A DNA stretch of 42,936 bases from a bacterium. Lineage in GTDB: Bacteria > Patescibacteriota > Patescibacteriia > JACQSD01. The translations under genes were made by a program, and so were the position numbers. Below the pieces are notes generated by a model. The model searched no databases and had not been told where the DNA came from. It worked only from the letters and a program-made list of their open reading frames with translations. The DNA lies in assembly GCA_030648795.1 (NCBI GenBank), contig JAUSHC010000022.1, positions 1-42,936 of the forward strand, in the 5' to 3' direction. Shown in pieces: positions 1 to 42,936 of the stretch. Within the stretch, counting starts at the first letter, position 1, and every line of letters begins with the position of its first letter.

Positions 1-933
1 TCGCTCGCGAACAATGATTACAGTAACGGCCGTGAGCCGACGTGGGGCGTGACGTTTTCAAAAGCGCAGGCGCAGTATCTTGGACTGGATTGGAAACAGG
101 CGTATCTCGCGATGTTTGATGATCTGGGCGTGCGCGCAGTGCGACTCTCCGCCTATTGGAATGAAATTGAACGCGAGCAGGGGAAATATGATTTTACTGC
201 TCTCGATTGGCAGGTCGCCGAAGCAACGAAACGTAATGTGCGCATTATTCTTGCGGTAGGGCGTCGTTTGCCTCGTTGGCCCGAGTGCCATGATCCGTCT
301 TGGCTGAAAAACGAAGAAGGAGATGTCGCTGAACAAAAATTGTCTGCTTTTATTACCGCAGTTGTTGAGCGATATAAAAAGAATACATTGATCGCGATGT
401 GGCAGGTGGAGAATGAATATTTCCTTTCGCTTTTCGGCGAGTGTCCGAAAGGCACGAAAGAATCATTTGCAAAAGAAGTTGCACTCGTACGCAGTCTTGA
501 TGCTCGTCAAATTCTCGTCACGGATTCCGGTGAACTTTCCACATGGCGGAAGCCCGCGCCGTTTGGCGATTATCTTGGCACGACCATGTATCGTGTAGTC
601 TGGAATAAGTCCATCGGTTACTGGCGATACACGTACATTTTTCCACCGGTATTTTATCGATGGAAAGCATTACTCGTTGGTAAATCCATTGACCATATGA
701 TCGGCGCGGAGTTACAAGCGGAGCCATGGGCGCCGGATGGGTTGCTTGCACTCGCACCCGGTGAGTATAAAAAGTCACTTGATGTAAAACAATTTTTTGC
801 CAACGTGGATTTTGCTCGACGCACGGGAATTTCTGAACAGTATTTGTGGGGCGTGGAGTATTGGTACTGGTTGAAAGAAACGCAGAACGATGCTATGCTG
901 TGGGATGCCGCACGCACATTGTTTAAGCGCTAA
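1..933 (+). CDS. Clan GH-A glycoside hydrolase (beta-galactosidase/GH5/GH42-like), 5' partial
   Basis: Frame open from base 1 (SLANN..WGVTFS); VRLSAYWNEIE, GKYDF, WQVENE (acid/base), ELQAEPW (nucleophile). Confidence 0.8.
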   Translation, partial: SLANNDYSNGREPTWGVTFSKAQAQYLGLDWKQAYLAMFDDLGVRAVRLSAYWNEIEREQGKYDFTALDWQVAEATKRNVRIILAVGRRLPRWPECHDPSWLKNEEGDVAEQKLSAFITAVVERYKKNTLIAMWQVENEYFLSLFGECPKGTKESFAKEVALVRSLDARQILVTDSGELSTWRKPAPFGDYLGTTMYRVVWNKSIGYWRYTYIFPPVFYRWKALLVGKSIDHMIGAELQAEPWAPDGLLALAPGEYKKSLDVKQFFANVDFARRTGISEQYLWGVEYWYWLKETQNDAMLWDAARTLFKR

Positions 934-946
934 AAATGGTTATTTT

Positions 947-1669
947 ATGAAAAAACTTCTTTTGTTTTCCATCGGGCTCATGCTCCCCGTTTTTGTTTTT
1001 GCCGCGGGCGCGGGGGGTGGGGGAACGGTTCCAGAAAAAAAGGTTGTATTGCCTCCGCTGCGTACGCATTTTTGTTATACGTTGCCTCTTTTAAAACAGC
1101 GTGTGGAGTGTCGTCTTGGACTTTCGCAGCAGGATCTTGTCGCCGAATACGCAAAACAATATTTGCCGGAGGAGTGTCGAGCAGTTCGTGCGAAAAAAGC
1201 ACAAGGAGACTGTGTCGCGCGATACAAGGATCTGCAATCGTGTTGGGAAAATCCGGTTGGCGATGAACGAACAGCGTGCGCGCGCGAGGTTATTGGACTT
1301 CCCGACGATCGTGCAGCTGAAAGAAAATCATGCGAAGTGAAAAAGGTGCGAAAGGATCGCCTCGCATGTCTTGCATCGCTTCAGCAAAAAGTTTACACCC
1401 TTGTAAAGTTTCGTTTCTATGATTTAAACGAACGTGTCGAGGATTTTCTGAAAGAGCATGACACGATTGACGGGCGCGCAGGTATCCAGTTCATTGTGGT
1501 ATCGGAACTCAATAAACAGAAATTCAATAACGCGCGAACGAAAGCGCAACGATTGCAAATTATAAAAAATGAGCGCGTAGCATGGAAGCAAGTGGTGAAA
1601 TCTCTTACCATGGATGATGCACGTGATTTTCTTGATGATGCGACAAAAGATCTATCAACGGTAGAATGA
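947..1669 (+). CDS. Secreted Cys-rich hypothetical protein
   Basis: ATG 947 gives signal peptide MKKLLLFSIGLMLPVFVFA, then GAGGGG linker and 8 Cys. Confidence 0.75.
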   Translation: MKKLLLFSIGLMLPVFVFAAGAGGGGTVPEKKVVLPPLRTHFCYTLPLLKQRVECRLGLSQQDLVAEYAKQYLPEECRAVRAKKAQGDCVARYKDLQSCWENPVGDERTACAREVIGLPDDRAAERKSCEVKKVRKDRLACLASLQQKVYTLVKFRFYDLNERVEDFLKEHDTIDGRAGIQFIVVSELNKQKFNNARTKAQRLQIIKNERVAWKQVVKSLTMDDARDFLDDATKDLSTVE

Positions 1670-2631
1670 ATGCAACGAGCATGAAGAAAATTGTTGTCAT
1701 CGGTGGCGGAACGGGTACTGCCGCCGTTTTGCGTGGATTGAAAGAATATCCCGTTGATTGTTGCGCAATTCTTACGACTGCAGACGACGGGGGATCGTCG
1801 GGAATTCTTCGGGTAGAGTACAACATGATTCCACCGGGAGATGCGCGGCAGTGTCTCGTGGCGCTCGCGGACTCTTCGAACGTTCTTGCATCGTATATGC
1901 ATGAGCGTTTCCACGACGGATCTTTTGCCGGTCATCCTATTGGTAATCTTCTGATTGCATCGGTATTTCAGAGGACGCACGATTTTGTGCAGTCGCTTTC
2001 TATCGTGGGGACAATGCTTAGTGTGCGCGGAAGAGTTCTTCCGGTAACTCTCCAGCCGACAATGTTGCACGCGTATTTGAAAGACGGACGTGTTCTTTCT
2101 GGTGAAGAACATATTACGACATCGAAAGAGATCGTAACATCGTTGCAACAGTTGCGCCTTACTCCCGCTTCGTCATTACTTCCGGAGGCGCGCGTGGCAA
2201 TAATGGAAGCAGATATGATTATTATTGGGTCGGGAAATTTTTTCTCGAGCATTATGCCATCGTTGTTGGTGTCTGACATGCCGGAGACATTACGCGCTTC
2301 AAAAGCGAAAAAAGTGTATATCGCGAACTGTATGACGCAGAACGGACATACCGATCATTTTACGCTCGATGATTTCTTGCAGCGTCTTTCTATGGTGCTT
2401 GGTAAAGATATTTTTGATCACATTATATATAATACAAGTCCTTTGCCATCTACAATGAAAAACATTGGTGACCCCATACATCCCACCGCGTCATTAGTGA
2501 AGGATTCGCGGATCATTGGGATGCCTCTTTTGGATCCTACACCGGTTGCACAACACGCAGCTGACAGAATTACTCGCAGTATATTCCGCCATGATTCTAA
2601 GAAAATTGCTGAAGTTATCATGGGGCTATGA
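1666..2631 (+). CDS. yvcK: YvcK/UPF0052 (CofD-related) protein
   Basis: IVVIGGGTG, ADDGGSSG, PPGDARQCL, GHPIGNL, RHDSKK motifs; start may be 1681. Confidence 0.9.
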   Translation: MNATSMKKIVVIGGGTGTAAVLRGLKEYPVDCCAILTTADDGGSSGILRVEYNMIPPGDARQCLVALADSSNVLASYMHERFHDGSFAGHPIGNLLIASVFQRTHDFVQSLSIVGTMLSVRGRVLPVTLQPTMLHAYLKDGRVLSGEEHITTSKEIVTSLQQLRLTPASSLLPEARVAIMEADMIIIGSGNFFSSIMPSLLVSDMPETLRASKAKKVYIANCMTQNGHTDHFTLDDFLQRLSMVLGKDIFDHIIYNTSPLPSTMKNIGDPIHPTASLVKDSRIIGMPLLDPTPVAQHAADRITRSIFRHDSKKIAEVIMGL

Positions 2632-2641
2632 ATACCCCTAT

Positions 2642-2670
2642 TTGACATTATTTTCATTCTTATTTACAAT
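2642..2670 (+). promoter_or_regulatory. Sigma70 promoter for the infA operon
   Basis: TTGACA (2642-2647), 17 nt spacer, TACAAT (2665-2670). Confidence 0.75.
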
Positions 2671-2716
2671 ACATTGTAAGTGGAAAACTCATTTAGAAGA
2701 AGAAACCAAGAAAAAT

Positions 2717-2763
2717 AAAATTGCTACTCCAAAACGATTATCTGGGGTAGTAAATTTTCTTTT
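2717..2763 (+). promoter_or_regulatory. Stem-loop with U-rich tail in the infA leader
   Basis: ttgctactcca pairs with tggggtagtaa, followed by attttctttt. Confidence 0.45.
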
Positions 2764-2777
2764 ACCTTAGCAAAAAA

Positions 2778-3011
2778 GTGGACAATAAACAGTCAGTTGG
2801 AGGCAAGGATTTTCTTGATATGGACGGTGAGGTTACGGAGCTATTGCCCGCTACCTCATTTCGTGTTCGTCTTGTGAATGGGCATGTGATTCTGTGTCAT
2901 CTTGCAGGAAGAATGCGCATGAACAGAATTCGTTTACTTCTTGGGGATAAAGTAAAAGTGCAAATGACACCGTACGACCTGACGAAGGGTCGTATTATTT
3001 ATCGCTACTAA
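2778..3011 (+). CDS. infA: Translation initiation factor IF-1
   Basis: [44 protein letters not shown]; GTG start. Confidence 0.97.
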
Positions 3012-3127
3012 TGAAAGTTCGATCATCCGTAAAACCGATTTGTAAAGAATGTAAGATTGCTCGACGAGGGCGATATCTTTTTGTGATTTGTAAGAAAAAC
3101 CCAAAGCATAAACAACGACAAGGATAA
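3011..3127 (+). CDS. rpmJ: 50S ribosomal protein L36 (absent from the ORF track)
   Basis: Manual translation [38 protein letters not shown]; Zn-ribbon form; lies between infA and rpsM. Confidence 0.97.
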
Positions 3128-3133
3128 TATTAT

Positions 3134-3520
3134 ATGGCGCGCATTGCAGGAACCAATCTCCCCGTGAACAAGAAAATCGAATTTGCTCTTCGATATATTT
3201 ATGGTGTTGGACCGACGAATGCAAAAAGTATTCTTATTACTGCGGGTGTTGATGGCAATATTCGTGCGAAGGATTTGCAAGAGGATCAAATTCAGAAATT
3301 AAATGAGGCAGTACGAGGTCATCGTGTGGAAGGAGATCTTCGTCGCGACATTCTTTCTAATATCAAGCGACTGCGCGAGATTCATTCCTATCGAGGCATT
3401 CGGCATGAGCGTGGGCTTCCGGTACGTGGGCAACGGACGAAAACGAATTCGCGTACACGGAGAGGGAATGTTCGAAAGACCGTAGGGAGCGGAAGAAAAT
3501 CAGCGTCAGAGAAAACATAA
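3134..3520 (+). CDS. rpsM: 30S ribosomal protein S13
   Basis: MARIAG, YRGIRH, GLPVRGQRTKTN. Confidence 0.98.
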   Translation: MARIAGTNLPVNKKIEFALRYIYGVGPTNAKSILITAGVDGNIRAKDLQEDQIQKLNEAVRGHRVEGDLRRDILSNIKRLREIHSYRGIRHERGLPVRGQRTKTNSRTRRGNVRKTVGSGRKSASEKT

Positions 3521-3532
3521 TATTTTTTGCAT

Positions 3533-3979
3533 ATGGTTGACGAAATAGACAAAATAATGGGAACGGCTGAAACGCCAGCGACGGAAGATGAGAAATCCAA
3601 AGTTGCGCGTGGTCCTAAAAAAGAATATCGATCTGTGCCGCAGGGACGTGCGTACATACAAGCAAGCTACAATAATACCATTGTAACTTTTACTGATACA
3701 CAGGGAAATGTGCTTGCGTGGTCTTCAGCAGGAAAATGCGGTTTTAAAGGACCGAAGAAGTCTACCGCATATGCCGCGGGTATTGTCGTTCGTGATGCGG
3801 CGCAACGCATTCGTCCCTATGGATTGCAAGAAGTGGAAGTAAGTATTAAAGGTATTGGTTCTGGTCGAGAAGCTGCAGTACGCGCATTAAACACACAGGG
3901 TCTGGTTGTCATTTCCATTCAAGATATGACGCCGATTCCGCATAATGGATGTCGGCCGCCGAAAGTGCGAAGAGTATAA
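3533..3979 (+). CDS. rpsK: 30S ribosomal protein S11
   Basis: ASYNNTIVT, GFKGPKKSTAYAA, DMTPIPHNGCRPPKVRRV; ATG 3533 preferred over TTG 3527. Confidence 0.97.
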   Translation: MVDEIDKIMGTAETPATEDEKSKVARGPKKEYRSVPQGRAYIQASYNNTIVTFTDTQGNVLAWSSAGKCGFKGPKKSTAYAAGIVVRDAAQRIRPYGLQEVEVSIKGIGSGREAAVRALNTQGLVVISIQDMTPIPHNGCRPPKVRRV

Positions 3980-3993
3980 TTTGAAATCATCGT

Positions 3994-4572
3994 ATGGCTC
4001 GAAAACTTGGTCCAAAACATAAACTCTGTCGTCGCGTTGGTGAAAAACTTTGCTCTACAGTAAAGTGTCCTGTGACGCGTCGCAATTATCCGCCAGGTGT
4101 GCATGGACCGAAGGGTGGACAAAAGCGTACGGAATACGGTACGCAACTTTTGGAGAAACAGAAGGCAAAATATATTTATGGCATTTTAGAGCGTCAATTT
4201 AAGCGGTATTACACAAACGCCGTACGAAAGACGGGTGATACGAGCGTGTATTTAGCGCAGTACCTTGAACGCCGATTGGATAATGTTGTGTATCGTCTTG
4301 GTCTTACAAAAACGCGTAACGCAGCACGTCAAGCGATTGTGCATGGACATGTATTGGTGAATGATCATCGCCTTGATCGTCCTTCATATGCAGTAACGAC
4401 CGATGATATAATCCGTTTCGTAAATTTGAAAGAAGTTGAAAAACGCGAAGTCCCTGCGTGGTTATCACTTGATAAAGAAGGTCAGTTTGGGAAGGTGGTC
4501 GGTGCACCAACGGTCGAAAAACTCCCTGAACGTTTAAATATGCGTCTTATTATTGAGTTATATTCTCGATAA
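3994..4572 (+). CDS. rpsD: 30S ribosomal protein S4
   Basis: EYGTQLLEKQK, LERRLDNVVYRLG, ARQAIVHGH, IIELYSR. Confidence 0.98.
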   Translation: MARKLGPKHKLCRRVGEKLCSTVKCPVTRRNYPPGVHGPKGGQKRTEYGTQLLEKQKAKYIYGILERQFKRYYTNAVRKTGDTSVYLAQYLERRLDNVVYRLGLTKTRNAARQAIVHGHVLVNDHRLDRPSYAVTTDDIIRFVNLKEVEKREVPAWLSLDKEGQFGKVVGAPTVEKLPERLNMRLIIELYSR

Positions 4573-4587
4573 TTTTTTATATTTTTT

Positions 4588-5409
4588 ATGCCTCAATTGC
4601 ATCTTCCAACAAAAATTTTTTTTGAAGCCGGGAAGAAACCGACGGAAGGACAGTTGATTGTTGAGCCGTGTGAAGCAGGTTTTGGAACGACGCTTGGAAA
4701 CGCACTGCGTCGCGTGTTATTGTCATCCCTTCCGGGCGCCGCAGTGACCGACGCGAAGATTAAAGGCGCTTCGCATGAATTTTCAACATTGCCGGGAGTA
4801 AAGGAAGATGTCGTGGAAATTCTTTTGAATTTAAAGCAGCTTCGTTTGAAGGTTTTTTCCGATGAGCCGGTGCGTCTTATGTTGAAGGTGAGTGGAGAGA
4901 AAAATGTAACTGCGGGAGATATTGAAAAAGATGCGCAAGTGGAAATTGCGAATCCAAAATTACACTTGGCGACGCTTACGGATAAGGACGCAGCATTTGA
5001 GATGGAACTTATTGTAGGACGGGGACGCGGGTACGATGCGATTGAATCTCGAGAAAATCGAGTATCCGAAATCGGGCTTCTCGCGGTTGATGCGCTTTAT
5101 ACACCGATTCGCAATGTCGGTTTCCGTGTGGACCATGTTCGTGTGGGACAAATGACGAACTACGATCGTTTAACGCTTACTGTTGAAACGGACGGGACGA
5201 TTTCCGGGCAAGAAGCGGTTGAACAATCAGCGAAAATTTTGATTGATCATTTTTCGTTGCTTACTTCACTCGCGAACGCTCCTTTGGATATACAAAAAGA
5301 ATCTGAACCCGTTCTTGTTTCTGGAGTAGCGGAAGTAATAGAAGAAAAGACTGAAGTGGAAAATGACGAACAGAAGAAAGAAAAGAAAAAGAAGGAAGAA
5401 GTAGAGTAA
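4588..5409 (+). CDS. rpoA: RNA polymerase alpha subunit (N-terminal domain plus charged tail, no alpha-CTD)
   Basis: GFGTTLGNALRRVLLSSLPGAAV, HEFSTLPGVKEDV, RVGQMTNYDRL. Confidence 0.97.
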   Translation: MPQLHLPTKIFFEAGKKPTEGQLIVEPCEAGFGTTLGNALRRVLLSSLPGAAVTDAKIKGASHEFSTLPGVKEDVVEILLNLKQLRLKVFSDEPVRLMLKVSGEKNVTAGDIEKDAQVEIANPKLHLATLTDKDAAFEMELIVGRGRGYDAIESRENRVSEIGLLAVDALYTPIRNVGFRVDHVRVGQMTNYDRLTLTVETDGTISGQEAVEQSAKILIDHFSLLTSLANAPLDIQKESEPVLVSGVAEVIEEKTEVENDEQKKEKKKKEEVE

Positions 5410-5417
5410 TAATTTTT

Positions 5418-5768
5418 ATGCGACATCAAAAGAAAAAAGTTACCCTTGATAGAAAAGTAGGTCCGCGCAAAGCGCTTCTTCGAAACCTTGCGACGAGTGT
5501 TGTGCTGTATGAAAAAGTGAAGACGACTCGCGCGAAAGCAAAGGCGGTGCAGCCGATTGTTGAGCGTTGCGTGACACTCGCGAAAACGCAGACACTCACC
5601 GCACGGCGTCGGTTATTGACGATGCTCGCGCATCCGAATGCCGTACGAAAAATGTTTGAAGTTTTCGGTCCTCGTTATACAAGCCGCAATGGAGGGTATA
5701 CGCGGATTATAAAAATCGGACGACGCGTCGGAGATGCGGCAGAAATTGTTCAAATAGAATTTGTATGA
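5418..5768 (+). CDS. rplQ: 50S ribosomal protein L17
   Basis: MRHQKK, KTTRAKAK, RNGGYTRIIK, RVGDAA. Confidence 0.98.
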   Translation: MRHQKKKVTLDRKVGPRKALLRNLATSVVLYEKVKTTRAKAKAVQPIVERCVTLAKTQTLTARRRLLTMLAHPNAVRKMFEVFGPRYTSRNGGYTRIIKIGRRVGDAAEIVQIEFV

Positions 5769-6112
5769 CCAAAAAATATACCATTGACGCAACAGGGAAG
5801 ATTATCGGACGACTTGCGAGCGACGTCGCAATGTTGCTTATGGGAAAACGTGATCCCGCGTATCGTCCAAACGTTGTTTCTGACGTATTGGTGCAGGTAA
5901 CAAATCTTTCAAAGGCGCGTGTGACGGGAACAAAAACAACGACAAAATTATACTGGCGTTTTAGCGGATATCCGGGTGGGTTGAAAAATAAGACGTTGGG
6001 AAGTTTTTGGGAGAAAGATCCTGTCGGTTTTTTTGAGCATGTCGTTGGCGGGATGTTGCCAAAAAATCGACTTCGCTCTACAATGTTGAAACGACTTACT
6101 ATAACCGCATGA
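5765..6112 (+). CDS. rplM: 50S ribosomal protein L13 (short form)
   Basis: IDATGKIIGRLAS, SGYPGGLK, GMLPKNRL. Confidence 0.96.
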   Translation: MTKKYTIDATGKIIGRLASDVAMLLMGKRDPAYRPNVVSDVLVQVTNLSKARVTGTKTTTKLYWRFSGYPGGLKNKTLGSFWEKDPVGFFEHVVGGMLPKNRLRSTMLKRLTITA

Positions 6113-6507
6113 CAACACGTAAATACCATCGCGCCGTTGGCGGAAGAAAAAATGCAAGCGCGCAGGTGCATATTTTTCCAAATGGAAAAGGAGATATTAC
6201 GGTAAACGGGAAACCGTTAGCGAAATATTTTCCGTATTTTGAATTTCAGCAGATTGTTATATCGCCGTTGGAACAAGTCGGTCAGCTTGATAAGGTTGAT
6301 GTTTCTGTGAAGGTTGCGGGTGGAGGGACGCGCGGGCAAGCGGAGGCAACGCGTCACGGGATTGCGCTTGCACTCACCGCACTTAATGAAAATTTCAGAC
6401 GCGCATTGCGCAAGATCGGATACATGACGCGTGATCCTCGAAAGAAAGAACGGAAGAAGCCGGGGTTGAAGCGCGCGCGTCGAGCGCCGCAGTGGCAGAA
6501 GCGGTAG
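6109..6507 (+). CDS. rpsI: 30S ribosomal protein S9
   Basis: GGRKNA, GGGTRGQAEA, RDPRKKERKKPGLKRARRAPQWQKR. Confidence 0.98.
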   Translation: MTTRKYHRAVGGRKNASAQVHIFPNGKGDITVNGKPLAKYFPYFEFQQIVISPLEQVGQLDKVDVSVKVAGGGTRGQAEATRHGIALALTALNENFRRALRKIGYMTRDPRKKERKKPGLKRARRAPQWQKR

Positions 6508-6519
6508 AGAAACTTTTGG

Positions 6520-6552
6520 AAAATGGCCTCGTTCTCACGAGGTCGTTTTTTT
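6520..6552 (+). terminator. Intrinsic terminator of the ribosomal operon
   Basis: atggcctcgt-tctc-acgaggtcgt followed by a T run just after the rpsI stop. Confidence 0.75.
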
Positions 6553-6610
6553 GTAACTGGCTTGAAATTTTGAAGTTGCCACGACGAACAAAATTTCACA
6601 AGCAGTTACA

Positions 6611-6772
6611 ATCCGCCGAGTTGTGCGCCTGCTGGCACCGAACCCAGCCCTCTAAGCCCATGGTTTATGATTAGTGTGATGATATTACTTTTATTCTTGA
6701 AATATGCTCGATGCGTTGAAGTAGAGCATAGAGGGCTGGGGGAGGTATGCGTCCGGCTGAGAGGCGGAGATT
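6611..6772. ncRNA. Candidate structured non-coding RNA, family unassigned
   Basis: Nested pairings tccgcc/ggcgga, cccagccctcta/tagagggctggg (12 bp) and tatgctc/gagcata in intergenic DNA. Confidence 0.35.
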
Positions 6773-6805
6773 TTCAATTGTCTAGTTTTATGAAATAATA
6801 CACCC

Positions 6806-8542
6806 ATGTATTCATCACTCGAATTTATAAAGGATATCGCGCGTTTTGTCCGTCCGTATCGGTGGCGGTTTTTATTTGCGTCATTGGTGCGCTTGAGCGC
6901 AGATATTGTTTATCTCTATGCTGCCTATGCGCTTTCCCATTTGATTACTGCTCTCGGAGAATACACAACAGGAAAATTACTTGACCCCGTGTGGTTTTTC
7001 TTTATGGGATGGTCGATTGTGCAACTCTATCGATCGACTGCCGTACAGATTGCGAAATATGTTTGCTATCAATTGGCGGAGCGCGTGCAATTAGACAGTC
7101 AGCTTGCGGCGTTTAACCATTTGCAACTTCTTGATATTGCATGGCATGAAAAGGAAAATGCCGGTAATAAAATGAAGCGTGTGCAAAGCGGTGGCGAAGG
7201 ATTGGATCGTCTTTTGCGTATTTGGATCGATAATTTTATCGAGATCAGCGTTAATTTTCTCGGCATGATCGTGGTTATCGCGTTTATCAATACGACCGTC
7301 GCGCTGCTCATGTTCATTTTTCTCGTCACGTATCTTTGCATCAGCCTTCCTTTAGCGCGCCGGTCTTCCGATGCCGCACGTGTCGTGAATCAACACGAGG
7401 AGGATTTTAGTGGCTTGGGGTTTGAGATCATGAATAACATTCGCACGGTCAAAGTGATGGGGATGTTTGACGCGCTCTTTGCTCGTCTGGACGCAATCAG
7501 CAAGAAAATGTATGCGGCGATCGTGTATCGTATTTATCGCTATCGCATTAAATCATGGGCGCAAGCGATGTGGTCGCATGGGTTCCGTATTGTGACGATG
7601 CTTTTTATTATTTATGGTATTGTGCATGGCCGTTATGAGGTGAGTTTTTTTATCCTCTTTAATTTTTATTTTAACAGTCTCCGCGCATCGGTTGATGAGT
7701 TGTCGGATGTCGCGCAAGATATTACCATTGCACGGTATAATATTTTTCGATTGAAAGAAATACTGGATGAAAAATTGGGGATTGATGATGATACGAATAA
7801 AGTCGGTTTTCCTTCTGATTGGAAAAAAATTTCTCTGCAAAACGTATCATTCAGCTATGGCAACAATCCCGTTCTGCGCAACATATCGTTTGATATTAAG
7901 CGGGGAGAGAAGATTGGCATTGTCGGTCTTTCCGGTGTTGGGAAGTCCACGCTTTTTAAGTTGCTTTTTAAGGAGTATGAGAACTTTACGGGTGATATTC
8001 TTTTTGATACTATCTCCATTCGAAAAATAAAAAAGAGTTCTTATTTCAAGAAAGTTGCAGTAGTGTTGCAAGACACCGAGGTGTTTAATTTTTCATTGCG
8101 AGATAACATTACCATTGCGAGCGTAAAGCGCAGCGAGGAACGACTCGCGCAAGCGCTTGAAGTTGCTCATGTAAATGATTTTATGCAGAAATTGCCGCAA
8201 GGCATTGATACGCTTATCGGTGAAAAAGGCATAAAGCTTTCCGGCGGGGAGAAGCAACGATTGGGTATCGCGCGAGCGATTTTTAAACAGCCGGATATTC
8301 TTTTTCTTGATGAAGCAACATCGCATCTTGACGTCGAATCCGAAGAAAAAATTCAGGACTCACTGCACCAATTTTTTAAGGATGTAACTGCAATTGTGAT
8401 CGCGCATCGCTTAACGACGATTAAAGAAATGGATCGGATTTTGCTTATCGAAGACGGTGAGCTCCGTGAGTCGGGAAGTTTTAAAACACTGCATCGCAAA
8501 CGCGGCAGATTCTATGAACTTTGGGAGAAGCAGAAGTTGTAA
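6806..8542 (+). CDS. ABC exporter with fused permease and ATPase (MsbA-like)
   Basis: N-terminal TM helices; Walker A GLSGVGKS, LSGGEKQR, ILFLDEATS, IAHRL. Confidence 0.93.
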   Translation: MYSSLEFIKDIARFVRPYRWRFLFASLVRLSADIVYLYAAYALSHLITALGEYTTGKLLDPVWFFFMGWSIVQLYRSTAVQIAKYVCYQLAERVQLDSQLAAFNHLQLLDIAWHEKENAGNKMKRVQSGGEGLDRLLRIWIDNFIEISVNFLGMIVVIAFINTTVALLMFIFLVTYLCISLPLARRSSDAARVVNQHEEDFSGLGFEIMNNIRTVKVMGMFDALFARLDAISKKMYAAIVYRIYRYRIKSWAQAMWSHGFRIVTMLFIIYGIVHGRYEVSFFILFNFYFNSLRASVDELSDVAQDITIARYNIFRLKEILDEKLGIDDDTNKVGFPSDWKKISLQNVSFSYGNNPVLRNISFDIKRGEKIGIVGLSGVGKSTLFKLLFKEYENFTGDILFDTISIRKIKKSSYFKKVAVVLQDTEVFNFSLRDNITIASVKRSEERLAQALEVAHVNDFMQKLPQGIDTLIGEKGIKLSGGEKQRLGIARAIFKQPDILFLDEATSHLDVESEEKIQDSLHQFFKDVTAIVIAHRLTTIKEMDRILLIEDGELRESGSFKTLHRKRGRFYELWEKQKL

Positions 8543-8547
8543 AGAGA

Positions 8548-8580
8548 TAACACTCGGTGTTGCATCAACACCGAGTGTTG
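8548..8580. repeat. REP-like doublet of 15-nt quasi-palindromes
   Basis: taacactcggtgttg-cat-caacaccgagtgttg. Confidence 0.7.
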
Positions 8581-8590
8581 AAAACGTGAT

Positions 8591-8809
8591 ATGAGGGAAG
8601 CGCTATACGACAATCCGGAACCACCAACACGAAGCGAAATAAAAAAAGGTTCGGCAGTATGGATTATTGAGAAAGAAAACTACGGCACGCAAGATTACAC
8701 GCAGGGGATTGTTGCTGATATTCTTTCACCCCGTGATTATCATCCGCGCGGCATTAAAGTGCGCCTCACCGACGGTACCGTCGGCCGTGTGCAATGGTTT
8801 GTGGAGTAA
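8591..8809 (+). CDS. YwbE family protein (DUF2196)
   Basis: GIVADILS..HPRGIKVRLTDGTVGRVQ. Confidence 0.88.
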   Translation: MREALYDNPEPPTRSEIKKGSAVWIIEKENYGTQDYTQGIVADILSPRDYHPRGIKVRLTDGTVGRVQWFVE

Positions 8810-8831
8810 ATAGCCGAAAGGCTATTTTTTT
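8808..8831 (+). terminator. Intrinsic terminator
   Basis: aaatagcc-gaaa-ggctattt followed by Ts. Confidence 0.7.
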
Positions 8832-8839
8832 GGTAGAAT
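8831..8839 (+). promoter_or_regulatory. Extended -10 promoter; probable leaderless flippase mRNA
   Basis: TGgTAGAAT ends 6 nt before ATG 8846. Confidence 0.55.
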
Positions 8840-8845
8840 AAACGC

Positions 8846-10294
8846 ATGACAAACATACACGGCGGGCGCATTGCGCGAAACACGATTTTTATTATTGGAG
8901 CACTCGTTGGGCAAAAGGTGCTTTCTTTTGTTTATTTCACCATCGTCGCTCGAGTCATGGGAGTGGAGGACACGGGGCGATATTTTCTTGCGGTTTCTTT
9001 CGGACTTCTTTTTTCGGTGCTTGCGGATCTTGGTTTAGCGCCGTTTCTTGTTCGTGAATCATCGAAGCTGCGTGAAGGAATTACGTCACAACTGCGCGGG
9101 ATCCTTGGGTTCAAAGCGCTCTTGCTCGTCGTAGCGTTTGTTAGCATGAACGGCATTGCTTTCGTCGCATCATATCCGCCGATTACGCGGCAACTTATTG
9201 CGCTCGTTTCCGTGAGCATTCTCTTTGAGTCGTCAAATTTGACACTCTATTCCATTTTGCGCGGATGGCAGCGGCTTGAATTTGAATCAATAGGGATCGT
9301 TGTCGGGCAGGCAATTTCGCTTTGTTTTGGAGTGGTGACTCTTTTCTTTTTTCATTCGCTGCATCTTTTGGTTGTTGGACTTATTTTGGGGAACGTCGCA
9401 AATTTTTTGTGGGCGACAATGCTCATGCGGCGGTTTCATGTCCCTCTTAGCTTTTCTTTTTCGAAAAGCGCGCTGCGACAGACGTTCATGGCGATTATTC
9501 CATTTGCGCTTGCGGCAGTATTTACTCGCGTGACGGGATTTGTGGATAGTTTTTTACTTTCCATCTTCGGAACGGAAACAATGGTGGGGTTGTATAGCGT
9601 GCCGTTCAAAGTGACGTTCGCATTGCAATTTATTCCTTTGGGTTTTGCCGCCTCACTTCTTCCCGCAATGAGCGCGCTTGCTGAACATGATAAAAAAGCG
9701 CTTGCGCGAACATTCGCAAAATCGTCGCTGTATCTTTTCTTTATTGTCTTGCCTGTTGCGTTTGGGATCGCGGGACTCGCGGATCGTATCATTCCCGAAG
9801 TGTTTGGCGCGGCGTATCAAAATTCGGTGCGCGCGCAACGTCTACTTGTTCTCTCACTCATTTTTATTTTCCTTAATTTCCCCATTGGATCATTTCTCGT
9901 TGCAGTGCGCAGGCAATCATTGAATACGACATTGTTAGGAGTGGCGATGGTTGCGAATATTGTGGTGAATATGCTTTTGATTCCGCGATTTGGTATCATG
10001 GGACCTGCAGTTGCGTCACTTGTTGCGAATGCACTGTTGTTCTCACTCGGTTTCTTTTTTGTCGCGCGATCTATTTCGCTCCCGTACGATGATATACTTC
10101 ATGGATCAGTGAAAGCACTTGTCGCGGGAAGCATGATGGTTGCGACGATCACGGCGACGAAGACGTTATTTCCACTTCTTGTTGTGATTGCGCTTGGCGC
10201 AGTCGTATATGGTGGCGCGATGTTGATGTTTCGGGCCGTTACTGTGGTCGAGATTAAAAGTCTTTTACAATCTTTACGAGGTCGGACCTCATAA
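8846..10294 (+). CDS. Wzx-type polysaccharide flippase (MOP superfamily)
   Basis: IARNT start, DLGL motif, many TM helices, LLIPRFGIMG; heads the glycan cluster. Confidence 0.88.
   Translation: MTNIHGGRIARNTIFIIGALVGQKVLSFVYFTIVARVMGVEDTGRYFLAVSFGLLFSVLADLGLAPFLVRESSKLREGITSQLRGILGFKALLLVVAFVSMNGIAFVASYPPITRQLIALVSVSILFESSNLTLYSILRGWQRLEFESIGIVVGQAISLCFGVVTLFFFHSLHLLVVGLILGNVANFLWATMLMRRFHVPLSFSFSKSALRQTFMAIIPFALAAVFTRVTGFVDSFLLSIFGTETMVGLYSVPFKVTFALQFIPLGFAASLLPAMSALAEHDKKALARTFAKSSLYLFFIVLPVAFGIAGLADRIIPEVFGAAYQNSVRAQRLLVLSLIFIFLNFPIGSFLVAVRRQSLNTTLLGVAMVANIVVNMLLIPRFGIMGPAVASLVANALLFSLGFFFVARSISLPYDDILHGSVKALVAGSMMVATITATKTLFPLLVVIALGAVVYGGAMLMFRAVTVVEIKSLLQSLRGRTS
10277..10291. repeat. 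REP-like 15-nt quasi-palindrome forming the flippase 3' end
   Basis: cgaggtcggacctca; near-identical copy at 12454. Confidence 0.6.
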
Positions 10295-10299
10295 ACCGT

Positions 10300-11388
10300 A
10301 TGCGACGCATACTTCTTCTGACTCTCGAGTATCCTCCTGATCGCGGGGGGGTTGCGCGATATTACGGTGGGCTCGTTGGCGCCATGCCCGCGGGCTCTGT
10401 TGTTGTGATGCGCGCGAGACTTTCACGTTGGATCTGGCCACGGTGGTTGCCATTGCTGTGGCAAGTGTGGCGAACAGTGCGTCGTGAAAAGATTACCGAA
10501 ATCTGGGGCGGGCATTTGCTTCCCCTTGGTACGGTTGTGTACCTATTAAAAAAATTACTTACTACAAACTACAAACTACAAACTACAGTATTCGTGCACG
10601 GCTATGATCTTCTGCTCGCCGAAACCCATCCGCGAAAACGAATGATCGCTCGACGCATTTTGAATTCCGCGGATCGCATTGTGACGAACAGTGAATATGG
10701 GAAAAGTTTGGTTGTCGCTCGAGGTATTTCGGAAGCGAAAGTGACTGTCGTGTATCCTTGTCCTACCGCGGTTTTCTCCCCCTTTGCAAGGGGGAGTGAG
10801 AGGGGGTTGAGAGAACGTTATCATCTCGAAGACAAAAAAATTCTCTTGACCGTGGCGCGTTTAGTAGAACGAAAGGGGATTGATTTGGTGTTGGAGGCGC
10901 TGAAAAAAATAGATAATCCCAACATCGTATATGTGATTATTGGTGACGGGCCGGAAAAAGAAAAATTAAACTTACAACTTACAACTTACAACTTATCCGC
11001 CTTACTTGTTGGCGCAGTTTCTGATAAAGCACTTTCTATGTGGTACGCGTTGTGTGACGTATTTATTATGACGCCACGAAAGATTGGTCCGGATGTGGAA
11101 GGATTCGGGCTTGTGTACCTTGAAGCGAATGCATTTGGGAAGCCGGTGATTGGCTCGCGTACCGGTGGCGTTCCGGAGGCGGTCGTGGATGGCGAAACCG
11201 GATTGCTTGTAAACGAAGGTGATGTTGATGGTATTGCGAAAGCGATCGAGCGATTATTTTCAGATGACGCATTGCGAAAAAAACTTGGCGAACAAGGTCG
11301 TACGCGGGTAGAGCAAGAGTTTCAGTGGGAGACACAGGCACAGATATTGTTCGAGCGTAGTCGAGAACTTCCTTTTGGAGAGGGGTGA
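10300..11388 (+). CDS. Glycosyltransferase family 4 with three in-frame mini-inserts
   Basis: YPPDRGGV, VARLVERKG, EGFGLVYLEA, GGVPEAV. Confidence 0.93.
   Translation: MRRILLLTLEYPPDRGGVARYYGGLVGAMPAGSVVVMRARLSRWIWPRWLPLLWQVWRTVRREKITEIWGGHLLPLGTVVYLLKKLLTTNYKLQTTVFVHGYDLLLAETHPRKRMIARRILNSADRIVTNSEYGKSLVVARGISEAKVTVVYPCPTAVFSPFARGSERGLRERYHLEDKKILLTVARLVERKGIDLVLEALKKIDNPNIVYVIIGDGPEKEKLNLQLTTYNLSALLVGAVSDKALSMWYALCDVFIMTPRKIGPDVEGFGLVYLEANAFGKPVIGSRTGGVPEAVVDGETGLLVNEGDVDGIAKAIERLFSDDALRKKLGEQGRTRVEQEFQWETQAQILFERSRELPFGEG
10561..10587 (+). repeat. Heptamer tandem repeat (ACTACAA)x3.9, in frame
   Basis: Encodes TTNYKLQTT. Confidence 0.85.
10776..10808 (+). repeat. In-frame hairpin element
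   Basis: ctccccctt-tgc-aagggggag then tgagagggggtt; encodes SPFARGSERGL in the GT-B interdomain linker. Confidence 0.7.
10970..10995 (+). repeat. Heptamer tandem repeat (ACTTACA)x3.7, in frame
   Basis: Encodes NLQLTTYNL. Confidence 0.85.
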
Positions 11389-11396
11389 AAAAGAAA

Positions 11397-11430
11397 TAAA
11401 AAAATGCCTCGGCGCGCGTGGCGACGAGGC
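11397..11430 (-). terminator. Intrinsic terminator for the small minus-strand ORF
   Basis: Minus strand reads gcctcg..cgaggc then attttttt. Confidence 0.5.
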
Positions 11431-11471
11431 GAAGTAGGGGACGTAGAAGAGACACGAAAATGAGAGTTACT

Positions 11472-11651
11472 TCAGACCTTTTTTGGACAAGGTTCAGTGG
11501 GAGTGGAAGGATCTGTGGTAATGACGATACGCCAATATAAGGCAGGGGCGAGTACGTTCATTACCTCTGCGTGCGCCCAATTGTAACCAGGTGGTACTGC
11601 CCTTTTGTGCGTTTCGTGAACTTCTTTGTGTCCAGTTTTTTCGTCCGCCAT
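11472..11651 (-). CDS. Small hypothetical protein (59 aa)
   Basis: MADEKTGHKEV...; GAGGGAGA upstream; fills an intergenic gap; terminator downstream. Confidence 0.45.
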   Translation of the reverse strand: MADEKTGHKEVHETHKRAVPPGYNWAHAEVMNVLAPALYWRIVITTDPSTPTEPCPKKV

Positions 11652-11692
11652 GGCTCTCTCCCTCAAGATTGGCTCGTGAAATTTTCCCCTTG

Positions 11693-11701
11693 TGCTAGAA
11701 T
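11693..11701 (+). promoter_or_regulatory. Extended -10 promoter with very short leader
   Basis: TGcTAGAAT 11 nt before ATG 11713. Confidence 0.5.
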
Positions 11702-11712
11702 AACAGATATCT

Positions 11713-12456
11713 ATGCCAGTGACAATCAGCATCATCATTCCAACCTATAATCATCGTGTGGCGCTTGAAAAGTGTCTTGCGAATATTGCGGTTCAGACGT
11801 TTAGGGATTTCGAAGTGATTGTGGTGGATGATGGCTCGACGGATGGAACAAATGAGTGGCTACAAGCCATGAAGAATCATGAATTAGGAATTAGGAATTA
11901 TGGAAAAGATCTCCCTGATTCATTATTCATTATTCATAATTCGTCCAACAAAGGCGCTCCTGCCGCCCGCAACGCAGGTTTGCAAAAAGCAAAAGGGGAG
12001 TATATTCTTTTTTGCGACGCGGATGTTGTGATGCAACCGAACATGTTGCAGAAAATGTACGACGCATTGCAAGCGCATCCGGAAGCGTCGTATGCGTACT
12101 CGTCATTTACATTCGGATGGAAAAAATTTATACTTTGGCCGTTTGATGGCGAGAAGTTACAGCGCATGCCATATATCCATTCCACGTCACTCATTCGGCG
12201 CGTGCATTTCCCCAAAGTCGGTTGGGATGAATCGTTGAAACGTTTACAAGACTGGGATTTATTTTTAACGATGTTAGAGGAGGGGCATACAGGCGTTTGG
12301 ATTCCTGATATACTGCTTACTATTACCGTACGCCGTGGTGGTATTAGTAACTGGCTACCATCATTTCTCTATAAATTTCCGTTTTTACCGAGCGTGAAAA
12401 AATATAAAGCGGCAGAGTCGATTGTTCGTAAGAAACATAAAATTTCAATGTTATGA
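11713..12456 (+). CDS. Glycosyltransferase family 2
   Basis: ISIIIPTYN, VVDDGSTDGT, ARNAG, FCDAD, LQDWD. Confidence 0.93.
   Translation: MPVTISIIIPTYNHRVALEKCLANIAVQTFRDFEVIVVDDGSTDGTNEWLQAMKNHELGIRNYGKDLPDSLFIIHNSSNKGAPAARNAGLQKAKGEYILFCDADVVMQPNMLQKMYDALQAHPEASYAYSSFTFGWKKFILWPFDGEKLQRMPYIHSTSLIRRVHFPKVGWDESLKRLQDWDLFLTMLEEGHTGVWIPDILLTITVRRGGISNWLPSFLYKFPFLPSVKKYKAAESIVRKKHKISML
11874..11942. repeat. Heptamer-built hairpin insert, copy 1 (in frame)
   Basis: gaatcat gaattag gaattag gaattat .. ctgattc attattc attattc ataattc; 69 nt. Confidence 0.85.
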
Positions 12457-12487
12457 GGTCGGACCTCGTAATGGAGATCCGACCTCG
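12454..12487. repeat. REP-like doublet of 15-nt quasi-palindromes
   Basis: tgaggtcggacctcg-taat-ggagatccgacctcg, overlapping the GT2 stop codon. Confidence 0.65.
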
Positions 12488-12496
12488 ACAGTTTGC

Positions 12497-14047
12497 ATGA
12501 AAAAGTTTTTTTCTTTTTTTTGGGGCATTGTTCGATCCTACGGCGAGTCGTTTGTTGAAGCGATCGGGGAGAATGAATACACGCAGGAGTTCAAAGAGCG
12601 CTATCCGCGCGTCTTTCGTTTTGTAAAAAATCGTTTATCGCCGCGCGAATATCTTGGACTCCATCTCACTATCGGATTTTTTATTGCGCTTTATCTCACC
12701 AATCAATGCATCGAGCTCATTACCTCCATTGTCCGCAATACGGAGCTTGCACAGATTGATGTCAACATCATCACGTTTCTCACCGCGACGCGAACGGGCG
12801 TTCTCATGAAGCCTATGTTTTTTTTCACGGCACTTGGCAACTGGCCGACGATTGCATTGTTTTTTCTTTTTTTCGCAACACTGTGGATTTGGCAGAAGCG
12901 GTGGTTTCGCGTGTGGATGCTTTTTTTAACCATGGCTGGAAGCGAAGCGATCGCCATACTCATGAAAATTTTTATTGCGCGTCCACGACCGGATTCTGCA
13001 GGCGCGCTCCTTCTTGAAACAACCTATAGCTTTCCGTCGGGGCATGCGCTTATTGCGCTGTCATTTTACGGATTCCTTACATACATATGGTTGCGCGAGC
13101 GACGACATATTGTGACGCGTATCGTCATATTTCTTTTTGCGGCTTTCACTATAGTGGGAGTGGGGGTGAGTCGCATTTATCTTGGTGTGCATTGGCCGTC
13201 GGATGTGCTTGGCGGGTATCTTCTTGCGCTTATCTGGTTGACCGTCATTGCGACTGCCGCTGACCTGCGAAAACGTTTTGTGCGTGAGCGGCACTATCCG
13301 ACAGAAACACTTTTTCCTTTTCGATGGATTGCCCCTCTGCTTATTGTATTCGGATCGGCTGTGTTGGTGTATGTTGTCGCGTTTGTTGCGCGTCCGCATT
13401 TTGAGCCGTCGGCGTTGCATCGGCATATTGATATTACCGGGACGGAGAGCGCCACTTCTCTTGACGCCGCAATGTTAGACAACCTCCCAAATATAAGCGA
13501 AGGGTTGACCGGGCGTTCGCTCGAACCGGTGAATCTCATTTTTATTGGCAATGCAGAGGAAGTGGACAGCGCCATGACAAAGGCAGGATGGTTTCTTGCG
13601 GAACAAGTGACACTCAAATCGTCTTGGGATATTTTTCTTCGGGTACTCCGGAACAGATCATATCCGACCGCCCCGGTATCTCCCGCATTTTTGTATGATC
13701 GACCGCAAGATAGCGCGTGGCAAAAGCCGACGGAAAAAAATTCTCCGCGTGAACGCCACCATATTCGTTTGTGGCGTGATGAGCGCTATACAATTGATGG
13801 CAAGGCGCTTTGGGTGGGGACCGCAAGCTTTGACGCGGGTATACGACTTACAGCGACCATACGGATTCCCACGCATCGCATCGCGCCGGCGATTGATGTG
13901 GAACGGGATCTCGTGGTGAGTGACTTGCGGCGTGTTGGAGCGATTCAAAAAGAAGAATCGGTGCAGCGCTATGATCCATTTCTAGGGGTTAATGCGATTG
14001 GAGATCAGTTTTTCACCGATGGGAAGGCGGTGATTCTATCCCTATGA
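12497..14047 (+). CDS. PAP2 phosphatase fused to an LssY-like C-terminal domain
   Basis: KIFIARPRP, SFPSGH, SRIYLGVHWPSD; EPVNLIFIG, RHHIRLW; ATG 12497. Confidence 0.88.
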   Translation: MKKFFSFFWGIVRSYGESFVEAIGENEYTQEFKERYPRVFRFVKNRLSPREYLGLHLTIGFFIALYLTNQCIELITSIVRNTELAQIDVNIITFLTATRTGVLMKPMFFFTALGNWPTIALFFLFFATLWIWQKRWFRVWMLFLTMAGSEAIAILMKIFIARPRPDSAGALLLETTYSFPSGHALIALSFYGFLTYIWLRERRHIVTRIVIFLFAAFTIVGVGVSRIYLGVHWPSDVLGGYLLALIWLTVIATAADLRKRFVRERHYPTETLFPFRWIAPLLIVFGSAVLVYVVAFVARPHFEPSALHRHIDITGTESATSLDAAMLDNLPNISEGLTGRSLEPVNLIFIGNAEEVDSAMTKAGWFLAEQVTLKSSWDIFLRVLRNRSYPTAPVSPAFLYDRPQDSAWQKPTEKNSPRERHHIRLWRDERYTIDGKALWVGTASFDAGIRLTATIRIPTHRIAPAIDVERDLVVSDLRRVGAIQKEESVQRYDPFLGVNAIGDQFFTDGKAVILSL

Positions 14048-14065
14048 ATTTCTAACGGGACGGGG

Positions 14066-14141
14066 TTCACCCCGTTAGAAGCCGCCCTGCCAACGGCAGT
14101 GCTACAGGCACCTCGGGGCGCCTTGCCTCTAACGGGGTTCA
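14066..14141. mobile_element. MITE-like 68-nt element, copy 1 (intergenic)
   Basis: TTCA-ccccgttaga...tctaacgggg-TTCA; 60/68 identical to the copy at 17349. Confidence 0.75.
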
Positions 14142-14194
14142 CAACACAGAAAAAAAAGAGTATGATAAAAGCATTCTAATCTCTCTACATATTT

Positions 14195-15313
14195 ATGCCT
14201 CCAGCAAAATCTATTTTTACCCACGGCGGTGTTGCGCAGTCATCAGAGAAGAAAGAAGTCAAGGAAGCACAGAAAGCGGGTATCTGCGTTGTTTTGAAAA
14301 AGCGCGATAAGTCCTTTTTGCGGCATCATGCGGATACGCCGGAGGAGTGTCTCCCGGTGCTTGCCACTGCTCATCTTTCATGGGTCGATTTTGCCGTTGA
14401 GGACGTGTATCGCGATGGAAAGGTGATCGCAAAAACGTTTGGGTTCTCTAATGAGCTCGTCGGACGTATTCTCTCTGATGACAAGTCAAACTATTATGAT
14501 TTTAATGAAGAATTCGGCATGCGCTTTCCTTCGGTGCGTGTTGATAAATTGAACGTGGAGGTTATTCCTTTGGCAATCTTTGTGCATAAAGGACTCGTAC
14601 TTACGATACACGCAGAGACGTCCAATCGTCTTGTAAAATTCTCTCGATATGCAGATAGTTTTTTTCAGAAAATTCCAAAAGAGGCAGGAGAGCCTGAACA
14701 GCTGACAATCCTCCTTGCCCGTATCATTAACGAAAATAATGATCGAAACTTTGATTATCTTCGGGATCTTGAAGAGCAAGGTGACGCGCTTTCATCACAG
14801 CTCGTGAAAAATGAGATAGAGCGGGAAAAGGTGGGGCAAGACGTCTATCGCATGAAGCATGCGCTTATCCGCTATTTGGATACGCTTTGGGTGAGCCTTG
14901 ATGTTATTAGCGCACTGCGACATGGCGATCCGAATTTATTGACGAACGATAAAGAAATTTTGCGACAGTTTACACTCATGGCGGATGATATAAACCGTCA
15001 GATCCAGCTTTCAGAACATATGTCTTCCGTACTTGTTTCGGGATTAGAAGTCATGCAAACGATTTACAACAATCAATTGCAGGTATTGAATAATCGCATG
15101 ACGCACGTGATGACATGGTTGACGGTACTTGGCACTGCGGTGTTGGTGCCGAATACGCTTGCAACGGTGATGAGTTCACTTTCTGATTTACAGCCGATGC
15201 ATCATCTTTGGTATATTTCTATTCTTGTCCTTTCGACTCTTGTGTCGACTGTCGGCGCGTATTGGTGGGTGAAAAATAAGGCGCGCTTACCGGCAAAGAT
15301 GAAAGAAGAATAA
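14195..15313 (+). CDS. CorA-family divalent cation transporter
   Basis: SWVDF, VLTIH, long coiled stalk, NNQLQVLNNRMTHVMTWLT and two C-terminal TM helices; GMN absent. Confidence 0.8.
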   Translation: MPPAKSIFTHGGVAQSSEKKEVKEAQKAGICVVLKKRDKSFLRHHADTPEECLPVLATAHLSWVDFAVEDVYRDGKVIAKTFGFSNELVGRILSDDKSNYYDFNEEFGMRFPSVRVDKLNVEVIPLAIFVHKGLVLTIHAETSNRLVKFSRYADSFFQKIPKEAGEPEQLTILLARIINENNDRNFDYLRDLEEQGDALSSQLVKNEIEREKVGQDVYRMKHALIRYLDTLWVSLDVISALRHGDPNLLTNDKEILRQFTLMADDINRQIQLSEHMSSVLVSGLEVMQTIYNNQLQVLNNRMTHVMTWLTVLGTAVLVPNTLATVMSSLSDLQPMHHLWYISILVLSTLVSTVGAYWWVKNKARLPAKMKEE

Positions 15314-15318
15314 TCATT

Positions 15319-16335
15319 ATGTCGCAACCTATTTTCGATCAAAAAATTATTCTCGTCACCGGAGGCGCTGGATTTATCGGTTCTTTCTTGTGCGAAGAGC
15401 TTGCAAAGAACGCTACAGTAATTTGCGTTGATAATTTTGTATCGGGATCGCAGACGAACATCGACGCGCTTTTCCGCAATCCGAATTTCATTTTTTTGAA
15501 GCACGATTTGCGCGAGCCATTTGATCCGGAAGCGTTTCCGGAACTTGAACGCCTGAAGATTAAATTTCAAGGAATTCAAGAGATTTATCATCTTGCGTGT
15601 CCGACATCGCCGAAAGAATTTGATAAATATAGAATTGAAACACTTGAAGCAAATTCCGTAGTAATGAAGCACGTGCTTGATCTGGCAGTGAAGTACAAAT
15701 CGAAAGTCGTGAATGCGTCATCGTCGGTTGTATACGGTCCGCGTCCAGAAGAAAATGCGTTTTTTGTTGAAGAGTATCTTGGTTCGGTTGATTTTTTAAG
15801 TCCGCGTGCGTGCTATGACGAAGGAAAGCGGTTTACGGAAACCATGGTTGCCACCTATGCGCAAGTGCATGGTGTTGATGGGAAGAATGCACGTATCTTT
15901 CGAACGTATGGTCCGCGCATGCGTTTGTTTGATGGGCAAATGATTCCCGATTTTATTACAAACGCGCTCGACGGAAAAGATCTGGTGATTTATGGTGACG
16001 AAACATTTTACACATCGCTTGTGTATGTGACGGATGTGGTGGAGGGACTCGTAAAACTTATGGCAGCGCCGAAAGATATCGGTTCAGTGAATATTGGTTC
16101 GGATCAAGATTTAAAATTAGCAGAGGTTGCAAAAATGATTATTGAGTTGACGAAATCTTCTTCGAAAGTTGCATTTGAAGAGCCGCTTCTTTTCATGACG
16201 CCGCTCGGGCTTCCGGATCTTACGAAAGCGAAAGAGCGTTTGGGCTGGATTCCGATTGTGACATTGGGGCAAGGGCTTACAAAGACGATTGAATATACCA
16301 TGGCGAACAAAACAATATTAGGGATGCGCTCGTAG
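15319..16335 (+). CDS. UDP-glucuronate decarboxylase-like NAD-dependent epimerase/dehydratase
   Basis: TGGAGFIGS, IYHLACPTSP, RACYDEGKR, ARIFRTYGPRM. Confidence 0.92.
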   Translation: MSQPIFDQKIILVTGGAGFIGSFLCEELAKNATVICVDNFVSGSQTNIDALFRNPNFIFLKHDLREPFDPEAFPELERLKIKFQGIQEIYHLACPTSPKEFDKYRIETLEANSVVMKHVLDLAVKYKSKVVNASSSVVYGPRPEENAFFVEEYLGSVDFLSPRACYDEGKRFTETMVATYAQVHGVDGKNARIFRTYGPRMRLFDGQMIPDFITNALDGKDLVIYGDETFYTSLVYVTDVVEGLVKLMAAPKDIGSVNIGSDQDLKLAEVAKMIIELTKSSSKVAFEEPLLFMTPLGLPDLTKAKERLGWIPIVTLGQGLTKTIEYTMANKTILGMRS

Positions 16336-16344
16336 AGATTCTGT

Positions 16345-17022
16345 ATGAAACGTGTCGCGGTGATTCCTGCGTATAATGAAGAACGAACGATAGGGACGGT
16401 GCTTTCCGAGCTCCGTCCGTTTGTGGATGCCATGATTGTGATCGACGATGGGTCACGTGACGCAACTGCGGCGATTGCAGAGCGCGAAGGTGCGATCGTT
16501 TATCGACATTTTTTAAATCGTGGGTTGGGGGCGGCATTGGGGACTGGCATGGAAGTTGCGCTGCGCCAGGGTGCTGATGTTCTTATTACGTTTGATGCGG
16601 ATGGACAGCATCGCGCGAACGATATTCCTGCAATCGTTGCTCCACTACTCCGTGGTACGGCAGACGTTGTTATTGGTGTGCGCACAAAAAATAAGCATGC
16701 GATGCCTGTCGGAAGGCGCATCGCGAATACGATGGCGAATGTCATTACTTTTTTTCTTTTTGGTATTTGGACGTCGGACAGTCAGTCAGGGTTTCGCGCG
16801 TTTACGTCCCAAGCGGCAAGAGCGCTGGATCTCGCGCGCTATCATTTTGAGAATATGGAAGTATCGAGTGCAATTCTTTCTCAAGTTGCGCGCCATAAAC
16901 TTCGTTTTTTTGAGGTGGCGATCGAGCCTGTCTATACGTCCTATTCACTTTCAAAAGGGCAGGGATTTCGTGAAGGGATTCGGACGTTTGTTCGTTTAAT
17001 TATCTATCGCGTTCTCCACTGA
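16345..17022 (+). CDS. Glycosyltransferase family 2 (DPM1-like polyprenol-phosphate glycosyltransferase)
   Basis: IPAYNEE, DDGSRD, FDADGQH, DSQSGFRAF. Confidence 0.92.
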   Translation: MKRVAVIPAYNEERTIGTVLSELRPFVDAMIVIDDGSRDATAAIAEREGAIVYRHFLNRGLGAALGTGMEVALRQGADVLITFDADGQHRANDIPAIVAPLLRGTADVVIGVRTKNKHAMPVGRRIANTMANVITFFLFGIWTSDSQSGFRAFTSQAARALDLARYHFENMEVSSAILSQVARHKLRFFEVAIEPVYTSYSLSKGQGFREGIRTFVRLIIYRVLH

Positions 17023-17357
17023 TGCTTATTCAATACCTTCTTATTCTTTTTGTCTTTTTTGCGTTGTCCCGAGTGGTGATGCGCGCGAAGGCACATGAAA
17101 TAACGACGCGCGAATTTTTATTTTGGTTCTTTTTTTGGTTGTGTGCGGCGATCGTCATTGCATGGCCGAATAGTTTGAATCGCTTTGCGGATGTTCTTGG
17201 CGTCGGGAGGGGGGTTGATGTCGTACTGTACGCTGCACTCGTGATTCTTTTTTATGTGGTGTTCCGTATTTTTACTCGCATCGAACGGATCGAACGCGAT
17301 ATCACGTTGCTTGTTCGGCGAAAGGCGTTAGAAGAAAACGACCATGAACCCCGTTAG
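17022..17357 (+). CDS. DUF2304 family membrane protein
   Basis: LGVGRGVD, IERDITLLVR; typical partner of DPM1-like GT2. Confidence 0.85.
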   Translation: MLIQYLLILFVFFALSRVVMRAKAHEITTREFLFWFFFWLCAAIVIAWPNSLNRFADVLGVGRGVDVVLYAALVILFYVVFRIFTRIERIERDITLLVRRKALEENDHEPR

Positions 17358-18567
17358 AAGCCGCCCTGCCAAAGGCACGGCTACGGCCGCCTCGGGGCGC
17401 CCTGCTTCTAACGGGGTGAACCCCGCTAAGATTTCTGTTGTTCTTCTTACATACAATGGGAAGAAGTATCTTCCTGATTTATTCGCAAGCCTGCAAAAGA
17501 CTGCGTGCGCGTATCCATGGCAATTGATTGTCGTGGATAATGCGTCGACGGATGGCACAGCCGAGTGGCTTACGAATTATGAATCAGGAATTAAGAATCA
17601 GGGGGATCGTCAACTCCATAATTCATTATTCATAATTCATAATTCTACTAACGCGGGTTTTGCCGCCGGCAACAATGTCGGTATCCGTAAAGCGCTTGCA
17701 GACGGCGCAGAGTACGTTGTTCTTTTGAATCAAGATACGGTTGTGGATCCGAATTGGCTCACAGAACTTGTTGTAGCCGCGGAAAGCGACGAAACTATTG
17801 GTGCCGTGCAGGCGCGACTCATGCTTTGGGATAAAAAAGATACAGTAAACTCCCTCGGCAACGAGATTCACTTTCTCGGCTTTGGGTATACGAGTGGATA
17901 TAAAAAAACTTATGCCGCCTACGGACGGCACCCCGTCAACGGCGGTGGCAACTTAACCGCCTACCGGATAGGCAGGCAACTTACAACTGACAACTATCCA
18001 GAGATCACCTACGCCTCCGGCGCCGCTGTCTTATACCGCGCAAAAGCACTCCGCGAGGTCGGGCTCTTCGATGAGTCGCTTTGGATGTATCACGATGATT
18101 TGGATCTTGGATGGCGACTCTGGCGCGCGGGATGGAAAAATGTTTTAGCACACGTATCCGTTGTTTACCACAAATACGAATTTTCGCGGAGCATTAAAAA
18201 ATATTATTTCATGGAACGCAATCGTTTTTTGGTGTTGTTTGAGAATTATTCGTTGCGAACGCTCGTACTGATCGCTCCTGCGCTCGTCGTGATGGAGCTT
18301 GGACTTTTTGTGAAAGCGATTGTGTCGGGGTGGGGGAAGGAAAAACTGCGGGCGTATGCGTATTTTTTTCAACTTTCGGCATGGCGAATGGTTTTAGAAA
18401 AGCGCAAAGAGAAACAGAAATTTTTCCGTTGTCCCGAACGAGAATTGTTAGCGCGCTTTACGGGCGTGATTGCATTTCAAGATCTGCAAAGCTCCGTGCT
18501 TACGTATATCGCAAATCCGATATTTAATGCGTATTGGCAGATCATCCAATATATACTTCGAGTGTAG
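17344..18567 (+). CDS. Glycosyltransferase family 2 (WbbL/rhamnosyltransferase-like) with three in-frame inserts
   Basis: VDNASTDGT, GFAAGNNVG, LLNQD, GLFDE, YHDDLDLGWR; start may be the GTG at 17416. Confidence 0.92.
   Translation: MNPVRSRPAKGTATAASGRPASNGVNPAKISVVLLTYNGKKYLPDLFASLQKTACAYPWQLIVVDNASTDGTAEWLTNYESGIKNQGDRQLHNSLFIIHNSTNAGFAAGNNVGIRKALADGAEYVVLLNQDTVVDPNWLTELVVAAESDETIGAVQARLMLWDKKDTVNSLGNEIHFLGFGYTSGYKKTYAAYGRHPVNGGGNLTAYRIGRQLTTDNYPEITYASGAAVLYRAKALREVGLFDESLWMYHDDLDLGWRLWRAGWKNVLAHVSVVYHKYEFSRSIKKYYFMERNRFLVLFENYSLRTLVLIAPALVVMELGLFVKAIVSGWGKEKLRAYAYFFQLSAWRMVLEKRKEKQKFFRCPERELLARFTGVIAFQDLQSSVLTYIANPIFNAYWQIIQYILRV
17345..17420. mobile_element. MITE-like 68-nt element, copy 2 (in frame at the GT2 N-terminus)
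   Basis: TGAA-ccccgttagaag...cttctaacgggg-TGAA; encodes NPVRSRPAKGTATAASGRPASNGV. Confidence 0.75.
17574..17645. repeat. Heptamer-built hairpin insert, copy 2 (in frame)
   Basis: gaattat gaatcag gaattaa gaatcag .. ataattc attattc ataattc ataattc; 72 nt. Confidence 0.85.
17907..17996 (+). repeat. Composite insert: CAACTTA-type heptamers interrupted by two GC-rich hairpins
   Basis: aactta-tgccgcc..ggtggca-acttaa-ccgcctaccggataggcagg-caacttacaactgacaacta. Confidence 0.7.
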
Positions 18568-18583
18568 TCGAGAAGTACATTTT

Positions 18584-19603
18584 ATGAAACATTCCGTCAT
18601 CGAAAATCCTTTCGCTCCAGAAAAACAGCGCAGTTCCGACGACTCTGCTTTTGTTGGGAAGATTTTGGGTGCGGAAGCGGAAGCTGCGATGCGGAAAGCA
18701 GTAGGAAAGACAGAGGTGCAGGAACCCGAGCCAGCGACAGACCTTGATCTTACAGACGCCGAGCATGTGCGAGCTGAACAAGAGAGGCGAGAACGTTCTT
18801 CAGAATGGAAAATGGAACACGCGCGGAAAGAGCTTTGTGCATGGGCGGAGGAGATTGGAAAAGATGCTGATTGGGCTCTCGAAACCTTTACCATCCACAC
18901 TGACGGCACGCTTACGGTAGAAGGGGATTTGGATCTCACGCATCTTCCGGTGACGCATCTCCCCAAAGGATTGCGAGAGGTTGGAGGAATCCTTGGTCTC
19001 GGAATGACGAAAATTATTTCCATTGAAGGGTTTCCGGAAAAGGTTGGTGGGGATGTTGATCTTACGGGAGTTCAAATTATTTCTCTTAAAGGTTTTCCGC
19101 AGACTATCGGTGGCAATATTTTTCTTGCGGATACTAGAATAAAATCTCTCCATGGACTGCCAAAAAAAATTGAAAAAGATCTTCATCTTTCGCGTACTGA
19201 TATTGCATCCTTGAGAGGTCTTCCGCAAAACATTGGCGGTAGTCTTTATCTTGATGGTGTTACAACTCTTATGTCTCTTGATGGATTGCCGGAAAGGATT
19301 CCTGGAGATCTTAGTCTTTACTGGTCTCTCGTCTCTTCCCTTCACGGATTATCCAAGGAAATTGGAGGGGATCTTGATCTACGAGGCACGAGCATCACTT
19401 CTCTTGACGGACTTCCTCTGCCTGAAAATATTGGAGGGAAGGTACTTCTTTTTACTCAACAACAGGATGCACTTATTAGTGTAGTGGGAAAAGACGATGA
19501 TTATTATGGTATATATGATATAGACGACAAGACGGATGTTGAACGGACGGATGATGAACGGACTCGAGAGGAGGCAAATAAACCAGAGGATCGACTTTAT
19601 TGA
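18584..19603 (+). CDS. Leucine-rich-repeat-like protein with 22-aa GGDLDL repeats
   Basis: About 8 repeats of IGGxLxLxxTxIxSLxGLPxx; ATG 18584. Confidence 0.8.
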   Translation: MKHSVIENPFAPEKQRSSDDSAFVGKILGAEAEAAMRKAVGKTEVQEPEPATDLDLTDAEHVRAEQERRERSSEWKMEHARKELCAWAEEIGKDADWALETFTIHTDGTLTVEGDLDLTHLPVTHLPKGLREVGGILGLGMTKIISIEGFPEKVGGDVDLTGVQIISLKGFPQTIGGNIFLADTRIKSLHGLPKKIEKDLHLSRTDIASLRGLPQNIGGSLYLDGVTTLMSLDGLPERIPGDLSLYWSLVSSLHGLSKEIGGDLDLRGTSITSLDGLPLPENIGGKVLLFTQQQDALISVVGKDDDYYGIYDIDDKTDVERTDDERTREEANKPEDRLY

Positions 19604-19611
19604 AAAATTTT

Positions 19612-20793
19612 ATGCGCATCGCTCATCTCGTTTCCACGTTTCCTCCCTACTATGGTGGCATGGGCAATGCCGTATTTGGCATGGCGCAGGAATCGGCGAA
19701 GCGCGGGCACGAGGTGACGGTGTTAACGGCGAAGCAGGAATCAGGAATAAGGAATAAGGGAGATCGATCCATAATTCCTAATTCATTATTCATAATTCGA
19801 AGATTGCGTTCGTTCGGCCGATGGGGCAACGCCGCGTTCCTTCCCCAACTTTTTTGGATGCTTGATGATTACGACATTGTGCATCTGCATTACCCGTTTT
19901 TTGGCGGGGCGGAAGCTGCAGCACTTTGGCGCGCATCGCAGTTAAAACGAGGGCGGCAGCTTGTCGTCACGTATCACATGGATGCGATCGCCGACGGATG
20001 GCTTGGTCGTGTGTTCGCGTGGCACAATCGTTTCATTCTTCCCTCCATTCTTTCTTTAGCGGATCGAATCATCGTGACATCGTTCGATTATGCAGAACAT
20101 TCTTTGCTGAAGCAGTACGAATCACGCGTGAAAAATAAGATGGTAGAGATTCCATTAGGTGTTGATACCGAGCGTTTTACGCCTCGAGAAAAGGACGCAG
20201 AACTATTACGACAGCACAAGATTGATCCGGCATCATTTACATTGTTGTTTGTTGGCGGGCTTGATCGCGCACATGCATTTAAAGGCGTCGAAGTGTTGAT
20301 CCGTTCGTTTAAACTTTTTTCAGAATTTCAACATGTGGATGATAGGAGAGCACATACGCTCGTCATCGTCGGTGATGGCGCCCTTCGACCATCGTATGCT
20401 GCGCTTGCGCTTGAGCTTGGAATACAGGATAAAATTGTATTTACCGGTCGTGTTGCGCCTGATGATCTTCCGCGGTATTATGCGACTGCGGATTGTGTTG
20501 TACTACCATCGATAAACCAGTCAGAAGCTTTTGGTATGACAATTCTTGAGGCAATGGCTTGTGGAAGACCGGTAATTGCATCGCTTCTTCCGGGTGTGAG
20601 GAAGCTTGTTCTTGACCGGAGGACGGGCTTATTTGCGAAGCCGAGCGATATTGTTGGTCTTGCGAAAGTCATCGCAGTAATTGCTGATGATCCCGAACTT
20701 CGCGTACGATACGGCAATGCGGGAAGAGAGCGAGCACTTGATCGATATACATGGAGCGCCGTGGGAGAGGAGTTGGAGCGAGTGTATCGATAA
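19612..20793 (+). CDS. Glycosyltransferase family 4
   Basis: FPPYYGGM, HLHYPF, FVGGLD..FKG, SEAFGMTILEAMACG; ATG 19612. Confidence 0.93.
   Translation: MRIAHLVSTFPPYYGGMGNAVFGMAQESAKRGHEVTVLTAKQESGIRNKGDRSIIPNSLFIIRRLRSFGRWGNAAFLPQLFWMLDDYDIVHLHYPFFGGAEAAALWRASQLKRGRQLVVTYHMDAIADGWLGRVFAWHNRFILPSILSLADRIIVTSFDYAEHSLLKQYESRVKNKMVEIPLGVDTERFTPREKDAELLRQHKIDPASFTLLFVGGLDRAHAFKGVEVLIRSFKLFSEFQHVDDRRAHTLVIVGDGALRPSYAALALELGIQDKIVFTGRVAPDDLPRYYATADCVVLPSINQSEAFGMTILEAMACGRPVIASLLPGVRKLVLDRRTGLFAKPSDIVGLAKVIAVIADDPELRVRYGNAGRERALDRYTWSAVGEELERVYR
19731..19798. repeat. Heptamer-built hairpin insert, copy 3 (in frame)
   Basis: gaagcag gaatcag gaataag gaataag .. ataattc ctaattc attattc ataattc. Confidence 0.85.
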
Positions 20794-20797
20794 ATAT

Positions 20798-21468
20798 ATG
20801 CGTATCTGTCTTATCAGCAATCTTTATCCTCCCTATACTCGTGGCGGGGCGGAGCGGGTGGTTGCAACGATTGCGAAGGAATTGCAACGCGCAGGGCATA
20901 GCGTGATCGTGATCACAACCGTGCCATCGTTTGCGGCGAATATAAAGGCGCTTGCGTCTGGTGGGTTTCTTCATGAAACGGTTGACGGCATCACCGTGTA
21001 TCGCATCGCAACCGCGAACCTTTTTCCGTACTGGACCATTGGCGAACATAATGTTGTGATGCGTTTCATTTGGCATGTGTTTGATATGTTTGCCTTTGAA
21101 ACCGCAGCAACAGTACGTCGCATTTTGCGAAAAGAAAAAGCGGACGTGGTGATGACGCACAATTTGAAGGGGATTGGGTTCTTGGTCCCGCGGGCGATTC
21201 GACGTCTTGGTATTCGGCATATTCATACGGCACACGATGTCCAGCTTGCAGTGCCTTCCGGTCTCATTTTTGTTAGGCAGAAACCGGTGTTCATTCTTTT
21301 GTTCCTTATGCAGTGGTATGAGCGATTGACGCGCTGGCTTATCGGTTCGCCGGACGTGGTCGTCTCACCATCGCAATGGCTCCTTGATTTTTATACCGAA
21401 CGAGGATTTTTTTCGCAGTCCAAAAAAGTTGTCTTGCATAATCCGATTTTACAAGGGGCACCCTTGCA
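20798..21468 (+). CDS. Glycosyltransferase family 4, N-terminal domain only, cut by the fold point (the ORF reads on to 21598 in mirrored sequence)
   Basis: SNLYPPYTRGGAE, HTAHD, VSPSQW, VLHNPI; no C-terminal ExF-type motif. Confidence 0.85.
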
Positions 21469-21485
21469 TGCAAGGGTGCCCCTTG
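21452..21485. repeat. REP-like doublet of 15-nt quasi-palindromes at the symmetry centre
   Basis: caaggggcacccttg-catg-caagggtgccccttg. Confidence 0.65.
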
Positions 21486-22139
21486 TAAAATCGGATTATG
21501 CAAGACAACTTTTTTGGACTGCGAAAAAAATCCTCGTTCGGTATAAAAATCAAGGAGCCATTGCGATGGTGAGACGACCACGTCCGGCGAACCGATAAGC
21601 CAGCGCGTCAATCGCTCATACCACTGCATAAGGAACAAAAGAATGAACACCGGTTTCTGCCTAACAAAAATGAGACCGGAAGGCACTGCAAGCTGGACAT
21701 CGTGTGCCGTATGAATATGCCGAATACCAAGACGTCGAATCGCCCGCGGGACCAAGAACCCAATCCCCTTCAAATTGTGCGTCATCACCACGTCCGCTTT
21801 TTCTTTTCGCAAAATGCGACGTACTGTTGCTGCGGTTTCAAAGGCAAACATATCAAACACATGCCAAATGAAACGCATCACAACATTATGTTCGCCAATG
21901 GTCCAGTACGGAAAAAGGTTCGCGGTTGCGATGCGATACACGGTGATGCCGTCAACCGTTTCATGAAGAAACCCACCAGACGCAAGCGCCTTTATATTCG
22001 CCGCAAACGATGGCACGGTTGTGATCACGATCACGCTATGCCCTGCGCGTTGCAATTCCTTCGCAATCGTTGCAACCACCCGCTCCGCCCCGCCACGAGT
22101 ATAGGGAGGATAAAGATTGCTGATAAGACAGATACGCAT
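21469..22139 (-). CDS. GT4 N-terminal fragment (mirror copy)
   Basis: Mirror of 20798-21468. Confidence 0.75.
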
Positions 22140-22143
22140 ATAT

Positions 22144-23325
22144 TTATCGATACACTCGCTCCAACTCCTCTCCCACGGCGCTCCATGTATATCGATCAAG
22201 TGCTCGCTCTCTTCCCGCATTGCCGTATCGTACGCGAAGTTCGGGATCATCAGCAATTACTGCGATGACTTTCGCAAGACCAACAATATCGCTCGGCTTC
22301 GCAAATAAGCCCGTCCTCCGGTCAAGAACAAGCTTCCTCACACCCGGAAGAAGCGATGCAATTACCGGTCTTCCACAAGCCATTGCCTCAAGAATTGTCA
22401 TACCAAAAGCTTCTGACTGGTTTATCGATGGTAGTACAACACAATCCGCAGTCGCATAATACCGCGGAAGATCATCAGGCGCAACACGACCGGTAAATAC
22501 AATTTTATCCTGTATTCCAAGCTCAAGCGCAAGCGCAGCATACGATGGTCGAAGGGCGCCATCACCGACGATGACGAGCGTATGTGCTCTCCTATCATCC
22601 ACATGTTGAAATTCTGAAAAAAGTTTAAACGAACGGATCAACACTTCGACGCCTTTAAATGCATGTGCGCGATCAAGCCCGCCAACAAACAACAATGTAA
22701 ATGATGCCGGATCAATCTTGTGCTGTCGTAATAGTTCTGCGTCCTTTTCTCGAGGCGTAAAACGCTCGGTATCAACACCTAATGGAATCTCTACCATCTT
22801 ATTTTTCACGCGTGATTCGTACTGCTTCAGCAAAGAATGTTCTGCATAATCGAACGATGTCACGATGATTCGATCCGCTAAAGAAAGAATGGAGGGAAGA
22901 ATGAAACGATTGTGCCACGCGAACACACGACCAAGCCATCCGTCGGCGATCGCATCCATGTGATACGTGACGACAAGCTGCCGCCCTCGTTTTAACTGCG
23001 ATGCGCGCCAAAGTGCTGCAGCTTCCGCCCCGCCAAAAAACGGGTAATGCAGATGCACAATGTCGTAATCATCAAGCATCCAAAAAAGTTGGGGAAGGAA
23101 CGCGGCGTTGCCCCATCGGCCGAACGAACGCAATCTTCGAATTATGAATAATGAATTAGGAATTATGGATCGATCTCCCTTATTCCTTATTCCTGATTCC
23201 TGCTTCGCCGTTAACACCGTCACCTCGTGCCCGCGCTTCGCCGATTCCTGCGCCATGCCAAATACGGCATTGCCCATGCCACCATAGTAGGGAGGAAACG
23301 TGGAAACGAGATGAGCGATGCGCAT
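22144..23325 (-). CDS. Glycosyltransferase family 4 (mirror copy)
   Basis: Mirror of 19612-20793. Confidence 0.85.
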   Translation of the reverse strand: MRIAHLVSTFPPYYGGMGNAVFGMAQESAKRGHEVTVLTAKQESGIRNKGDRSIIPNSLFIIRRLRSFGRWGNAAFLPQLFWMLDDYDIVHLHYPFFGGAEAAALWRASQLKRGRQLVVTYHMDAIADGWLGRVFAWHNRFILPSILSLADRIIVTSFDYAEHSLLKQYESRVKNKMVEIPLGVDTERFTPREKDAELLRQHKIDPASFTLLFVGGLDRAHAFKGVEVLIRSFKLFSEFQHVDDRRAHTLVIVGDGALRPSYAALALELGIQDKIVFTGRVAPDDLPRYYATADCVVLPSINQSEAFGMTILEAMACGRPVIASLLPGVRKLVLDRRTGLFAKPSDIVGLAKVIAVIADDPELRVRYGNAGRERALDRYTWSAVGEELERVYR

Positions 23326-23333
23326 AAAATTTT

Positions 23334-24353
23334 TCAATAAAGTCGATCCTCTGGTTTATTTGCCTCCTCTCGAGTCCGTTCATCATCCGTCCGTTCAACA
23401 TCCGTCTTGTCGTCTATATCATATATACCATAATAATCATCGTCTTTTCCCACTACACTAATAAGTGCATCCTGTTGTTGAGTAAAAAGAAGTACCTTCC
23501 CTCCAATATTTTCAGGCAGAGGAAGTCCGTCAAGAGAAGTGATGCTCGTGCCTCGTAGATCAAGATCCCCTCCAATTTCCTTGGATAATCCGTGAAGGGA
23601 AGAGACGAGAGACCAGTAAAGACTAAGATCTCCAGGAATCCTTTCCGGCAATCCATCAAGAGACATAAGAGTTGTAACACCATCAAGATAAAGACTACCG
23701 CCAATGTTTTGCGGAAGACCTCTCAAGGATGCAATATCAGTACGCGAAAGATGAAGATCTTTTTCAATTTTTTTTGGCAGTCCATGGAGAGATTTTATTC
23801 TAGTATCCGCAAGAAAAATATTGCCACCGATAGTCTGCGGAAAACCTTTAAGAGAAATAATTTGAACTCCCGTAAGATCAACATCCCCACCAACCTTTTC
23901 CGGAAACCCTTCAATGGAAATAATTTTCGTCATTCCGAGACCAAGGATTCCTCCAACCTCTCGCAATCCTTTGGGGAGATGCGTCACCGGAAGATGCGTG
24001 AGATCCAAATCCCCTTCTACCGTAAGCGTGCCGTCAGTGTGGATGGTAAAGGTTTCGAGAGCCCAATCAGCATCTTTTCCAATCTCCTCCGCCCATGCAC
24101 AAAGCTCTTTCCGCGCGTGTTCCATTTTCCATTCTGAAGAACGTTCTCGCCTCTCTTGTTCAGCTCGCACATGCTCGGCGTCTGTAAGATCAAGGTCTGT
24201 CGCTGGCTCGGGTTCCTGCACCTCTGTCTTTCCTACTGCTTTCCGCATCGCAGCTTCCGCTTCCGCACCCAAAATCTTCCCAACAAAAGCAGAGTCGTCG
24301 GAACTGCGCTGTTTTTCTGGAGCGAAAGGATTTTCGATGACGGAATGTTTCAT
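23334..24353 (-). CDS. LRR-like repeat protein (mirror copy)
   Basis: Mirror of 18584-19603. Confidence 0.75.
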   Translation of the reverse strand: MKHSVIENPFAPEKQRSSDDSAFVGKILGAEAEAAMRKAVGKTEVQEPEPATDLDLTDAEHVRAEQERRERSSEWKMEHARKELCAWAEEIGKDADWALETFTIHTDGTLTVEGDLDLTHLPVTHLPKGLREVGGILGLGMTKIISIEGFPEKVGGDVDLTGVQIISLKGFPQTIGGNIFLADTRIKSLHGLPKKIEKDLHLSRTDIASLRGLPQNIGGSLYLDGVTTLMSLDGLPERIPGDLSLYWSLVSSLHGLSKEIGGDLDLRGTSITSLDGLPLPENIGGKVLLFTQQQDALISVVGKDDDYYGIYDIDDKTDVERTDDERTREEANKPEDRLY

Positions 24354-24369
24354 AAAATGTACTTCTCGA

Positions 24370-25593
24370 CTACACTCGAAGTATATATTGGATGATCTGC
24401 CAATACGCATTAAATATCGGATTTGCGATATACGTAAGCACGGAGCTTTGCAGATCTTGAAATGCAATCACGCCCGTAAAGCGCGCTAACAATTCTCGTT
24501 CGGGACAACGGAAAAATTTCTGTTTCTCTTTGCGCTTTTCTAAAACCATTCGCCATGCCGAAAGTTGAAAAAAATACGCATACGCCCGCAGTTTTTCCTT
24601 CCCCCACCCCGACACAATCGCTTTCACAAAAAGTCCAAGCTCCATCACGACGAGCGCAGGAGCGATCAGTACGAGCGTTCGCAACGAATAATTCTCAAAC
24701 AACACCAAAAAACGATTGCGTTCCATGAAATAATATTTTTTAATGCTCCGCGAAAATTCGTATTTGTGGTAAACAACGGATACGTGTGCTAAAACATTTT
24801 TCCATCCCGCGCGCCAGAGTCGCCATCCAAGATCCAAATCATCGTGATACATCCAAAGCGACTCATCGAAGAGCCCGACCTCGCGGAGTGCTTTTGCGCG
24901 GTATAAGACAGCGGCGCCGGAGGCGTAGGTGATCTCTGGATAGTTGTCAGTTGTAAGTTGCCTGCCTATCCGGTAGGCGGTTAAGTTGCCACCGCCGTTG
25001 ACGGGGTGCCGTCCGTAGGCGGCATAAGTTTTTTTATATCCACTCGTATACCCAAAGCCGAGAAAGTGAATCTCGTTGCCGAGGGAGTTTACTGTATCTT
25101 TTTTATCCCAAAGCATGAGTCGCGCCTGCACGGCACCAATAGTTTCGTCGCTTTCCGCGGCTACAACAAGTTCTGTGAGCCAATTCGGATCCACAACCGT
25201 ATCTTGATTCAAAAGAACAACGTACTCTGCGCCGTCTGCAAGCGCTTTACGGATACCGACATTGTTGCCGGCGGCAAAACCCGCGTTAGTAGAATTATGA
25301 ATTATGAATAATGAATTATGGAGTTGACGATCCCCCTGATTCTTAATTCCTGATTCATAATTCGTAAGCCACTCGGCTGTGCCATCCGTCGACGCATTAT
25401 CCACGACAATCAATTGCCATGGATACGCGCACGCAGTCTTTTGCAGGCTTGCGAATAAATCAGGAAGATACTTCTTCCCATTGTATGTAAGAAGAACAAC
25501 AGAAATCTTAGCGGGGTTCACCCCGTTAGAAGCAGGGCGCCCCGAGGCGGCCGTAGCCGTGCCTTTGGCAGGGCGGCTTCTAACGGGGTTCAT
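24370..25593 (-). CDS. Glycosyltransferase family 2 (mirror copy)
   Basis: Mirror of 17344-18567. Confidence 0.85.
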   Translation of the reverse strand: MNPVRSRPAKGTATAASGRPASNGVNPAKISVVLLTYNGKKYLPDLFASLQKTACAYPWQLIVVDNASTDGTAEWLTNYESGIKNQGDRQLHNSLFIIHNSTNAGFAAGNNVGIRKALADGAEYVVLLNQDTVVDPNWLTELVVAAESDETIGAVQARLMLWDKKDTVNSLGNEIHFLGFGYTSGYKKTYAAYGRHPVNGGGNLTAYRIGRQLTTDNYPEITYASGAAVLYRAKALREVGLFDESLWMYHDDLDLGWRLWRAGWKNVLAHVSVVYHKYEFSRSIKKYYFMERNRFLVLFENYSLRTLVLIAPALVVMELGLFVKAIVSGWGKEKLRAYAYFFQLSAWRMVLEKRKEKQKFFRCPERELLARFTGVIAFQDLQSSVLTYIANPIFNAYWQIIQYILRV

Positions 25594-25915
25594 GGTCGTT
25601 TTCTTCTAACGCCTTTCGCCGAACAAGCAACGTGATATCGCGTTCGATCCGTTCGATGCGAGTAAAAATACGGAACACCACATAAAAAAGAATCACGAGT
25701 GCAGCGTACAGTACGACATCAACCCCCCTCCCGACGCCAAGAACATCCGCAAAGCGATTCAAACTATTCGGCCATGCAATGACGATCGCCGCACACAACC
25801 AAAAAAAGAACCAAAATAAAAATTCGCGCGTCGTTATTTCATGTGCCTTCGCGCGCATCACCACTCGGGACAACGCAAAAAAGACAAAAAGAATAAGAAG
25901 GTATTGAATAAGCAT
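25580..25915 (-). CDS. DUF2304 family protein (mirror copy)
   Basis: Mirror of 17022-17357. Confidence 0.8.
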   Translation of the reverse strand: MLIQYLLILFVFFALSRVVMRAKAHEITTREFLFWFFFWLCAAIVIAWPNSLNRFADVLGVGRGVDVVLYAALVILFYVVFRIFTRIERIERDITLLVRRKALEENDHEPR

Positions 25916-26592
25916 CAGTGGAGAACGCGATAGATAATTAAACGAACAAACGTCCGAATCCCTTCACGAAATCCCTGCCCTTTTGAAAGTGAATAGGACG
26001 TATAGACAGGCTCGATCGCCACCTCAAAAAAACGAAGTTTATGGCGCGCAACTTGAGAAAGAATTGCACTCGATACTTCCATATTCTCAAAATGATAGCG
26101 CGCGAGATCCAGCGCTCTTGCCGCTTGGGACGTAAACGCGCGAAACCCTGACTGACTGTCCGACGTCCAAATACCAAAAAGAAAAAAAGTAATGACATTC
26201 GCCATCGTATTCGCGATGCGCCTTCCGACAGGCATCGCATGCTTATTTTTTGTGCGCACACCAATAACAACGTCTGCCGTACCACGGAGTAGTGGAGCAA
26301 CGATTGCAGGAATATCGTTCGCGCGATGCTGTCCATCCGCATCAAACGTAATAAGAACATCAGCACCCTGGCGCAGCGCAACTTCCATGCCAGTCCCCAA
26401 TGCCGCCCCCAACCCACGATTTAAAAAATGTCGATAAACGATCGCACCTTCGCGCTCTGCAATCGCCGCAGTTGCGTCACGTGACCCATCGTCGATCACA
26501 ATCATGGCATCCACAAACGGACGGAGCTCGGAAAGCACCGTCCCTATCGTTCGTTCTTCATTATACGCAGGAATCACCGCGACACGTTTCAT
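25915..26592 (-). CDS. DPM1-like GT2 (mirror copy)
   Basis: Mirror of 16345-17022. Confidence 0.85.
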   Translation of the reverse strand: MKRVAVIPAYNEERTIGTVLSELRPFVDAMIVIDDGSRDATAAIAEREGAIVYRHFLNRGLGAALGTGMEVALRQGADVLITFDADGQHRANDIPAIVAPLLRGTADVVIGVRTKNKHAMPVGRRIANTMANVITFFLFGIWTSDSQSGFRAFTSQAARALDLARYHFENMEVSSAILSQVARHKLRFFEVAIEPVYTSYSLSKGQGFREGIRTFVRLIIYRVLH

Positions 26593-26601
26593 ACAGAATC
26601 T

Positions 26602-27618
26602 CTACGAGCGCATCCCTAATATTGTTTTGTTCGCCATGGTATATTCAATCGTCTTTGTAAGCCCTTGCCCCAATGTCACAATCGGAATCCAGCCCAAACG
26701 CTCTTTCGCTTTCGTAAGATCCGGAAGCCCGAGCGGCGTCATGAAAAGAAGCGGCTCTTCAAATGCAACTTTCGAAGAAGATTTCGTCAACTCAATAATC
26801 ATTTTTGCAACCTCTGCTAATTTTAAATCTTGATCCGAACCAATATTCACTGAACCGATATCTTTCGGCGCTGCCATAAGTTTTACGAGTCCCTCCACCA
26901 CATCCGTCACATACACAAGCGATGTGTAAAATGTTTCGTCACCATAAATCACCAGATCTTTTCCGTCGAGCGCGTTTGTAATAAAATCGGGAATCATTTG
27001 CCCATCAAACAAACGCATGCGCGGACCATACGTTCGAAAGATACGTGCATTCTTCCCATCAACACCATGCACTTGCGCATAGGTGGCAACCATGGTTTCC
27101 GTAAACCGCTTTCCTTCGTCATAGCACGCACGCGGACTTAAAAAATCAACCGAACCAAGATACTCTTCAACAAAAAACGCATTTTCTTCTGGACGCGGAC
27201 CGTATACAACCGACGATGACGCATTCACGACTTTCGATTTGTACTTCACTGCCAGATCAAGCACGTGCTTCATTACTACGGAATTTGCTTCAAGTGTTTC
27301 AATTCTATATTTATCAAATTCTTTCGGCGATGTCGGACACGCAAGATGATAAATCTCTTGAATTCCTTGAAATTTAATCTTCAGGCGTTCAAGTTCCGGA
27401 AACGCTTCCGGATCAAATGGCTCGCGCAAATCGTGCTTCAAAAAAATGAAATTCGGATTGCGGAAAAGCGCGTCGATGTTCGTCTGCGATCCCGATACAA
27501 AATTATCAACGCAAATTACTGTAGCGTTCTTTGCAAGCTCTTCGCACAAGAAAGAACCGATAAATCCAGCGCCTCCGGTGACGAGAATAATTTTTTGATC
27601 GAAAATAGGTTGCGACAT
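26602..27618 (-). CDS. UDP-glucuronate decarboxylase-like protein (mirror copy)
   Basis: Mirror of 15319-16335. Confidence 0.85.
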   Translation of the reverse strand: MSQPIFDQKIILVTGGAGFIGSFLCEELAKNATVICVDNFVSGSQTNIDALFRNPNFIFLKHDLREPFDPEAFPELERLKIKFQGIQEIYHLACPTSPKEFDKYRIETLEANSVVMKHVLDLAVKYKSKVVNASSSVVYGPRPEENAFFVEEYLGSVDFLSPRACYDEGKRFTETMVATYAQVHGVDGKNARIFRTYGPRMRLFDGQMIPDFITNALDGKDLVIYGDETFYTSLVYVTDVVEGLVKLMAAPKDIGSVNIGSDQDLKLAEVAKMIIELTKSSSKVAFEEPLLFMTPLGLPDLTKAKERLGWIPIVTLGQGLTKTIEYTMANKTILGMRS

Positions 27619-27623
27619 AATGA

Positions 27624-28742
27624 TTATTCTTCTTTCATCTTTGCCGGTAAGCGCGCCTTATTTTTCACCCACCAATACGCGCCGACAGTCGACACAAGAG
27701 TCGAAAGGACAAGAATAGAAATATACCAAAGATGATGCATCGGCTGTAAATCAGAAAGTGAACTCATCACCGTTGCAAGCGTATTCGGCACCAACACCGC
27801 AGTGCCAAGTACCGTCAACCATGTCATCACGTGCGTCATGCGATTATTCAATACCTGCAATTGATTGTTGTAAATCGTTTGCATGACTTCTAATCCCGAA
27901 ACAAGTACGGAAGACATATGTTCTGAAAGCTGGATCTGACGGTTTATATCATCCGCCATGAGTGTAAACTGTCGCAAAATTTCTTTATCGTTCGTCAATA
28001 AATTCGGATCGCCATGTCGCAGTGCGCTAATAACATCAAGGCTCACCCAAAGCGTATCCAAATAGCGGATAAGCGCATGCTTCATGCGATAGACGTCTTG
28101 CCCCACCTTTTCCCGCTCTATCTCATTTTTCACGAGCTGTGATGAAAGCGCGTCACCTTGCTCTTCAAGATCCCGAAGATAATCAAAGTTTCGATCATTA
28201 TTTTCGTTAATGATACGGGCAAGGAGGATTGTCAGCTGTTCAGGCTCTCCTGCCTCTTTTGGAATTTTCTGAAAAAAACTATCTGCATATCGAGAGAATT
28301 TTACAAGACGATTGGACGTCTCTGCGTGTATCGTAAGTACGAGTCCTTTATGCACAAAGATTGCCAAAGGAATAACCTCCACGTTCAATTTATCAACACG
28401 CACCGAAGGAAAGCGCATGCCGAATTCTTCATTAAAATCATAATAGTTTGACTTGTCATCAGAGAGAATACGTCCGACGAGCTCATTAGAGAACCCAAAC
28501 GTTTTTGCGATCACCTTTCCATCGCGATACACGTCCTCAACGGCAAAATCGACCCATGAAAGATGAGCAGTGGCAAGCACCGGGAGACACTCCTCCGGCG
28601 TATCCGCATGATGCCGCAAAAAGGACTTATCGCGCTTTTTCAAAACAACGCAGATACCCGCTTTCTGTGCTTCCTTGACTTCTTTCTTCTCTGATGACTG
28701 CGCAACACCGCCGTGGGTAAAAATAGATTTTGCTGGAGGCAT
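27624..28742 (-). CDS. CorA-family transporter (mirror copy)
   Basis: Mirror of 14195-15313. Confidence 0.75.
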   Translation of the reverse strand: MPPAKSIFTHGGVAQSSEKKEVKEAQKAGICVVLKKRDKSFLRHHADTPEECLPVLATAHLSWVDFAVEDVYRDGKVIAKTFGFSNELVGRILSDDKSNYYDFNEEFGMRFPSVRVDKLNVEVIPLAIFVHKGLVLTIHAETSNRLVKFSRYADSFFQKIPKEAGEPEQLTILLARIINENNDRNFDYLRDLEEQGDALSSQLVKNEIEREKVGQDVYRMKHALIRYLDTLWVSLDVISALRHGDPNLLTNDKEILRQFTLMADDINRQIQLSEHMSSVLVSGLEVMQTIYNNQLQVLNNRMTHVMTWLTVLGTAVLVPNTLATVMSSLSDLQPMHHLWYISILVLSTLVSTVGAYWWVKNKARLPAKMKEE

Positions 28743-28889
28743 AAATATGTAGAGAGATTAGAATGCTTTTATCATACTCTTTTTTTTCTGTGTTGTGAAC
28801 CCCGTTAGAGGCAAGGCGCCCCGAGGTGCCTGTAGCACTGCCGTTGGCAGGGCGGCTTCTAACGGGGTGAACCCCGTCCCGTTAGAAAT

Positions 28890-30440
28890 TCATAGGGATA
28901 GAATCACCGCCTTCCCATCGGTGAAAAACTGATCTCCAATCGCATTAACCCCTAGAAATGGATCATAGCGCTGCACCGATTCTTCTTTTTGAATCGCTCC
29001 AACACGCCGCAAGTCACTCACCACGAGATCCCGTTCCACATCAATCGCCGGCGCGATGCGATGCGTGGGAATCCGTATGGTCGCTGTAAGTCGTATACCC
29101 GCGTCAAAGCTTGCGGTCCCCACCCAAAGCGCCTTGCCATCAATTGTATAGCGCTCATCACGCCACAAACGAATATGGTGGCGTTCACGCGGAGAATTTT
29201 TTTCCGTCGGCTTTTGCCACGCGCTATCTTGCGGTCGATCATACAAAAATGCGGGAGATACCGGGGCGGTCGGATATGATCTGTTCCGGAGTACCCGAAG
29301 AAAAATATCCCAAGACGATTTGAGTGTCACTTGTTCCGCAAGAAACCATCCTGCCTTTGTCATGGCGCTGTCCACTTCCTCTGCATTGCCAATAAAAATG
29401 AGATTCACCGGTTCGAGCGAACGCCCGGTCAACCCTTCGCTTATATTTGGGAGGTTGTCTAACATTGCGGCGTCAAGAGAAGTGGCGCTCTCCGTCCCGG
29501 TAATATCAATATGCCGATGCAACGCCGACGGCTCAAAATGCGGACGCGCAACAAACGCGACAACATACACCAACACAGCCGATCCGAATACAATAAGCAG
29601 AGGGGCAATCCATCGAAAAGGAAAAAGTGTTTCTGTCGGATAGTGCCGCTCACGCACAAAACGTTTTCGCAGGTCAGCGGCAGTCGCAATGACGGTCAAC
29701 CAGATAAGCGCAAGAAGATACCCGCCAAGCACATCCGACGGCCAATGCACACCAAGATAAATGCGACTCACCCCCACTCCCACTATAGTGAAAGCCGCAA
29801 AAAGAAATATGACGATACGCGTCACAATATGTCGTCGCTCGCGCAACCATATGTATGTAAGGAATCCGTAAAATGACAGCGCAATAAGCGCATGCCCCGA
29901 CGGAAAGCTATAGGTTGTTTCAAGAAGGAGCGCGCCTGCAGAATCCGGTCGTGGACGCGCAATAAAAATTTTCATGAGTATGGCGATCGCTTCGCTTCCA
30001 GCCATGGTTAAAAAAAGCATCCACACGCGAAACCACCGCTTCTGCCAAATCCACAGTGTTGCGAAAAAAAGAAAAAACAATGCAATCGTCGGCCAGTTGC
30101 CAAGTGCCGTGAAAAAAAACATAGGCTTCATGAGAACGCCCGTTCGCGTCGCGGTGAGAAACGTGATGATGTTGACATCAATCTGTGCAAGCTCCGTATT
30201 GCGGACAATGGAGGTAATGAGCTCGATGCATTGATTGGTGAGATAAAGCGCAATAAAAAATCCGATAGTGAGATGGAGTCCAAGATATTCGCGCGGCGAT
30301 AAACGATTTTTTACAAAACGAAAGACGCGCGGATAGCGCTCTTTGAACTCCTGCGTGTATTCATTCTCCCCGATCGCTTCAACAAACGACTCGCCGTAGG
30401 ATCGAACAATGCCCCAAAAAAAAGAAAAAAACTTTTTCAT
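28890..30440 (-). CDS. PAP2-LssY protein (mirror copy)
   Basis: Mirror of 12497-14047. Confidence 0.82.
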   Translation of the reverse strand: MKKFFSFFWGIVRSYGESFVEAIGENEYTQEFKERYPRVFRFVKNRLSPREYLGLHLTIGFFIALYLTNQCIELITSIVRNTELAQIDVNIITFLTATRTGVLMKPMFFFTALGNWPTIALFFLFFATLWIWQKRWFRVWMLFLTMAGSEAIAILMKIFIARPRPDSAGALLLETTYSFPSGHALIALSFYGFLTYIWLRERRHIVTRIVIFLFAAFTIVGVGVSRIYLGVHWPSDVLGGYLLALIWLTVIATAADLRKRFVRERHYPTETLFPFRWIAPLLIVFGSAVLVYVVAFVARPHFEPSALHRHIDITGTESATSLDAAMLDNLPNISEGLTGRSLEPVNLIFIGNAEEVDSAMTKAGWFLAEQVTLKSSWDIFLRVLRNRSYPTAPVSPAFLYDRPQDSAWQKPTEKNSPRERHHIRLWRDERYTIDGKALWVGTASFDAGIRLTATIRIPTHRIAPAIDVERDLVVSDLRRVGAIQKEESVQRYDPFLGVNAIGDQFFTDGKAVILSL

Positions 30441-30480
30441 GCAAACTGTCGAGGTCGGATCTCCATTACGAGGTCCGACC

Positions 30481-31224
30481 TCATAACATTGAAATTTTAT
30501 GTTTCTTACGAACAATCGACTCTGCCGCTTTATATTTTTTCACGCTCGGTAAAAACGGAAATTTATAGAGAAATGATGGTAGCCAGTTACTAATACCACC
30601 ACGGCGTACGGTAATAGTAAGCAGTATATCAGGAATCCAAACGCCTGTATGCCCCTCCTCTAACATCGTTAAAAATAAATCCCAGTCTTGTAAACGTTTC
30701 AACGATTCATCCCAACCGACTTTGGGGAAATGCACGCGCCGAATGAGTGACGTGGAATGGATATATGGCATGCGCTGTAACTTCTCGCCATCAAACGGCC
30801 AAAGTATAAATTTTTTCCATCCGAATGTAAATGACGAGTACGCATACGACGCTTCCGGATGCGCTTGCAATGCGTCGTACATTTTCTGCAACATGTTCGG
30901 TTGCATCACAACATCCGCGTCGCAAAAAAGAATATACTCCCCTTTTGCTTTTTGCAAACCTGCGTTGCGGGCGGCAGGAGCGCCTTTGTTGGACGAATTA
31001 TGAATAATGAATAATGAATCAGGGAGATCTTTTCCATAATTCCTAATTCCTAATTCATGATTCTTCATGGCTTGTAGCCACTCATTTGTTCCATCCGTCG
31101 AGCCATCATCCACCACAATCACTTCGAAATCCCTAAACGTCTGAACCGCAATATTCGCAAGACACTTTTCAAGCGCCACACGATGATTATAGGTTGGAAT
31201 GATGATGCTGATTGTCACTGGCAT
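30481..31224 (-). CDS. Glycosyltransferase family 2 (mirror copy)
   Basis: Mirror of 11713-12456. Confidence 0.85.
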   Translation of the reverse strand: MPVTISIIIPTYNHRVALEKCLANIAVQTFRDFEVIVVDDGSTDGTNEWLQAMKNHELGIRNYGKDLPDSLFIIHNSSNKGAPAARNAGLQKAKGEYILFCDADVVMQPNMLQKMYDALQAHPEASYAYSSFTFGWKKFILWPFDGEKLQRMPYIHSTSLIRRVHFPKVGWDESLKRLQDWDLFLTMLEEGHTGVWIPDILLTITVRRGGISNWLPSFLYKFPFLPSVKKYKAAESIVRKKHKISML

Positions 31225-31285
31225 AGATATCTGTTATTCTAGCACAAGGGGAAAATTTCACGAGCCAATCTTGAGGGAGAGAGCC

Positions 31286-31465
31286 ATGGCGGACGAAAAA
31301 ACTGGACACAAAGAAGTTCACGAAACGCACAAAAGGGCAGTACCACCTGGTTACAATTGGGCGCACGCAGAGGTAATGAACGTACTCGCCCCTGCCTTAT
31401 ATTGGCGTATCGTCATTACCACAGATCCTTCCACTCCCACTGAACCTTGTCCAAAAAAGGTCTGA
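31286..31465 (+). CDS. Small hypothetical protein (mirror copy)
   Basis: Mirror of 11472-11651. Confidence 0.4.
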   Translation: MADEKTGHKEVHETHKRAVPPGYNWAHAEVMNVLAPALYWRIVITTDPSTPTEPCPKKV

Positions 31466-31548
31466 AGTAACTCTCATTTTCGTGTCTCTTCTACGTCCCC
31501 TACTTCGCCTCGTCGCCACGCGCGCCGAGGCATTTTTTTATTTCTTTT

Positions 31549-32637
31549 TCACCCCTCTCCAAAAGGAAGTTCTCGACTACGCTCGAACAATATCTGTGCC
31601 TGTGTCTCCCACTGAAACTCTTGCTCTACCCGCGTACGACCTTGTTCGCCAAGTTTTTTTCGCAATGCGTCATCTGAAAATAATCGCTCGATCGCTTTCG
31701 CAATACCATCAACATCACCTTCGTTTACAAGCAATCCGGTTTCGCCATCCACGACCGCCTCCGGAACGCCACCGGTACGCGAGCCAATCACCGGCTTCCC
31801 AAATGCATTCGCTTCAAGGTACACAAGCCCGAATCCTTCCACATCCGGACCAATCTTTCGTGGCGTCATAATAAATACGTCACACAACGCGTACCACATA
31901 GAAAGTGCTTTATCAGAAACTGCGCCAACAAGTAAGGCGGATAAGTTGTAAGTTGTAAGTTGTAAGTTTAATTTTTCTTTTTCCGGCCCGTCACCAATAA
32001 TCACATATACGATGTTGGGATTATCTATTTTTTTCAGCGCCTCCAACACCAAATCAATCCCCTTTCGTTCTACTAAACGCGCCACGGTCAAGAGAATTTT
32101 TTTGTCTTCGAGATGATAACGTTCTCTCAACCCCCTCTCACTCCCCCTTGCAAAGGGGGAGAAAACCGCGGTAGGACAAGGATACACGACAGTCACTTTC
32201 GCTTCCGAAATACCTCGAGCGACAACCAAACTTTTCCCATATTCACTGTTCGTCACAATGCGATCCGCGGAATTCAAAATGCGTCGAGCGATCATTCGTT
32301 TTCGCGGATGGGTTTCGGCGAGCAGAAGATCATAGCCGTGCACGAATACTGTAGTTTGTAGTTTGTAGTTTGTAGTAAGTAATTTTTTTAATAGGTACAC
32401 AACCGTACCAAGGGGAAGCAAATGCCCGCCCCAGATTTCGGTAATCTTTTCACGACGCACTGTTCGCCACACTTGCCACAGCAATGGCAACCACCGTGGC
32501 CAGATCCAACGTGAAAGTCTCGCGCGCATCACAACAACAGAGCCCGCGGGCATGGCGCCAACGAGCCCACCGTAATATCGCGCAACCCCCCCGCGATCAG
32601 GAGGATACTCGAGAGTCAGAAGAAGTATGCGTCGCAT
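31549..32637 (-). CDS. Glycosyltransferase family 4 (mirror copy)
   Basis: Mirror of 10300-11388. Confidence 0.85.
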   Translation of the reverse strand: MRRILLLTLEYPPDRGGVARYYGGLVGAMPAGSVVVMRARLSRWIWPRWLPLLWQVWRTVRREKITEIWGGHLLPLGTVVYLLKKLLTTNYKLQTTVFVHGYDLLLAETHPRKRMIARRILNSADRIVTNSEYGKSLVVARGISEAKVTVVYPCPTAVFSPFARGSERGLRERYHLEDKKILLTVARLVERKGIDLVLEALKKIDNPNIVYVIIGDGPEKEKLNLQLTTYNLSALLVGAVSDKALSMWYALCDVFIMTPRKIGPDVEGFGLVYLEANAFGKPVIGSRTGGVPEAVVDGETGLLVNEGDVDGIAKAIERLFSDDALRKKLGEQGRTRVEQEFQWETQAQILFERSRELPFGEG

Positions 32638-32642
32638 ACGGT

Positions 32643-34091
32643 TTATGAGGTCCGACCTCGTAAAGATTGTAAAAGACTTTTAATCTCGACCACAGTAACG
32701 GCCCGAAACATCAACATCGCGCCACCATATACGACTGCGCCAAGCGCAATCACAACAAGAAGTGGAAATAACGTCTTCGTCGCCGTGATCGTCGCAACCA
32801 TCATGCTTCCCGCGACAAGTGCTTTCACTGATCCATGAAGTATATCATCGTACGGGAGCGAAATAGATCGCGCGACAAAAAAGAAACCGAGTGAGAACAA
32901 CAGTGCATTCGCAACAAGTGACGCAACTGCAGGTCCCATGATACCAAATCGCGGAATCAAAAGCATATTCACCACAATATTCGCAACCATCGCCACTCCT
33001 AACAATGTCGTATTCAATGATTGCCTGCGCACTGCAACGAGAAATGATCCAATGGGGAAATTAAGGAAAATAAAAATGAGTGAGAGAACAAGTAGACGTT
33101 GCGCGCGCACCGAATTTTGATACGCCGCGCCAAACACTTCGGGAATGATACGATCCGCGAGTCCCGCGATCCCAAACGCAACAGGCAAGACAATAAAGAA
33201 AAGATACAGCGACGATTTTGCGAATGTTCGCGCAAGCGCTTTTTTATCATGTTCAGCAAGCGCGCTCATTGCGGGAAGAAGTGAGGCGGCAAAACCCAAA
33301 GGAATAAATTGCAATGCGAACGTCACTTTGAACGGCACGCTATACAACCCCACCATTGTTTCCGTTCCGAAGATGGAAAGTAAAAAACTATCCACAAATC
33401 CCGTCACGCGAGTAAATACTGCCGCAAGCGCAAATGGAATAATCGCCATGAACGTCTGTCGCAGCGCGCTTTTCGAAAAAGAAAAGCTAAGAGGGACATG
33501 AAACCGCCGCATGAGCATTGTCGCCCACAAAAAATTTGCGACGTTCCCCAAAATAAGTCCAACAACCAAAAGATGCAGCGAATGAAAAAAGAAAAGAGTC
33601 ACCACTCCAAAACAAAGCGAAATTGCCTGCCCGACAACGATCCCTATTGATTCAAATTCAAGCCGCTGCCATCCGCGCAAAATGGAATAGAGTGTCAAAT
33701 TTGACGACTCAAAGAGAATGCTCACGGAAACGAGCGCAATAAGTTGCCGCGTAATCGGCGGATATGATGCGACGAAAGCAATGCCGTTCATGCTAACAAA
33801 CGCTACGACGAGCAAGAGCGCTTTGAACCCAAGGATCCCGCGCAGTTGTGACGTAATTCCTTCACGCAGCTTCGATGATTCACGAACAAGAAACGGCGCT
33901 AAACCAAGATCCGCAAGCACCGAAAAAAGAAGTCCGAAAGAAACCGCAAGAAAATATCGCCCCGTGTCCTCCACTCCCATGACTCGAGCGACGATGGTGA
34001 AATAAACAAAAGAAAGCACCTTTTGCCCAACGAGTGCTCCAATAATAAAAATCGTGTTTCGCGCAATGCGCCCGCCGTGTATGTTTGTCAT
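32643..34091 (-). CDS. Wzx-type flippase (mirror copy)
   Basis: Mirror of 8846-10294. Confidence 0.82.
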   Translation of the reverse strand: MTNIHGGRIARNTIFIIGALVGQKVLSFVYFTIVARVMGVEDTGRYFLAVSFGLLFSVLADLGLAPFLVRESSKLREGITSQLRGILGFKALLLVVAFVSMNGIAFVASYPPITRQLIALVSVSILFESSNLTLYSILRGWQRLEFESIGIVVGQAISLCFGVVTLFFFHSLHLLVVGLILGNVANFLWATMLMRRFHVPLSFSFSKSALRQTFMAIIPFALAAVFTRVTGFVDSFLLSIFGTETMVGLYSVPFKVTFALQFIPLGFAASLLPAMSALAEHDKKALARTFAKSSLYLFFIVLPVAFGIAGLADRIIPEVFGAAYQNSVRAQRLLVLSLIFIFLNFPIGSFLVAVRRQSLNTTLLGVAMVANIVVNMLLIPRFGIMGPAVASLVANALLFSLGFFFVARSISLPYDDILHGSVKALVAGSMMVATITATKTLFPLLVVIALGAVVYGGAMLMFRAVTVVEIKSLLQSLRGRTS

Positions 34092-34127
34092 GCGTTTATT
34101 CTACCAAAAAAATAGCCTTTCGGCTAT

Positions 34128-34346
34128 TTACTCCACAAACCATTGCACACGGCCGACGGTACCGTCGGTGAGGCGCACTTTAATGCCGCGCGGATGATAA
34201 TCACGGGGTGAAAGAATATCAGCAACAATCCCCTGCGTGTAATCTTGCGTGCCGTAGTTTTCTTTCTCAATAATCCATACTGCCGAACCTTTTTTTATTT
34301 CGCTTCGTGTTGGTGGTTCCGGATTGTCGTATAGCGCTTCCCTCAT
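34128..34346 (-). CDS. YwbE family protein (mirror copy)
   Basis: Mirror of 8591-8809. Confidence 0.82.
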   Translation of the reverse strand: MREALYDNPEPPTRSEIKKGSAVWIIEKENYGTQDYTQGIVADILSPRDYHPRGIKVRLTDGTVGRVQWFVE

Positions 34347-34394
34347 ATCACGTTTTCAACACTCGGTGTTGATGCAACACCGAGTGTTATCTCT

Positions 34395-36131
34395 TTACAA
34401 CTTCTGCTTCTCCCAAAGTTCATAGAATCTGCCGCGTTTGCGATGCAGTGTTTTAAAACTTCCCGACTCACGGAGCTCACCGTCTTCGATAAGCAAAATC
34501 CGATCCATTTCTTTAATCGTCGTTAAGCGATGCGCGATCACAATTGCAGTTACATCCTTAAAAAATTGGTGCAGTGAGTCCTGAATTTTTTCTTCGGATT
34601 CGACGTCAAGATGCGATGTTGCTTCATCAAGAAAAAGAATATCCGGCTGTTTAAAAATCGCTCGCGCGATACCCAATCGTTGCTTCTCCCCGCCGGAAAG
34701 CTTTATGCCTTTTTCACCGATAAGCGTATCAATGCCTTGCGGCAATTTCTGCATAAAATCATTTACATGAGCAACTTCAAGCGCTTGCGCGAGTCGTTCC
34801 TCGCTGCGCTTTACGCTCGCAATGGTAATGTTATCTCGCAATGAAAAATTAAACACCTCGGTGTCTTGCAACACTACTGCAACTTTCTTGAAATAAGAAC
34901 TCTTTTTTATTTTTCGAATGGAGATAGTATCAAAAAGAATATCACCCGTAAAGTTCTCATACTCCTTAAAAAGCAACTTAAAAAGCGTGGACTTCCCAAC
35001 ACCGGAAAGACCGACAATGCCAATCTTCTCTCCCCGCTTAATATCAAACGATATGTTGCGCAGAACGGGATTGTTGCCATAGCTGAATGATACGTTTTGC
35101 AGAGAAATTTTTTTCCAATCAGAAGGAAAACCGACTTTATTCGTATCATCATCAATCCCCAATTTTTCATCCAGTATTTCTTTCAATCGAAAAATATTAT
35201 ACCGTGCAATGGTAATATCTTGCGCGACATCCGACAACTCATCAACCGATGCGCGGAGACTGTTAAAATAAAAATTAAAGAGGATAAAAAAACTCACCTC
35301 ATAACGGCCATGCACAATACCATAAATAATAAAAAGCATCGTCACAATACGGAACCCATGCGACCACATCGCTTGCGCCCATGATTTAATGCGATAGCGA
35401 TAAATACGATACACGATCGCCGCATACATTTTCTTGCTGATTGCGTCCAGACGAGCAAAGAGCGCGTCAAACATCCCCATCACTTTGACCGTGCGAATGT
35501 TATTCATGATCTCAAACCCCAAGCCACTAAAATCCTCCTCGTGTTGATTCACGACACGTGCGGCATCGGAAGACCGGCGCGCTAAAGGAAGGCTGATGCA
35601 AAGATACGTGACGAGAAAAATGAACATGAGCAGCGCGACGGTCGTATTGATAAACGCGATAACCACGATCATGCCGAGAAAATTAACGCTGATCTCGATA
35701 AAATTATCGATCCAAATACGCAAAAGACGATCCAATCCTTCGCCACCGCTTTGCACACGCTTCATTTTATTACCGGCATTTTCCTTTTCATGCCATGCAA
35801 TATCAAGAAGTTGCAAATGGTTAAACGCCGCAAGCTGACTGTCTAATTGCACGCGCTCCGCCAATTGATAGCAAACATATTTCGCAATCTGTACGGCAGT
35901 CGATCGATAGAGTTGCACAATCGACCATCCCATAAAGAAAAACCACACGGGGTCAAGTAATTTTCCTGTTGTGTATTCTCCGAGAGCAGTAATCAAATGG
36001 GAAAGCGCATAGGCAGCATAGAGATAAACAATATCTGCGCTCAAGCGCACCAATGACGCAAATAAAAACCGCCACCGATACGGACGGACAAAACGCGCGA
36101 TATCCTTTATAAATTCGAGTGATGAATACAT
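34395..36131 (-). CDS. ABC exporter (mirror copy)
   Basis: Mirror of 6806-8542. Confidence 0.85.
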   Translation of the reverse strand: MYSSLEFIKDIARFVRPYRWRFLFASLVRLSADIVYLYAAYALSHLITALGEYTTGKLLDPVWFFFMGWSIVQLYRSTAVQIAKYVCYQLAERVQLDSQLAAFNHLQLLDIAWHEKENAGNKMKRVQSGGEGLDRLLRIWIDNFIEISVNFLGMIVVIAFINTTVALLMFIFLVTYLCISLPLARRSSDAARVVNQHEEDFSGLGFEIMNNIRTVKVMGMFDALFARLDAISKKMYAAIVYRIYRYRIKSWAQAMWSHGFRIVTMLFIIYGIVHGRYEVSFFILFNFYFNSLRASVDELSDVAQDITIARYNIFRLKEILDEKLGIDDDTNKVGFPSDWKKISLQNVSFSYGNNPVLRNISFDIKRGEKIGIVGLSGVGKSTLFKLLFKEYENFTGDILFDTISIRKIKKSSYFKKVAVVLQDTEVFNFSLRDNITIASVKRSEERLAQALEVAHVNDFMQKLPQGIDTLIGEKGIKLSGGEKQRLGIARAIFKQPDILFLDEATSHLDVESEEKIQDSLHQFFKDVTAIVIAHRLTTIKEMDRILLIEDGELRESGSFKTLHRKRGRFYELWEKQKL

Positions 36132-36429
36132 GGGTGTATTATTTCATAAAACTAGACAATTGAAAATCTCCGCCTCTCAGCCGGACGCATACCTCCCCCA
36201 GCCCTCTATGCTCTACTTCAACGCATCGAGCATATTTCAAGAATAAAAGTAATATCATCACACTAATCATAAACCATGGGCTTAGAGGGCTGGGTTCGGT
36301 GCCAGCAGGCGCACAACTCGGCGGATTGTAACTGCTTGTGAAATTTTGTTCGTCGTGGCAACTTCAAAATTTCAAGCCAGTTACAAAAAAACGACCTCGT
36401 GAGAACGAGGCCATTTTCCAAAAGTTTCT

Positions 36430-36828
36430 CTACCGCTTCTGCCACTGCGGCGCTCGACGCGCGCGCTTCAACCCCGGCTTCTTCCGTTCTTTCTTTCGAG
36501 GATCACGCGTCATGTATCCGATCTTGCGCAATGCGCGTCTGAAATTTTCATTAAGTGCGGTGAGTGCAAGCGCAATCCCGTGACGCGTTGCCTCCGCTTG
36601 CCCGCGCGTCCCTCCACCCGCAACCTTCACAGAAACATCAACCTTATCAAGCTGACCGACTTGTTCCAACGGCGATATAACAATCTGCTGAAATTCAAAA
36701 TACGGAAAATATTTCGCTAACGGTTTCCCGTTTACCGTAATATCTCCTTTTCCATTTGGAAAAATATGCACCTGCGCGCTTGCATTTTTTCTTCCGCCAA
36801 CGGCGCGATGGTATTTACGTGTTGTCAT
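36430..36828 (-). CDS. rpsI: 30S ribosomal protein S9 (mirror copy)
   Basis: Mirror of 6109-6507. Confidence 0.9.
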   Translation of the reverse strand: MTTRKYHRAVGGRKNASAQVHIFPNGKGDITVNGKPLAKYFPYFEFQQIVISPLEQVGQLDKVDVSVKVAGGGTRGQAEATRHGIALALTALNENFRRALRKIGYMTRDPRKKERKKPGLKRARRAPQWQKR

Positions 36829-37172
36829 GCGGTTATAGTAAGTCGTTTCAACATTGTAGAGCGAAGTCGATTTTTTGGCAACATCCCGCCAACGACATGC
36901 TCAAAAAAACCGACAGGATCTTTCTCCCAAAAACTTCCCAACGTCTTATTTTTCAACCCACCCGGATATCCGCTAAAACGCCAGTATAATTTTGTCGTTG
37001 TTTTTGTTCCCGTCACACGCGCCTTTGAAAGATTTGTTACCTGCACCAATACGTCAGAAACAACGTTTGGACGATACGCGGGATCACGTTTTCCCATAAG
37101 CAACATTGCGACGTCGCTCGCAAGTCGTCCGATAATCTTCCCTGTTGCGTCAATGGTATATTTTTTGGTCAT
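36825..37172 (-). CDS. rplM: 50S ribosomal protein L13 (mirror copy)
   Basis: Mirror of 5765-6112. Confidence 0.9.
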   Translation of the reverse strand: MTKKYTIDATGKIIGRLASDVAMLLMGKRDPAYRPNVVSDVLVQVTNLSKARVTGTKTTTKLYWRFSGYPGGLKNKTLGSFWEKDPVGFFEHVVGGMLPKNRLRSTMLKRLTITA

Positions 37173-37519
37173 ACAAATTCTATTTGAACAATTTCTGCCG
37201 CATCTCCGACGCGTCGTCCGATTTTTATAATCCGCGTATACCCTCCATTGCGGCTTGTATAACGAGGACCGAAAACTTCAAACATTTTTCGTACGGCATT
37301 CGGATGCGCGAGCATCGTCAATAACCGACGCCGTGCGGTGAGTGTCTGCGTTTTCGCGAGTGTCACGCAACGCTCAACAATCGGCTGCACCGCCTTTGCT
37401 TTCGCGCGAGTCGTCTTCACTTTTTCATACAGCACAACACTCGTCGCAAGGTTTCGAAGAAGCGCTTTGCGCGGACCTACTTTTCTATCAAGGGTAACTT
37501 TTTTCTTTTGATGTCGCAT
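37169..37519 (-). CDS. rplQ: 50S ribosomal protein L17 (mirror copy)
   Basis: Mirror of 5418-5768. Confidence 0.9.
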   Translation of the reverse strand: MRHQKKKVTLDRKVGPRKALLRNLATSVVLYEKVKTTRAKAKAVQPIVERCVTLAKTQTLTARRRLLTMLAHPNAVRKMFEVFGPRYTSRNGGYTRIIKIGRRVGDAAEIVQIEFV

Positions 37520-37527
37520 AAAAATTA

Positions 37528-38349
37528 TTACTCTACTTCTTCCTTCTTTTTCTTTTCTTTCTTCTGTTCGTCATTTTCCACTTCAGTCTTTTCTTCTATT
37601 ACTTCCGCTACTCCAGAAACAAGAACGGGTTCAGATTCTTTTTGTATATCCAAAGGAGCGTTCGCGAGTGAAGTAAGCAACGAAAAATGATCAATCAAAA
37701 TTTTCGCTGATTGTTCAACCGCTTCTTGCCCGGAAATCGTCCCGTCCGTTTCAACAGTAAGCGTTAAACGATCGTAGTTCGTCATTTGTCCCACACGAAC
37801 ATGGTCCACACGGAAACCGACATTGCGAATCGGTGTATAAAGCGCATCAACCGCGAGAAGCCCGATTTCGGATACTCGATTTTCTCGAGATTCAATCGCA
37901 TCGTACCCGCGTCCCCGTCCTACAATAAGTTCCATCTCAAATGCTGCGTCCTTATCCGTAAGCGTCGCCAAGTGTAATTTTGGATTCGCAATTTCCACTT
38001 GCGCATCTTTTTCAATATCTCCCGCAGTTACATTTTTCTCTCCACTCACCTTCAACATAAGACGCACCGGCTCATCGGAAAAAACCTTCAAACGAAGCTG
38101 CTTTAAATTCAAAAGAATTTCCACGACATCTTCCTTTACTCCCGGCAATGTTGAAAATTCATGCGAAGCGCCTTTAATCTTCGCGTCGGTCACTGCGGCG
38201 CCCGGAAGGGATGACAATAACACGCGACGCAGTGCGTTTCCAAGCGTCGTTCCAAAACCTGCTTCACACGGCTCAACAATCAACTGTCCTTCCGTCGGTT
38301 TCTTCCCGGCTTCAAAAAAAATTTTTGTTGGAAGATGCAATTGAGGCAT
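37528..38349 (-). CDS. rpoA: RNA polymerase alpha subunit (mirror copy)
   Basis: Mirror of 4588-5409. Confidence 0.9.
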   Translation of the reverse strand: MPQLHLPTKIFFEAGKKPTEGQLIVEPCEAGFGTTLGNALRRVLLSSLPGAAVTDAKIKGASHEFSTLPGVKEDVVEILLNLKQLRLKVFSDEPVRLMLKVSGEKNVTAGDIEKDAQVEIANPKLHLATLTDKDAAFEMELIVGRGRGYDAIESRENRVSEIGLLAVDALYTPIRNVGFRVDHVRVGQMTNYDRLTLTVETDGTISGQEAVEQSAKILIDHFSLLTSLANAPLDIQKESEPVLVSGVAEVIEEKTEVENDEQKKEKKKKEEVE

Positions 38350-38364
38350 AAAAAATATAAAAAA

Positions 38365-38943
38365 TTATCGAGAATATAACTCAATAATAAGACGCATATT
38401 TAAACGTTCAGGGAGTTTTTCGACCGTTGGTGCACCGACCACCTTCCCAAACTGACCTTCTTTATCAAGTGATAACCACGCAGGGACTTCGCGTTTTTCA
38501 ACTTCTTTCAAATTTACGAAACGGATTATATCATCGGTCGTTACTGCATATGAAGGACGATCAAGGCGATGATCATTCACCAATACATGTCCATGCACAA
38601 TCGCTTGACGTGCTGCGTTACGCGTTTTTGTAAGACCAAGACGATACACAACATTATCCAATCGGCGTTCAAGGTACTGCGCTAAATACACGCTCGTATC
38701 ACCCGTCTTTCGTACGGCGTTTGTGTAATACCGCTTAAATTGACGCTCTAAAATGCCATAAATATATTTTGCCTTCTGTTTCTCCAAAAGTTGCGTACCG
38801 TATTCCGTACGCTTTTGTCCACCCTTCGGTCCATGCACACCTGGCGGATAATTGCGACGCGTCACAGGACACTTTACTGTAGAGCAAAGTTTTTCACCAA
38901 CGCGACGACAGAGTTTATGTTTTGGACCAAGTTTTCGAGCCAT
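38365..38943 (-). CDS. rpsD: 30S ribosomal protein S4 (mirror copy)
   Basis: Mirror of 3994-4572. Confidence 0.9.
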   Translation of the reverse strand: MARKLGPKHKLCRRVGEKLCSTVKCPVTRRNYPPGVHGPKGGQKRTEYGTQLLEKQKAKYIYGILERQFKRYYTNAVRKTGDTSVYLAQYLERRLDNVVYRLGLTKTRNAARQAIVHGHVLVNDHRLDRPSYAVTTDDIIRFVNLKEVEKREVPAWLSLDKEGQFGKVVGAPTVEKLPERLNMRLIIELYSR

Positions 38944-38957
38944 ACGATGATTTCAAA

Positions 38958-39404
38958 TTATACTCTTCGCACTTTCGGCGGCCGACATCCATTATGCGGA
39001 ATCGGCGTCATATCTTGAATGGAAATGACAACCAGACCCTGTGTGTTTAATGCGCGTACTGCAGCTTCTCGACCAGAACCAATACCTTTAATACTTACTT
39101 CCACTTCTTGCAATCCATAGGGACGAATGCGTTGCGCCGCATCACGAACGACAATACCCGCGGCATATGCGGTAGACTTCTTCGGTCCTTTAAAACCGCA
39201 TTTTCCTGCTGAAGACCACGCAAGCACATTTCCCTGTGTATCAGTAAAAGTTACAATGGTATTATTGTAGCTTGCTTGTATGTACGCACGTCCCTGCGGC
39301 ACAGATCGATATTCTTTTTTAGGACCACGCGCAACTTTGGATTTCTCATCTTCCGTCGCTGGCGTTTCAGCCGTTCCCATTATTTTGTCTATTTCGTCAA
39401 CCAT
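38958..39404 (-). CDS. rpsK: 30S ribosomal protein S11 (mirror copy)
   Basis: Mirror of 3533-3979. Confidence 0.9.
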   Translation of the reverse strand: MVDEIDKIMGTAETPATEDEKSKVARGPKKEYRSVPQGRAYIQASYNNTIVTFTDTQGNVLAWSSAGKCGFKGPKKSTAYAAGIVVRDAAQRIRPYGLQEVEVSIKGIGSGREAAVRALNTQGLVVISIQDMTPIPHNGCRPPKVRRV

Positions 39405-39416
39405 ATGCAAAAAATA

Positions 39417-39803
39417 TTATGTTTTCTCTGACGCTGATTTTCTTCCGCTCCCTACGGTCTTTCGAACATTCCCTCTCCGTGTACGCGAATTCGTTTTCGT
39501 CCGTTGCCCACGTACCGGAAGCCCACGCTCATGCCGAATGCCTCGATAGGAATGAATCTCGCGCAGTCGCTTGATATTAGAAAGAATGTCGCGACGAAGA
39601 TCTCCTTCCACACGATGACCTCGTACTGCCTCATTTAATTTCTGAATTTGATCCTCTTGCAAATCCTTCGCACGAATATTGCCATCAACACCCGCAGTAA
39701 TAAGAATACTTTTTGCATTCGTCGGTCCAACACCATAAATATATCGAAGAGCAAATTCGATTTTCTTGTTCACGGGGAGATTGGTTCCTGCAATGCGCGC
39801 CAT
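39417..39803 (-). CDS. rpsM: 30S ribosomal protein S13 (mirror copy)
   Basis: Mirror of 3134-3520. Confidence 0.9.
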   Translation of the reverse strand: MARIAGTNLPVNKKIEFALRYIYGVGPTNAKSILITAGVDGNIRAKDLQEDQIQKLNEAVRGHRVEGDLRRDILSNIKRLREIHSYRGIRHERGLPVRGQRTKTNSRTRRGNVRKTVGSGRKSASEKT

Positions 39804-39809
39804 ATAATA

Positions 39810-39926
39810 TTATCCTTGTCGTTGTTTATGCTTTGGGTTTTTCTTACAAATCACAAAAAGATATCGCCCTCGTCGAGCAATCTTACATTCTTTACAAATC
39901 GGTTTTACGGATGATCGAACTTTCAT
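39810..39926 (-). CDS. rpmJ: 50S ribosomal protein L36 (mirror copy)
   Basis: Mirror of 3011-3127. Confidence 0.9.
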
Positions 39927-40159
39927 TAGTAGCGATAAATAATACGACCCTTCGTCAGGTCGTACGGTGTCATTTGCACTTTTACTTTATCCCCAAGAAG
40001 TAAACGAATTCTGTTCATGCGCATTCTTCCTGCAAGATGACACAGAATCACATGCCCATTCACAAGACGAACACGAAATGAGGTAGCGGGCAATAGCTCC
40101 GTAACCTCACCGTCCATATCAAGAAAATCCTTGCCTCCAACTGACTGTTTATTGTCCAC
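39926..40159 (-). CDS. infA: Translation initiation factor IF-1 (mirror copy)
   Basis: Mirror of 2778-3011. Confidence 0.9.
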
Positions 40160-40305
40160 TTTTTTGCTAAGGTAAAAGAAAATTTACTACCCCAGATAAT
40201 CGTTTTGGAGTAGCAATTTTATTTTTCTTGGTTTCTTCTTCTAAATGAGTTTTCCACTTACAATGTATTGTAAATAAGAATGAAAATAATGTCAAATAGG
40301 GGTAT

Positions 40306-41271
40306 TCATAGCCCCATGATAACTTCAGCAATTTTCTTAGAATCATGGCGGAATATACTGCGAGTAATTCTGTCAGCTGCGTGTTGTGCAACCGGTGTAG
40401 GATCCAAAAGAGGCATCCCAATGATCCGCGAATCCTTCACTAATGACGCGGTGGGATGTATGGGGTCACCAATGTTTTTCATTGTAGATGGCAAAGGACT
40501 TGTATTATATATAATGTGATCAAAAATATCTTTACCAAGCACCATAGAAAGACGCTGCAAGAAATCATCGAGCGTAAAATGATCGGTATGTCCGTTCTGC
40601 GTCATACAGTTCGCGATATACACTTTTTTCGCTTTTGAAGCGCGTAATGTCTCCGGCATGTCAGACACCAACAACGATGGCATAATGCTCGAGAAAAAAT
40701 TTCCCGACCCAATAATAATCATATCTGCTTCCATTATTGCCACGCGCGCCTCCGGAAGTAATGACGAAGCGGGAGTAAGGCGCAACTGTTGCAACGATGT
40801 TACGATCTCTTTCGATGTCGTAATATGTTCTTCACCAGAAAGAACACGTCCGTCTTTCAAATACGCGTGCAACATTGTCGGCTGGAGAGTTACCGGAAGA
40901 ACTCTTCCGCGCACACTAAGCATTGTCCCCACGATAGAAAGCGACTGCACAAAATCGTGCGTCCTCTGAAATACCGATGCAATCAGAAGATTACCAATAG
41001 GATGACCGGCAAAAGATCCGTCGTGGAAACGCTCATGCATATACGATGCAAGAACGTTCGAAGAGTCCGCGAGCGCCACGAGACACTGCCGCGCATCTCC
41101 CGGTGGAATCATGTTGTACTCTACCCGAAGAATTCCCGACGATCCCCCGTCGTCTGCAGTCGTAAGAATTGCGCAACAATCAACGGGATATTCTTTCAAT
41201 CCACGCAAAACGGCGGCAGTACCCGTTCCGCCACCGATGACAACAATTTTCTTCATGCTCGTTGCATTCAT
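40306..41271 (-). CDS. yvcK: YvcK family protein (mirror copy)
   Basis: Mirror of 1666-2631. Confidence 0.83.
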   Translation of the reverse strand: MNATSMKKIVVIGGGTGTAAVLRGLKEYPVDCCAILTTADDGGSSGILRVEYNMIPPGDARQCLVALADSSNVLASYMHERFHDGSFAGHPIGNLLIASVFQRTHDFVQSLSIVGTMLSVRGRVLPVTLQPTMLHAYLKDGRVLSGEEHITTSKEIVTSLQQLRLTPASSLLPEARVAIMEADMIIIGSGNFFSSIMPSLLVSDMPETLRASKAKKVYIANCMTQNGHTDHFTLDDFLQRLSMVLGKDIFDHIIYNTSPLPSTMKNIGDPIHPTASLVKDSRIIGMPLLDPTPVAQHAADRITRSIFRHDSKKIAEVIMGL

Positions 41272-41990
41272 TCTACCGTTGATAGATCTTTTGTCGCATC
41301 ATCAAGAAAATCACGTGCATCATCCATGGTAAGAGATTTCACCACTTGCTTCCATGCTACGCGCTCATTTTTTATAATTTGCAATCGTTGCGCTTTCGTT
41401 CGCGCGTTATTGAATTTCTGTTTATTGAGTTCCGATACCACAATGAACTGGATACCTGCGCGCCCGTCAATCGTGTCATGCTCTTTCAGAAAATCCTCGA
41501 CACGTTCGTTTAAATCATAGAAACGAAACTTTACAAGGGTGTAAACTTTTTGCTGAAGCGATGCAAGACATGCGAGGCGATCCTTTCGCACCTTTTTCAC
41601 TTCGCATGATTTTCTTTCAGCTGCACGATCGTCGGGAAGTCCAATAACCTCGCGCGCGCACGCTGTTCGTTCATCGCCAACCGGATTTTCCCAACACGAT
41701 TGCAGATCCTTGTATCGCGCGACACAGTCTCCTTGTGCTTTTTTCGCACGAACTGCTCGACACTCCTCCGGCAAATATTGTTTTGCGTATTCGGCGACAA
41801 GATCCTGCTGCGAAAGTCCAAGACGACACTCCACACGCTGTTTTAAAAGAGGCAACGTATAACAAAAATGCGTACGCAGCGGAGGCAATACAACCTTTTT
41901 TTCTGGAACCGTTCCCCCACCCCCCGCGCCCGCGGCAAAAACAAAAACGGGGAGCATGAGCCCGATGGAAAACAAAAGAAGTTTTTTCAT
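41268..41990 (-). CDS. Secreted Cys-rich hypothetical protein (mirror copy)
   Basis: Mirror of 947-1669. Confidence 0.7.
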   Translation of the reverse strand: MKKLLLFSIGLMLPVFVFAAGAGGGGTVPEKKVVLPPLRTHFCYTLPLLKQRVECRLGLSQQDLVAEYAKQYLPEECRAVRAKKAQGDCVARYKDLQSCWENPVGDERTACAREVIGLPDDRAAERKSCEVKKVRKDRLACLASLQQKVYTLVKFRFYDLNERVEDFLKEHDTIDGRAGIQFIVVSELNKQKFNNARTKAQRLQIIKNERVAWKQVVKSLTMDDARDFLDDATKDLSTVE

Positions 41991-42003
41991 AAAATAACCA
42001 TTT

Positions 42004-42936
42004 TTAGCGCTTAAACAATGTGCGTGCGGCATCCCACAGCATAGCATCGTTCTGCGTTTCTTTCAACCAGTACCAATACTCCACGCCCCACAAATACTGT
42101 TCAGAAATTCCCGTGCGTCGAGCAAAATCCACGTTGGCAAAAAATTGTTTTACATCAAGTGACTTTTTATACTCACCGGGTGCGAGTGCAAGCAACCCAT
42201 CCGGCGCCCATGGCTCCGCTTGTAACTCCGCGCCGATCATATGGTCAATGGATTTACCAACGAGTAATGCTTTCCATCGATAAAATACCGGTGGAAAAAT
42301 GTACGTGTATCGCCAGTAACCGATGGACTTATTCCAGACTACACGATACATGGTCGTGCCAAGATAATCGCCAAACGGCGCGGGCTTCCGCCATGTGGAA
42401 AGTTCACCGGAATCCGTGACGAGAATTTGACGAGCATCAAGACTGCGTACGAGTGCAACTTCTTTTGCAAATGATTCTTTCGTGCCTTTCGGACACTCGC
42501 CGAAAAGCGAAAGGAAATATTCATTCTCCACCTGCCACATCGCGATCAATGTATTCTTTTTATATCGCTCAACAACTGCGGTAATAAAAGCAGACAATTT
42601 TTGTTCAGCGACATCTCCTTCTTCGTTTTTCAGCCAAGACGGATCATGGCACTCGGGCCAACGAGGCAAACGACGCCCTACCGCAAGAATAATGCGCACA
42701 TTACGTTTCGTTGCTTCGGCGACCTGCCAATCGAGAGCAGTAAAATCATATTTCCCCTGCTCGCGTTCAATTTCATTCCAATAGGCGGAGAGTCGCACTG
42801 CGCGCACGCCCAGATCATCAAACATCGCGAGATACGCCTGTTTCCAATCCAGTCCAAGATACTGCGCCTGCGCTTTTGAAAACGTCACGCCCCACGTCGG
42901 CTCACGGCCGTTACTGTAATCATTGTTCGCGAGCGA
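42004..42936 (-). CDS. GH-A glycoside hydrolase, partial (mirror copy)
   Basis: Mirror of 1-933. Confidence 0.75.
   Translation of the reverse strand, partial: SLANNDYSNGREPTWGVTFSKAQAQYLGLDWKQAYLAMFDDLGVRAVRLSAYWNEIEREQGKYDFTALDWQVAEATKRNVRIILAVGRRLPRWPECHDPSWLKNEEGDVAEQKLSAFITAVVERYKKNTLIAMWQVENEYFLSLFGECPKGTKESFAKEVALVRSLDARQILVTDSGELSTWRKPAPFGDYLGTTMYRVVWNKSIGYWRYTYIFPPVFYRWKALLVGKSIDHMIGAELQAEPWAPDGLLALAPGEYKKSLDVKQFFANVDFARRTGISEQYLWGVEYWYWLKETQNDAMLWDAARTLFKR

Follow-up and report, generated by a model that had tools for sequence, protein, structure and literature searches.

The short inserts carried by the glycosyltransferase (GT) genes of the window, i.e., the whole 42936-nt stretch of DNA analysed here, are local members of a genome-wide repeat population that is also found across the bacterial class. 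We describe their anatomy, their distribution, the filter on their orientation, their turnover between related genomes, their enrichment in GT genes and their association with genes of the PF05635 family. The best explanation is probably a selfish repeat family that has a link to PF05635 genes and is subject to a filter by selection; we hold it with modest confidence.

Repeats in the glycosyltransferase genes of the window

The genome (G000; 1.09 Mb, 94% complete) belongs to a tiny groundwater bacterium. The window is a perfect palindrome, with 0/42936 mismatches against its own reverse complement and its centre at 21468/21469, and this self-complementarity means that only positions 1-21468 are unique DNA. 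It is the only self-palindromic contig among the 92 of the genome; an independent contig from run X1 terminates exactly at 21468, and the GT4c orthologues of two other genomes, G001 and G002, extend about 190 aa beyond the palindrome centre. The features of the window are as follows.

10300-11388: GT4a, open frame hosting confirmed inserts
10561..10587, + strand: ACTACAA x3.9 tandem heptamer array in GT4a (TRF, 100% matches), peptide TTNYKLQTT
10778..10794, + strand: small G+C hairpin CCCCCTTTGCAAGGGGG in GT4a, peptide SPFARG
10969..10995, + strand: AACTTAC x3.9 tandem heptamer array in GT4a (TRF), peptide NLQLTTYNL
11713-12456: GT2a, open frame hosting a confirmed insert
11874..11942, + strand: heptamer hairpin in GT2a, with a GAATTAG-type 5' arm (11881-11905) and an ATTCATT-type 3' arm (11918-11942), peptide HELGIRNYGKDLPDSLFIIHNS
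14069..14138, + strand: intergenic copy of the ~70-nt TIR element, between the PAP2/LssY_C gene and CorA
17344-18567: GT2c, open frame hosting confirmed inserts
17345..17420, + strand: ~70-nt TIR element at the DUF2304/GT2c boundary, its first bases supplying the DUF2304 stop codon
17574..17645, + strand: heptamer hairpin in GT2c (arrays 17581-17645), at a structural site matching that of GT2a, peptide ESGIKNQGDRQLHNSLFIIHNS
17905..17995, + strand: nested composite of ~90 nt in GT2c, an AACTTA(C) array in which a 36-nt G+C-rich element (17914-17949) and another small hairpin are embedded
19600-20793: GT4b, open frame hosting a confirmed insert
19731..19798, + strand: heptamer hairpin in GT4b (arrays 19736-19798), peptide QESGIRNKGDRSIIPNSLFIIRR
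21452..21468, + strand: small natural hairpin CAAGGG-GCA-CCCTTG in GT4c, where the contig folds back
21469..42936, no strand: mirror of 1-21468, an assembly artefact without extra DNA, in which feature x reappears at 42937-x

Eight of the nine inserts listed in a sequence-only reading of this DNA are genuine repeats at the places given and, as proposed there, members of dispersed repeat families. The ninth, a supposed 15-mer doublet at 21452, is one natural hairpin (CAAGGG-GCA-CCCTTG) together with its mirrored copy, at the centre of the assembly artefact. Heptamer arrays occur in four of the six GT genes, rather than inserts in five, and the confirmed window inserts all lie in the open frames of GT4a, GT2a, GT2c and GT4b, the intergenic TIR copy at 14069-14138 aside. 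An array scan bore out that the ribosomal, ABC, CorA and decarboxylase genes of the window are free of them, and a scan of 16 window proteins turned up neither of the two families said to be missing, transposase and nuclease. In the unique half, 9 arrays are present where genome density predicts 3.4; no Rfam match was obtained in the window. The count of at least five unrelated families was too high, since one of the five is the artefact and the solo runs ACTACAA and AACTTAC match one arm of hairpin families elsewhere in the genome; the ACTACAA unit, for instance, is also the 3' arm of intergenic hairpins at C6 27067, C91 43423 and C92 8770. The CCCCCTTTGCAAGGGGG hairpin is one of 85 genome-wide regex matches (nested matches being counted separately) to a C4-7..G4-7 family, many of which are in ORFs.

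The three heptamer hairpins fold at -19.6 (GT2a, z = -2.1), -21 (GT2c, z = -5.4) and -20.5 kcal/mol (GT4b, z = -3.3), and the TIR copy at 17345 at -48.5 kcal/mol (z = -5.5), while the hairpin at 10770 (z = -0.7) and the TIR copy at 14050 (z = -1.5) are indistinguishable from shuffles. The TIR element had been taken for an internal GT insert; it sits at a gene boundary instead, and the GT2c orthologues of G001 and G002 start without it, so that it is possibly an N-terminal extension of GT2c (24 aa) or intergenic. It gives 13 BLAST rows at about 8 genome places, the intergenic copy being 88.6% identical over 70 nt to the copy at 17341-17430. Very high depth is seen at the 17345 element in metagenome contigs, and a run X1 contig breaks at the intergenic copy. 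As for the heptamer run previously placed at 17978, a degenerate run is indeed present at 17977-17995, not as a separate insert but as the 3' end of the composite. The 36-59-nt G+C-rich element within the latter has 5 copies in the genome, 5/5 of them in ORFs, in sense orientation and with heptamer units on both sides; the units bordering the 36-nt element could be either a target-site duplication (TSD) or the target array itself.

Host genes, reading frames and turnover

The genome contains 170 tandem arrays of period 7, typically of 3-5 units, against 3, 24, 24 and 50 for periods 5, 6, 8 and 9. Hairpins consist of two such arrays, inverted around a 9-20-nt loop. Apart from GAAT...ATTC, the 22 hairpins listed together with their flanks show no fixed terminus, and no TSD is evident in them. 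Of 55 arrays in 20 other genomes, 26 differ by at most one mismatch from ten G000 families, compared with 13% of random heptamers, uncorrected for composition. Open frames of at least 100 aa hold 105 of the 170 arrays, versus 91.5% of 5000 random segments; the arrays are thus relatively depleted from coding DNA, yet numerous there.

These 105 arrays are distributed over 76 host frames, in which they encode stereotyped peptides (NLQLTTY, TTNYKLQ, KSKVESR, ELGIRNYG...SLFIIHNS). Hosts include PolA, DnaE, HolA, six aminoacyl-tRNA synthetase genes (ValRS, IleRS, TyrRS, PheS/T and ArgRS), enolase, PGK, EF-Ts, FtsK, UvrB, GatB and others, and a majority of the Pfam-matched frames among the 72 hosts beyond the window are housekeeping genes. 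The elements are not, as had been suggested, focused on surface-glycan enzymes; 68 of the 76 host frames are other than GT2/GT4. GT genes are nonetheless enriched as hosts, in keeping with the earlier reading: arrays occur in 8/20 GT2/GT4 frames versus 68/1115 other ORFs (about ten-fold, Fisher p = 1.8e-5), and GT2/GT4 genes account for 2.0% of coding length but for 18/105 in-ORF arrays. Part of this enrichment may stem from gene duplication rather than from independent events, since GT paralogues carry a hairpin at the same site (GT2a and GT2c in the window; 634-1605 and 6492-7418 on C40). GT2/GT4 genes are most likely over-represented because surface loops and edge strands tolerate changes.

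The in-frame appearance of the inserts is a matter of survivorship, with selection filtering the copies. Inserts are kept in frame, but frame preservation, which the sequence-only reading had attributed to them, is not a property of the elements: lengths of the arrays as delimited by TRF are 41/30/34 modulo 3 in ORFs and 21/21/23 outside. Reading through 21 nt of a tandem heptamer takes its unit through all three phases, so that an array stays open only if the unit is stop-free in each of them; this requirement imposes one orientation per family and one stereotyped peptide in ORFs, while families with stops on both strands are left to intergenic DNA. Arrays in ORFs indeed have, for the most part, no stop in their sense-strand unit, and array types in which both strands have stops are confined to intergenic DNA. 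For 102 arrays in ORFs, the consensus unit repeated in tandem has a stop in the sense direction in 35 cases and in the antisense direction in 76; both strands have stops in 46/63 arrays outside ORFs; and each of the 13 AACTTAC arrays in the genome lies in an ORF, sense-oriented. Furthermore, the arms of in-ORF hairpins mismatch precisely at the positions whose pairing would give rise to a stop codon. The open frames suggest that in-gene copies undergo translation and not removal at the RNA level.

The same sites of GT4a, GT2a, GT2c and GT4b hold different elements in G000, G001 and G002. In GT4a, the 10561 site contains different arrays of near-equal length in G001 and G002, the 10778 site a different family member (PPLSIRGG) in G001 and a heptamer remnant in G002, and the 10969 site three different arrays of identical length in the three genomes. 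The GT2c hairpin is replaced by a different element in G001 and by a remnant in G002, the GT4b hairpin by a short different segment in G001 and a related hairpin in G002, and the composite site of GT2c is about 21 aa shorter in both. PGK carries a hairpin in G000; in G001, which is of the same genus (74% aa identity), the corresponding nucleotide position is occupied by an AAAGTCG-type array. The remaining 27 PGKs of the alignment show an ordinary strand there, except for unrelated extra residues in L078 and L097. The GT2a hairpin site was compared in 37 homologues, where it is taken up by the hairpin, a C/G hairpin, an AACTTAC array, a nested insert or simply a plain short segment; it is hypervariable between orthologues that are 74-78% identical, and empty sites do occur in more distant homologues. 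From these alignments, the insertion sites appear to be hot spots.

Elements substitute for native sequence with little or no length change in GT4a of the three genomes, and enolase shows a net gain of 4 aa relative to PDB 3tqp for a 30-nt array. Loops of equal length, which the sequence-only reading had held to speak against its own interpretation, are therefore present at some sites (GT4a, and enolase with its net +4 aa) and not at others, and such equal-length replacement conflicts with the prediction of simple insertion. In the AF2 model of GT2a (pLDDT 92.4), the hairpin site falls between helix 46-54 and strand 71-75; the latter is formed by the 3'-arm peptide LFIIH, and residues 55-66 are coil (pLDDT 68-78). 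The 3' arm is thereby predicted to encode core strand beta-3.

Association with PF05635 genes

PF05635 is the 23S-rRNA-IVS protein family, an Avd-like four-helix bundle (homologue of the DGR Avd) of 120 aa without evident catalytic site. The four PF05635 genes of G000 all lie between inverted 7- or 8-base arrays. These loci adjoin protein genes, e.g., ftsW-murG on C21, and none is in 23S rRNA. Two RT+Avd cassettes are present on C56 and C1; the four PF05635 genes are not adjacent to them.

This arrangement recurs beyond G000. Class-wide, a complementarity score of at least 12 was obtained for 28/30 PF05635 loci versus 3/600 controls, and period-7 structure in both flanks for 18/30 versus 1/600. 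Across many phyla, inverted flanks are found at 46/74 loci versus 8/585 cross-paired controls, and period 7 in both flanks at 35/74, the other 28 of the 74 loci having no clear inverted flank. Among 148 PF05635 flanks, a score of at least 8 was reached with period 7 in 64 and with period 8 in 22, and with periods 4-6 in at most 2. Array density per 100 kb is 16.0 among 20 genomes having 6 or more PF05635 hits versus 2.5 among 20 having none (G000, 15.6; one-sided Mann-Whitney p = 0.004, with kin non-independent), a comparison confounded by G+C, which per locus correlates with density (rho = -0.40, p = 0.016).

Within G000, 59/165 arrays come within one mismatch of the heptamer that flanks the PF05635 gene of C46, the expectation being about 2%; for the abundant AACTTAC, AAAGTCG, AAACATG and AATCGTG families, no cognate PF05635 gene was found in this assembly. 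PF05635 protein similarity does not significantly predict heptamer similarity (63 loci, Mantel p = 0.11), so that gene and arrays as a travelling unit are not demonstrated. Given their PF05635-bearing full-length relatives, ORF-less hairpins are best read as miniature derivatives of PF05635 elements.

Known systems and alternative explanations

Rickettsia palindromic elements (RPEs) are presented in the sections consulted of PMC10969869, a review of MITEs, as several short palindromic families, in frame in housekeeping genes and encoding conserved, fold-compatible peptides. The elements described here resemble them by in-frame insertion in unrelated genes, with stereotyped peptides in 76 host frames, but are set apart by size and build (20-90 nt and periodic, versus about 100-150 bp without tandem heptamers); they also commonly displace native sequence, show turnover between congeners and are related to elements that bear PF05635 genes. 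To our knowledge, no protein gene is associated with RPEs. By analogy, the present elements would work like RPEs and are not counted among them.

MITEs and REPINs, too, are dispersed non-autonomous elements with many copies and inverted arms, at which assemblies break. The terminal inverted repeats are here the inverted heptamer arms, and the TIR element folds with z = -5.5. In contrast to these systems, the arms consist of periodic arrays and not of unique TIRs, and no cognate transposase was found, whether as RAYT (PF01797) in the 94% complete genome or as a transposase among the window proteins. No TSD is evident in the 22 hairpins, although the heptamer units beside the 36-nt element could be one. 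The small hairpins nested in heptamer arrays here resemble the small dispersed repeats of Nostoc that Elhai et al. reportedly described in 2008.

The 23S rRNA IVS with an S23p ORF (Leptospira, Coxiella, Xanthomonas-type) shares with the present loci a PF05635 ORF between inverted terminal repeats, and in Coxiella 2-3 tandem heptamers, varying in number between strains, directly precede the S23p ORF according to part of PMC4990558. Here, however, the loci lie between protein genes rather than in a 23S rRNA helix, and ORF-less versions occur inside protein-coding genes. As here (170 arrays versus 3-50 at other periods), tandem heptamers are strongly over-represented in the case of the cyanobacterial STRRs and of the heptameric SSRs of Xanthomonas and Nostoc, with 70-75 inverted pairs in Xanthomonas, in the sections of PMC4692102 consulted. 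Those repeats are described as mainly intergenic and under-represented in coding DNA, whereas 105/170 are in open frames here, and the same sections draw no link to PF05635 genes.

The arrays might be non-mobile SSRs formed in place by polymerase slippage, into which PF05635 genes preferentially insert or in which they are retained. Heptameric SSRs are over-represented in many bacteria, with slippage proposed as their origin (PMC4692102, in part), and this reading would accommodate the 22 hairpins without TSD, the transposase searches (PF01797 genome-wide; window proteins), the overwriting of native sequence with little net length change and the failure of heptamer similarity to track PF05635 protein similarity. 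We nevertheless regard it as unlikely: identical units occur at many unrelated sites (AACTTAC at 13 places) and 26/55 arrays of 20 other genomes are near ten G000 families, against 13% of random heptamers (composition uncorrected); paired inverted arrays with defined loops recur, as do composites with identical 36-nt cores at 5 unrelated loci; array density drops about six-fold in genomes that lack PF05635 hits, G+C being similar (0.440 vs 0.425); and a 7-nt slip in an essential ORF shifts the frame. Even more doubtful, and indeed very improbable, is a removal of the hairpins at the RNA level, as when rRNA IVSs are cut by RNase III, leaving proteins without the encoded peptides. The architecture is that of IVS elements, whose stems are RNase III substrates (PMC4990558, in part), the hairpins fold better than shuffles (z -2.1 to -5.4) and RNase III is encoded in the genome (host frame L025), but cutting without ligation would destroy the mRNA, and excised hairpins need not be stop-free, one-oriented and in frame, as they are found to be, nor mismatched in their arms exactly at would-be stop codons; the model, moreover, makes the 3'-arm peptide a core strand.

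It is established that glycosyltransferases of Neisseria, Haemophilus and Campylobacter undergo phase variation through repeats. The elements could similarly serve the cell by diversifying or phase-varying surface-glycan enzymes, 7-nt slippage switching GTs and element exchange varying their loops. The roughly ten-fold enrichment of GT2/GT4 hosts and the hypervariability of the GT2a site point in this direction, yet 68/76 host frames are non-GT2/GT4, many of them essential single-copy genes whose switching off would be lethal, arrays of 3-5 units imply low slippage rates, and the GT2a hairpin site falls between a helix and a strand of the AF2 model. The contigs compared yielded no length variant assignable to this locus; one 'skips 7' joint at 11904-11912 comes from a single short contig of collapsed repeat (contigs only). 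These data do not demonstrate a directed glycan-diversification system, and we consider such a function rather improbable, less so than RNA removal.

With a selfish, PF05635-linked repeat family filtered by selection as the preferred reading, the population comprises four components, namely 7-base tandem arrays, hairpins of paired inverted arrays, small G+C-rich hairpins, some of them nested in arrays, and the ~70-nt TIR element. These elements, which we infer to be mobile, would land or arise genome-wide, often overwriting native sequence instead of merely adding to it, and within genes only frame-keeping, stop-free copies would survive and hence be translated. Full-length hairpin relatives carry the PF05635 gene in their loop, and PF05635 proteins may take part in the spread of the elements.

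A fold-back contig and the genes of its unique half

The reverse complement of the window is identical to the window itself, with 0 mismatches over 42936 bases; the palindrome is centred at 21468/21469 and unique DNA spans positions 1-21468 only. This contig, C37, which is the window in its entirety, is the sole palindromic one among the 92 contigs of the assembly (1,109,047 bases in total). The fold-back point is a small natural 15-nt hairpin, CAAGGG-GCA-CCCTTG, within the GT4-type glycosyltransferase (GT) gene GT4c, whose orthologues in two relatives extend about 190 residues past it, and an independent contig from a metagenome run that carries the window DNA ends exactly at 21468. The palindrome is thus an assembly artefact seeded at this hairpin, and it makes the assembly appear 21.5 kb larger than it is and inflates its gene counts accordingly. 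The 15-mer doublet that the sequence-only reading had placed at 21452 is the fold-back junction itself. Bases 1-40 are present also in contig C30, so that the two contigs overlap. The window DNA is found in a groundwater metagenome as well, and the closest database homologues of GT2a carry the labels Candidatus Uhrbacteria or Patescibacteria.

Genes of the unique half, in order (identities assigned by Pfam)
First gene: glycoside hydrolase fragment
Next: CofD-like protein
Next: rpsM-rpsK-rpsD-rpoA-rplQ-rplM-rpsI
Between rpsI and the flippase: ABC exporter
8846-10294: polysaccharide flippase
10300-11388: GT4a
11713-12456: GT2a
12422-14047: PAP2+LssY_C protein
14195-15313: CorA
15319-16335: NAD-dependent epimerase/dehydratase
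16345-17022: GT2b
17022-17357: DUF2304 protein
17344-18567: GT2c
18584-19603: LRR-like protein
19600-20793: GT4b
From 20798: GT4c, N-terminal part

In the syntenic contig of G001, a genome of the same genus, the GT2c and GT4b orthologues lie about 110 nt apart with no equivalent of the LRR-like gene, which is thus a lineage-specific insertion into the GT cluster. An Rfam scan of positions 1-21600 returned nothing at or above the gathering score.

Heptamer arrays within coding DNA

Apart from this artefact, the short inserts described earlier in the GT genes are real: tandem-repeat detection (TRF) and direct reading bear out three heptamer hairpins (two inverted heptamer arrays around a loop), three heptamer runs, a C5TT/AAG5 hairpin and a terminal-inverted-repeat (TIR) element, with two corrections of context. 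The run at 17978 belongs to a nested composite of 90 nt, of which it forms the tail, and the TIR element near 17349 sits at the DUF2304/GT2c boundary (17345-17420) and is absent from the orthologues of both relatives; a second copy lies at 14069-14138, and the element occurs in about eight places genome-wide. Its first bases supply the DUF2304 stop codon (17345-17353; EPR* here, EKR* in G001). The unique half has nine period-7 arrays, as against 3.4 expected at the genome density, and every one of them falls within one of four GT genes.

The whole genome, with the window contig halved (1,087,579 nt), was then searched for arrays that reached 2.6 copies and a score of 30. Period 7 dominates, with 170 arrays as against 3, 24, 24 and 50 for periods 5, 6, 8 and 9, respectively. 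Stop-free frames of at least 100 aa contain 105 of the 170, compared with 91.5% of 5000 random 29-nt segments; coding DNA is thus relatively poor in arrays, although many of them lie there. When the host frame is taken as the longest stop-free frame spanning the array, a definition that replaced a greedy longest-ORF caller prone to mis-calling some genes, 76 host frames are obtained. The 72 outside the window were scanned with Pfam, 18 of them without a match at E <= 1e-5. They include the genes for PolA, DnaE, HolA, PolX, UvrB, FtsK, ParB, FtsW, ValRS, IleRS, TyrRS, PheS, PheT, ArgRS, GatB, EF-Ts, TsaD, TsaE, the CCA-adding enzyme, WecG, two Wzy-like proteins, two more glycosyltransferases each of the GT2 and GT4 types, Der, enolase, PGK, RNase III, MurG, a Mur ligase and a class-V aminotransferase. 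Two other small elements share this landscape, namely a C/G hairpin family (85 regex matches genome-wide, nested matches being counted separately) and a G+C-rich element of 36-59 nt nested in heptamer arrays, all five copies of which lie in ORFs. The commonest heptamer unit, AATTTCT/ATTAGAA (24 arrays), forms another, intergenic family of inverted pairs with a loop of about 30-80 nt.

Intergenic AATTTCT/ATTAGAA inverted pairs
C27, 12482-12594
C52, 3880-3998
C6, 23536-23645
C62, 6772-6860
C67, 8529-8637
C81, 2095-2223

Of the 170 arrays, nine are no more than 150 nt from the end of a contig (expected 2.5%, p = 0.04), and metagenome contigs also break at elements; these repeats fragment the assemblies of these genomes.

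The inserts had been described as frame-preserving. As a property of the elements this does not hold, since array lengths in ORFs show no significant bias modulo 3 (41/30/34, p = 0.41), and an intrinsic in-frame length was rejected. Three heptamers make 21 nt, so that translation passes through a tandem array in each of the three phases, and the array is open only where its unit is stop-free in every phase of that strand. For 102 arrays within ORFs, the unit contains a stop in 35 cases on the sense strand versus 76 on the antisense strand, and in those 35 local variants remove the stop. Outside ORFs, 46 of 63 arrays have stops on both strands, among them the 21 AAATTAG/AATTTCT arrays counted there; the 13 AACTTAC arrays are all in ORFs and all sense-oriented. 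ACTACAA and AACTTAC, which occur as solo runs (single arrays), each correspond to the translatable arm of a hairpin family, and the opposite arms (GTAGTGA, GTAAGTT) contain stops. Hairpin heptamers pair via GAAU/AUUC, and the three mismatched positions are those at which perfect complementarity gives TAA, TAG or TGA. To judge from the sequences, this pattern of orientation and stops reflects survivorship, which argues that the in-ORF copies are probably translated.

Site turnover and the enrichment in glycosyltransferase genes

Comparison with relatives indicates that the occupied sites are hot spots with turnover, at which native sequence is partly replaced. In PGK, the hairpin of the window genome is matched in G001 (74% identity) by an AAAGTCG-type array beginning at the identical nucleotide; the other 27 aligned class members have an ordinary strand there, save for unrelated extra residues in two (L078, L097), and one of the 27 has an AAAAATC-type array elsewhere. 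The window GT genes carry different elements, often of equal length, at the same sites in the window genome, G001 and a further relative, G002 (for example KLNLQLTTYNLSA / NYELGIINYELPV / ALKTQCQMSNVKC). The GT2a hairpin site was compared across 37 homologues: at 74-78% identity it has four or more different occupants, and in distant homologues a plain short segment takes its place. In enolase, a 30-nt array amounts to a net gain of 4 residues relative to a solved enolase. In the AF2 model of GT2a (pLDDT 92.4), the peptide encoded by the 5' arm falls in a low-confidence loop, and that of the 3' arm, LFIIH, is strand 71-75 in the Rossmann-like sheet. Simple presence/absence insertion does not describe these sites. 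CorA, the epimerase, GT2b and DUF2304 carry no elements in any of the genomes compared.

The sequence-only reading took these inserts for a system that diversifies protein loops and is focused on, or best tolerated by, surface-glycan enzymes. GT genes are indeed enriched hosts: 8 of 20 GT2/GT4 frames bear an array, compared with 68 of the roughly 1115 remaining ORFs (odds ratio 10.3, p = 1.8e-5; the background of 1135 ORFs, from the crude greedy caller, is approximate), and 2.0% of the coding length holds 18 of the 105 in-ORF arrays. The hairpin site is common to GT paralogues, however, so these events are not all independent. Adaptive diversification or phase variation may apply to the GT subset, and the one observation that speaks for it is this enrichment. 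With 76 host frames, many of them essential genes, a focus on GT genes is too narrow; what stands of that proposal is non-autonomous, probably translated elements, for which GT genes are enriched as hosts. Of greater interest is the genome-wide pattern, together with its link to PF05635 genes.

PF05635 genes between inverted arrays

PF05635, the four-helix-bundle S23p/23S-IVS family, comprises homologues of Avd, a protein of diversity-generating retroelements (DGRs) (PMC10053308). The window genome has four PF05635 genes, each between inverted 7- or 8-nt arrays of a different unit (8-nt on contig C21). One of these units, GAATTAG, is also that of the window hairpins, and 59 of 165 arrays are within one mismatch of it. 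Across the class, PF05635 matches occur in 112 of 151 genomes (1-13 each), with inverted flanks at 28 of 30 loci versus 3 of 600 controls and period-7 structure on both sides at 18 of 30 versus 1 of 600. A search with a 6-sequence alignment extended this to Bacteroidota, Firmicutes, Proteobacteria, Acidobacteriota, Verrucomicrobiota, Planctomycetota, CPR and others (80 loci, 74 usable), where inverted flanks were found at 46 of 74 loci versus 8 of 585 cross-paired controls, and period 7 on both sides at 35 of 74. The flank periodicity is specific: of the 148 flanks, 64 reach a score of 8 at period 7, 22 at period 8, 4 at period 9 and at most 2 at periods 4-6 and 10. Array density is 16.0 per 100 kb in 20 genomes with at least six PF05635 hits versus 2.5 in 20 genomes with none (one-sided p = 0.004), in samples whose genomes are related to one another and whose density correlates with G+C. 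Period-8 and period-9 arrays are also commoner in PF05635-rich genomes (32 versus 7 and 22 versus 8; L167-L186 versus L147-L166), and period-6 arrays are not (7 versus 13).

Some loci adjoin or run into other genes. In one relative (L130, G007:C39), a PF05635 gene directly adjoins the gene for PGK, a hairpin host in the window genome. In another (G050, L127:1477-2913), the PF05635 ORF stays open across the heptamer array downstream of it (SIFYILYSIF) and joins the following gene in a 478-aa fusion frame, and two more class matches lie within frames of 428-515 aa.

These associations suggest that the elements are mobile and that the PF05635 protein takes part in their spread. No catalytic domain was found, nor any transposase among the window proteins or Y1/RAYT (PF01797) match in the genome, and no target-site duplication was seen around the 22 hairpins listed. 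Several heptamer families have no cognate PF05635 gene in this assembly, and heptamer similarity does not significantly follow protein similarity (overall Mantel p 0.11), a trend being confined to the few pairs whose proteins are at least 60% identical. The genome's two RT genes (337 and 329 aa) each stand beside their own Avd gene in a DGR-like cassette (C56:17350-18750 and C1:550-1891), away from the PF05635 loci.

The loci resemble the Coxiella 23S IVS, in which tandem heptamers adjoin the S23p ORF (PMC4990558), the only description found in our literature search to link PF05635 to heptamer arrays; the search returned no paper joining CPR or Patescibacteria to heptamer repeats. A study of Xanthomonas and Nostoc heptamers reports 70-75 inverted pairs, and the passages of it that were searched do not mention PF05635 genes (PMC4692102). 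We tentatively raise the possibility that inverted 7-8-nt arrays enclosing a PF05635 gene form a pan-bacterial class of selfish element, the protein of each acting on the arrays cognate to it, with ORF-less derivatives and solo arms as the source of heptanucleotide-repeat excess (cyanobacterial STRR, Xanthomonas GGGAATC, Coxiella IVS heptamers); in streamlined CPR genomes, almost devoid of intergenic space, such elements would enter and overwrite segments of essential genes in frame.

An excess of heptanucleotide repeats has long been noted in bacteria. Their association with PF05635 bears both on the origin of these repeats and on the function of S23p/PF05635 proteins, two questions now tied physically, by the flanks, and quantitatively, by density, and thereby testable. 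In a genome of about 1.1 Mb, translated peptides of repeat origin would be part of some 76 gene products, many of which are essential; in some cases the model shows such peptides as core strands. This matters for annotation, for alignment-based CPR phylogenomics and for ideas on the birth of new protein segments.

Follow-up and report, generated by a model that had tools for sequence, protein, structure and literature searches.

In-frame heptamer hairpins in glycosyltransferase genes of a Candidatus Uhrbacteria contig as probable gene-less copies of an intervening sequence-type cassette

One intervening sequence (IVS) of 23S rRNA is described as having a 28-bp terminal stem, tandem heptamers ahead of the S23p start codon and excision by RNase III (PMC4990558), and PF05635 ORFs have been described in rRNA insertions of CPR bacteria (PMC11270868); the PF05635 family is termed functionally uncharacterised in both accounts (PMC11270868, PMC4990558). 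The hairpins reported here resemble the 23S rRNA IVSs in their terminal inverted repeats of ~28 nt, made of about four heptamers, in the PF05635 ORF that occupies the loop of full-length copies with its start codon beside or inside the repeats, and in the existence of both ORF-bearing and ORF-less forms. They differ in that the copies in the window, by which we mean the whole analyzed stretch of 42,936 nt, are in protein-coding genes, lack an ORF and are only ~69 nt long, and in that their stems are imperfect (20–22 of 28 positions) and, to judge from the sequence, they are apparently translated and not cut out.

Rickettsia palindromic elements (RPEs) are described as palindromic selfish DNA of ~150 bp that occurs in frame in many unrelated genes of Rickettsia and encodes a conserved peptide, which is considered to be tolerated by the fold of its host protein (PMC10969869). 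The present element is likewise an in-frame palindrome with a conserved peptide in unrelated genes, but it is a heptamer-built element of Patescibacteria, ~69 nt long, with a full-length form that bears a gene. To our knowledge, neither a heptamer substructure nor an associated gene has been reported for RPEs. MITEs are similar in being short inverted-repeat elements with many copies and a longer, gene-carrying form with the same ends, and a comparison can be made with REP/RAYT systems, in which short inverted repeats also have a longer form with a gene between the ends. In contrast to both, the present system has no transposase or RAYT-type nuclease and no target-site duplication was seen; its associated gene encodes a small non-catalytic helical bundle, and its arms are tandem arrays instead of one unique repeat. 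The STRR sequences of cyanobacteria are intergenic tandem heptamers of genome-specific sequence and unexplained function. Four-helix-bundle genes of cyanobacterial plasmids were found in this study to lie between inverted heptamer arrays, and no published work was found that links STRR sequences with either four-helix-bundle genes or insertions in coding sequence. Heptanucleotide contingency repeats, such as those of NeuO and HMW1A, also place 7-nt units in or beside genes for surface structures, but as long, perfect, one-directional arrays of variable number, whereas the present units are degenerate, inverted, arranged 4+4 and also found in housekeeping genes. No description of the present element was found in the literature covered, which excluded subscription journals.

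Architecture of the hairpins and their host genes

The contig is from Candidatus Uhrbacteria (Patescibacteria), a tiny groundwater-type bacterium. At 42936/42936 positions the window is identical to its reverse complement, a perfect palindrome that is artefactual, and its unique sequence amounts to 21.5 kb. Because the second half mirrors the first, there are only three independent copies of the hairpin (Table 1). Hairpins served as the pivot of this fold-back contig. An Rfam search of the window gave no family at the hairpins and no rRNA match, with sub-threshold miRNA-like matches at the artefactual center only.

As proposed in a preliminary description of this DNA, each hairpin comprises four GAATNAK units, a loop that includes GATC, and four inverted units, and the units vary while the 7-nt period is kept. 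In the 24 units, positions 1, 2, 3, and 6 are invariant (24/24) and position 4 is T in 23, whereas position 5 is variable (C6/T12/A6), as is position 7 (T13/G10/A1). The arms are complementary at 21/28, 22/28, and 20/28 positions in hairpins 1, 2, and 3, respectively, with nearly all of the mismatches at unit positions 5 and 7. The 28+28 nt arms, which form a stem in the RNA folds, and the four tandem heptamers in each arm are both features of IVS cassettes. RNA folding gave z values of −2.24, −5.11, and −3.68, with 2, 0, and 0 of 200 shuffles folding as well, and DNA folding gave z values of −1.22, −4.00, and −3.09. A search of the window for two-unit patterns found 36 matches, 18 of them in the mirror half, as compared with 0.90 expected, and none of 100 shuffles reached 36. 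The three copies have in common an 18-nt stretch of the right arm and a GG..GATC..CC apex. Compensatory change is seen at two apical pairs only; the arms tell nothing by covariation, as their paired positions are invariant. The fixed positions of the unit are spread over all three positions of the codon, so that the constraint acts on the nucleic acid, and conservation is at the level of nucleotides and not of codons.

Table 1. Positions of the hairpins, their parts, their host genes and their mirror images in the window
Feature	Position	Strand	Description
GT2a host gene	11713..12456	+	247 aa, Glycos_transf_2; element is residues 55-77
Hairpin 1	11874-11942	+	69 nt, in GT2a gene
Hairpin 1 left arm	11874..11901	+	GAATCAT GAATTAG GAATTAG GAATTAT
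Hairpin 1 loop	11902..11914	+	13 nt, GATC and GGA/TCC mini-stem
Hairpin 1 right arm	11915..11942	+	Four inverted units; encodes DSLFIIHNS, aligned with β3 of solved GT2 structures
GT2b host gene	17344..18567	+	407 aa as ORF; database form 383 aa
Hairpin 2	17574-17645	+	72 nt, in GT2b gene
Hairpin 2 left arm	17574..17601	+	Four GAATNAK units
Hairpin 2 loop	17602..17617	+	16 nt, with GATC
Hairpin 2 right arm	17618..17645	+	Encodes HNSLFIIHNS, commonest form among other host proteins
GT4b host gene	19600..20793	+	397 aa from TTG; database form from ATG at 19612
Hairpin 3	19731-19798	+	68 nt, in GT4b gene
Hairpin 3 left arm	19731..19758	+	First unit GAAGCAG
Hairpin 3 loop	19759..19770	+	12 nt, GGAGATCGATCC
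Hairpin 3 right arm	19771..19798	+	Last unit overlaps TAATTCGA, common to orthologue L001, which has no element of this family here
Hairpin 3 mirror image	23139..23206	-	Artefactual second half; non-independent
Hairpin 2 mirror image	25292..25363	-	Artefactual second half; non-independent
Hairpin 1 mirror image	30995..31063	-	Artefactual second half; non-independent

The host genes were identified as two GT2 enzymes and one GT4 enzyme, in agreement with the preliminary description, and its translations in a common frame and orientation (NHELGIRNYG-DSLFIIHNS, NYESGIKNQG-NSLFIIHNS, and QESGIRNKG-NSLFIIRR) were reproduced. In two copies, none of the other five frames is free of stops, and in the third only one other is; the common frame is unremarkable because nearly all of the other frames hold stop codons. 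The consensus of the encoded peptide is ..E[SL]GI[KR]N..HNSLFIIHNS. GT2a and GT2b are 40% identical over 125 aa, the element included, and share the right junction before N.G, which bears out the equivalent position claimed for the two hairpins. The further proposal that the SLFIIHNS arm takes the place of a native β-strand is consistent with the alignment of PDSLFI with β3 of a solved GT2 structure. In the same alignment, the net gain in the length of GT2a is 11–12 aa and not 23, and over the three sites in the window the net gain is +8 to +15 aa, which is less than the length of the element, so that plain insertion needs an additional deletion or overwriting step. Each host protein is the only member of its database cluster. 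All heptamer runs in the window are within glycosyltransferase genes; these include GT4a, which has two perfect runs of four units, one of which replaces a helix without a change in length.

Four-helix-bundle genes between heptamer arms

The association of heptamer runs with four-helix-bundle genes, which the preliminary description had put forward, is borne out by gene-bearing cassettes, and the arms of the window hairpins belong to the same family as the arms of these cassettes. In L032, a PF05635 (23S_rRNA_IVP/S23p) gene at 12032-12421 (E 2e-38) is flanked by a GAATNAK arm and an inverted arm, which pair, with G.U wobble, in both the MFE and the centroid RNA folds. Among the 120 best homologues of its protein product, 75 start with M[ND][QHNYKE][EG][SLAP] (MNQESG..-type) and 95 end with [IMLF][IM].[NDE]S (..IIHNS-type), both of which are encoded by the arms. 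Many four-helix-bundle homologues are on contigs of 570–1500 nt. All five of the four-helix-bundle genes found in the Patescibacteria loci are located between inverted arrays of short units, about four in number, as are 8/10 genes sampled from plasmids of other phyla (10 genes fetched out of 35 records). Inverted heptamer arrays flank four-helix-bundle genes on plasmids of Nostoc, Calothrix, Anabaena, Geminocystis, and Stanieria, and in an Azospirillum plasmid (L087) the four-helix-bundle cassette is inside LSU rRNA (511 bits), where it is a classical 23S rRNA intervening sequence with arms of tandem heptamers.

The window copies have loops of 12–16 nt with no PF05635 ORF between the arms, and their hosts are GT2, GT2, and GT4 genes instead of the tip of a 23S/16S rRNA helix; a tblastn search of the 21.5 kb of unique sequence in the window found no four-helix-bundle gene (best E 0.2). 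The preliminary description suggested that the hairpins may be empty sites of four-helix-bundle genes. Their arms do match those of the gene-bearing form, but the solo hairpins, each with its own apical part, are better termed ORF-less copies; they are not simple deletions of the ORF because the conserved GG..GATC..CC apex is missing from the L032 cassette. No transposase-like gene is associated with the hairpins, no target-site duplication was seen by eye and no direct repeat flanks the three window copies, so that mobility is inferred from distribution alone. The two features that would mark a MITE, a target-site duplication and a transposase-encoding relative, are thus both missing, and the gene-bearing form encodes a four-helix bundle.

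Heptamer runs are not confined to such cassettes. Of 29 small ORFs that adjoin heptamer runs, two encode four-helix bundles, 10 encode DUF2304 proteins and the rest are ordinary genes; with only 2/29 of the adjoining ORFs, most heptamer runs are not beside a four-helix-bundle gene. In the loci, ORFs with heptamer runs on both sides include DUF2304, HIT, GtrA, and HU genes, recognized by their start sequences and with families confirmed by Pfam, and since ordinary small genes are also flanked in this way, the runs are not only cassette arms. In the window and 80 loci, which were chosen around a glycosyltransferase cluster, there are 66 runs of period 7 as compared with 21, 22, and 26 of periods 5, 6, and 8, making period 7 2.5–3 times more common.

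Unrelated host proteins and orthologous sites

A search with a 42-column profile, made from four hairpin peptides with 9-aa flanks from four different hosts, matched 86 proteins. By a strict pattern, 58 of the 81 new proteins from outside the window have both halves of the peptide, 14 have the right half only and nine have neither. The element is spread over unrelated hosts: from database Pfam labels, these represent ~30 unrelated families of Patescibacteria and include TrmD, SecA, RecG, ValRS, MnmA, cysteine desulfurase, TsaD, and pilins. One protein has four copies and four have two. In TrmD, the element is a clean 23-aa insertion relative to the solved structure, and alignments of MnmA and of cysteine desulfurase (four copies) with solved structures show gaps opposite the element. 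The same hairpin is also found in intergenic DNA. A single order of unit variants (HNSLFIIHNS) recurs in these peptides, which appears to argue for copying of a master sequence and not for fresh addition of generic units, although the 86-protein search was seeded by exact 5-residue words, which inflates this apparent uniformity. An unseeded search of representative sequences with the 42-column profile gave only 21 matches at E<=0.001, a number that is no measure of abundance because a motif of ~24 residues is too information-poor for a database of 1.8 billion proteins.

Among orthologues, the hairpins are present, absent, or replaced. Of the GT4 homologues, 26 were aligned out of 119 non-self homologues listed, and only four of the 26 (P0008, P0009, P0013, and P0014) have the motif; it is lacking in the three closest full-length homologues (81, 81, and 73% identity). 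At the GT4 site, a perfect palindrome from another family is seen in the syntenic L001, a decayed GAATNAK hairpin in L024 and 12 CGGWAGT units in L074. The GT2b site has other hairpins in L001 and L024 and a plain segment in 6/8 of the best orthologues inspected, with L030 being 15 aa shorter. Repeated insertion, which the preliminary description suggested alongside templated repeat addition, fits these other hairpins and plain loops at orthologous sites and the ~30 unrelated Pfam families that carry the peptide. An ancestral glycosyltransferase segment was rejected as an explanation since, at the GT4 and GT2b sites, plain loops or other hairpins are what the nearest orthologues have; neither a conserved ancestral peptide encoded without 7-nt periodicity nor a restriction of the element to these three genes, the outcomes named beforehand as contrary to the proposal, was found.

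Origin of the hairpins

We consider the three hairpins to be solo copies, lacking the ORF, of a selfish cassette of the IVS type, with a probability of about 0.78. The full-length cassette would consist of about four heptamers, a four-helix-bundle gene (PF05635, 23S_rRNA_IVP/S23p, Avd-like) and about four inverted heptamers, which is the architecture of the classical 23S rRNA intervening sequences, and in Patescibacteria one very large family with GAATNAK units would have the start and stop codons of the ORF within its arms. The gene-less version (28 nt, a loop of ~13 nt and 28 nt, giving ~69 nt or 23 codons) may have spread into the loops of many unrelated protein genes and would survive only in the single stop-free reading frame, in which the places for a potential stop codon are unit positions 5 and 7. 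The translated product is predicted to comprise a polar turn (N-Y-E-S-G-I-K-N-x-G) and, after it, a hydrophobic strand (N-S-L-F-I-I-H-N-S). The strand part probably occupies the position of the native β3 of the Rossmann-like domain in the three window glycosyltransferases, and the net gain would therefore be only 8–15 residues. The imperfect stems and intact frames suggest that the window copies are not excised from the transcript, and we infer translation of the element instead of its removal. The four-helix-bundle protein presumably recognizes the repeat units.

A structure in RNA or DNA that serves the host gene, such as an RNase III site, a pause in translation between β2 and β3 or a protein-binding cruciform, with incidental coding, would account for the presence of some hairpin, of unrelated sequence, at the orthologous sites of the window, L001, and L024, for RNA folds better than those of shuffles, for the compensatory change at two apical pairs and for the G.U wobble in L032, which points to RNA. 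This is improbable, however, as the hairpin is missing from these sites in more distant orthologues and is found both in intergenic DNA and, across ~30 families, at structural positions unrelated to one another, the mostly mismatched positions 5 and 7 leave helices of only 4 bp, and there is no matching Rfam family. Somewhat less probable again is phase variation by slipped-strand mispairing of contingency repeats in surface-polysaccharide genes, in which a change in unit number would switch genes on or off because 7 is not divisible by 3. The confinement of the window runs to glycosyltransferase genes, including the two perfect GT4a runs, the excess of period-7 runs, the difference in heptamer number between strains described for one 23S rRNA IVS (PMC4990558) and the heptanucleotide phase variation described in other bacteria are in its favor, but enrichment in glycosyltransferase genes cannot be judged from loci picked around a glycosyltransferase cluster, on/off switching is implausible in housekeeping hosts such as TrmD, SecA, ValRS, RecG, MnmA, cysteine desulfurase, and TsaD, and degenerate units, only four per arm, are a poor substrate for slippage.

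The overlap of the last unit with native codons common to L001 (TAATTCGA), the resemblance of the native β3 consensus I-x-N to ATTCATAAT and the GT4a run that takes the place of a helix at unchanged length are what would be expected of a local origin, in which native codons underwent slippage or fold-back repair, with the likeness between copies arising by convergence. We regard this as very unlikely, and local convergence is disfavored because dozens of unrelated hosts, and also the ends of four-helix-bundle ORFs, show the specific unit order that encodes HNSLFIIHNS, and the three window copies share the 18-nt right-arm stretch and the GG..GATC..CC apex. That the hairpins arose in assembly or amplification is suggested by the window itself, since its 42936-nt palindrome is an artefact, but the chance of this is negligible: the hairpins are well within the unique half, the three ORFs are kept intact, and the hairpins were found again in independent public assemblies and protein sets. 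An artefact is therefore refuted for the hairpins, whereas the fold-back of the contig remains one.

The solo-cassette interpretation could be extended to a single widespread mobile system of PF05635 proteins (S23p/IVP and relatives of Avd, a protein of diversity-generating retroelements) and 7-nt arrays of about four units, a proposal that, taken as a whole with all of its parts jointly, is speculative and on balance doubtful. In such a system, each subunit of a pentameric ring would read one unit, and the arms and protein would diversify together. It would colonize rRNA helices, as in the classical IVSs, and operon spacers, such as those of cas6/cas4 or between ribonucleotide reductase subunits, and its ORF-less hairpins would enter the coding sequences of dozens of Patescibacteria protein families, overwriting loops and strands rather than merely interrupting them. 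The in-frame hairpins, the tandem heptamers of cyanobacteria and the intervening sequences of rRNA, which have long lacked an explanation, would then be footprints of one machine.

The PF05635 four-helix-bundle family gains a concrete and testable partner in short repeat arrays of matching sequence, and the rRNA intervening sequences can be tied to a broader class of cassettes outside rRNA. Protein-coding palindromes, until now a peculiarity of Rickettsia, appear to have remodeled many housekeeping and surface proteins of Patescibacteria, organisms that are known almost solely from metagenomes. For annotation and assembly, the consequence is that predicted proteins acquire N-terminal extensions and 20-aa inserts from the hairpins, which probably also break contigs, to judge from the short contigs of many four-helix-bundle homologues.

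Organization of the hairpins and of the surrounding DNA

The three hairpins reported in the preliminary description match at all of their sites, and each comprises four GAATNAK units, a loop of 12–16 nt that includes GATC, and four inverted units. As described there, the ORFs that carry them encode two family-2 glycosyltransferases (GT2a and GT2b) and one of family 4 (GT4b). Among the 24 units, positions 1, 2, 3, and 6 are invariant and position 4 differs once; position 5 is C, T, or A in 6, 12, and 6 units, and position 7 is T, G, or A in 13, 10, and 1. The two-unit pattern has 36 matches in the window as compared with 0.9 expected, a number reached in 0/100 shuffles, but half of these are mirror-image duplicates and the independent hairpin copies number three. 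All three copies fold better as RNA than shuffled sequences (z values of −2.2, −5.1, and −3.7). Since positions 5 and 7 of paired units seldom match, the fold is limited to four 4-bp GAAU/AUUC helices and an apical stem of 3 bp; overall, 21, 22, and 20 of 28 arm positions are complementary. The common reading frame and orientation noted earlier hold for all three copies and need no special explanation, since the other frames mostly contain stops: the frame used is the sole stop-free frame of six in two hairpins and one of two in the third. Conservation follows the period of 7 and the mirror symmetry, with fixed bases at all three codon positions; the constraint, or the recent copying, is therefore at the level of the nucleic acid and not of the peptide. 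The variable positions are those at which stops could arise in the frame used (TNA, KGA, NAK), which is consistent with selection for an open frame.

The window is its own reverse complement, with 0 mismatches over 42936 positions, and thus comprises 21468 unique bases and their mirror image. This palindrome (centre 21468/21469) is almost certainly artefactual, the result of fold-back during assembly or amplification, so that every feature in 21469–42936 is a duplicate. The unique half begins with genes for glycosidase-like and CofD-like proteins, ribosomal proteins S13, S11, and S4, RpoA, and ribosomal proteins L17, L13, and S9; next come an ABC transporter, a flippase, and the polysaccharide cluster, in the order GT4a, GT2a, PAP2/LssY, CorA, epimerase, a small GT2, DUF2304, GT2b, an unassigned ORF, GT4b, and GT4c. 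All repeat elements found in the window lie within or beside genes of this cluster. The named GT4 homologues are from Candidatus Uhrbacteria and other Patescibacteria.

Positions of repeat elements and associated features in the window and in related loci
Feature	Position	Unit, stem or arm	Encoded peptide or remark
Window, hairpin 1	11874–11942	GAATNAK	in GT2a
Window, hairpin 2	17574–17645	GAATNAK	in GT2b
Window, hairpin 3	19731–19798	GAATNAK	in GT4b
Window, G+C-rich palindrome	8549–8579	AACACTCGGTGTTG	after ABC transporter
Window, G+C-rich palindromes	10274–10294; 12451–12486	GAGGTCGGACCTC	after flippase and after GT2a; bracket the GT4a-GT2a pair
Window, GT4a	10300–11388		
Window, GT4a heptamer run 1	10561–10587	ACTACAA	LLTTNYKLQTT; opposite a 4-aa gap versus PimB' (3oka)
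Window, GT4a hairpin of third family	10776–10813	CTCCCCCTT / AAGGGGGAG	stem followed by TGAGAGGGGGTT
Window, GT4a heptamer run 2	10969–10995	CTTACAA	LNLQLTTYNLS; helix replaced, length unchanged versus PimB' (3oka)
Window, DUF2304/GT2b inverted repeat	17348–17417	ACCCCGTTAGAAGC..	
Window, GT2b tandem stretch	17977–17995	CAACTGA × 2.7	..RQLTTDNYPE.., in a long loop
Window, 377-aa ORF	18470–19603		between GT2b and GT4b
Window, fold-back pivot	21449–21488	TACAAGGGGCACCCTTG	in GT4c
L001, GT2b site	about 4150–4215	third hairpin family	
L001, GT4b site	5328–5371	TACAAGGGGCACCCTTG	perfect palindrome
L001, GT4c site	8080–8114		perfect palindrome
L003, GT2b counterpart	5231–5258	GAATNAK type	single arm
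L032, PF05635 gene	12032–12421	GAATNAK	
L074, GT4b site	3664–3764	CGGWAGT	SRKSVVGSRKSEVG..

Orthologous sites and mode of insertion

The encoded peptide could be a conserved ancestral glycosyltransferase segment, and orthologous sites were compared in 80 loci, the result of one scan of species-representative genomes selected around one gene cluster. Synteny between locus L001 and the window extends from PAP2 through GT4c. The L001 GT4b site holds a perfect palindrome of another family: homology of the two DNAs stops at GTGTTRAC and resumes at TAATTCGA, with an intervening block of 66 nt (window) or 51 nt (L001), in each case a whole number of codons. The GT4b site of L024 (55% identity) holds a GAATNAK hairpin whose right arm has decayed, and that of L074 holds twelve units of a different sequence, which follow β2 and are translated in frame. 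The GT2b site is occupied by other hairpins in L001 and L024 and by a plain helix-strand segment in six of the eight best orthologues inspected, and is 15 residues shorter in L030. Among the 26 of 119 listed non-self GT4 homologues that were aligned with the window protein, the motif is missing from the three closest full-length sequences (81, 81, and 73% identity) and is present at the same place in four more distant ones (P0008, P0009, P0013, and P0014). With other hairpins or none in the GT4b and GT2b orthologues, the hairpin segment is, by these sequence comparisons, not ancestral. That orthologous sites hold unrelated hairpins could mean that a few loops are tolerant or that the elements home to existing hairpins.

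The alignments with solved structures bear on insertion as opposed to replacement. The GT2a segment PDSLFI aligns with strand β3 of chondroitin synthase, and the target gaps opposite NHELGIRNYGK are only 11–12 residues, indicating a net gain of about half of the element; the gain is 15 residues in GT2b and about 8 in GT4b as compared with typical orthologues. In TrmD (P0150), 23 residues form a clean insertion between two neighbouring residues of a solved protein; the four copies in a metagenomic cysteine desulfurase of 457 residues (P0126) are all opposite gaps in solved homologues, as is the one aligned copy of two in MnmA (P0132). By these alignments the element is basically an insertion of ~69 nt (28+13+28, a multiple of three), and at the glycosyltransferase sites native residues have also been lost or overwritten, at insertion or later. 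The four copies in P0126 add about 75 residues relative to solved homologues.

Copies in other proteins and four-helix-bundle cassettes

In a profile search based on four hairpin peptides, whose 9-residue flanks were heterogeneous, 86 proteins longer than the query were found. A strict pattern found both halves in 58 of 81 new non-window proteins, the right half only in 14, and neither in 9; by a looser pattern, 68 proteins have at least one full copy, which is at the extreme N terminus in 15, often before a pilin signal. Copies therefore occur outside the genes in which the element was first described, in about 30 families as counted from precomputed Pfam labels, including GT2, GT4, class-V aminotransferase, MnmA, SecA, RecG-type helicases, type IV pilins, prepilin peptidase, DHH, TrmD, PMT-type transferases, UvrC, ValRS, P-type ATPase, RadA, MutY, UppP, KsgA, FolC, and radical-SAM proteins. 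All source names given are Patescibacteria, Parcubacteria, Uhrbacteria, or "bacterium". Because the search was seeded by exact 5-residue words, HNSLFIIHNS looks more uniform than it is; a search of cluster representatives without seeding yielded only 21 matches at E ≤ 0.001, and new among them were TsaD and PMT proteins, each with two copies, one PP2C protein, and long arrays of (NQESGIR)n. In the DNA of the loci, GAATNAK triplets (≤2 mismatches) number 55 as compared with 6, 9, and 14 in shuffles, and include an intergenic hairpin (L003) and single arms in other ORFs.

The link with four-helix-bundle genes that the preliminary description suggested is borne out by L032, in which a PF05635 gene (23S_rRNA_IVP; E 2e-38) has GAATNAK units to its left and the inverted complement of these units to its right. 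The ORF starts within the left arm (VNQGIRRIK) and ends within the right (KTIIHNS-stop); MFE and centroid folds both show the arms paired. When this protein was used as the query, 7993 of 8000 scored candidates had E ≤ 0.001. The best 120 homologues (70–99% identity), many of them on contigs of 570–1500 nt, include 62 of exactly 129 residues; 75 start with M[ND][QHNYKE][EG][SLAP], 95 end with [IMLF][IM].[NDE]S, and 49 end exactly with IIHNS. tblastn added three such genes from the loci; it detected none in the window. All five genes in the loci have inverted arrays of about four units, which are GAATNAK in L032, CAAAATG in L019, and the octamer GATTAWTR in L012, L020, and L026. The 29 small ORFs adjoining heptamer runs in the loci comprise 2 PF05635, 10 DUF2304, and otherwise ordinary genes.

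A tblastn search of plasmids gave 35 records, mostly from Nostoc and Calothrix. Ten were fetched for taxonomic spread; their genes have inverted heptamer-type arrays in eight cases, a one-sided array in one, and, in Pseudanabaena, direct arrays of 14 and 9 units on the two sides. Several are wedged into an operon: between cas6 and cas4 in Pseudanabaena and Anabaena, between cas10 and cmr3 in Picosynechococcus, and between the ribonucleotide reductase β and α subunits in Nostoc; that of Azospirillum is inside LSU rRNA (511 bits) and is therefore a classical intervening sequence. One arm family is common to the genes of Stanieria and Nostoc PCC 7120, whose proteins are 80% identical, and units differ between protein pairs at 45–51% identity. 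Passages of PMC4990558 describe a 23S rRNA intervening sequence with a 28-bp terminal stem, an S23p start codon preceded by three tandem heptamers and a degenerate fourth, a repeat number that differs among strains, and excision by RNase III, and a related S23p that is a homopentameric ring. According to PMC11270868, rRNA insertions of CPR bacteria contain 23S_rRNA_IVP ORFs, whose domain is described there as uncharacterised.

The window hairpins are probably ORF-less members of the GAATNAK branch of a four-helix-bundle cassette family, presumably translated where they lie in host genes. One order of unit variants runs through the hosts and the ends of the four-helix-bundle ORFs, and this recurrence speaks for copies of a master sequence and against new templated addition of generic units. 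The apex of solo hairpins, GG..GATC..CC, is conserved and has no equivalent in the L032 cassette; these hairpins are therefore a separate lineage and not simple deletions. How copies move, and any role of the four-helix-bundle protein, we can only infer; that the units per arm, about four or five, agree in number with a pentameric ring is no more than suggestive. The element resembles Rickettsia palindromic elements, as treated in parts of PMC10969869, in mechanism of persistence and S23p-type intervening sequences in anatomy. Unlike the latter, the window hairpins are outside rRNA and have no ORF in the loop, and because these are two defining features the element is classed as a variant, not a member, of that group. 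A search of the literature outside subscription journals found no description of it.

Other repeats in the cluster and in related loci

Tandem runs of period 7 number 66 in the 80 loci and the window, as compared with 21, 22, and 26 for periods 5, 6, and 8 (2.5–3 times commoner). Their units are genome-specific, and many form inverted pairs in intergenic DNA (L040, L056, L067, and L073). GT4a contains two perfect in-frame runs of four heptamers that are not mutually complementary and a hairpin of a third family, also translated in frame, which in L001 fills the GT2b site where the window has GAATNAK. The inverted repeat of 29 nt at the DUF2304/GT2b junction, perfect in its outer 14 nt, encodes a 27-residue N-terminal extension of GT2b that is absent from L001; heptamer hairpins flank DUF2304 at the equivalent place in L003 and L056. 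The L003 counterpart of the GT2b CAACTGA stretch is shorter. The 377-residue ORF shares about 100 nt with the end of GT2b. It is missing from L001, none of the 80 loci contains a relative, and no Pfam family matches it above the cut-off. The loci, retrieved with the Patescibacteria-type GT4, include one of a Methanosarcina genome (L054, 42% identity). The fold-back pivot is a real palindromic element; its arm is identical in the palindrome at the L001 GT4b site, a different gene in a related genome, and the palindrome at the L001 GT4c site is related to but distinct from it. The small G+C-rich palindromes at gene ends may be terminators or another repeat family.

Follow-up and report, generated by a model that had tools for sequence, protein, structure and literature searches.

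The stretch of DNA analyzed here (42,936 nt; hereafter the window) contains two similar 68-nt repeats, one lying between genes and the other inside the start codon of a gene for a GT2 glycosyltransferase, which raises the question of what these repeats are and what placed them there. The repeats are MITEs, non-autonomous members of a family of transposable elements in Patescibacteria (CPR), and their hosts are ultra-small groundwater bacteria. They are short and non-coding, have terminal inverted repeats, are flanked by duplications of fixed length, and are present at some orthologous sites and absent at others. No published description of this element family was found in literature searches.

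Copy 1 (14070..14137, plus strand) is intergenic, has LssY_C/PAP2 and CorA genes on either side, and lies between direct TTCA repeats at 14066..14069 and 14138..14141. Copy 2 (17349..17416, plus strand) is in frame within the GT2 start and lies between direct TGAA repeats at 17345..17348 and 17417..17420. As stated in a preliminary description of this DNA, the two copies are identical at 60 of 68 positions, carry terminal inverted repeats (10–13 nt; CCCCGTTAGA / TCTAACGGGG), and have these direct flanks. The 10-mer at the element end occurs 10 times in the window when up to one mismatch is allowed, compared with 1.41 expected, and none of 100 shuffles reached 10. Two further matches on the minus strand, at 25521..25588 (copy 2) and 28800..28867 (copy 1), are mirror images in the second arm of the contig rather than independent copies, because the window is a perfect palindrome. 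Its arms (1-21468 and 21469-42936) are 100% complementary without a spacer, and the fold-back centre (21468/21469) is located within a small REP-like hairpin (21452..21485; CAAGGGGCACCCTTG). A Logan contig from the probable source run ends at 21468. The contig-wide fold-back is most likely an assembly artefact.

Both copies fold strongly as DNA, with z-scores of -5.1 to -7.6 relative to shuffles on both strands. The inverted arms (12–13 nt; CCCCGTTAGAAGC/GCTTCTAACGGGG) have paired columns in 98% of cells among eight copies, and paired changes in copy C38:17850 preserve the complementarity of the inner part of the repeat. Of the internal stems described as surviving substitutions, the second lacks column-by-column compensation, being paired in only 69% of cells in a fixed register. 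In copy 2, the variant of this stem pairs again with a shift of one base, and copy C46 (66/68 identical to copy 2) has it too, so it represents one inherited event. A degenerate element end had also been placed beside each copy. Beside copy 1, TCTAACGGGA (14051-14060) looks like a real remnant: an older element end (TTTCTAACGGGA then CGGGG; 14049..14065) lies directly 3' of the LssY_C/PAP2 stop codon, reads TCCCGTTAGA with one mismatch on the minus strand at 14051-14060, and is missing from the sister genome. The corresponding sequence after copy 2 (CCCCGCTAAG) was rejected as an element end; it is native GT2 coding sequence with an indel-free alignment to the sister species (MNPAKISVV vs MKNGKVAV).

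Copy 2 has remodelled the start of the GT2 gene. The element now lies between the original ATG (17344..17346, plus strand) and the body of the gene, and a rebuilt GTG (17416..17418, plus strand), made of the last base of the element and the TG of the duplication, opens a frame of 383 codons. Since copy 2 and its duplication together add 72 nt, the old ATG is also still in frame (N-terminus MNPVRS...). The resulting ORF (17344..18567, plus strand; 407 codons from the old ATG, Pfam GT2 domain from residue 31) remains open through the element, as expected from the earlier count of 24 added codons and as for in-frame inserts like the Rickettsia palindromic elements. Judging from the reading frame, copy 2 may be translated as 24 extra GT2 codons. 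The DUF2304 gene (17022..17357, plus strand) now ends at a TAG (17355-17357) that copy 2 supplies in its left terminal repeat; its C-terminus aligns as ..DHEPR* in the window and ..DHEKR* in the sister species.

The mobility of these elements is evident from comparisons within and between genomes. In the sister species (G001), a collinear contig (C22) with 72–82% identity is empty at both orthologous sites, and its GT2 site has one TGAA and is exactly 72 nt shorter. The genome of the window (G000) has 24 elements of 29–145 nt with unrelated interiors and similar ends (YCCCGTTAGAAG...CTTCTAACGGGR). Of the 24, 22 are flanked by a perfect direct repeat of 4 nt, and the other two have repeats of 5 and 3 nt. 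The chance of two equal 4-mers is 0.0047 (p about 1e-49 for 22/24); tabulated genome-wide, the flanks are thus true target duplications, as the preliminary description supposed, and not non-duplicated sequence. One element is nested: C65:897-963, with the duplication CCTG, lies inside C65:864-1008, the uninterrupted form of which is C65:1278-1351. The length plus 4 is divisible by 3 in 12 of the 24 copies. Small copies occur in 97 of the 401 genomes of the class, with more than 60 in some; one copy-rich relative (G025) has about 60. In that genome, tandem copies with one common 4-nt spacer (L059, L061, and the end of L002) confirm, together with the remnant adjoining copy 1, the earlier proposal that insertion beside element ends occurs. 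For the region of the window, the contigs of one run that holds it contained no circle junction, excision, or empty allele. Both window copies are old and probably immobile.

The view of a site-preferring element was likewise borne out. The preferred target is R-T(G/C)AA-Y, where the central 4 nt are duplicated. The duplication is T(G/C)AA in 15 of 22 copies in G000 and 23 of 39 in G025 (background 2.2%). A purine precedes the duplication in 19/22 and 32/39 copies, respectively (p 7e-4 to 7e-5), and a pyrimidine comes after it in 17/22 and 27/39 (p about 1e-3). This preference extends to start codons. Nine of the 24 copies in G000 are exactly at the start of an ORF of at least 115 codons, and all eight insertions in ATGAA are at such starts, whereas only 7.4% of ATGAA sites are; this share rises to 31% when sites within ORFs are set aside (p 9e-5), the "start" class being a crude ORF count rather than a gene call. 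ATGAAY fits the target and the last base of the element is A or G, so that ATG or GTG is rebuilt directly before the gene. Part of the start-codon excess may come from selection after insertion.

Longer copies with an ORF are found in relatives and metagenomes. These elements (279–287 nt) have the same ends and encode only a GIY-YIG nuclease of 85–90 aa; a partner encoding a DDE enzyme was not found at seven DDE_Tnp_1 loci, in searches of five genomes for the IS1380 type, or between ends 400–4000 nt apart in G000. In a scan of 401 genomes of the class for end pairs 200–400 nt apart, the coding matches are GIY-YIG elements of 280–281 nt, and the remaining matches are pairs of small copies. Among 80 metagenome loci with end pairs 270–298 nt apart, 45 contain the nuclease, which is intact in 42. 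Distinct intact nucleases number 60, and at 90% identity there are at least 220 nuclease clusters. A full-length tandem copy is present in G025. Linkage to the repeats follows sequence similarity: among 41 genome loci with a nuclease relative, both repeats are present in 22 (all at least 58% identical) and one repeat in five, and the 14 loci with 49% identity or less have none. The nuclease stop codon is inside the right repeat, and reading often begins at the ATG of the host gene; in L086, L089, and L093, the host start reads across the repeat (MNPVR..) into the entire nuclease, and database gene calls of 93 aa begin with MNPVRN.

The element nuclease is a single-domain protein (Pfam GIY-YIG, E 1.7e-15, residues 1–71 of 86) with an AlphaFold model of pLDDT 90. 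The nearest solved structures are UPF0213 BH0048, Slx1, and At-HIGLE (Foldseek E between 6e-4 and 5e-2, with a TM to query of 0.53–0.71), and the PDB sequence match is 1zg2 (E 8e-5). NCBIfam gave only a sub-threshold match to a group I intron endonuclease. Homing endonucleases of the I-TevI type have a nuclease domain and a separate DNA-binding domain, and they target one cognate allele without duplication. A homing gene of this type does not fit the 86-aa length, the one domain, and the many unrelated, duplicated insertion sites.

Small copies and nuclease elements also co-occur across genomes. Of the 32 genomes with the nuclease (E <= 1e-20), 22 have small copies; among the 369 that lack it, 75 do (Fisher p 3e-8, a test that overstates the case because related genomes are not independent). 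By the pattern used, ten of the 32 genomes that carry the nuclease are without a small copy, and 12 of 21 genomes with at least 10 small copies, G000 included, have no close nuclease homologue. In G000, no nuclease gene lies between these ends; the eight small GIY-YIG genes of this genome share no more than 45% identity with the element nuclease and belong to tRNA-linked cassettes that lack the repeats.

Taken together, these patterns make it probable that the GIY-YIG elements are the autonomous relatives and the driver of a MITE family that rebuilds start codons upon insertion. We infer both the role of the nuclease as driver and every chemical step. In the proposed scheme, the nuclease of the 279–287-nt elements, which has the Slx1/UPF0213 fold, would bind the repeats and cut the element ends and the target. 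The target cut would be staggered by 4 nt at purine-T(G/C)AA-pyrimidine, the 4 nt ending up on both sides of the element, and host repair enzymes would fill in and join. Joining would need the host because GIY-YIG enzymes are hydrolytic and do not ligate DNA. Insertion at a start codon leaves the old ATG upstream and makes a new ATG or GTG next to the gene. Copy 2 inserted in the GT2 start in this way, with DUF2304 now stopping at the TAG within the repeat, and copy 1 landed in an intergenic TGAA beside the older element end. We know of no GIY-YIG enzyme that carries out transposition. For the stronger claim that the 86-aa protein is itself the mobiliser, with the ~281-bp elements constituting a new class of DNA transposon and the 68-nt copies being non-autonomous satellites, we consider the chances to be even. 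If it is true, a GIY-YIG nuclease replaces the DDE, HUH, serine, or tyrosine enzyme, the ~281-bp elements would be the smallest autonomous mobile elements known to us, and the element would borrow the ribosome-binding site and ATG of its host and return a rebuilt start codon.

A duplication of 4 nt together with terminal inverted repeats is the typical trace of a DDE transposase. Both kinds of element may be moved by an ordinary transposase that escaped notice and recognises these ends, such as the DDE enzyme of an IS family that makes 4-bp duplications, with the GIY-YIG gene being a passenger or a homing-type freeloader that came to lie between the ends. This classic signature, the 24 copies in G000 without a nuclease gene having these ends, and the absence of a close nuclease from 12 of the 21 high-copy genomes all favour such an enzyme, as do the frequent absence of IS copies from metagenome bins and the six DDE_Tnp_1 matches in G025. 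However, none of the seven DDE_Tnp_1 loci has these ends, and no IS1380-type transposase (NF033539) was found at E <= 0.01 in five genomes (G000, G001, G002, G016, and G025), while control genomes matched. End pairs more than 400 nt apart in G000 and G025 belong to two distinct small copies on either side of dnaA or other host genes, and G000 has no end pairs 400–4000 nt apart except such pairs. Across the 401 genomes (ends 200–400 nt apart) and 80 metagenome loci, the nuclease is the only gene found between the ends, and its start and stop interlock with the repeats in 60 distinct variants, which is unexpected for a passenger. We consider an unseen transposase rather unlikely. Slightly less probable still is that the nuclease drives movement through single-stranded or extruded-hairpin DNA, with structure-specific clipping at the hairpin base and peel-and-paste transfer like that of IS200/IS605, without duplex cutting. 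Its closest folds, Slx1 and HIGLE, are structure-specific nucleases, the small copies are strong hairpins (z -5 to -7.6), and the paired changes in C38:17850 agree with this route. Known single-strand transposition makes no target duplication, however, yet 22 of 24 copies are duplicated. The occurrence of both orientations relative to an asymmetric target is compatible with insertion into duplex DNA. The interior of full-length elements does not form a hairpin, and self-complementarity is only partial in several AT-rich small copies. In favour of the single-strand route, the small single-domain Ssn nucleases cut ssDNA beside hairpin repeats located on either side of their own gene (PMC11893778).

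The preliminary description had pointed to a recombinase- or nuclease-like site with a 4-nt core. The nuclease half of this proposal stands, the nuclease being the sole protein tied to the ends. A site-specific recombinase that exchanges strands at a fixed asymmetric core (TGAA), with the junction of a circular element as one partner and sites resembling it as the other, is very improbable. TGAA/TTCA is the commonest flank in G000 (11/22), tandem copies share one spacer, and the preferred target R-TSAA-Y resembles the junction of the element itself (GGGR-TSAA-YCCC), with YCCC behind the duplication in 3 of 22 copies compared with a background of 0.7%. However, a fixed core is unsupported because the 4-mer varies: there are at least nine different flanks among the 22 copies in G000 and 16 in G025, and members of a single subfamily have different 4-mers and both orientations. 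Flanks within the 68-nt subfamily are TTCA, TGAA, TTGA, CTGG, and TCGA, those within a G025 subfamily are TTGA (seven) and TCAA (three), and the nested copy has CCTG. These variable flanks already contradict the fixed core, as do the single 5-nt and 3-nt duplications, and the elements found in the 401 genomes and 80 metagenome loci contained no recombinase gene. It is scarcely conceivable that the repeats are instead a conserved structured RNA or regulatory leader and not mobile DNA. Their strong fold and recurrence at gene starts would suit such a role, but empty orthologous sites and the nested insertion already contradict it, target duplications and unrelated interiors add to this, and neither the window arm nor 12 G025 loci gave an Rfam match at E <= 0.1.

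Well-known bacterial MITEs include Correia/NEMIS in Neisseria, RUP in pneumococcus, and Nezha in cyanobacteria. The elements described here resemble them in being short and gene-less, with inverted ends, a fixed duplication, many dispersed copies, and ends in common with a longer coding element. In contrast to those MITEs, the coding partner is a ~281-nt GIY-YIG element (86 aa) rather than an IS with a DDE transposase, the interiors of small copies are unrelated to the partner, and start codons are favoured and rebuilt. IS1380 and piggyBac elements make 4–5-bp duplications and have ends starting with CC. The 4-nt duplication and the 5'-CCC ends are similar here, but the target is not TTAA and the IS1380-type transposase is missing from the five genomes, the two richest closely examined included. 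With IS200/IS605 and REP/RAYT, our elements share a very small size, hairpin-forming ends, and a small nuclease as the sole gene. IS200/IS605-type elements move by means of HUH tyrosine enzymes, do not duplicate their target, and have a single insertion orientation beside a fixed tetra- or pentanucleotide, whereas a 4-nt duplication, both orientations, and a GIY-YIG nuclease are found here. Rickettsia palindromic elements, which Ogata et al. are said to have described in 2000, are reportedly short palindromic repeats lying in frame within protein-coding genes and translated, and we know of no coding partner for them. Copy 2, with its 24 extra codons in a coding gene, is comparable, but the sequences are unrelated, the length would keep the frame in only 12 of 24 copies, and most genic copies are on a start codon.

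Among GIY-YIG proteins, the closest solved folds (Slx1, At-HIGLE, and UPF0213 BH0048) are host repair proteins or proteins of unknown function without repeat linkage, and Slx1, unlike the element nuclease, carries a RING domain in addition and acts together with Slx4. The Ssn nucleases are similar to the element nuclease in being small, single-domain GIY-YIG proteins with genes flanked by a dispersed repeat. In that system, Ssn genes are flanked by the NTS/SRM repeat, which is scattered genome-wide in many copies, the repeat-gene-repeat arrangement is said to resemble an insertion sequence, the function shown is single-strand cleavage that modulates transformation, and the Ssn/SRM system is placed in cd10448 (GIY-YIG_unchar_3) of the CDD (Chenal et al. 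2025, PMC11893778). As described there, the Ssn repeat (CGTCATTCCCGCG...GCGGGAATC) is an oriented hairpin motif of ~30 nt and does not form paired inverted ends around the gene, and a text search of that paper gave no matches for the words "duplication" and "MITE" (PMC11893778). The ends found here are not the NTS/SRM motif when compared by eye (CCCCGTTAGAAG here; CGTCATTCCCGCGMAVGCGGGAATCYRG for NTS in PMC11893778).

The window alone is of modest significance, with two copies and one remodelled GT2 start. If the nuclease is the driver, host repair and a hydrolytic GIY-YIG protein shorter than 90 residues suffice for transposition, a mode that is absent from the current transposon classifications known to us. 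The protein could also serve as a tool, as a compact sequence-specific nuclease predicted to combine a defined recognition arm of 12 nt with a staggered cut. The family is abundant in CPR genomes, which have almost no DNA to spare, and its insertions fall in start codons, at junctions of overlapping genes, and within other elements. This is relevant to how streamlined genomes tolerate parasites. Gene calling is affected as well, through falsely extended N-termini, stranded mini-ORFs, and GTG starts.

The two 68-nt MITE copies of the window (copy 1, 14070–14137; copy 2, 17349–17416) are real and were correctly seen in the preliminary description. They are identical at 60 of 68 positions, both start with CCCCGTTAGA and finish with TCTAACGGGG, and the claimed 4-nt direct flanks, TTCA (copy 1) and TGAA (copy 2), are confirmed. 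Copy 1 is intergenic, with an LssY_C/PAP2 gene on one side and a CorA gene on the other. Copy 2 lies at the start of a glycosyltransferase (GT2) gene and adds 24 in-frame codons as described: the frame from the old ATG (17344) remains open through the element and would give a product beginning MNPVRSRPAKG, and the rebuilt GTG is at 17416. Within this ORF, the Pfam GT2 domain begins at residue 31; either the old ATG or the GTG may be the start in use. The upstream DUF2304 gene formerly overlapped the GT2 start and now stops at a TAG in the left repeat of copy 2, its length being the same as before (..DHEPR* in the window versus ..DHEKR* in the sister species G001). Two finer points of the preliminary description hold in part. 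Among the internal stems thought to survive substitution, the first is invariant around a variable loop, but in the lineage common to copy 2 and the copy on contig C46 the second pairs again with a one-base shift. Similarly, TCTAACGGGA before copy 1 is a real remnant of an element end, but CCCCGCTAAG after copy 2, also taken for a degenerate end, is host coding sequence with an indel-free alignment to G001.

Allowing up to one mismatch, the window contains the 10-mer end 10 times versus 1.41 expected, half of these matches not being independent because the contig is palindromic. The whole window is a perfect palindrome, with arms 1–21468 and 21469–42936 that are 100% complementary and have no spacer, so that the matches at 25521 and 28800 mirror copy 2 and copy 1. 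The arms fold back (21468/21469) within a small REP-like hairpin, CAAGGGGCACCCTTG, of which the window's genome, G000 (1.11 Mb in 92 contigs), has 18 copies, and a contig from a possible source run terminates at 21468. The palindrome is probably an assembly fold-back, in which case every feature in 21469–42936 would be a mirror image.

Mobility of these elements is established because the corresponding sites are empty in G001 and the flanks are duplicated rather than random. G001 is collinear with the window region at 72–82% identity and lacks both copies; its GT2 site reads ...GATCA TGAA AAACGG, with a single TGAA, and is exactly 72 nt shorter. A genome-wide scan of G000 found 24 different elements, 29–145 nt long, which have only the ends YCCCGTTAGAAG...CTTCTAACGGGR in common. 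Their interiors form unrelated groups, including GC-rich 68-nt hairpins, 119–123-nt copies with T...A ends, and AT-rich copies of 100–130 nt. Perfect 4-nt direct repeats flank 22 of the 24, the probability of two 4-mers agreeing by chance being 0.0047; the element at C38:17850 is flanked by a 5-nt duplication (TCCAG), and the 29-nt element, barely more than two ends, has a 3-nt duplication. Moreover, one element (C65:897–963, flank CCTG) is nested within another (C65:864–1008), an uninterrupted relative of which was found 300 nt away. The window contains a pair of old copies of a MITE family. In the only sequencing run containing the region, no joint skipping the 72 nt and no circle junction was found among contigs, in which rare forms are not visible. 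Contigs from other loci or organisms, 8 in one groundwater run and 5 in another, agree with copy 2 at its ends and skip 32 nt inside it (17364–17397); depth in both element bins is several-fold higher than in the flanks, so shorter relatives of the 68-nt copy are common in that groundwater community. In genome G217, two copies of about 107 nt lie in inverted orientation on either side of a tRNA gene (L055:1500–1831), the three together forming a stretch of 332 nt with ends of this family at its borders.

The insertion sites were oriented so that the duplication reads T..A, and those of G000 were compared with those of G025, a genome from another family of the class with about 60 copies. The duplication is T(G/C)AA at 15/22 sites in G000 and 23/39 in G025, against a background of 2.2%. 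A purine precedes it at 19/22 and 32/39 sites, and a pyrimidine follows it at 17/22 and 27/39, respectively. The favoured site is A|TGAA in G000 and G|TCAA in G025. Since the elements start with Y and finish with R, R|TSAA|Y (S being G or C) describes the empty target as well as the two junctions created by insertion. The preliminary description had read the flank as the asymmetric 4-nt core of a recombinase- or nuclease-like site. A fixed recombinase core is not supported: members of one subfamily carry different 4-mers, which face either way relative to the interior, so each insertion generates the 4-mer afresh from its target. The accompanying claim of insertion beside the element's own ends retains a true core, as some targets resemble an element end (YCCC follows the duplication at 3/22 G000 sites versus 0.7% of background) and G025 contains tandem copies with one common 4-nt spacer.

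Start codons are a frequent target. In G000, 9 of the 24 copies hit the start of an ORF of at least 115 codons exactly, including all eight ATGAA insertions. Among the 3495 ATGAA sites of this genome, 257 contain the first ATG of an ORF of at least 100 codons; when sites inside long ORFs are set aside to correct for survivorship, the start share is 31% (p = 9e-5), the start class being a crude ORF count. After insertion, the last base of the element together with TG forms ATG in five copies with T...A ends and GTG in three with C...G ends. The ninth copy (contig C48, duplication CATG) retains the ATG within the duplication.

Longer copies carrying an ORF also exist. A pattern search for the ends 200–400 nt apart in 401 genomes of the class found elements of 280–281 nt in G170 and G291. 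Two of these hold an intact 86-aa ORF, and a third has two stops in it. The protein matches Pfam GIY-YIG (E = 1.7e-15), and its stop codon is a TAA within the right repeat. Relatives of this nuclease are encoded at 41 loci of public genomes. Both repeats lie within 60 nt of the ORF ends at 22 of these loci, all with at least 58% identity; one repeat is present at five, and repeats are absent from all of the remaining 14, where identity is 49% or less. Among the 22 two-repeat loci, 15 have a perfect 4-nt duplication and 13 occupy the start of a long ORF. At L086, L089, and L093, the reading frame runs from the host start codon across the repeat into the whole nuclease (MNPVR...), and at L085, L101, and L108 the same beginning is interrupted. 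Database gene calls of 93 aa begin with MNPVRN or MSPVRN, and the same motif, as MNPVRS, now heads the GT2 ORF of the window. Where the duplication is TATG, the old ATG leads to MPR-stop and the nuclease's own ATG is two codons further. In addition, G025 has a full-length copy in tandem, with ends TCCCGTTAGAGAC. A metagenome scan returned at least 120 stretches, and among the 80 taken as loci and listed, 45 encode the nuclease (42 intact) and the duplications, oriented by the ORF, read TGAA 11 times and TTCA never. At least 60 distinct intact nucleases were collected. Their database names are generic ("GIY-YIG nuclease family protein", "putative endonuclease", or "excinuclease ABC subunit C"). 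The AlphaFold model (pLDDT 90) is closest to UPF0213 BH0048, Slx1, and At-HIGLE, followed by I-TevI and UvrC; judging from these folds, the nuclease belongs to the structure-specific branch and consists of the catalytic domain alone.

Small copies and the nuclease co-occur in the 401 genomes. At least one small copy is found in 22/32 genomes with a close nuclease (E ≤ 1e-20) and 75/369 without, and at least 10 copies in 9/32 and 12/369, respectively (Fisher p = 3e-8 and 6e-6, a test that treats related genomes as independent, which they are not). Twelve of the 21 high-copy genomes lack a close nuclease; G000 is among them and is thus an orphan host.

Other possible drivers were considered. A DDE partner was rejected, as there is no match to the IS1380 model in the five genomes searched and contigs with DDE_Tnp_1 carry other ends. 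A large transposon was also rejected after G000 and G025 were examined for ends separated by more than 400 nt; the 1.6-kb pairs in G025 (C11 and C21) are separate small copies around a GNAT gene and dnaA. A phage vector was rejected, as viral_contigs contained no full-length and two small copies, and an RNA family was rejected because the elements have no Rfam match (none in the window arm); for 12 G025 loci, Rfam gave only tRNAs and sub-threshold matches, all outside the elements. G000 itself has eight small GIY-YIG genes (C17:23545–24809, C74:9051–9808, C32:175–387, C53:2607–2804, C67:3200–3418, and C78:11819–12031), with 37–45% identity to the element nuclease. As local drivers they were rejected, since they lack the repeats, adjoin tRNA genes, and show no link to the MITEs; they may act on the MITEs in trans. 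Several (clearly in C17, C32, C53, and C74) lie directly upstream of a tRNA gene. Each cassette has a structured, GC-rich leader, and ahead of it the first 10–23 nt of that tRNA are present a second time. The arrangement suggests that the cassette inserted in the 5' portion of the tRNA gene and supplied or restored it.

The duplication, target preference, shared ends, and co-occurrence are observed. We infer a mechanism in which the nuclease would bind the 12-nt arms and cut at R|TSAA|Y, both at the element boundaries and at the target, the latter with a 4-nt stagger of presumed polarity. Host polymerase and ligase would then fill in and join, duplicating TSAA, and the movement may be cut-and-paste or copy-and-paste. 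A variant that remains credible goes through a hairpin or single-stranded DNA: the small copies are strong folds, and one copy (C38:17850, the source of all three double changes) has its inner repeat changed on both arms together.

A full-text literature search found no published account of such elements, and this CPR family with a minimal GIY-YIG nuclease is widespread and, by that search, undescribed. The closest published work concerns the Ssn family, a small GIY-YIG nuclease likewise flanked by dispersed hairpin repeats, whose layout the authors likened to an insertion sequence (PMC11893778). In the portion of that paper available, however, single-strand cleavage and an effect on transformation are given, not inverted ends or duplications. 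In the available portion of another paper, a GIY-YIG protein is merely listed among transferred genes (PMC12455944). New contributions of the present analysis are the target logo R|TSAA|Y, the start-codon test with its survivorship correction, the co-occurrence test in 401 genomes, the resemblance to Slx1-like folds, and the status of G000 as an orphan host.

Other repeats occur in these genomes. The CCCCGTACGGGG palindromes, considered as excision footprints, are a separate REP-like hairpin repeat of G025 and are absent from G000. A small palindromic repeat distinct from the MITEs, CTTGTACCCCGTACGGGGCACTTG, is dispersed through G025 and also inserted within MITE copies (L015, L018, L041, L062, and L079). 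Outside the window, G000 carries seven copies, each about 170 nt long, of a second MITE family (C68:13481–13660, C78:13105–13277, C17:5575–5748, C40:35231–35399, C74:8588–8763, C9:2632–2793, and C43:5843–6100). Its inverted ends of about 20 nt, CCCAGTAACAA(T)AACATCAC...GTGATGTTTTGTTACTGGG, agree with those of the first family at 8 of the first 12 bases. The duplication is CATA/TATG, each of the seven copies directly adjoins an ATG on its gene side, and one such ATG opens an apparent superoxide dismutase gene.
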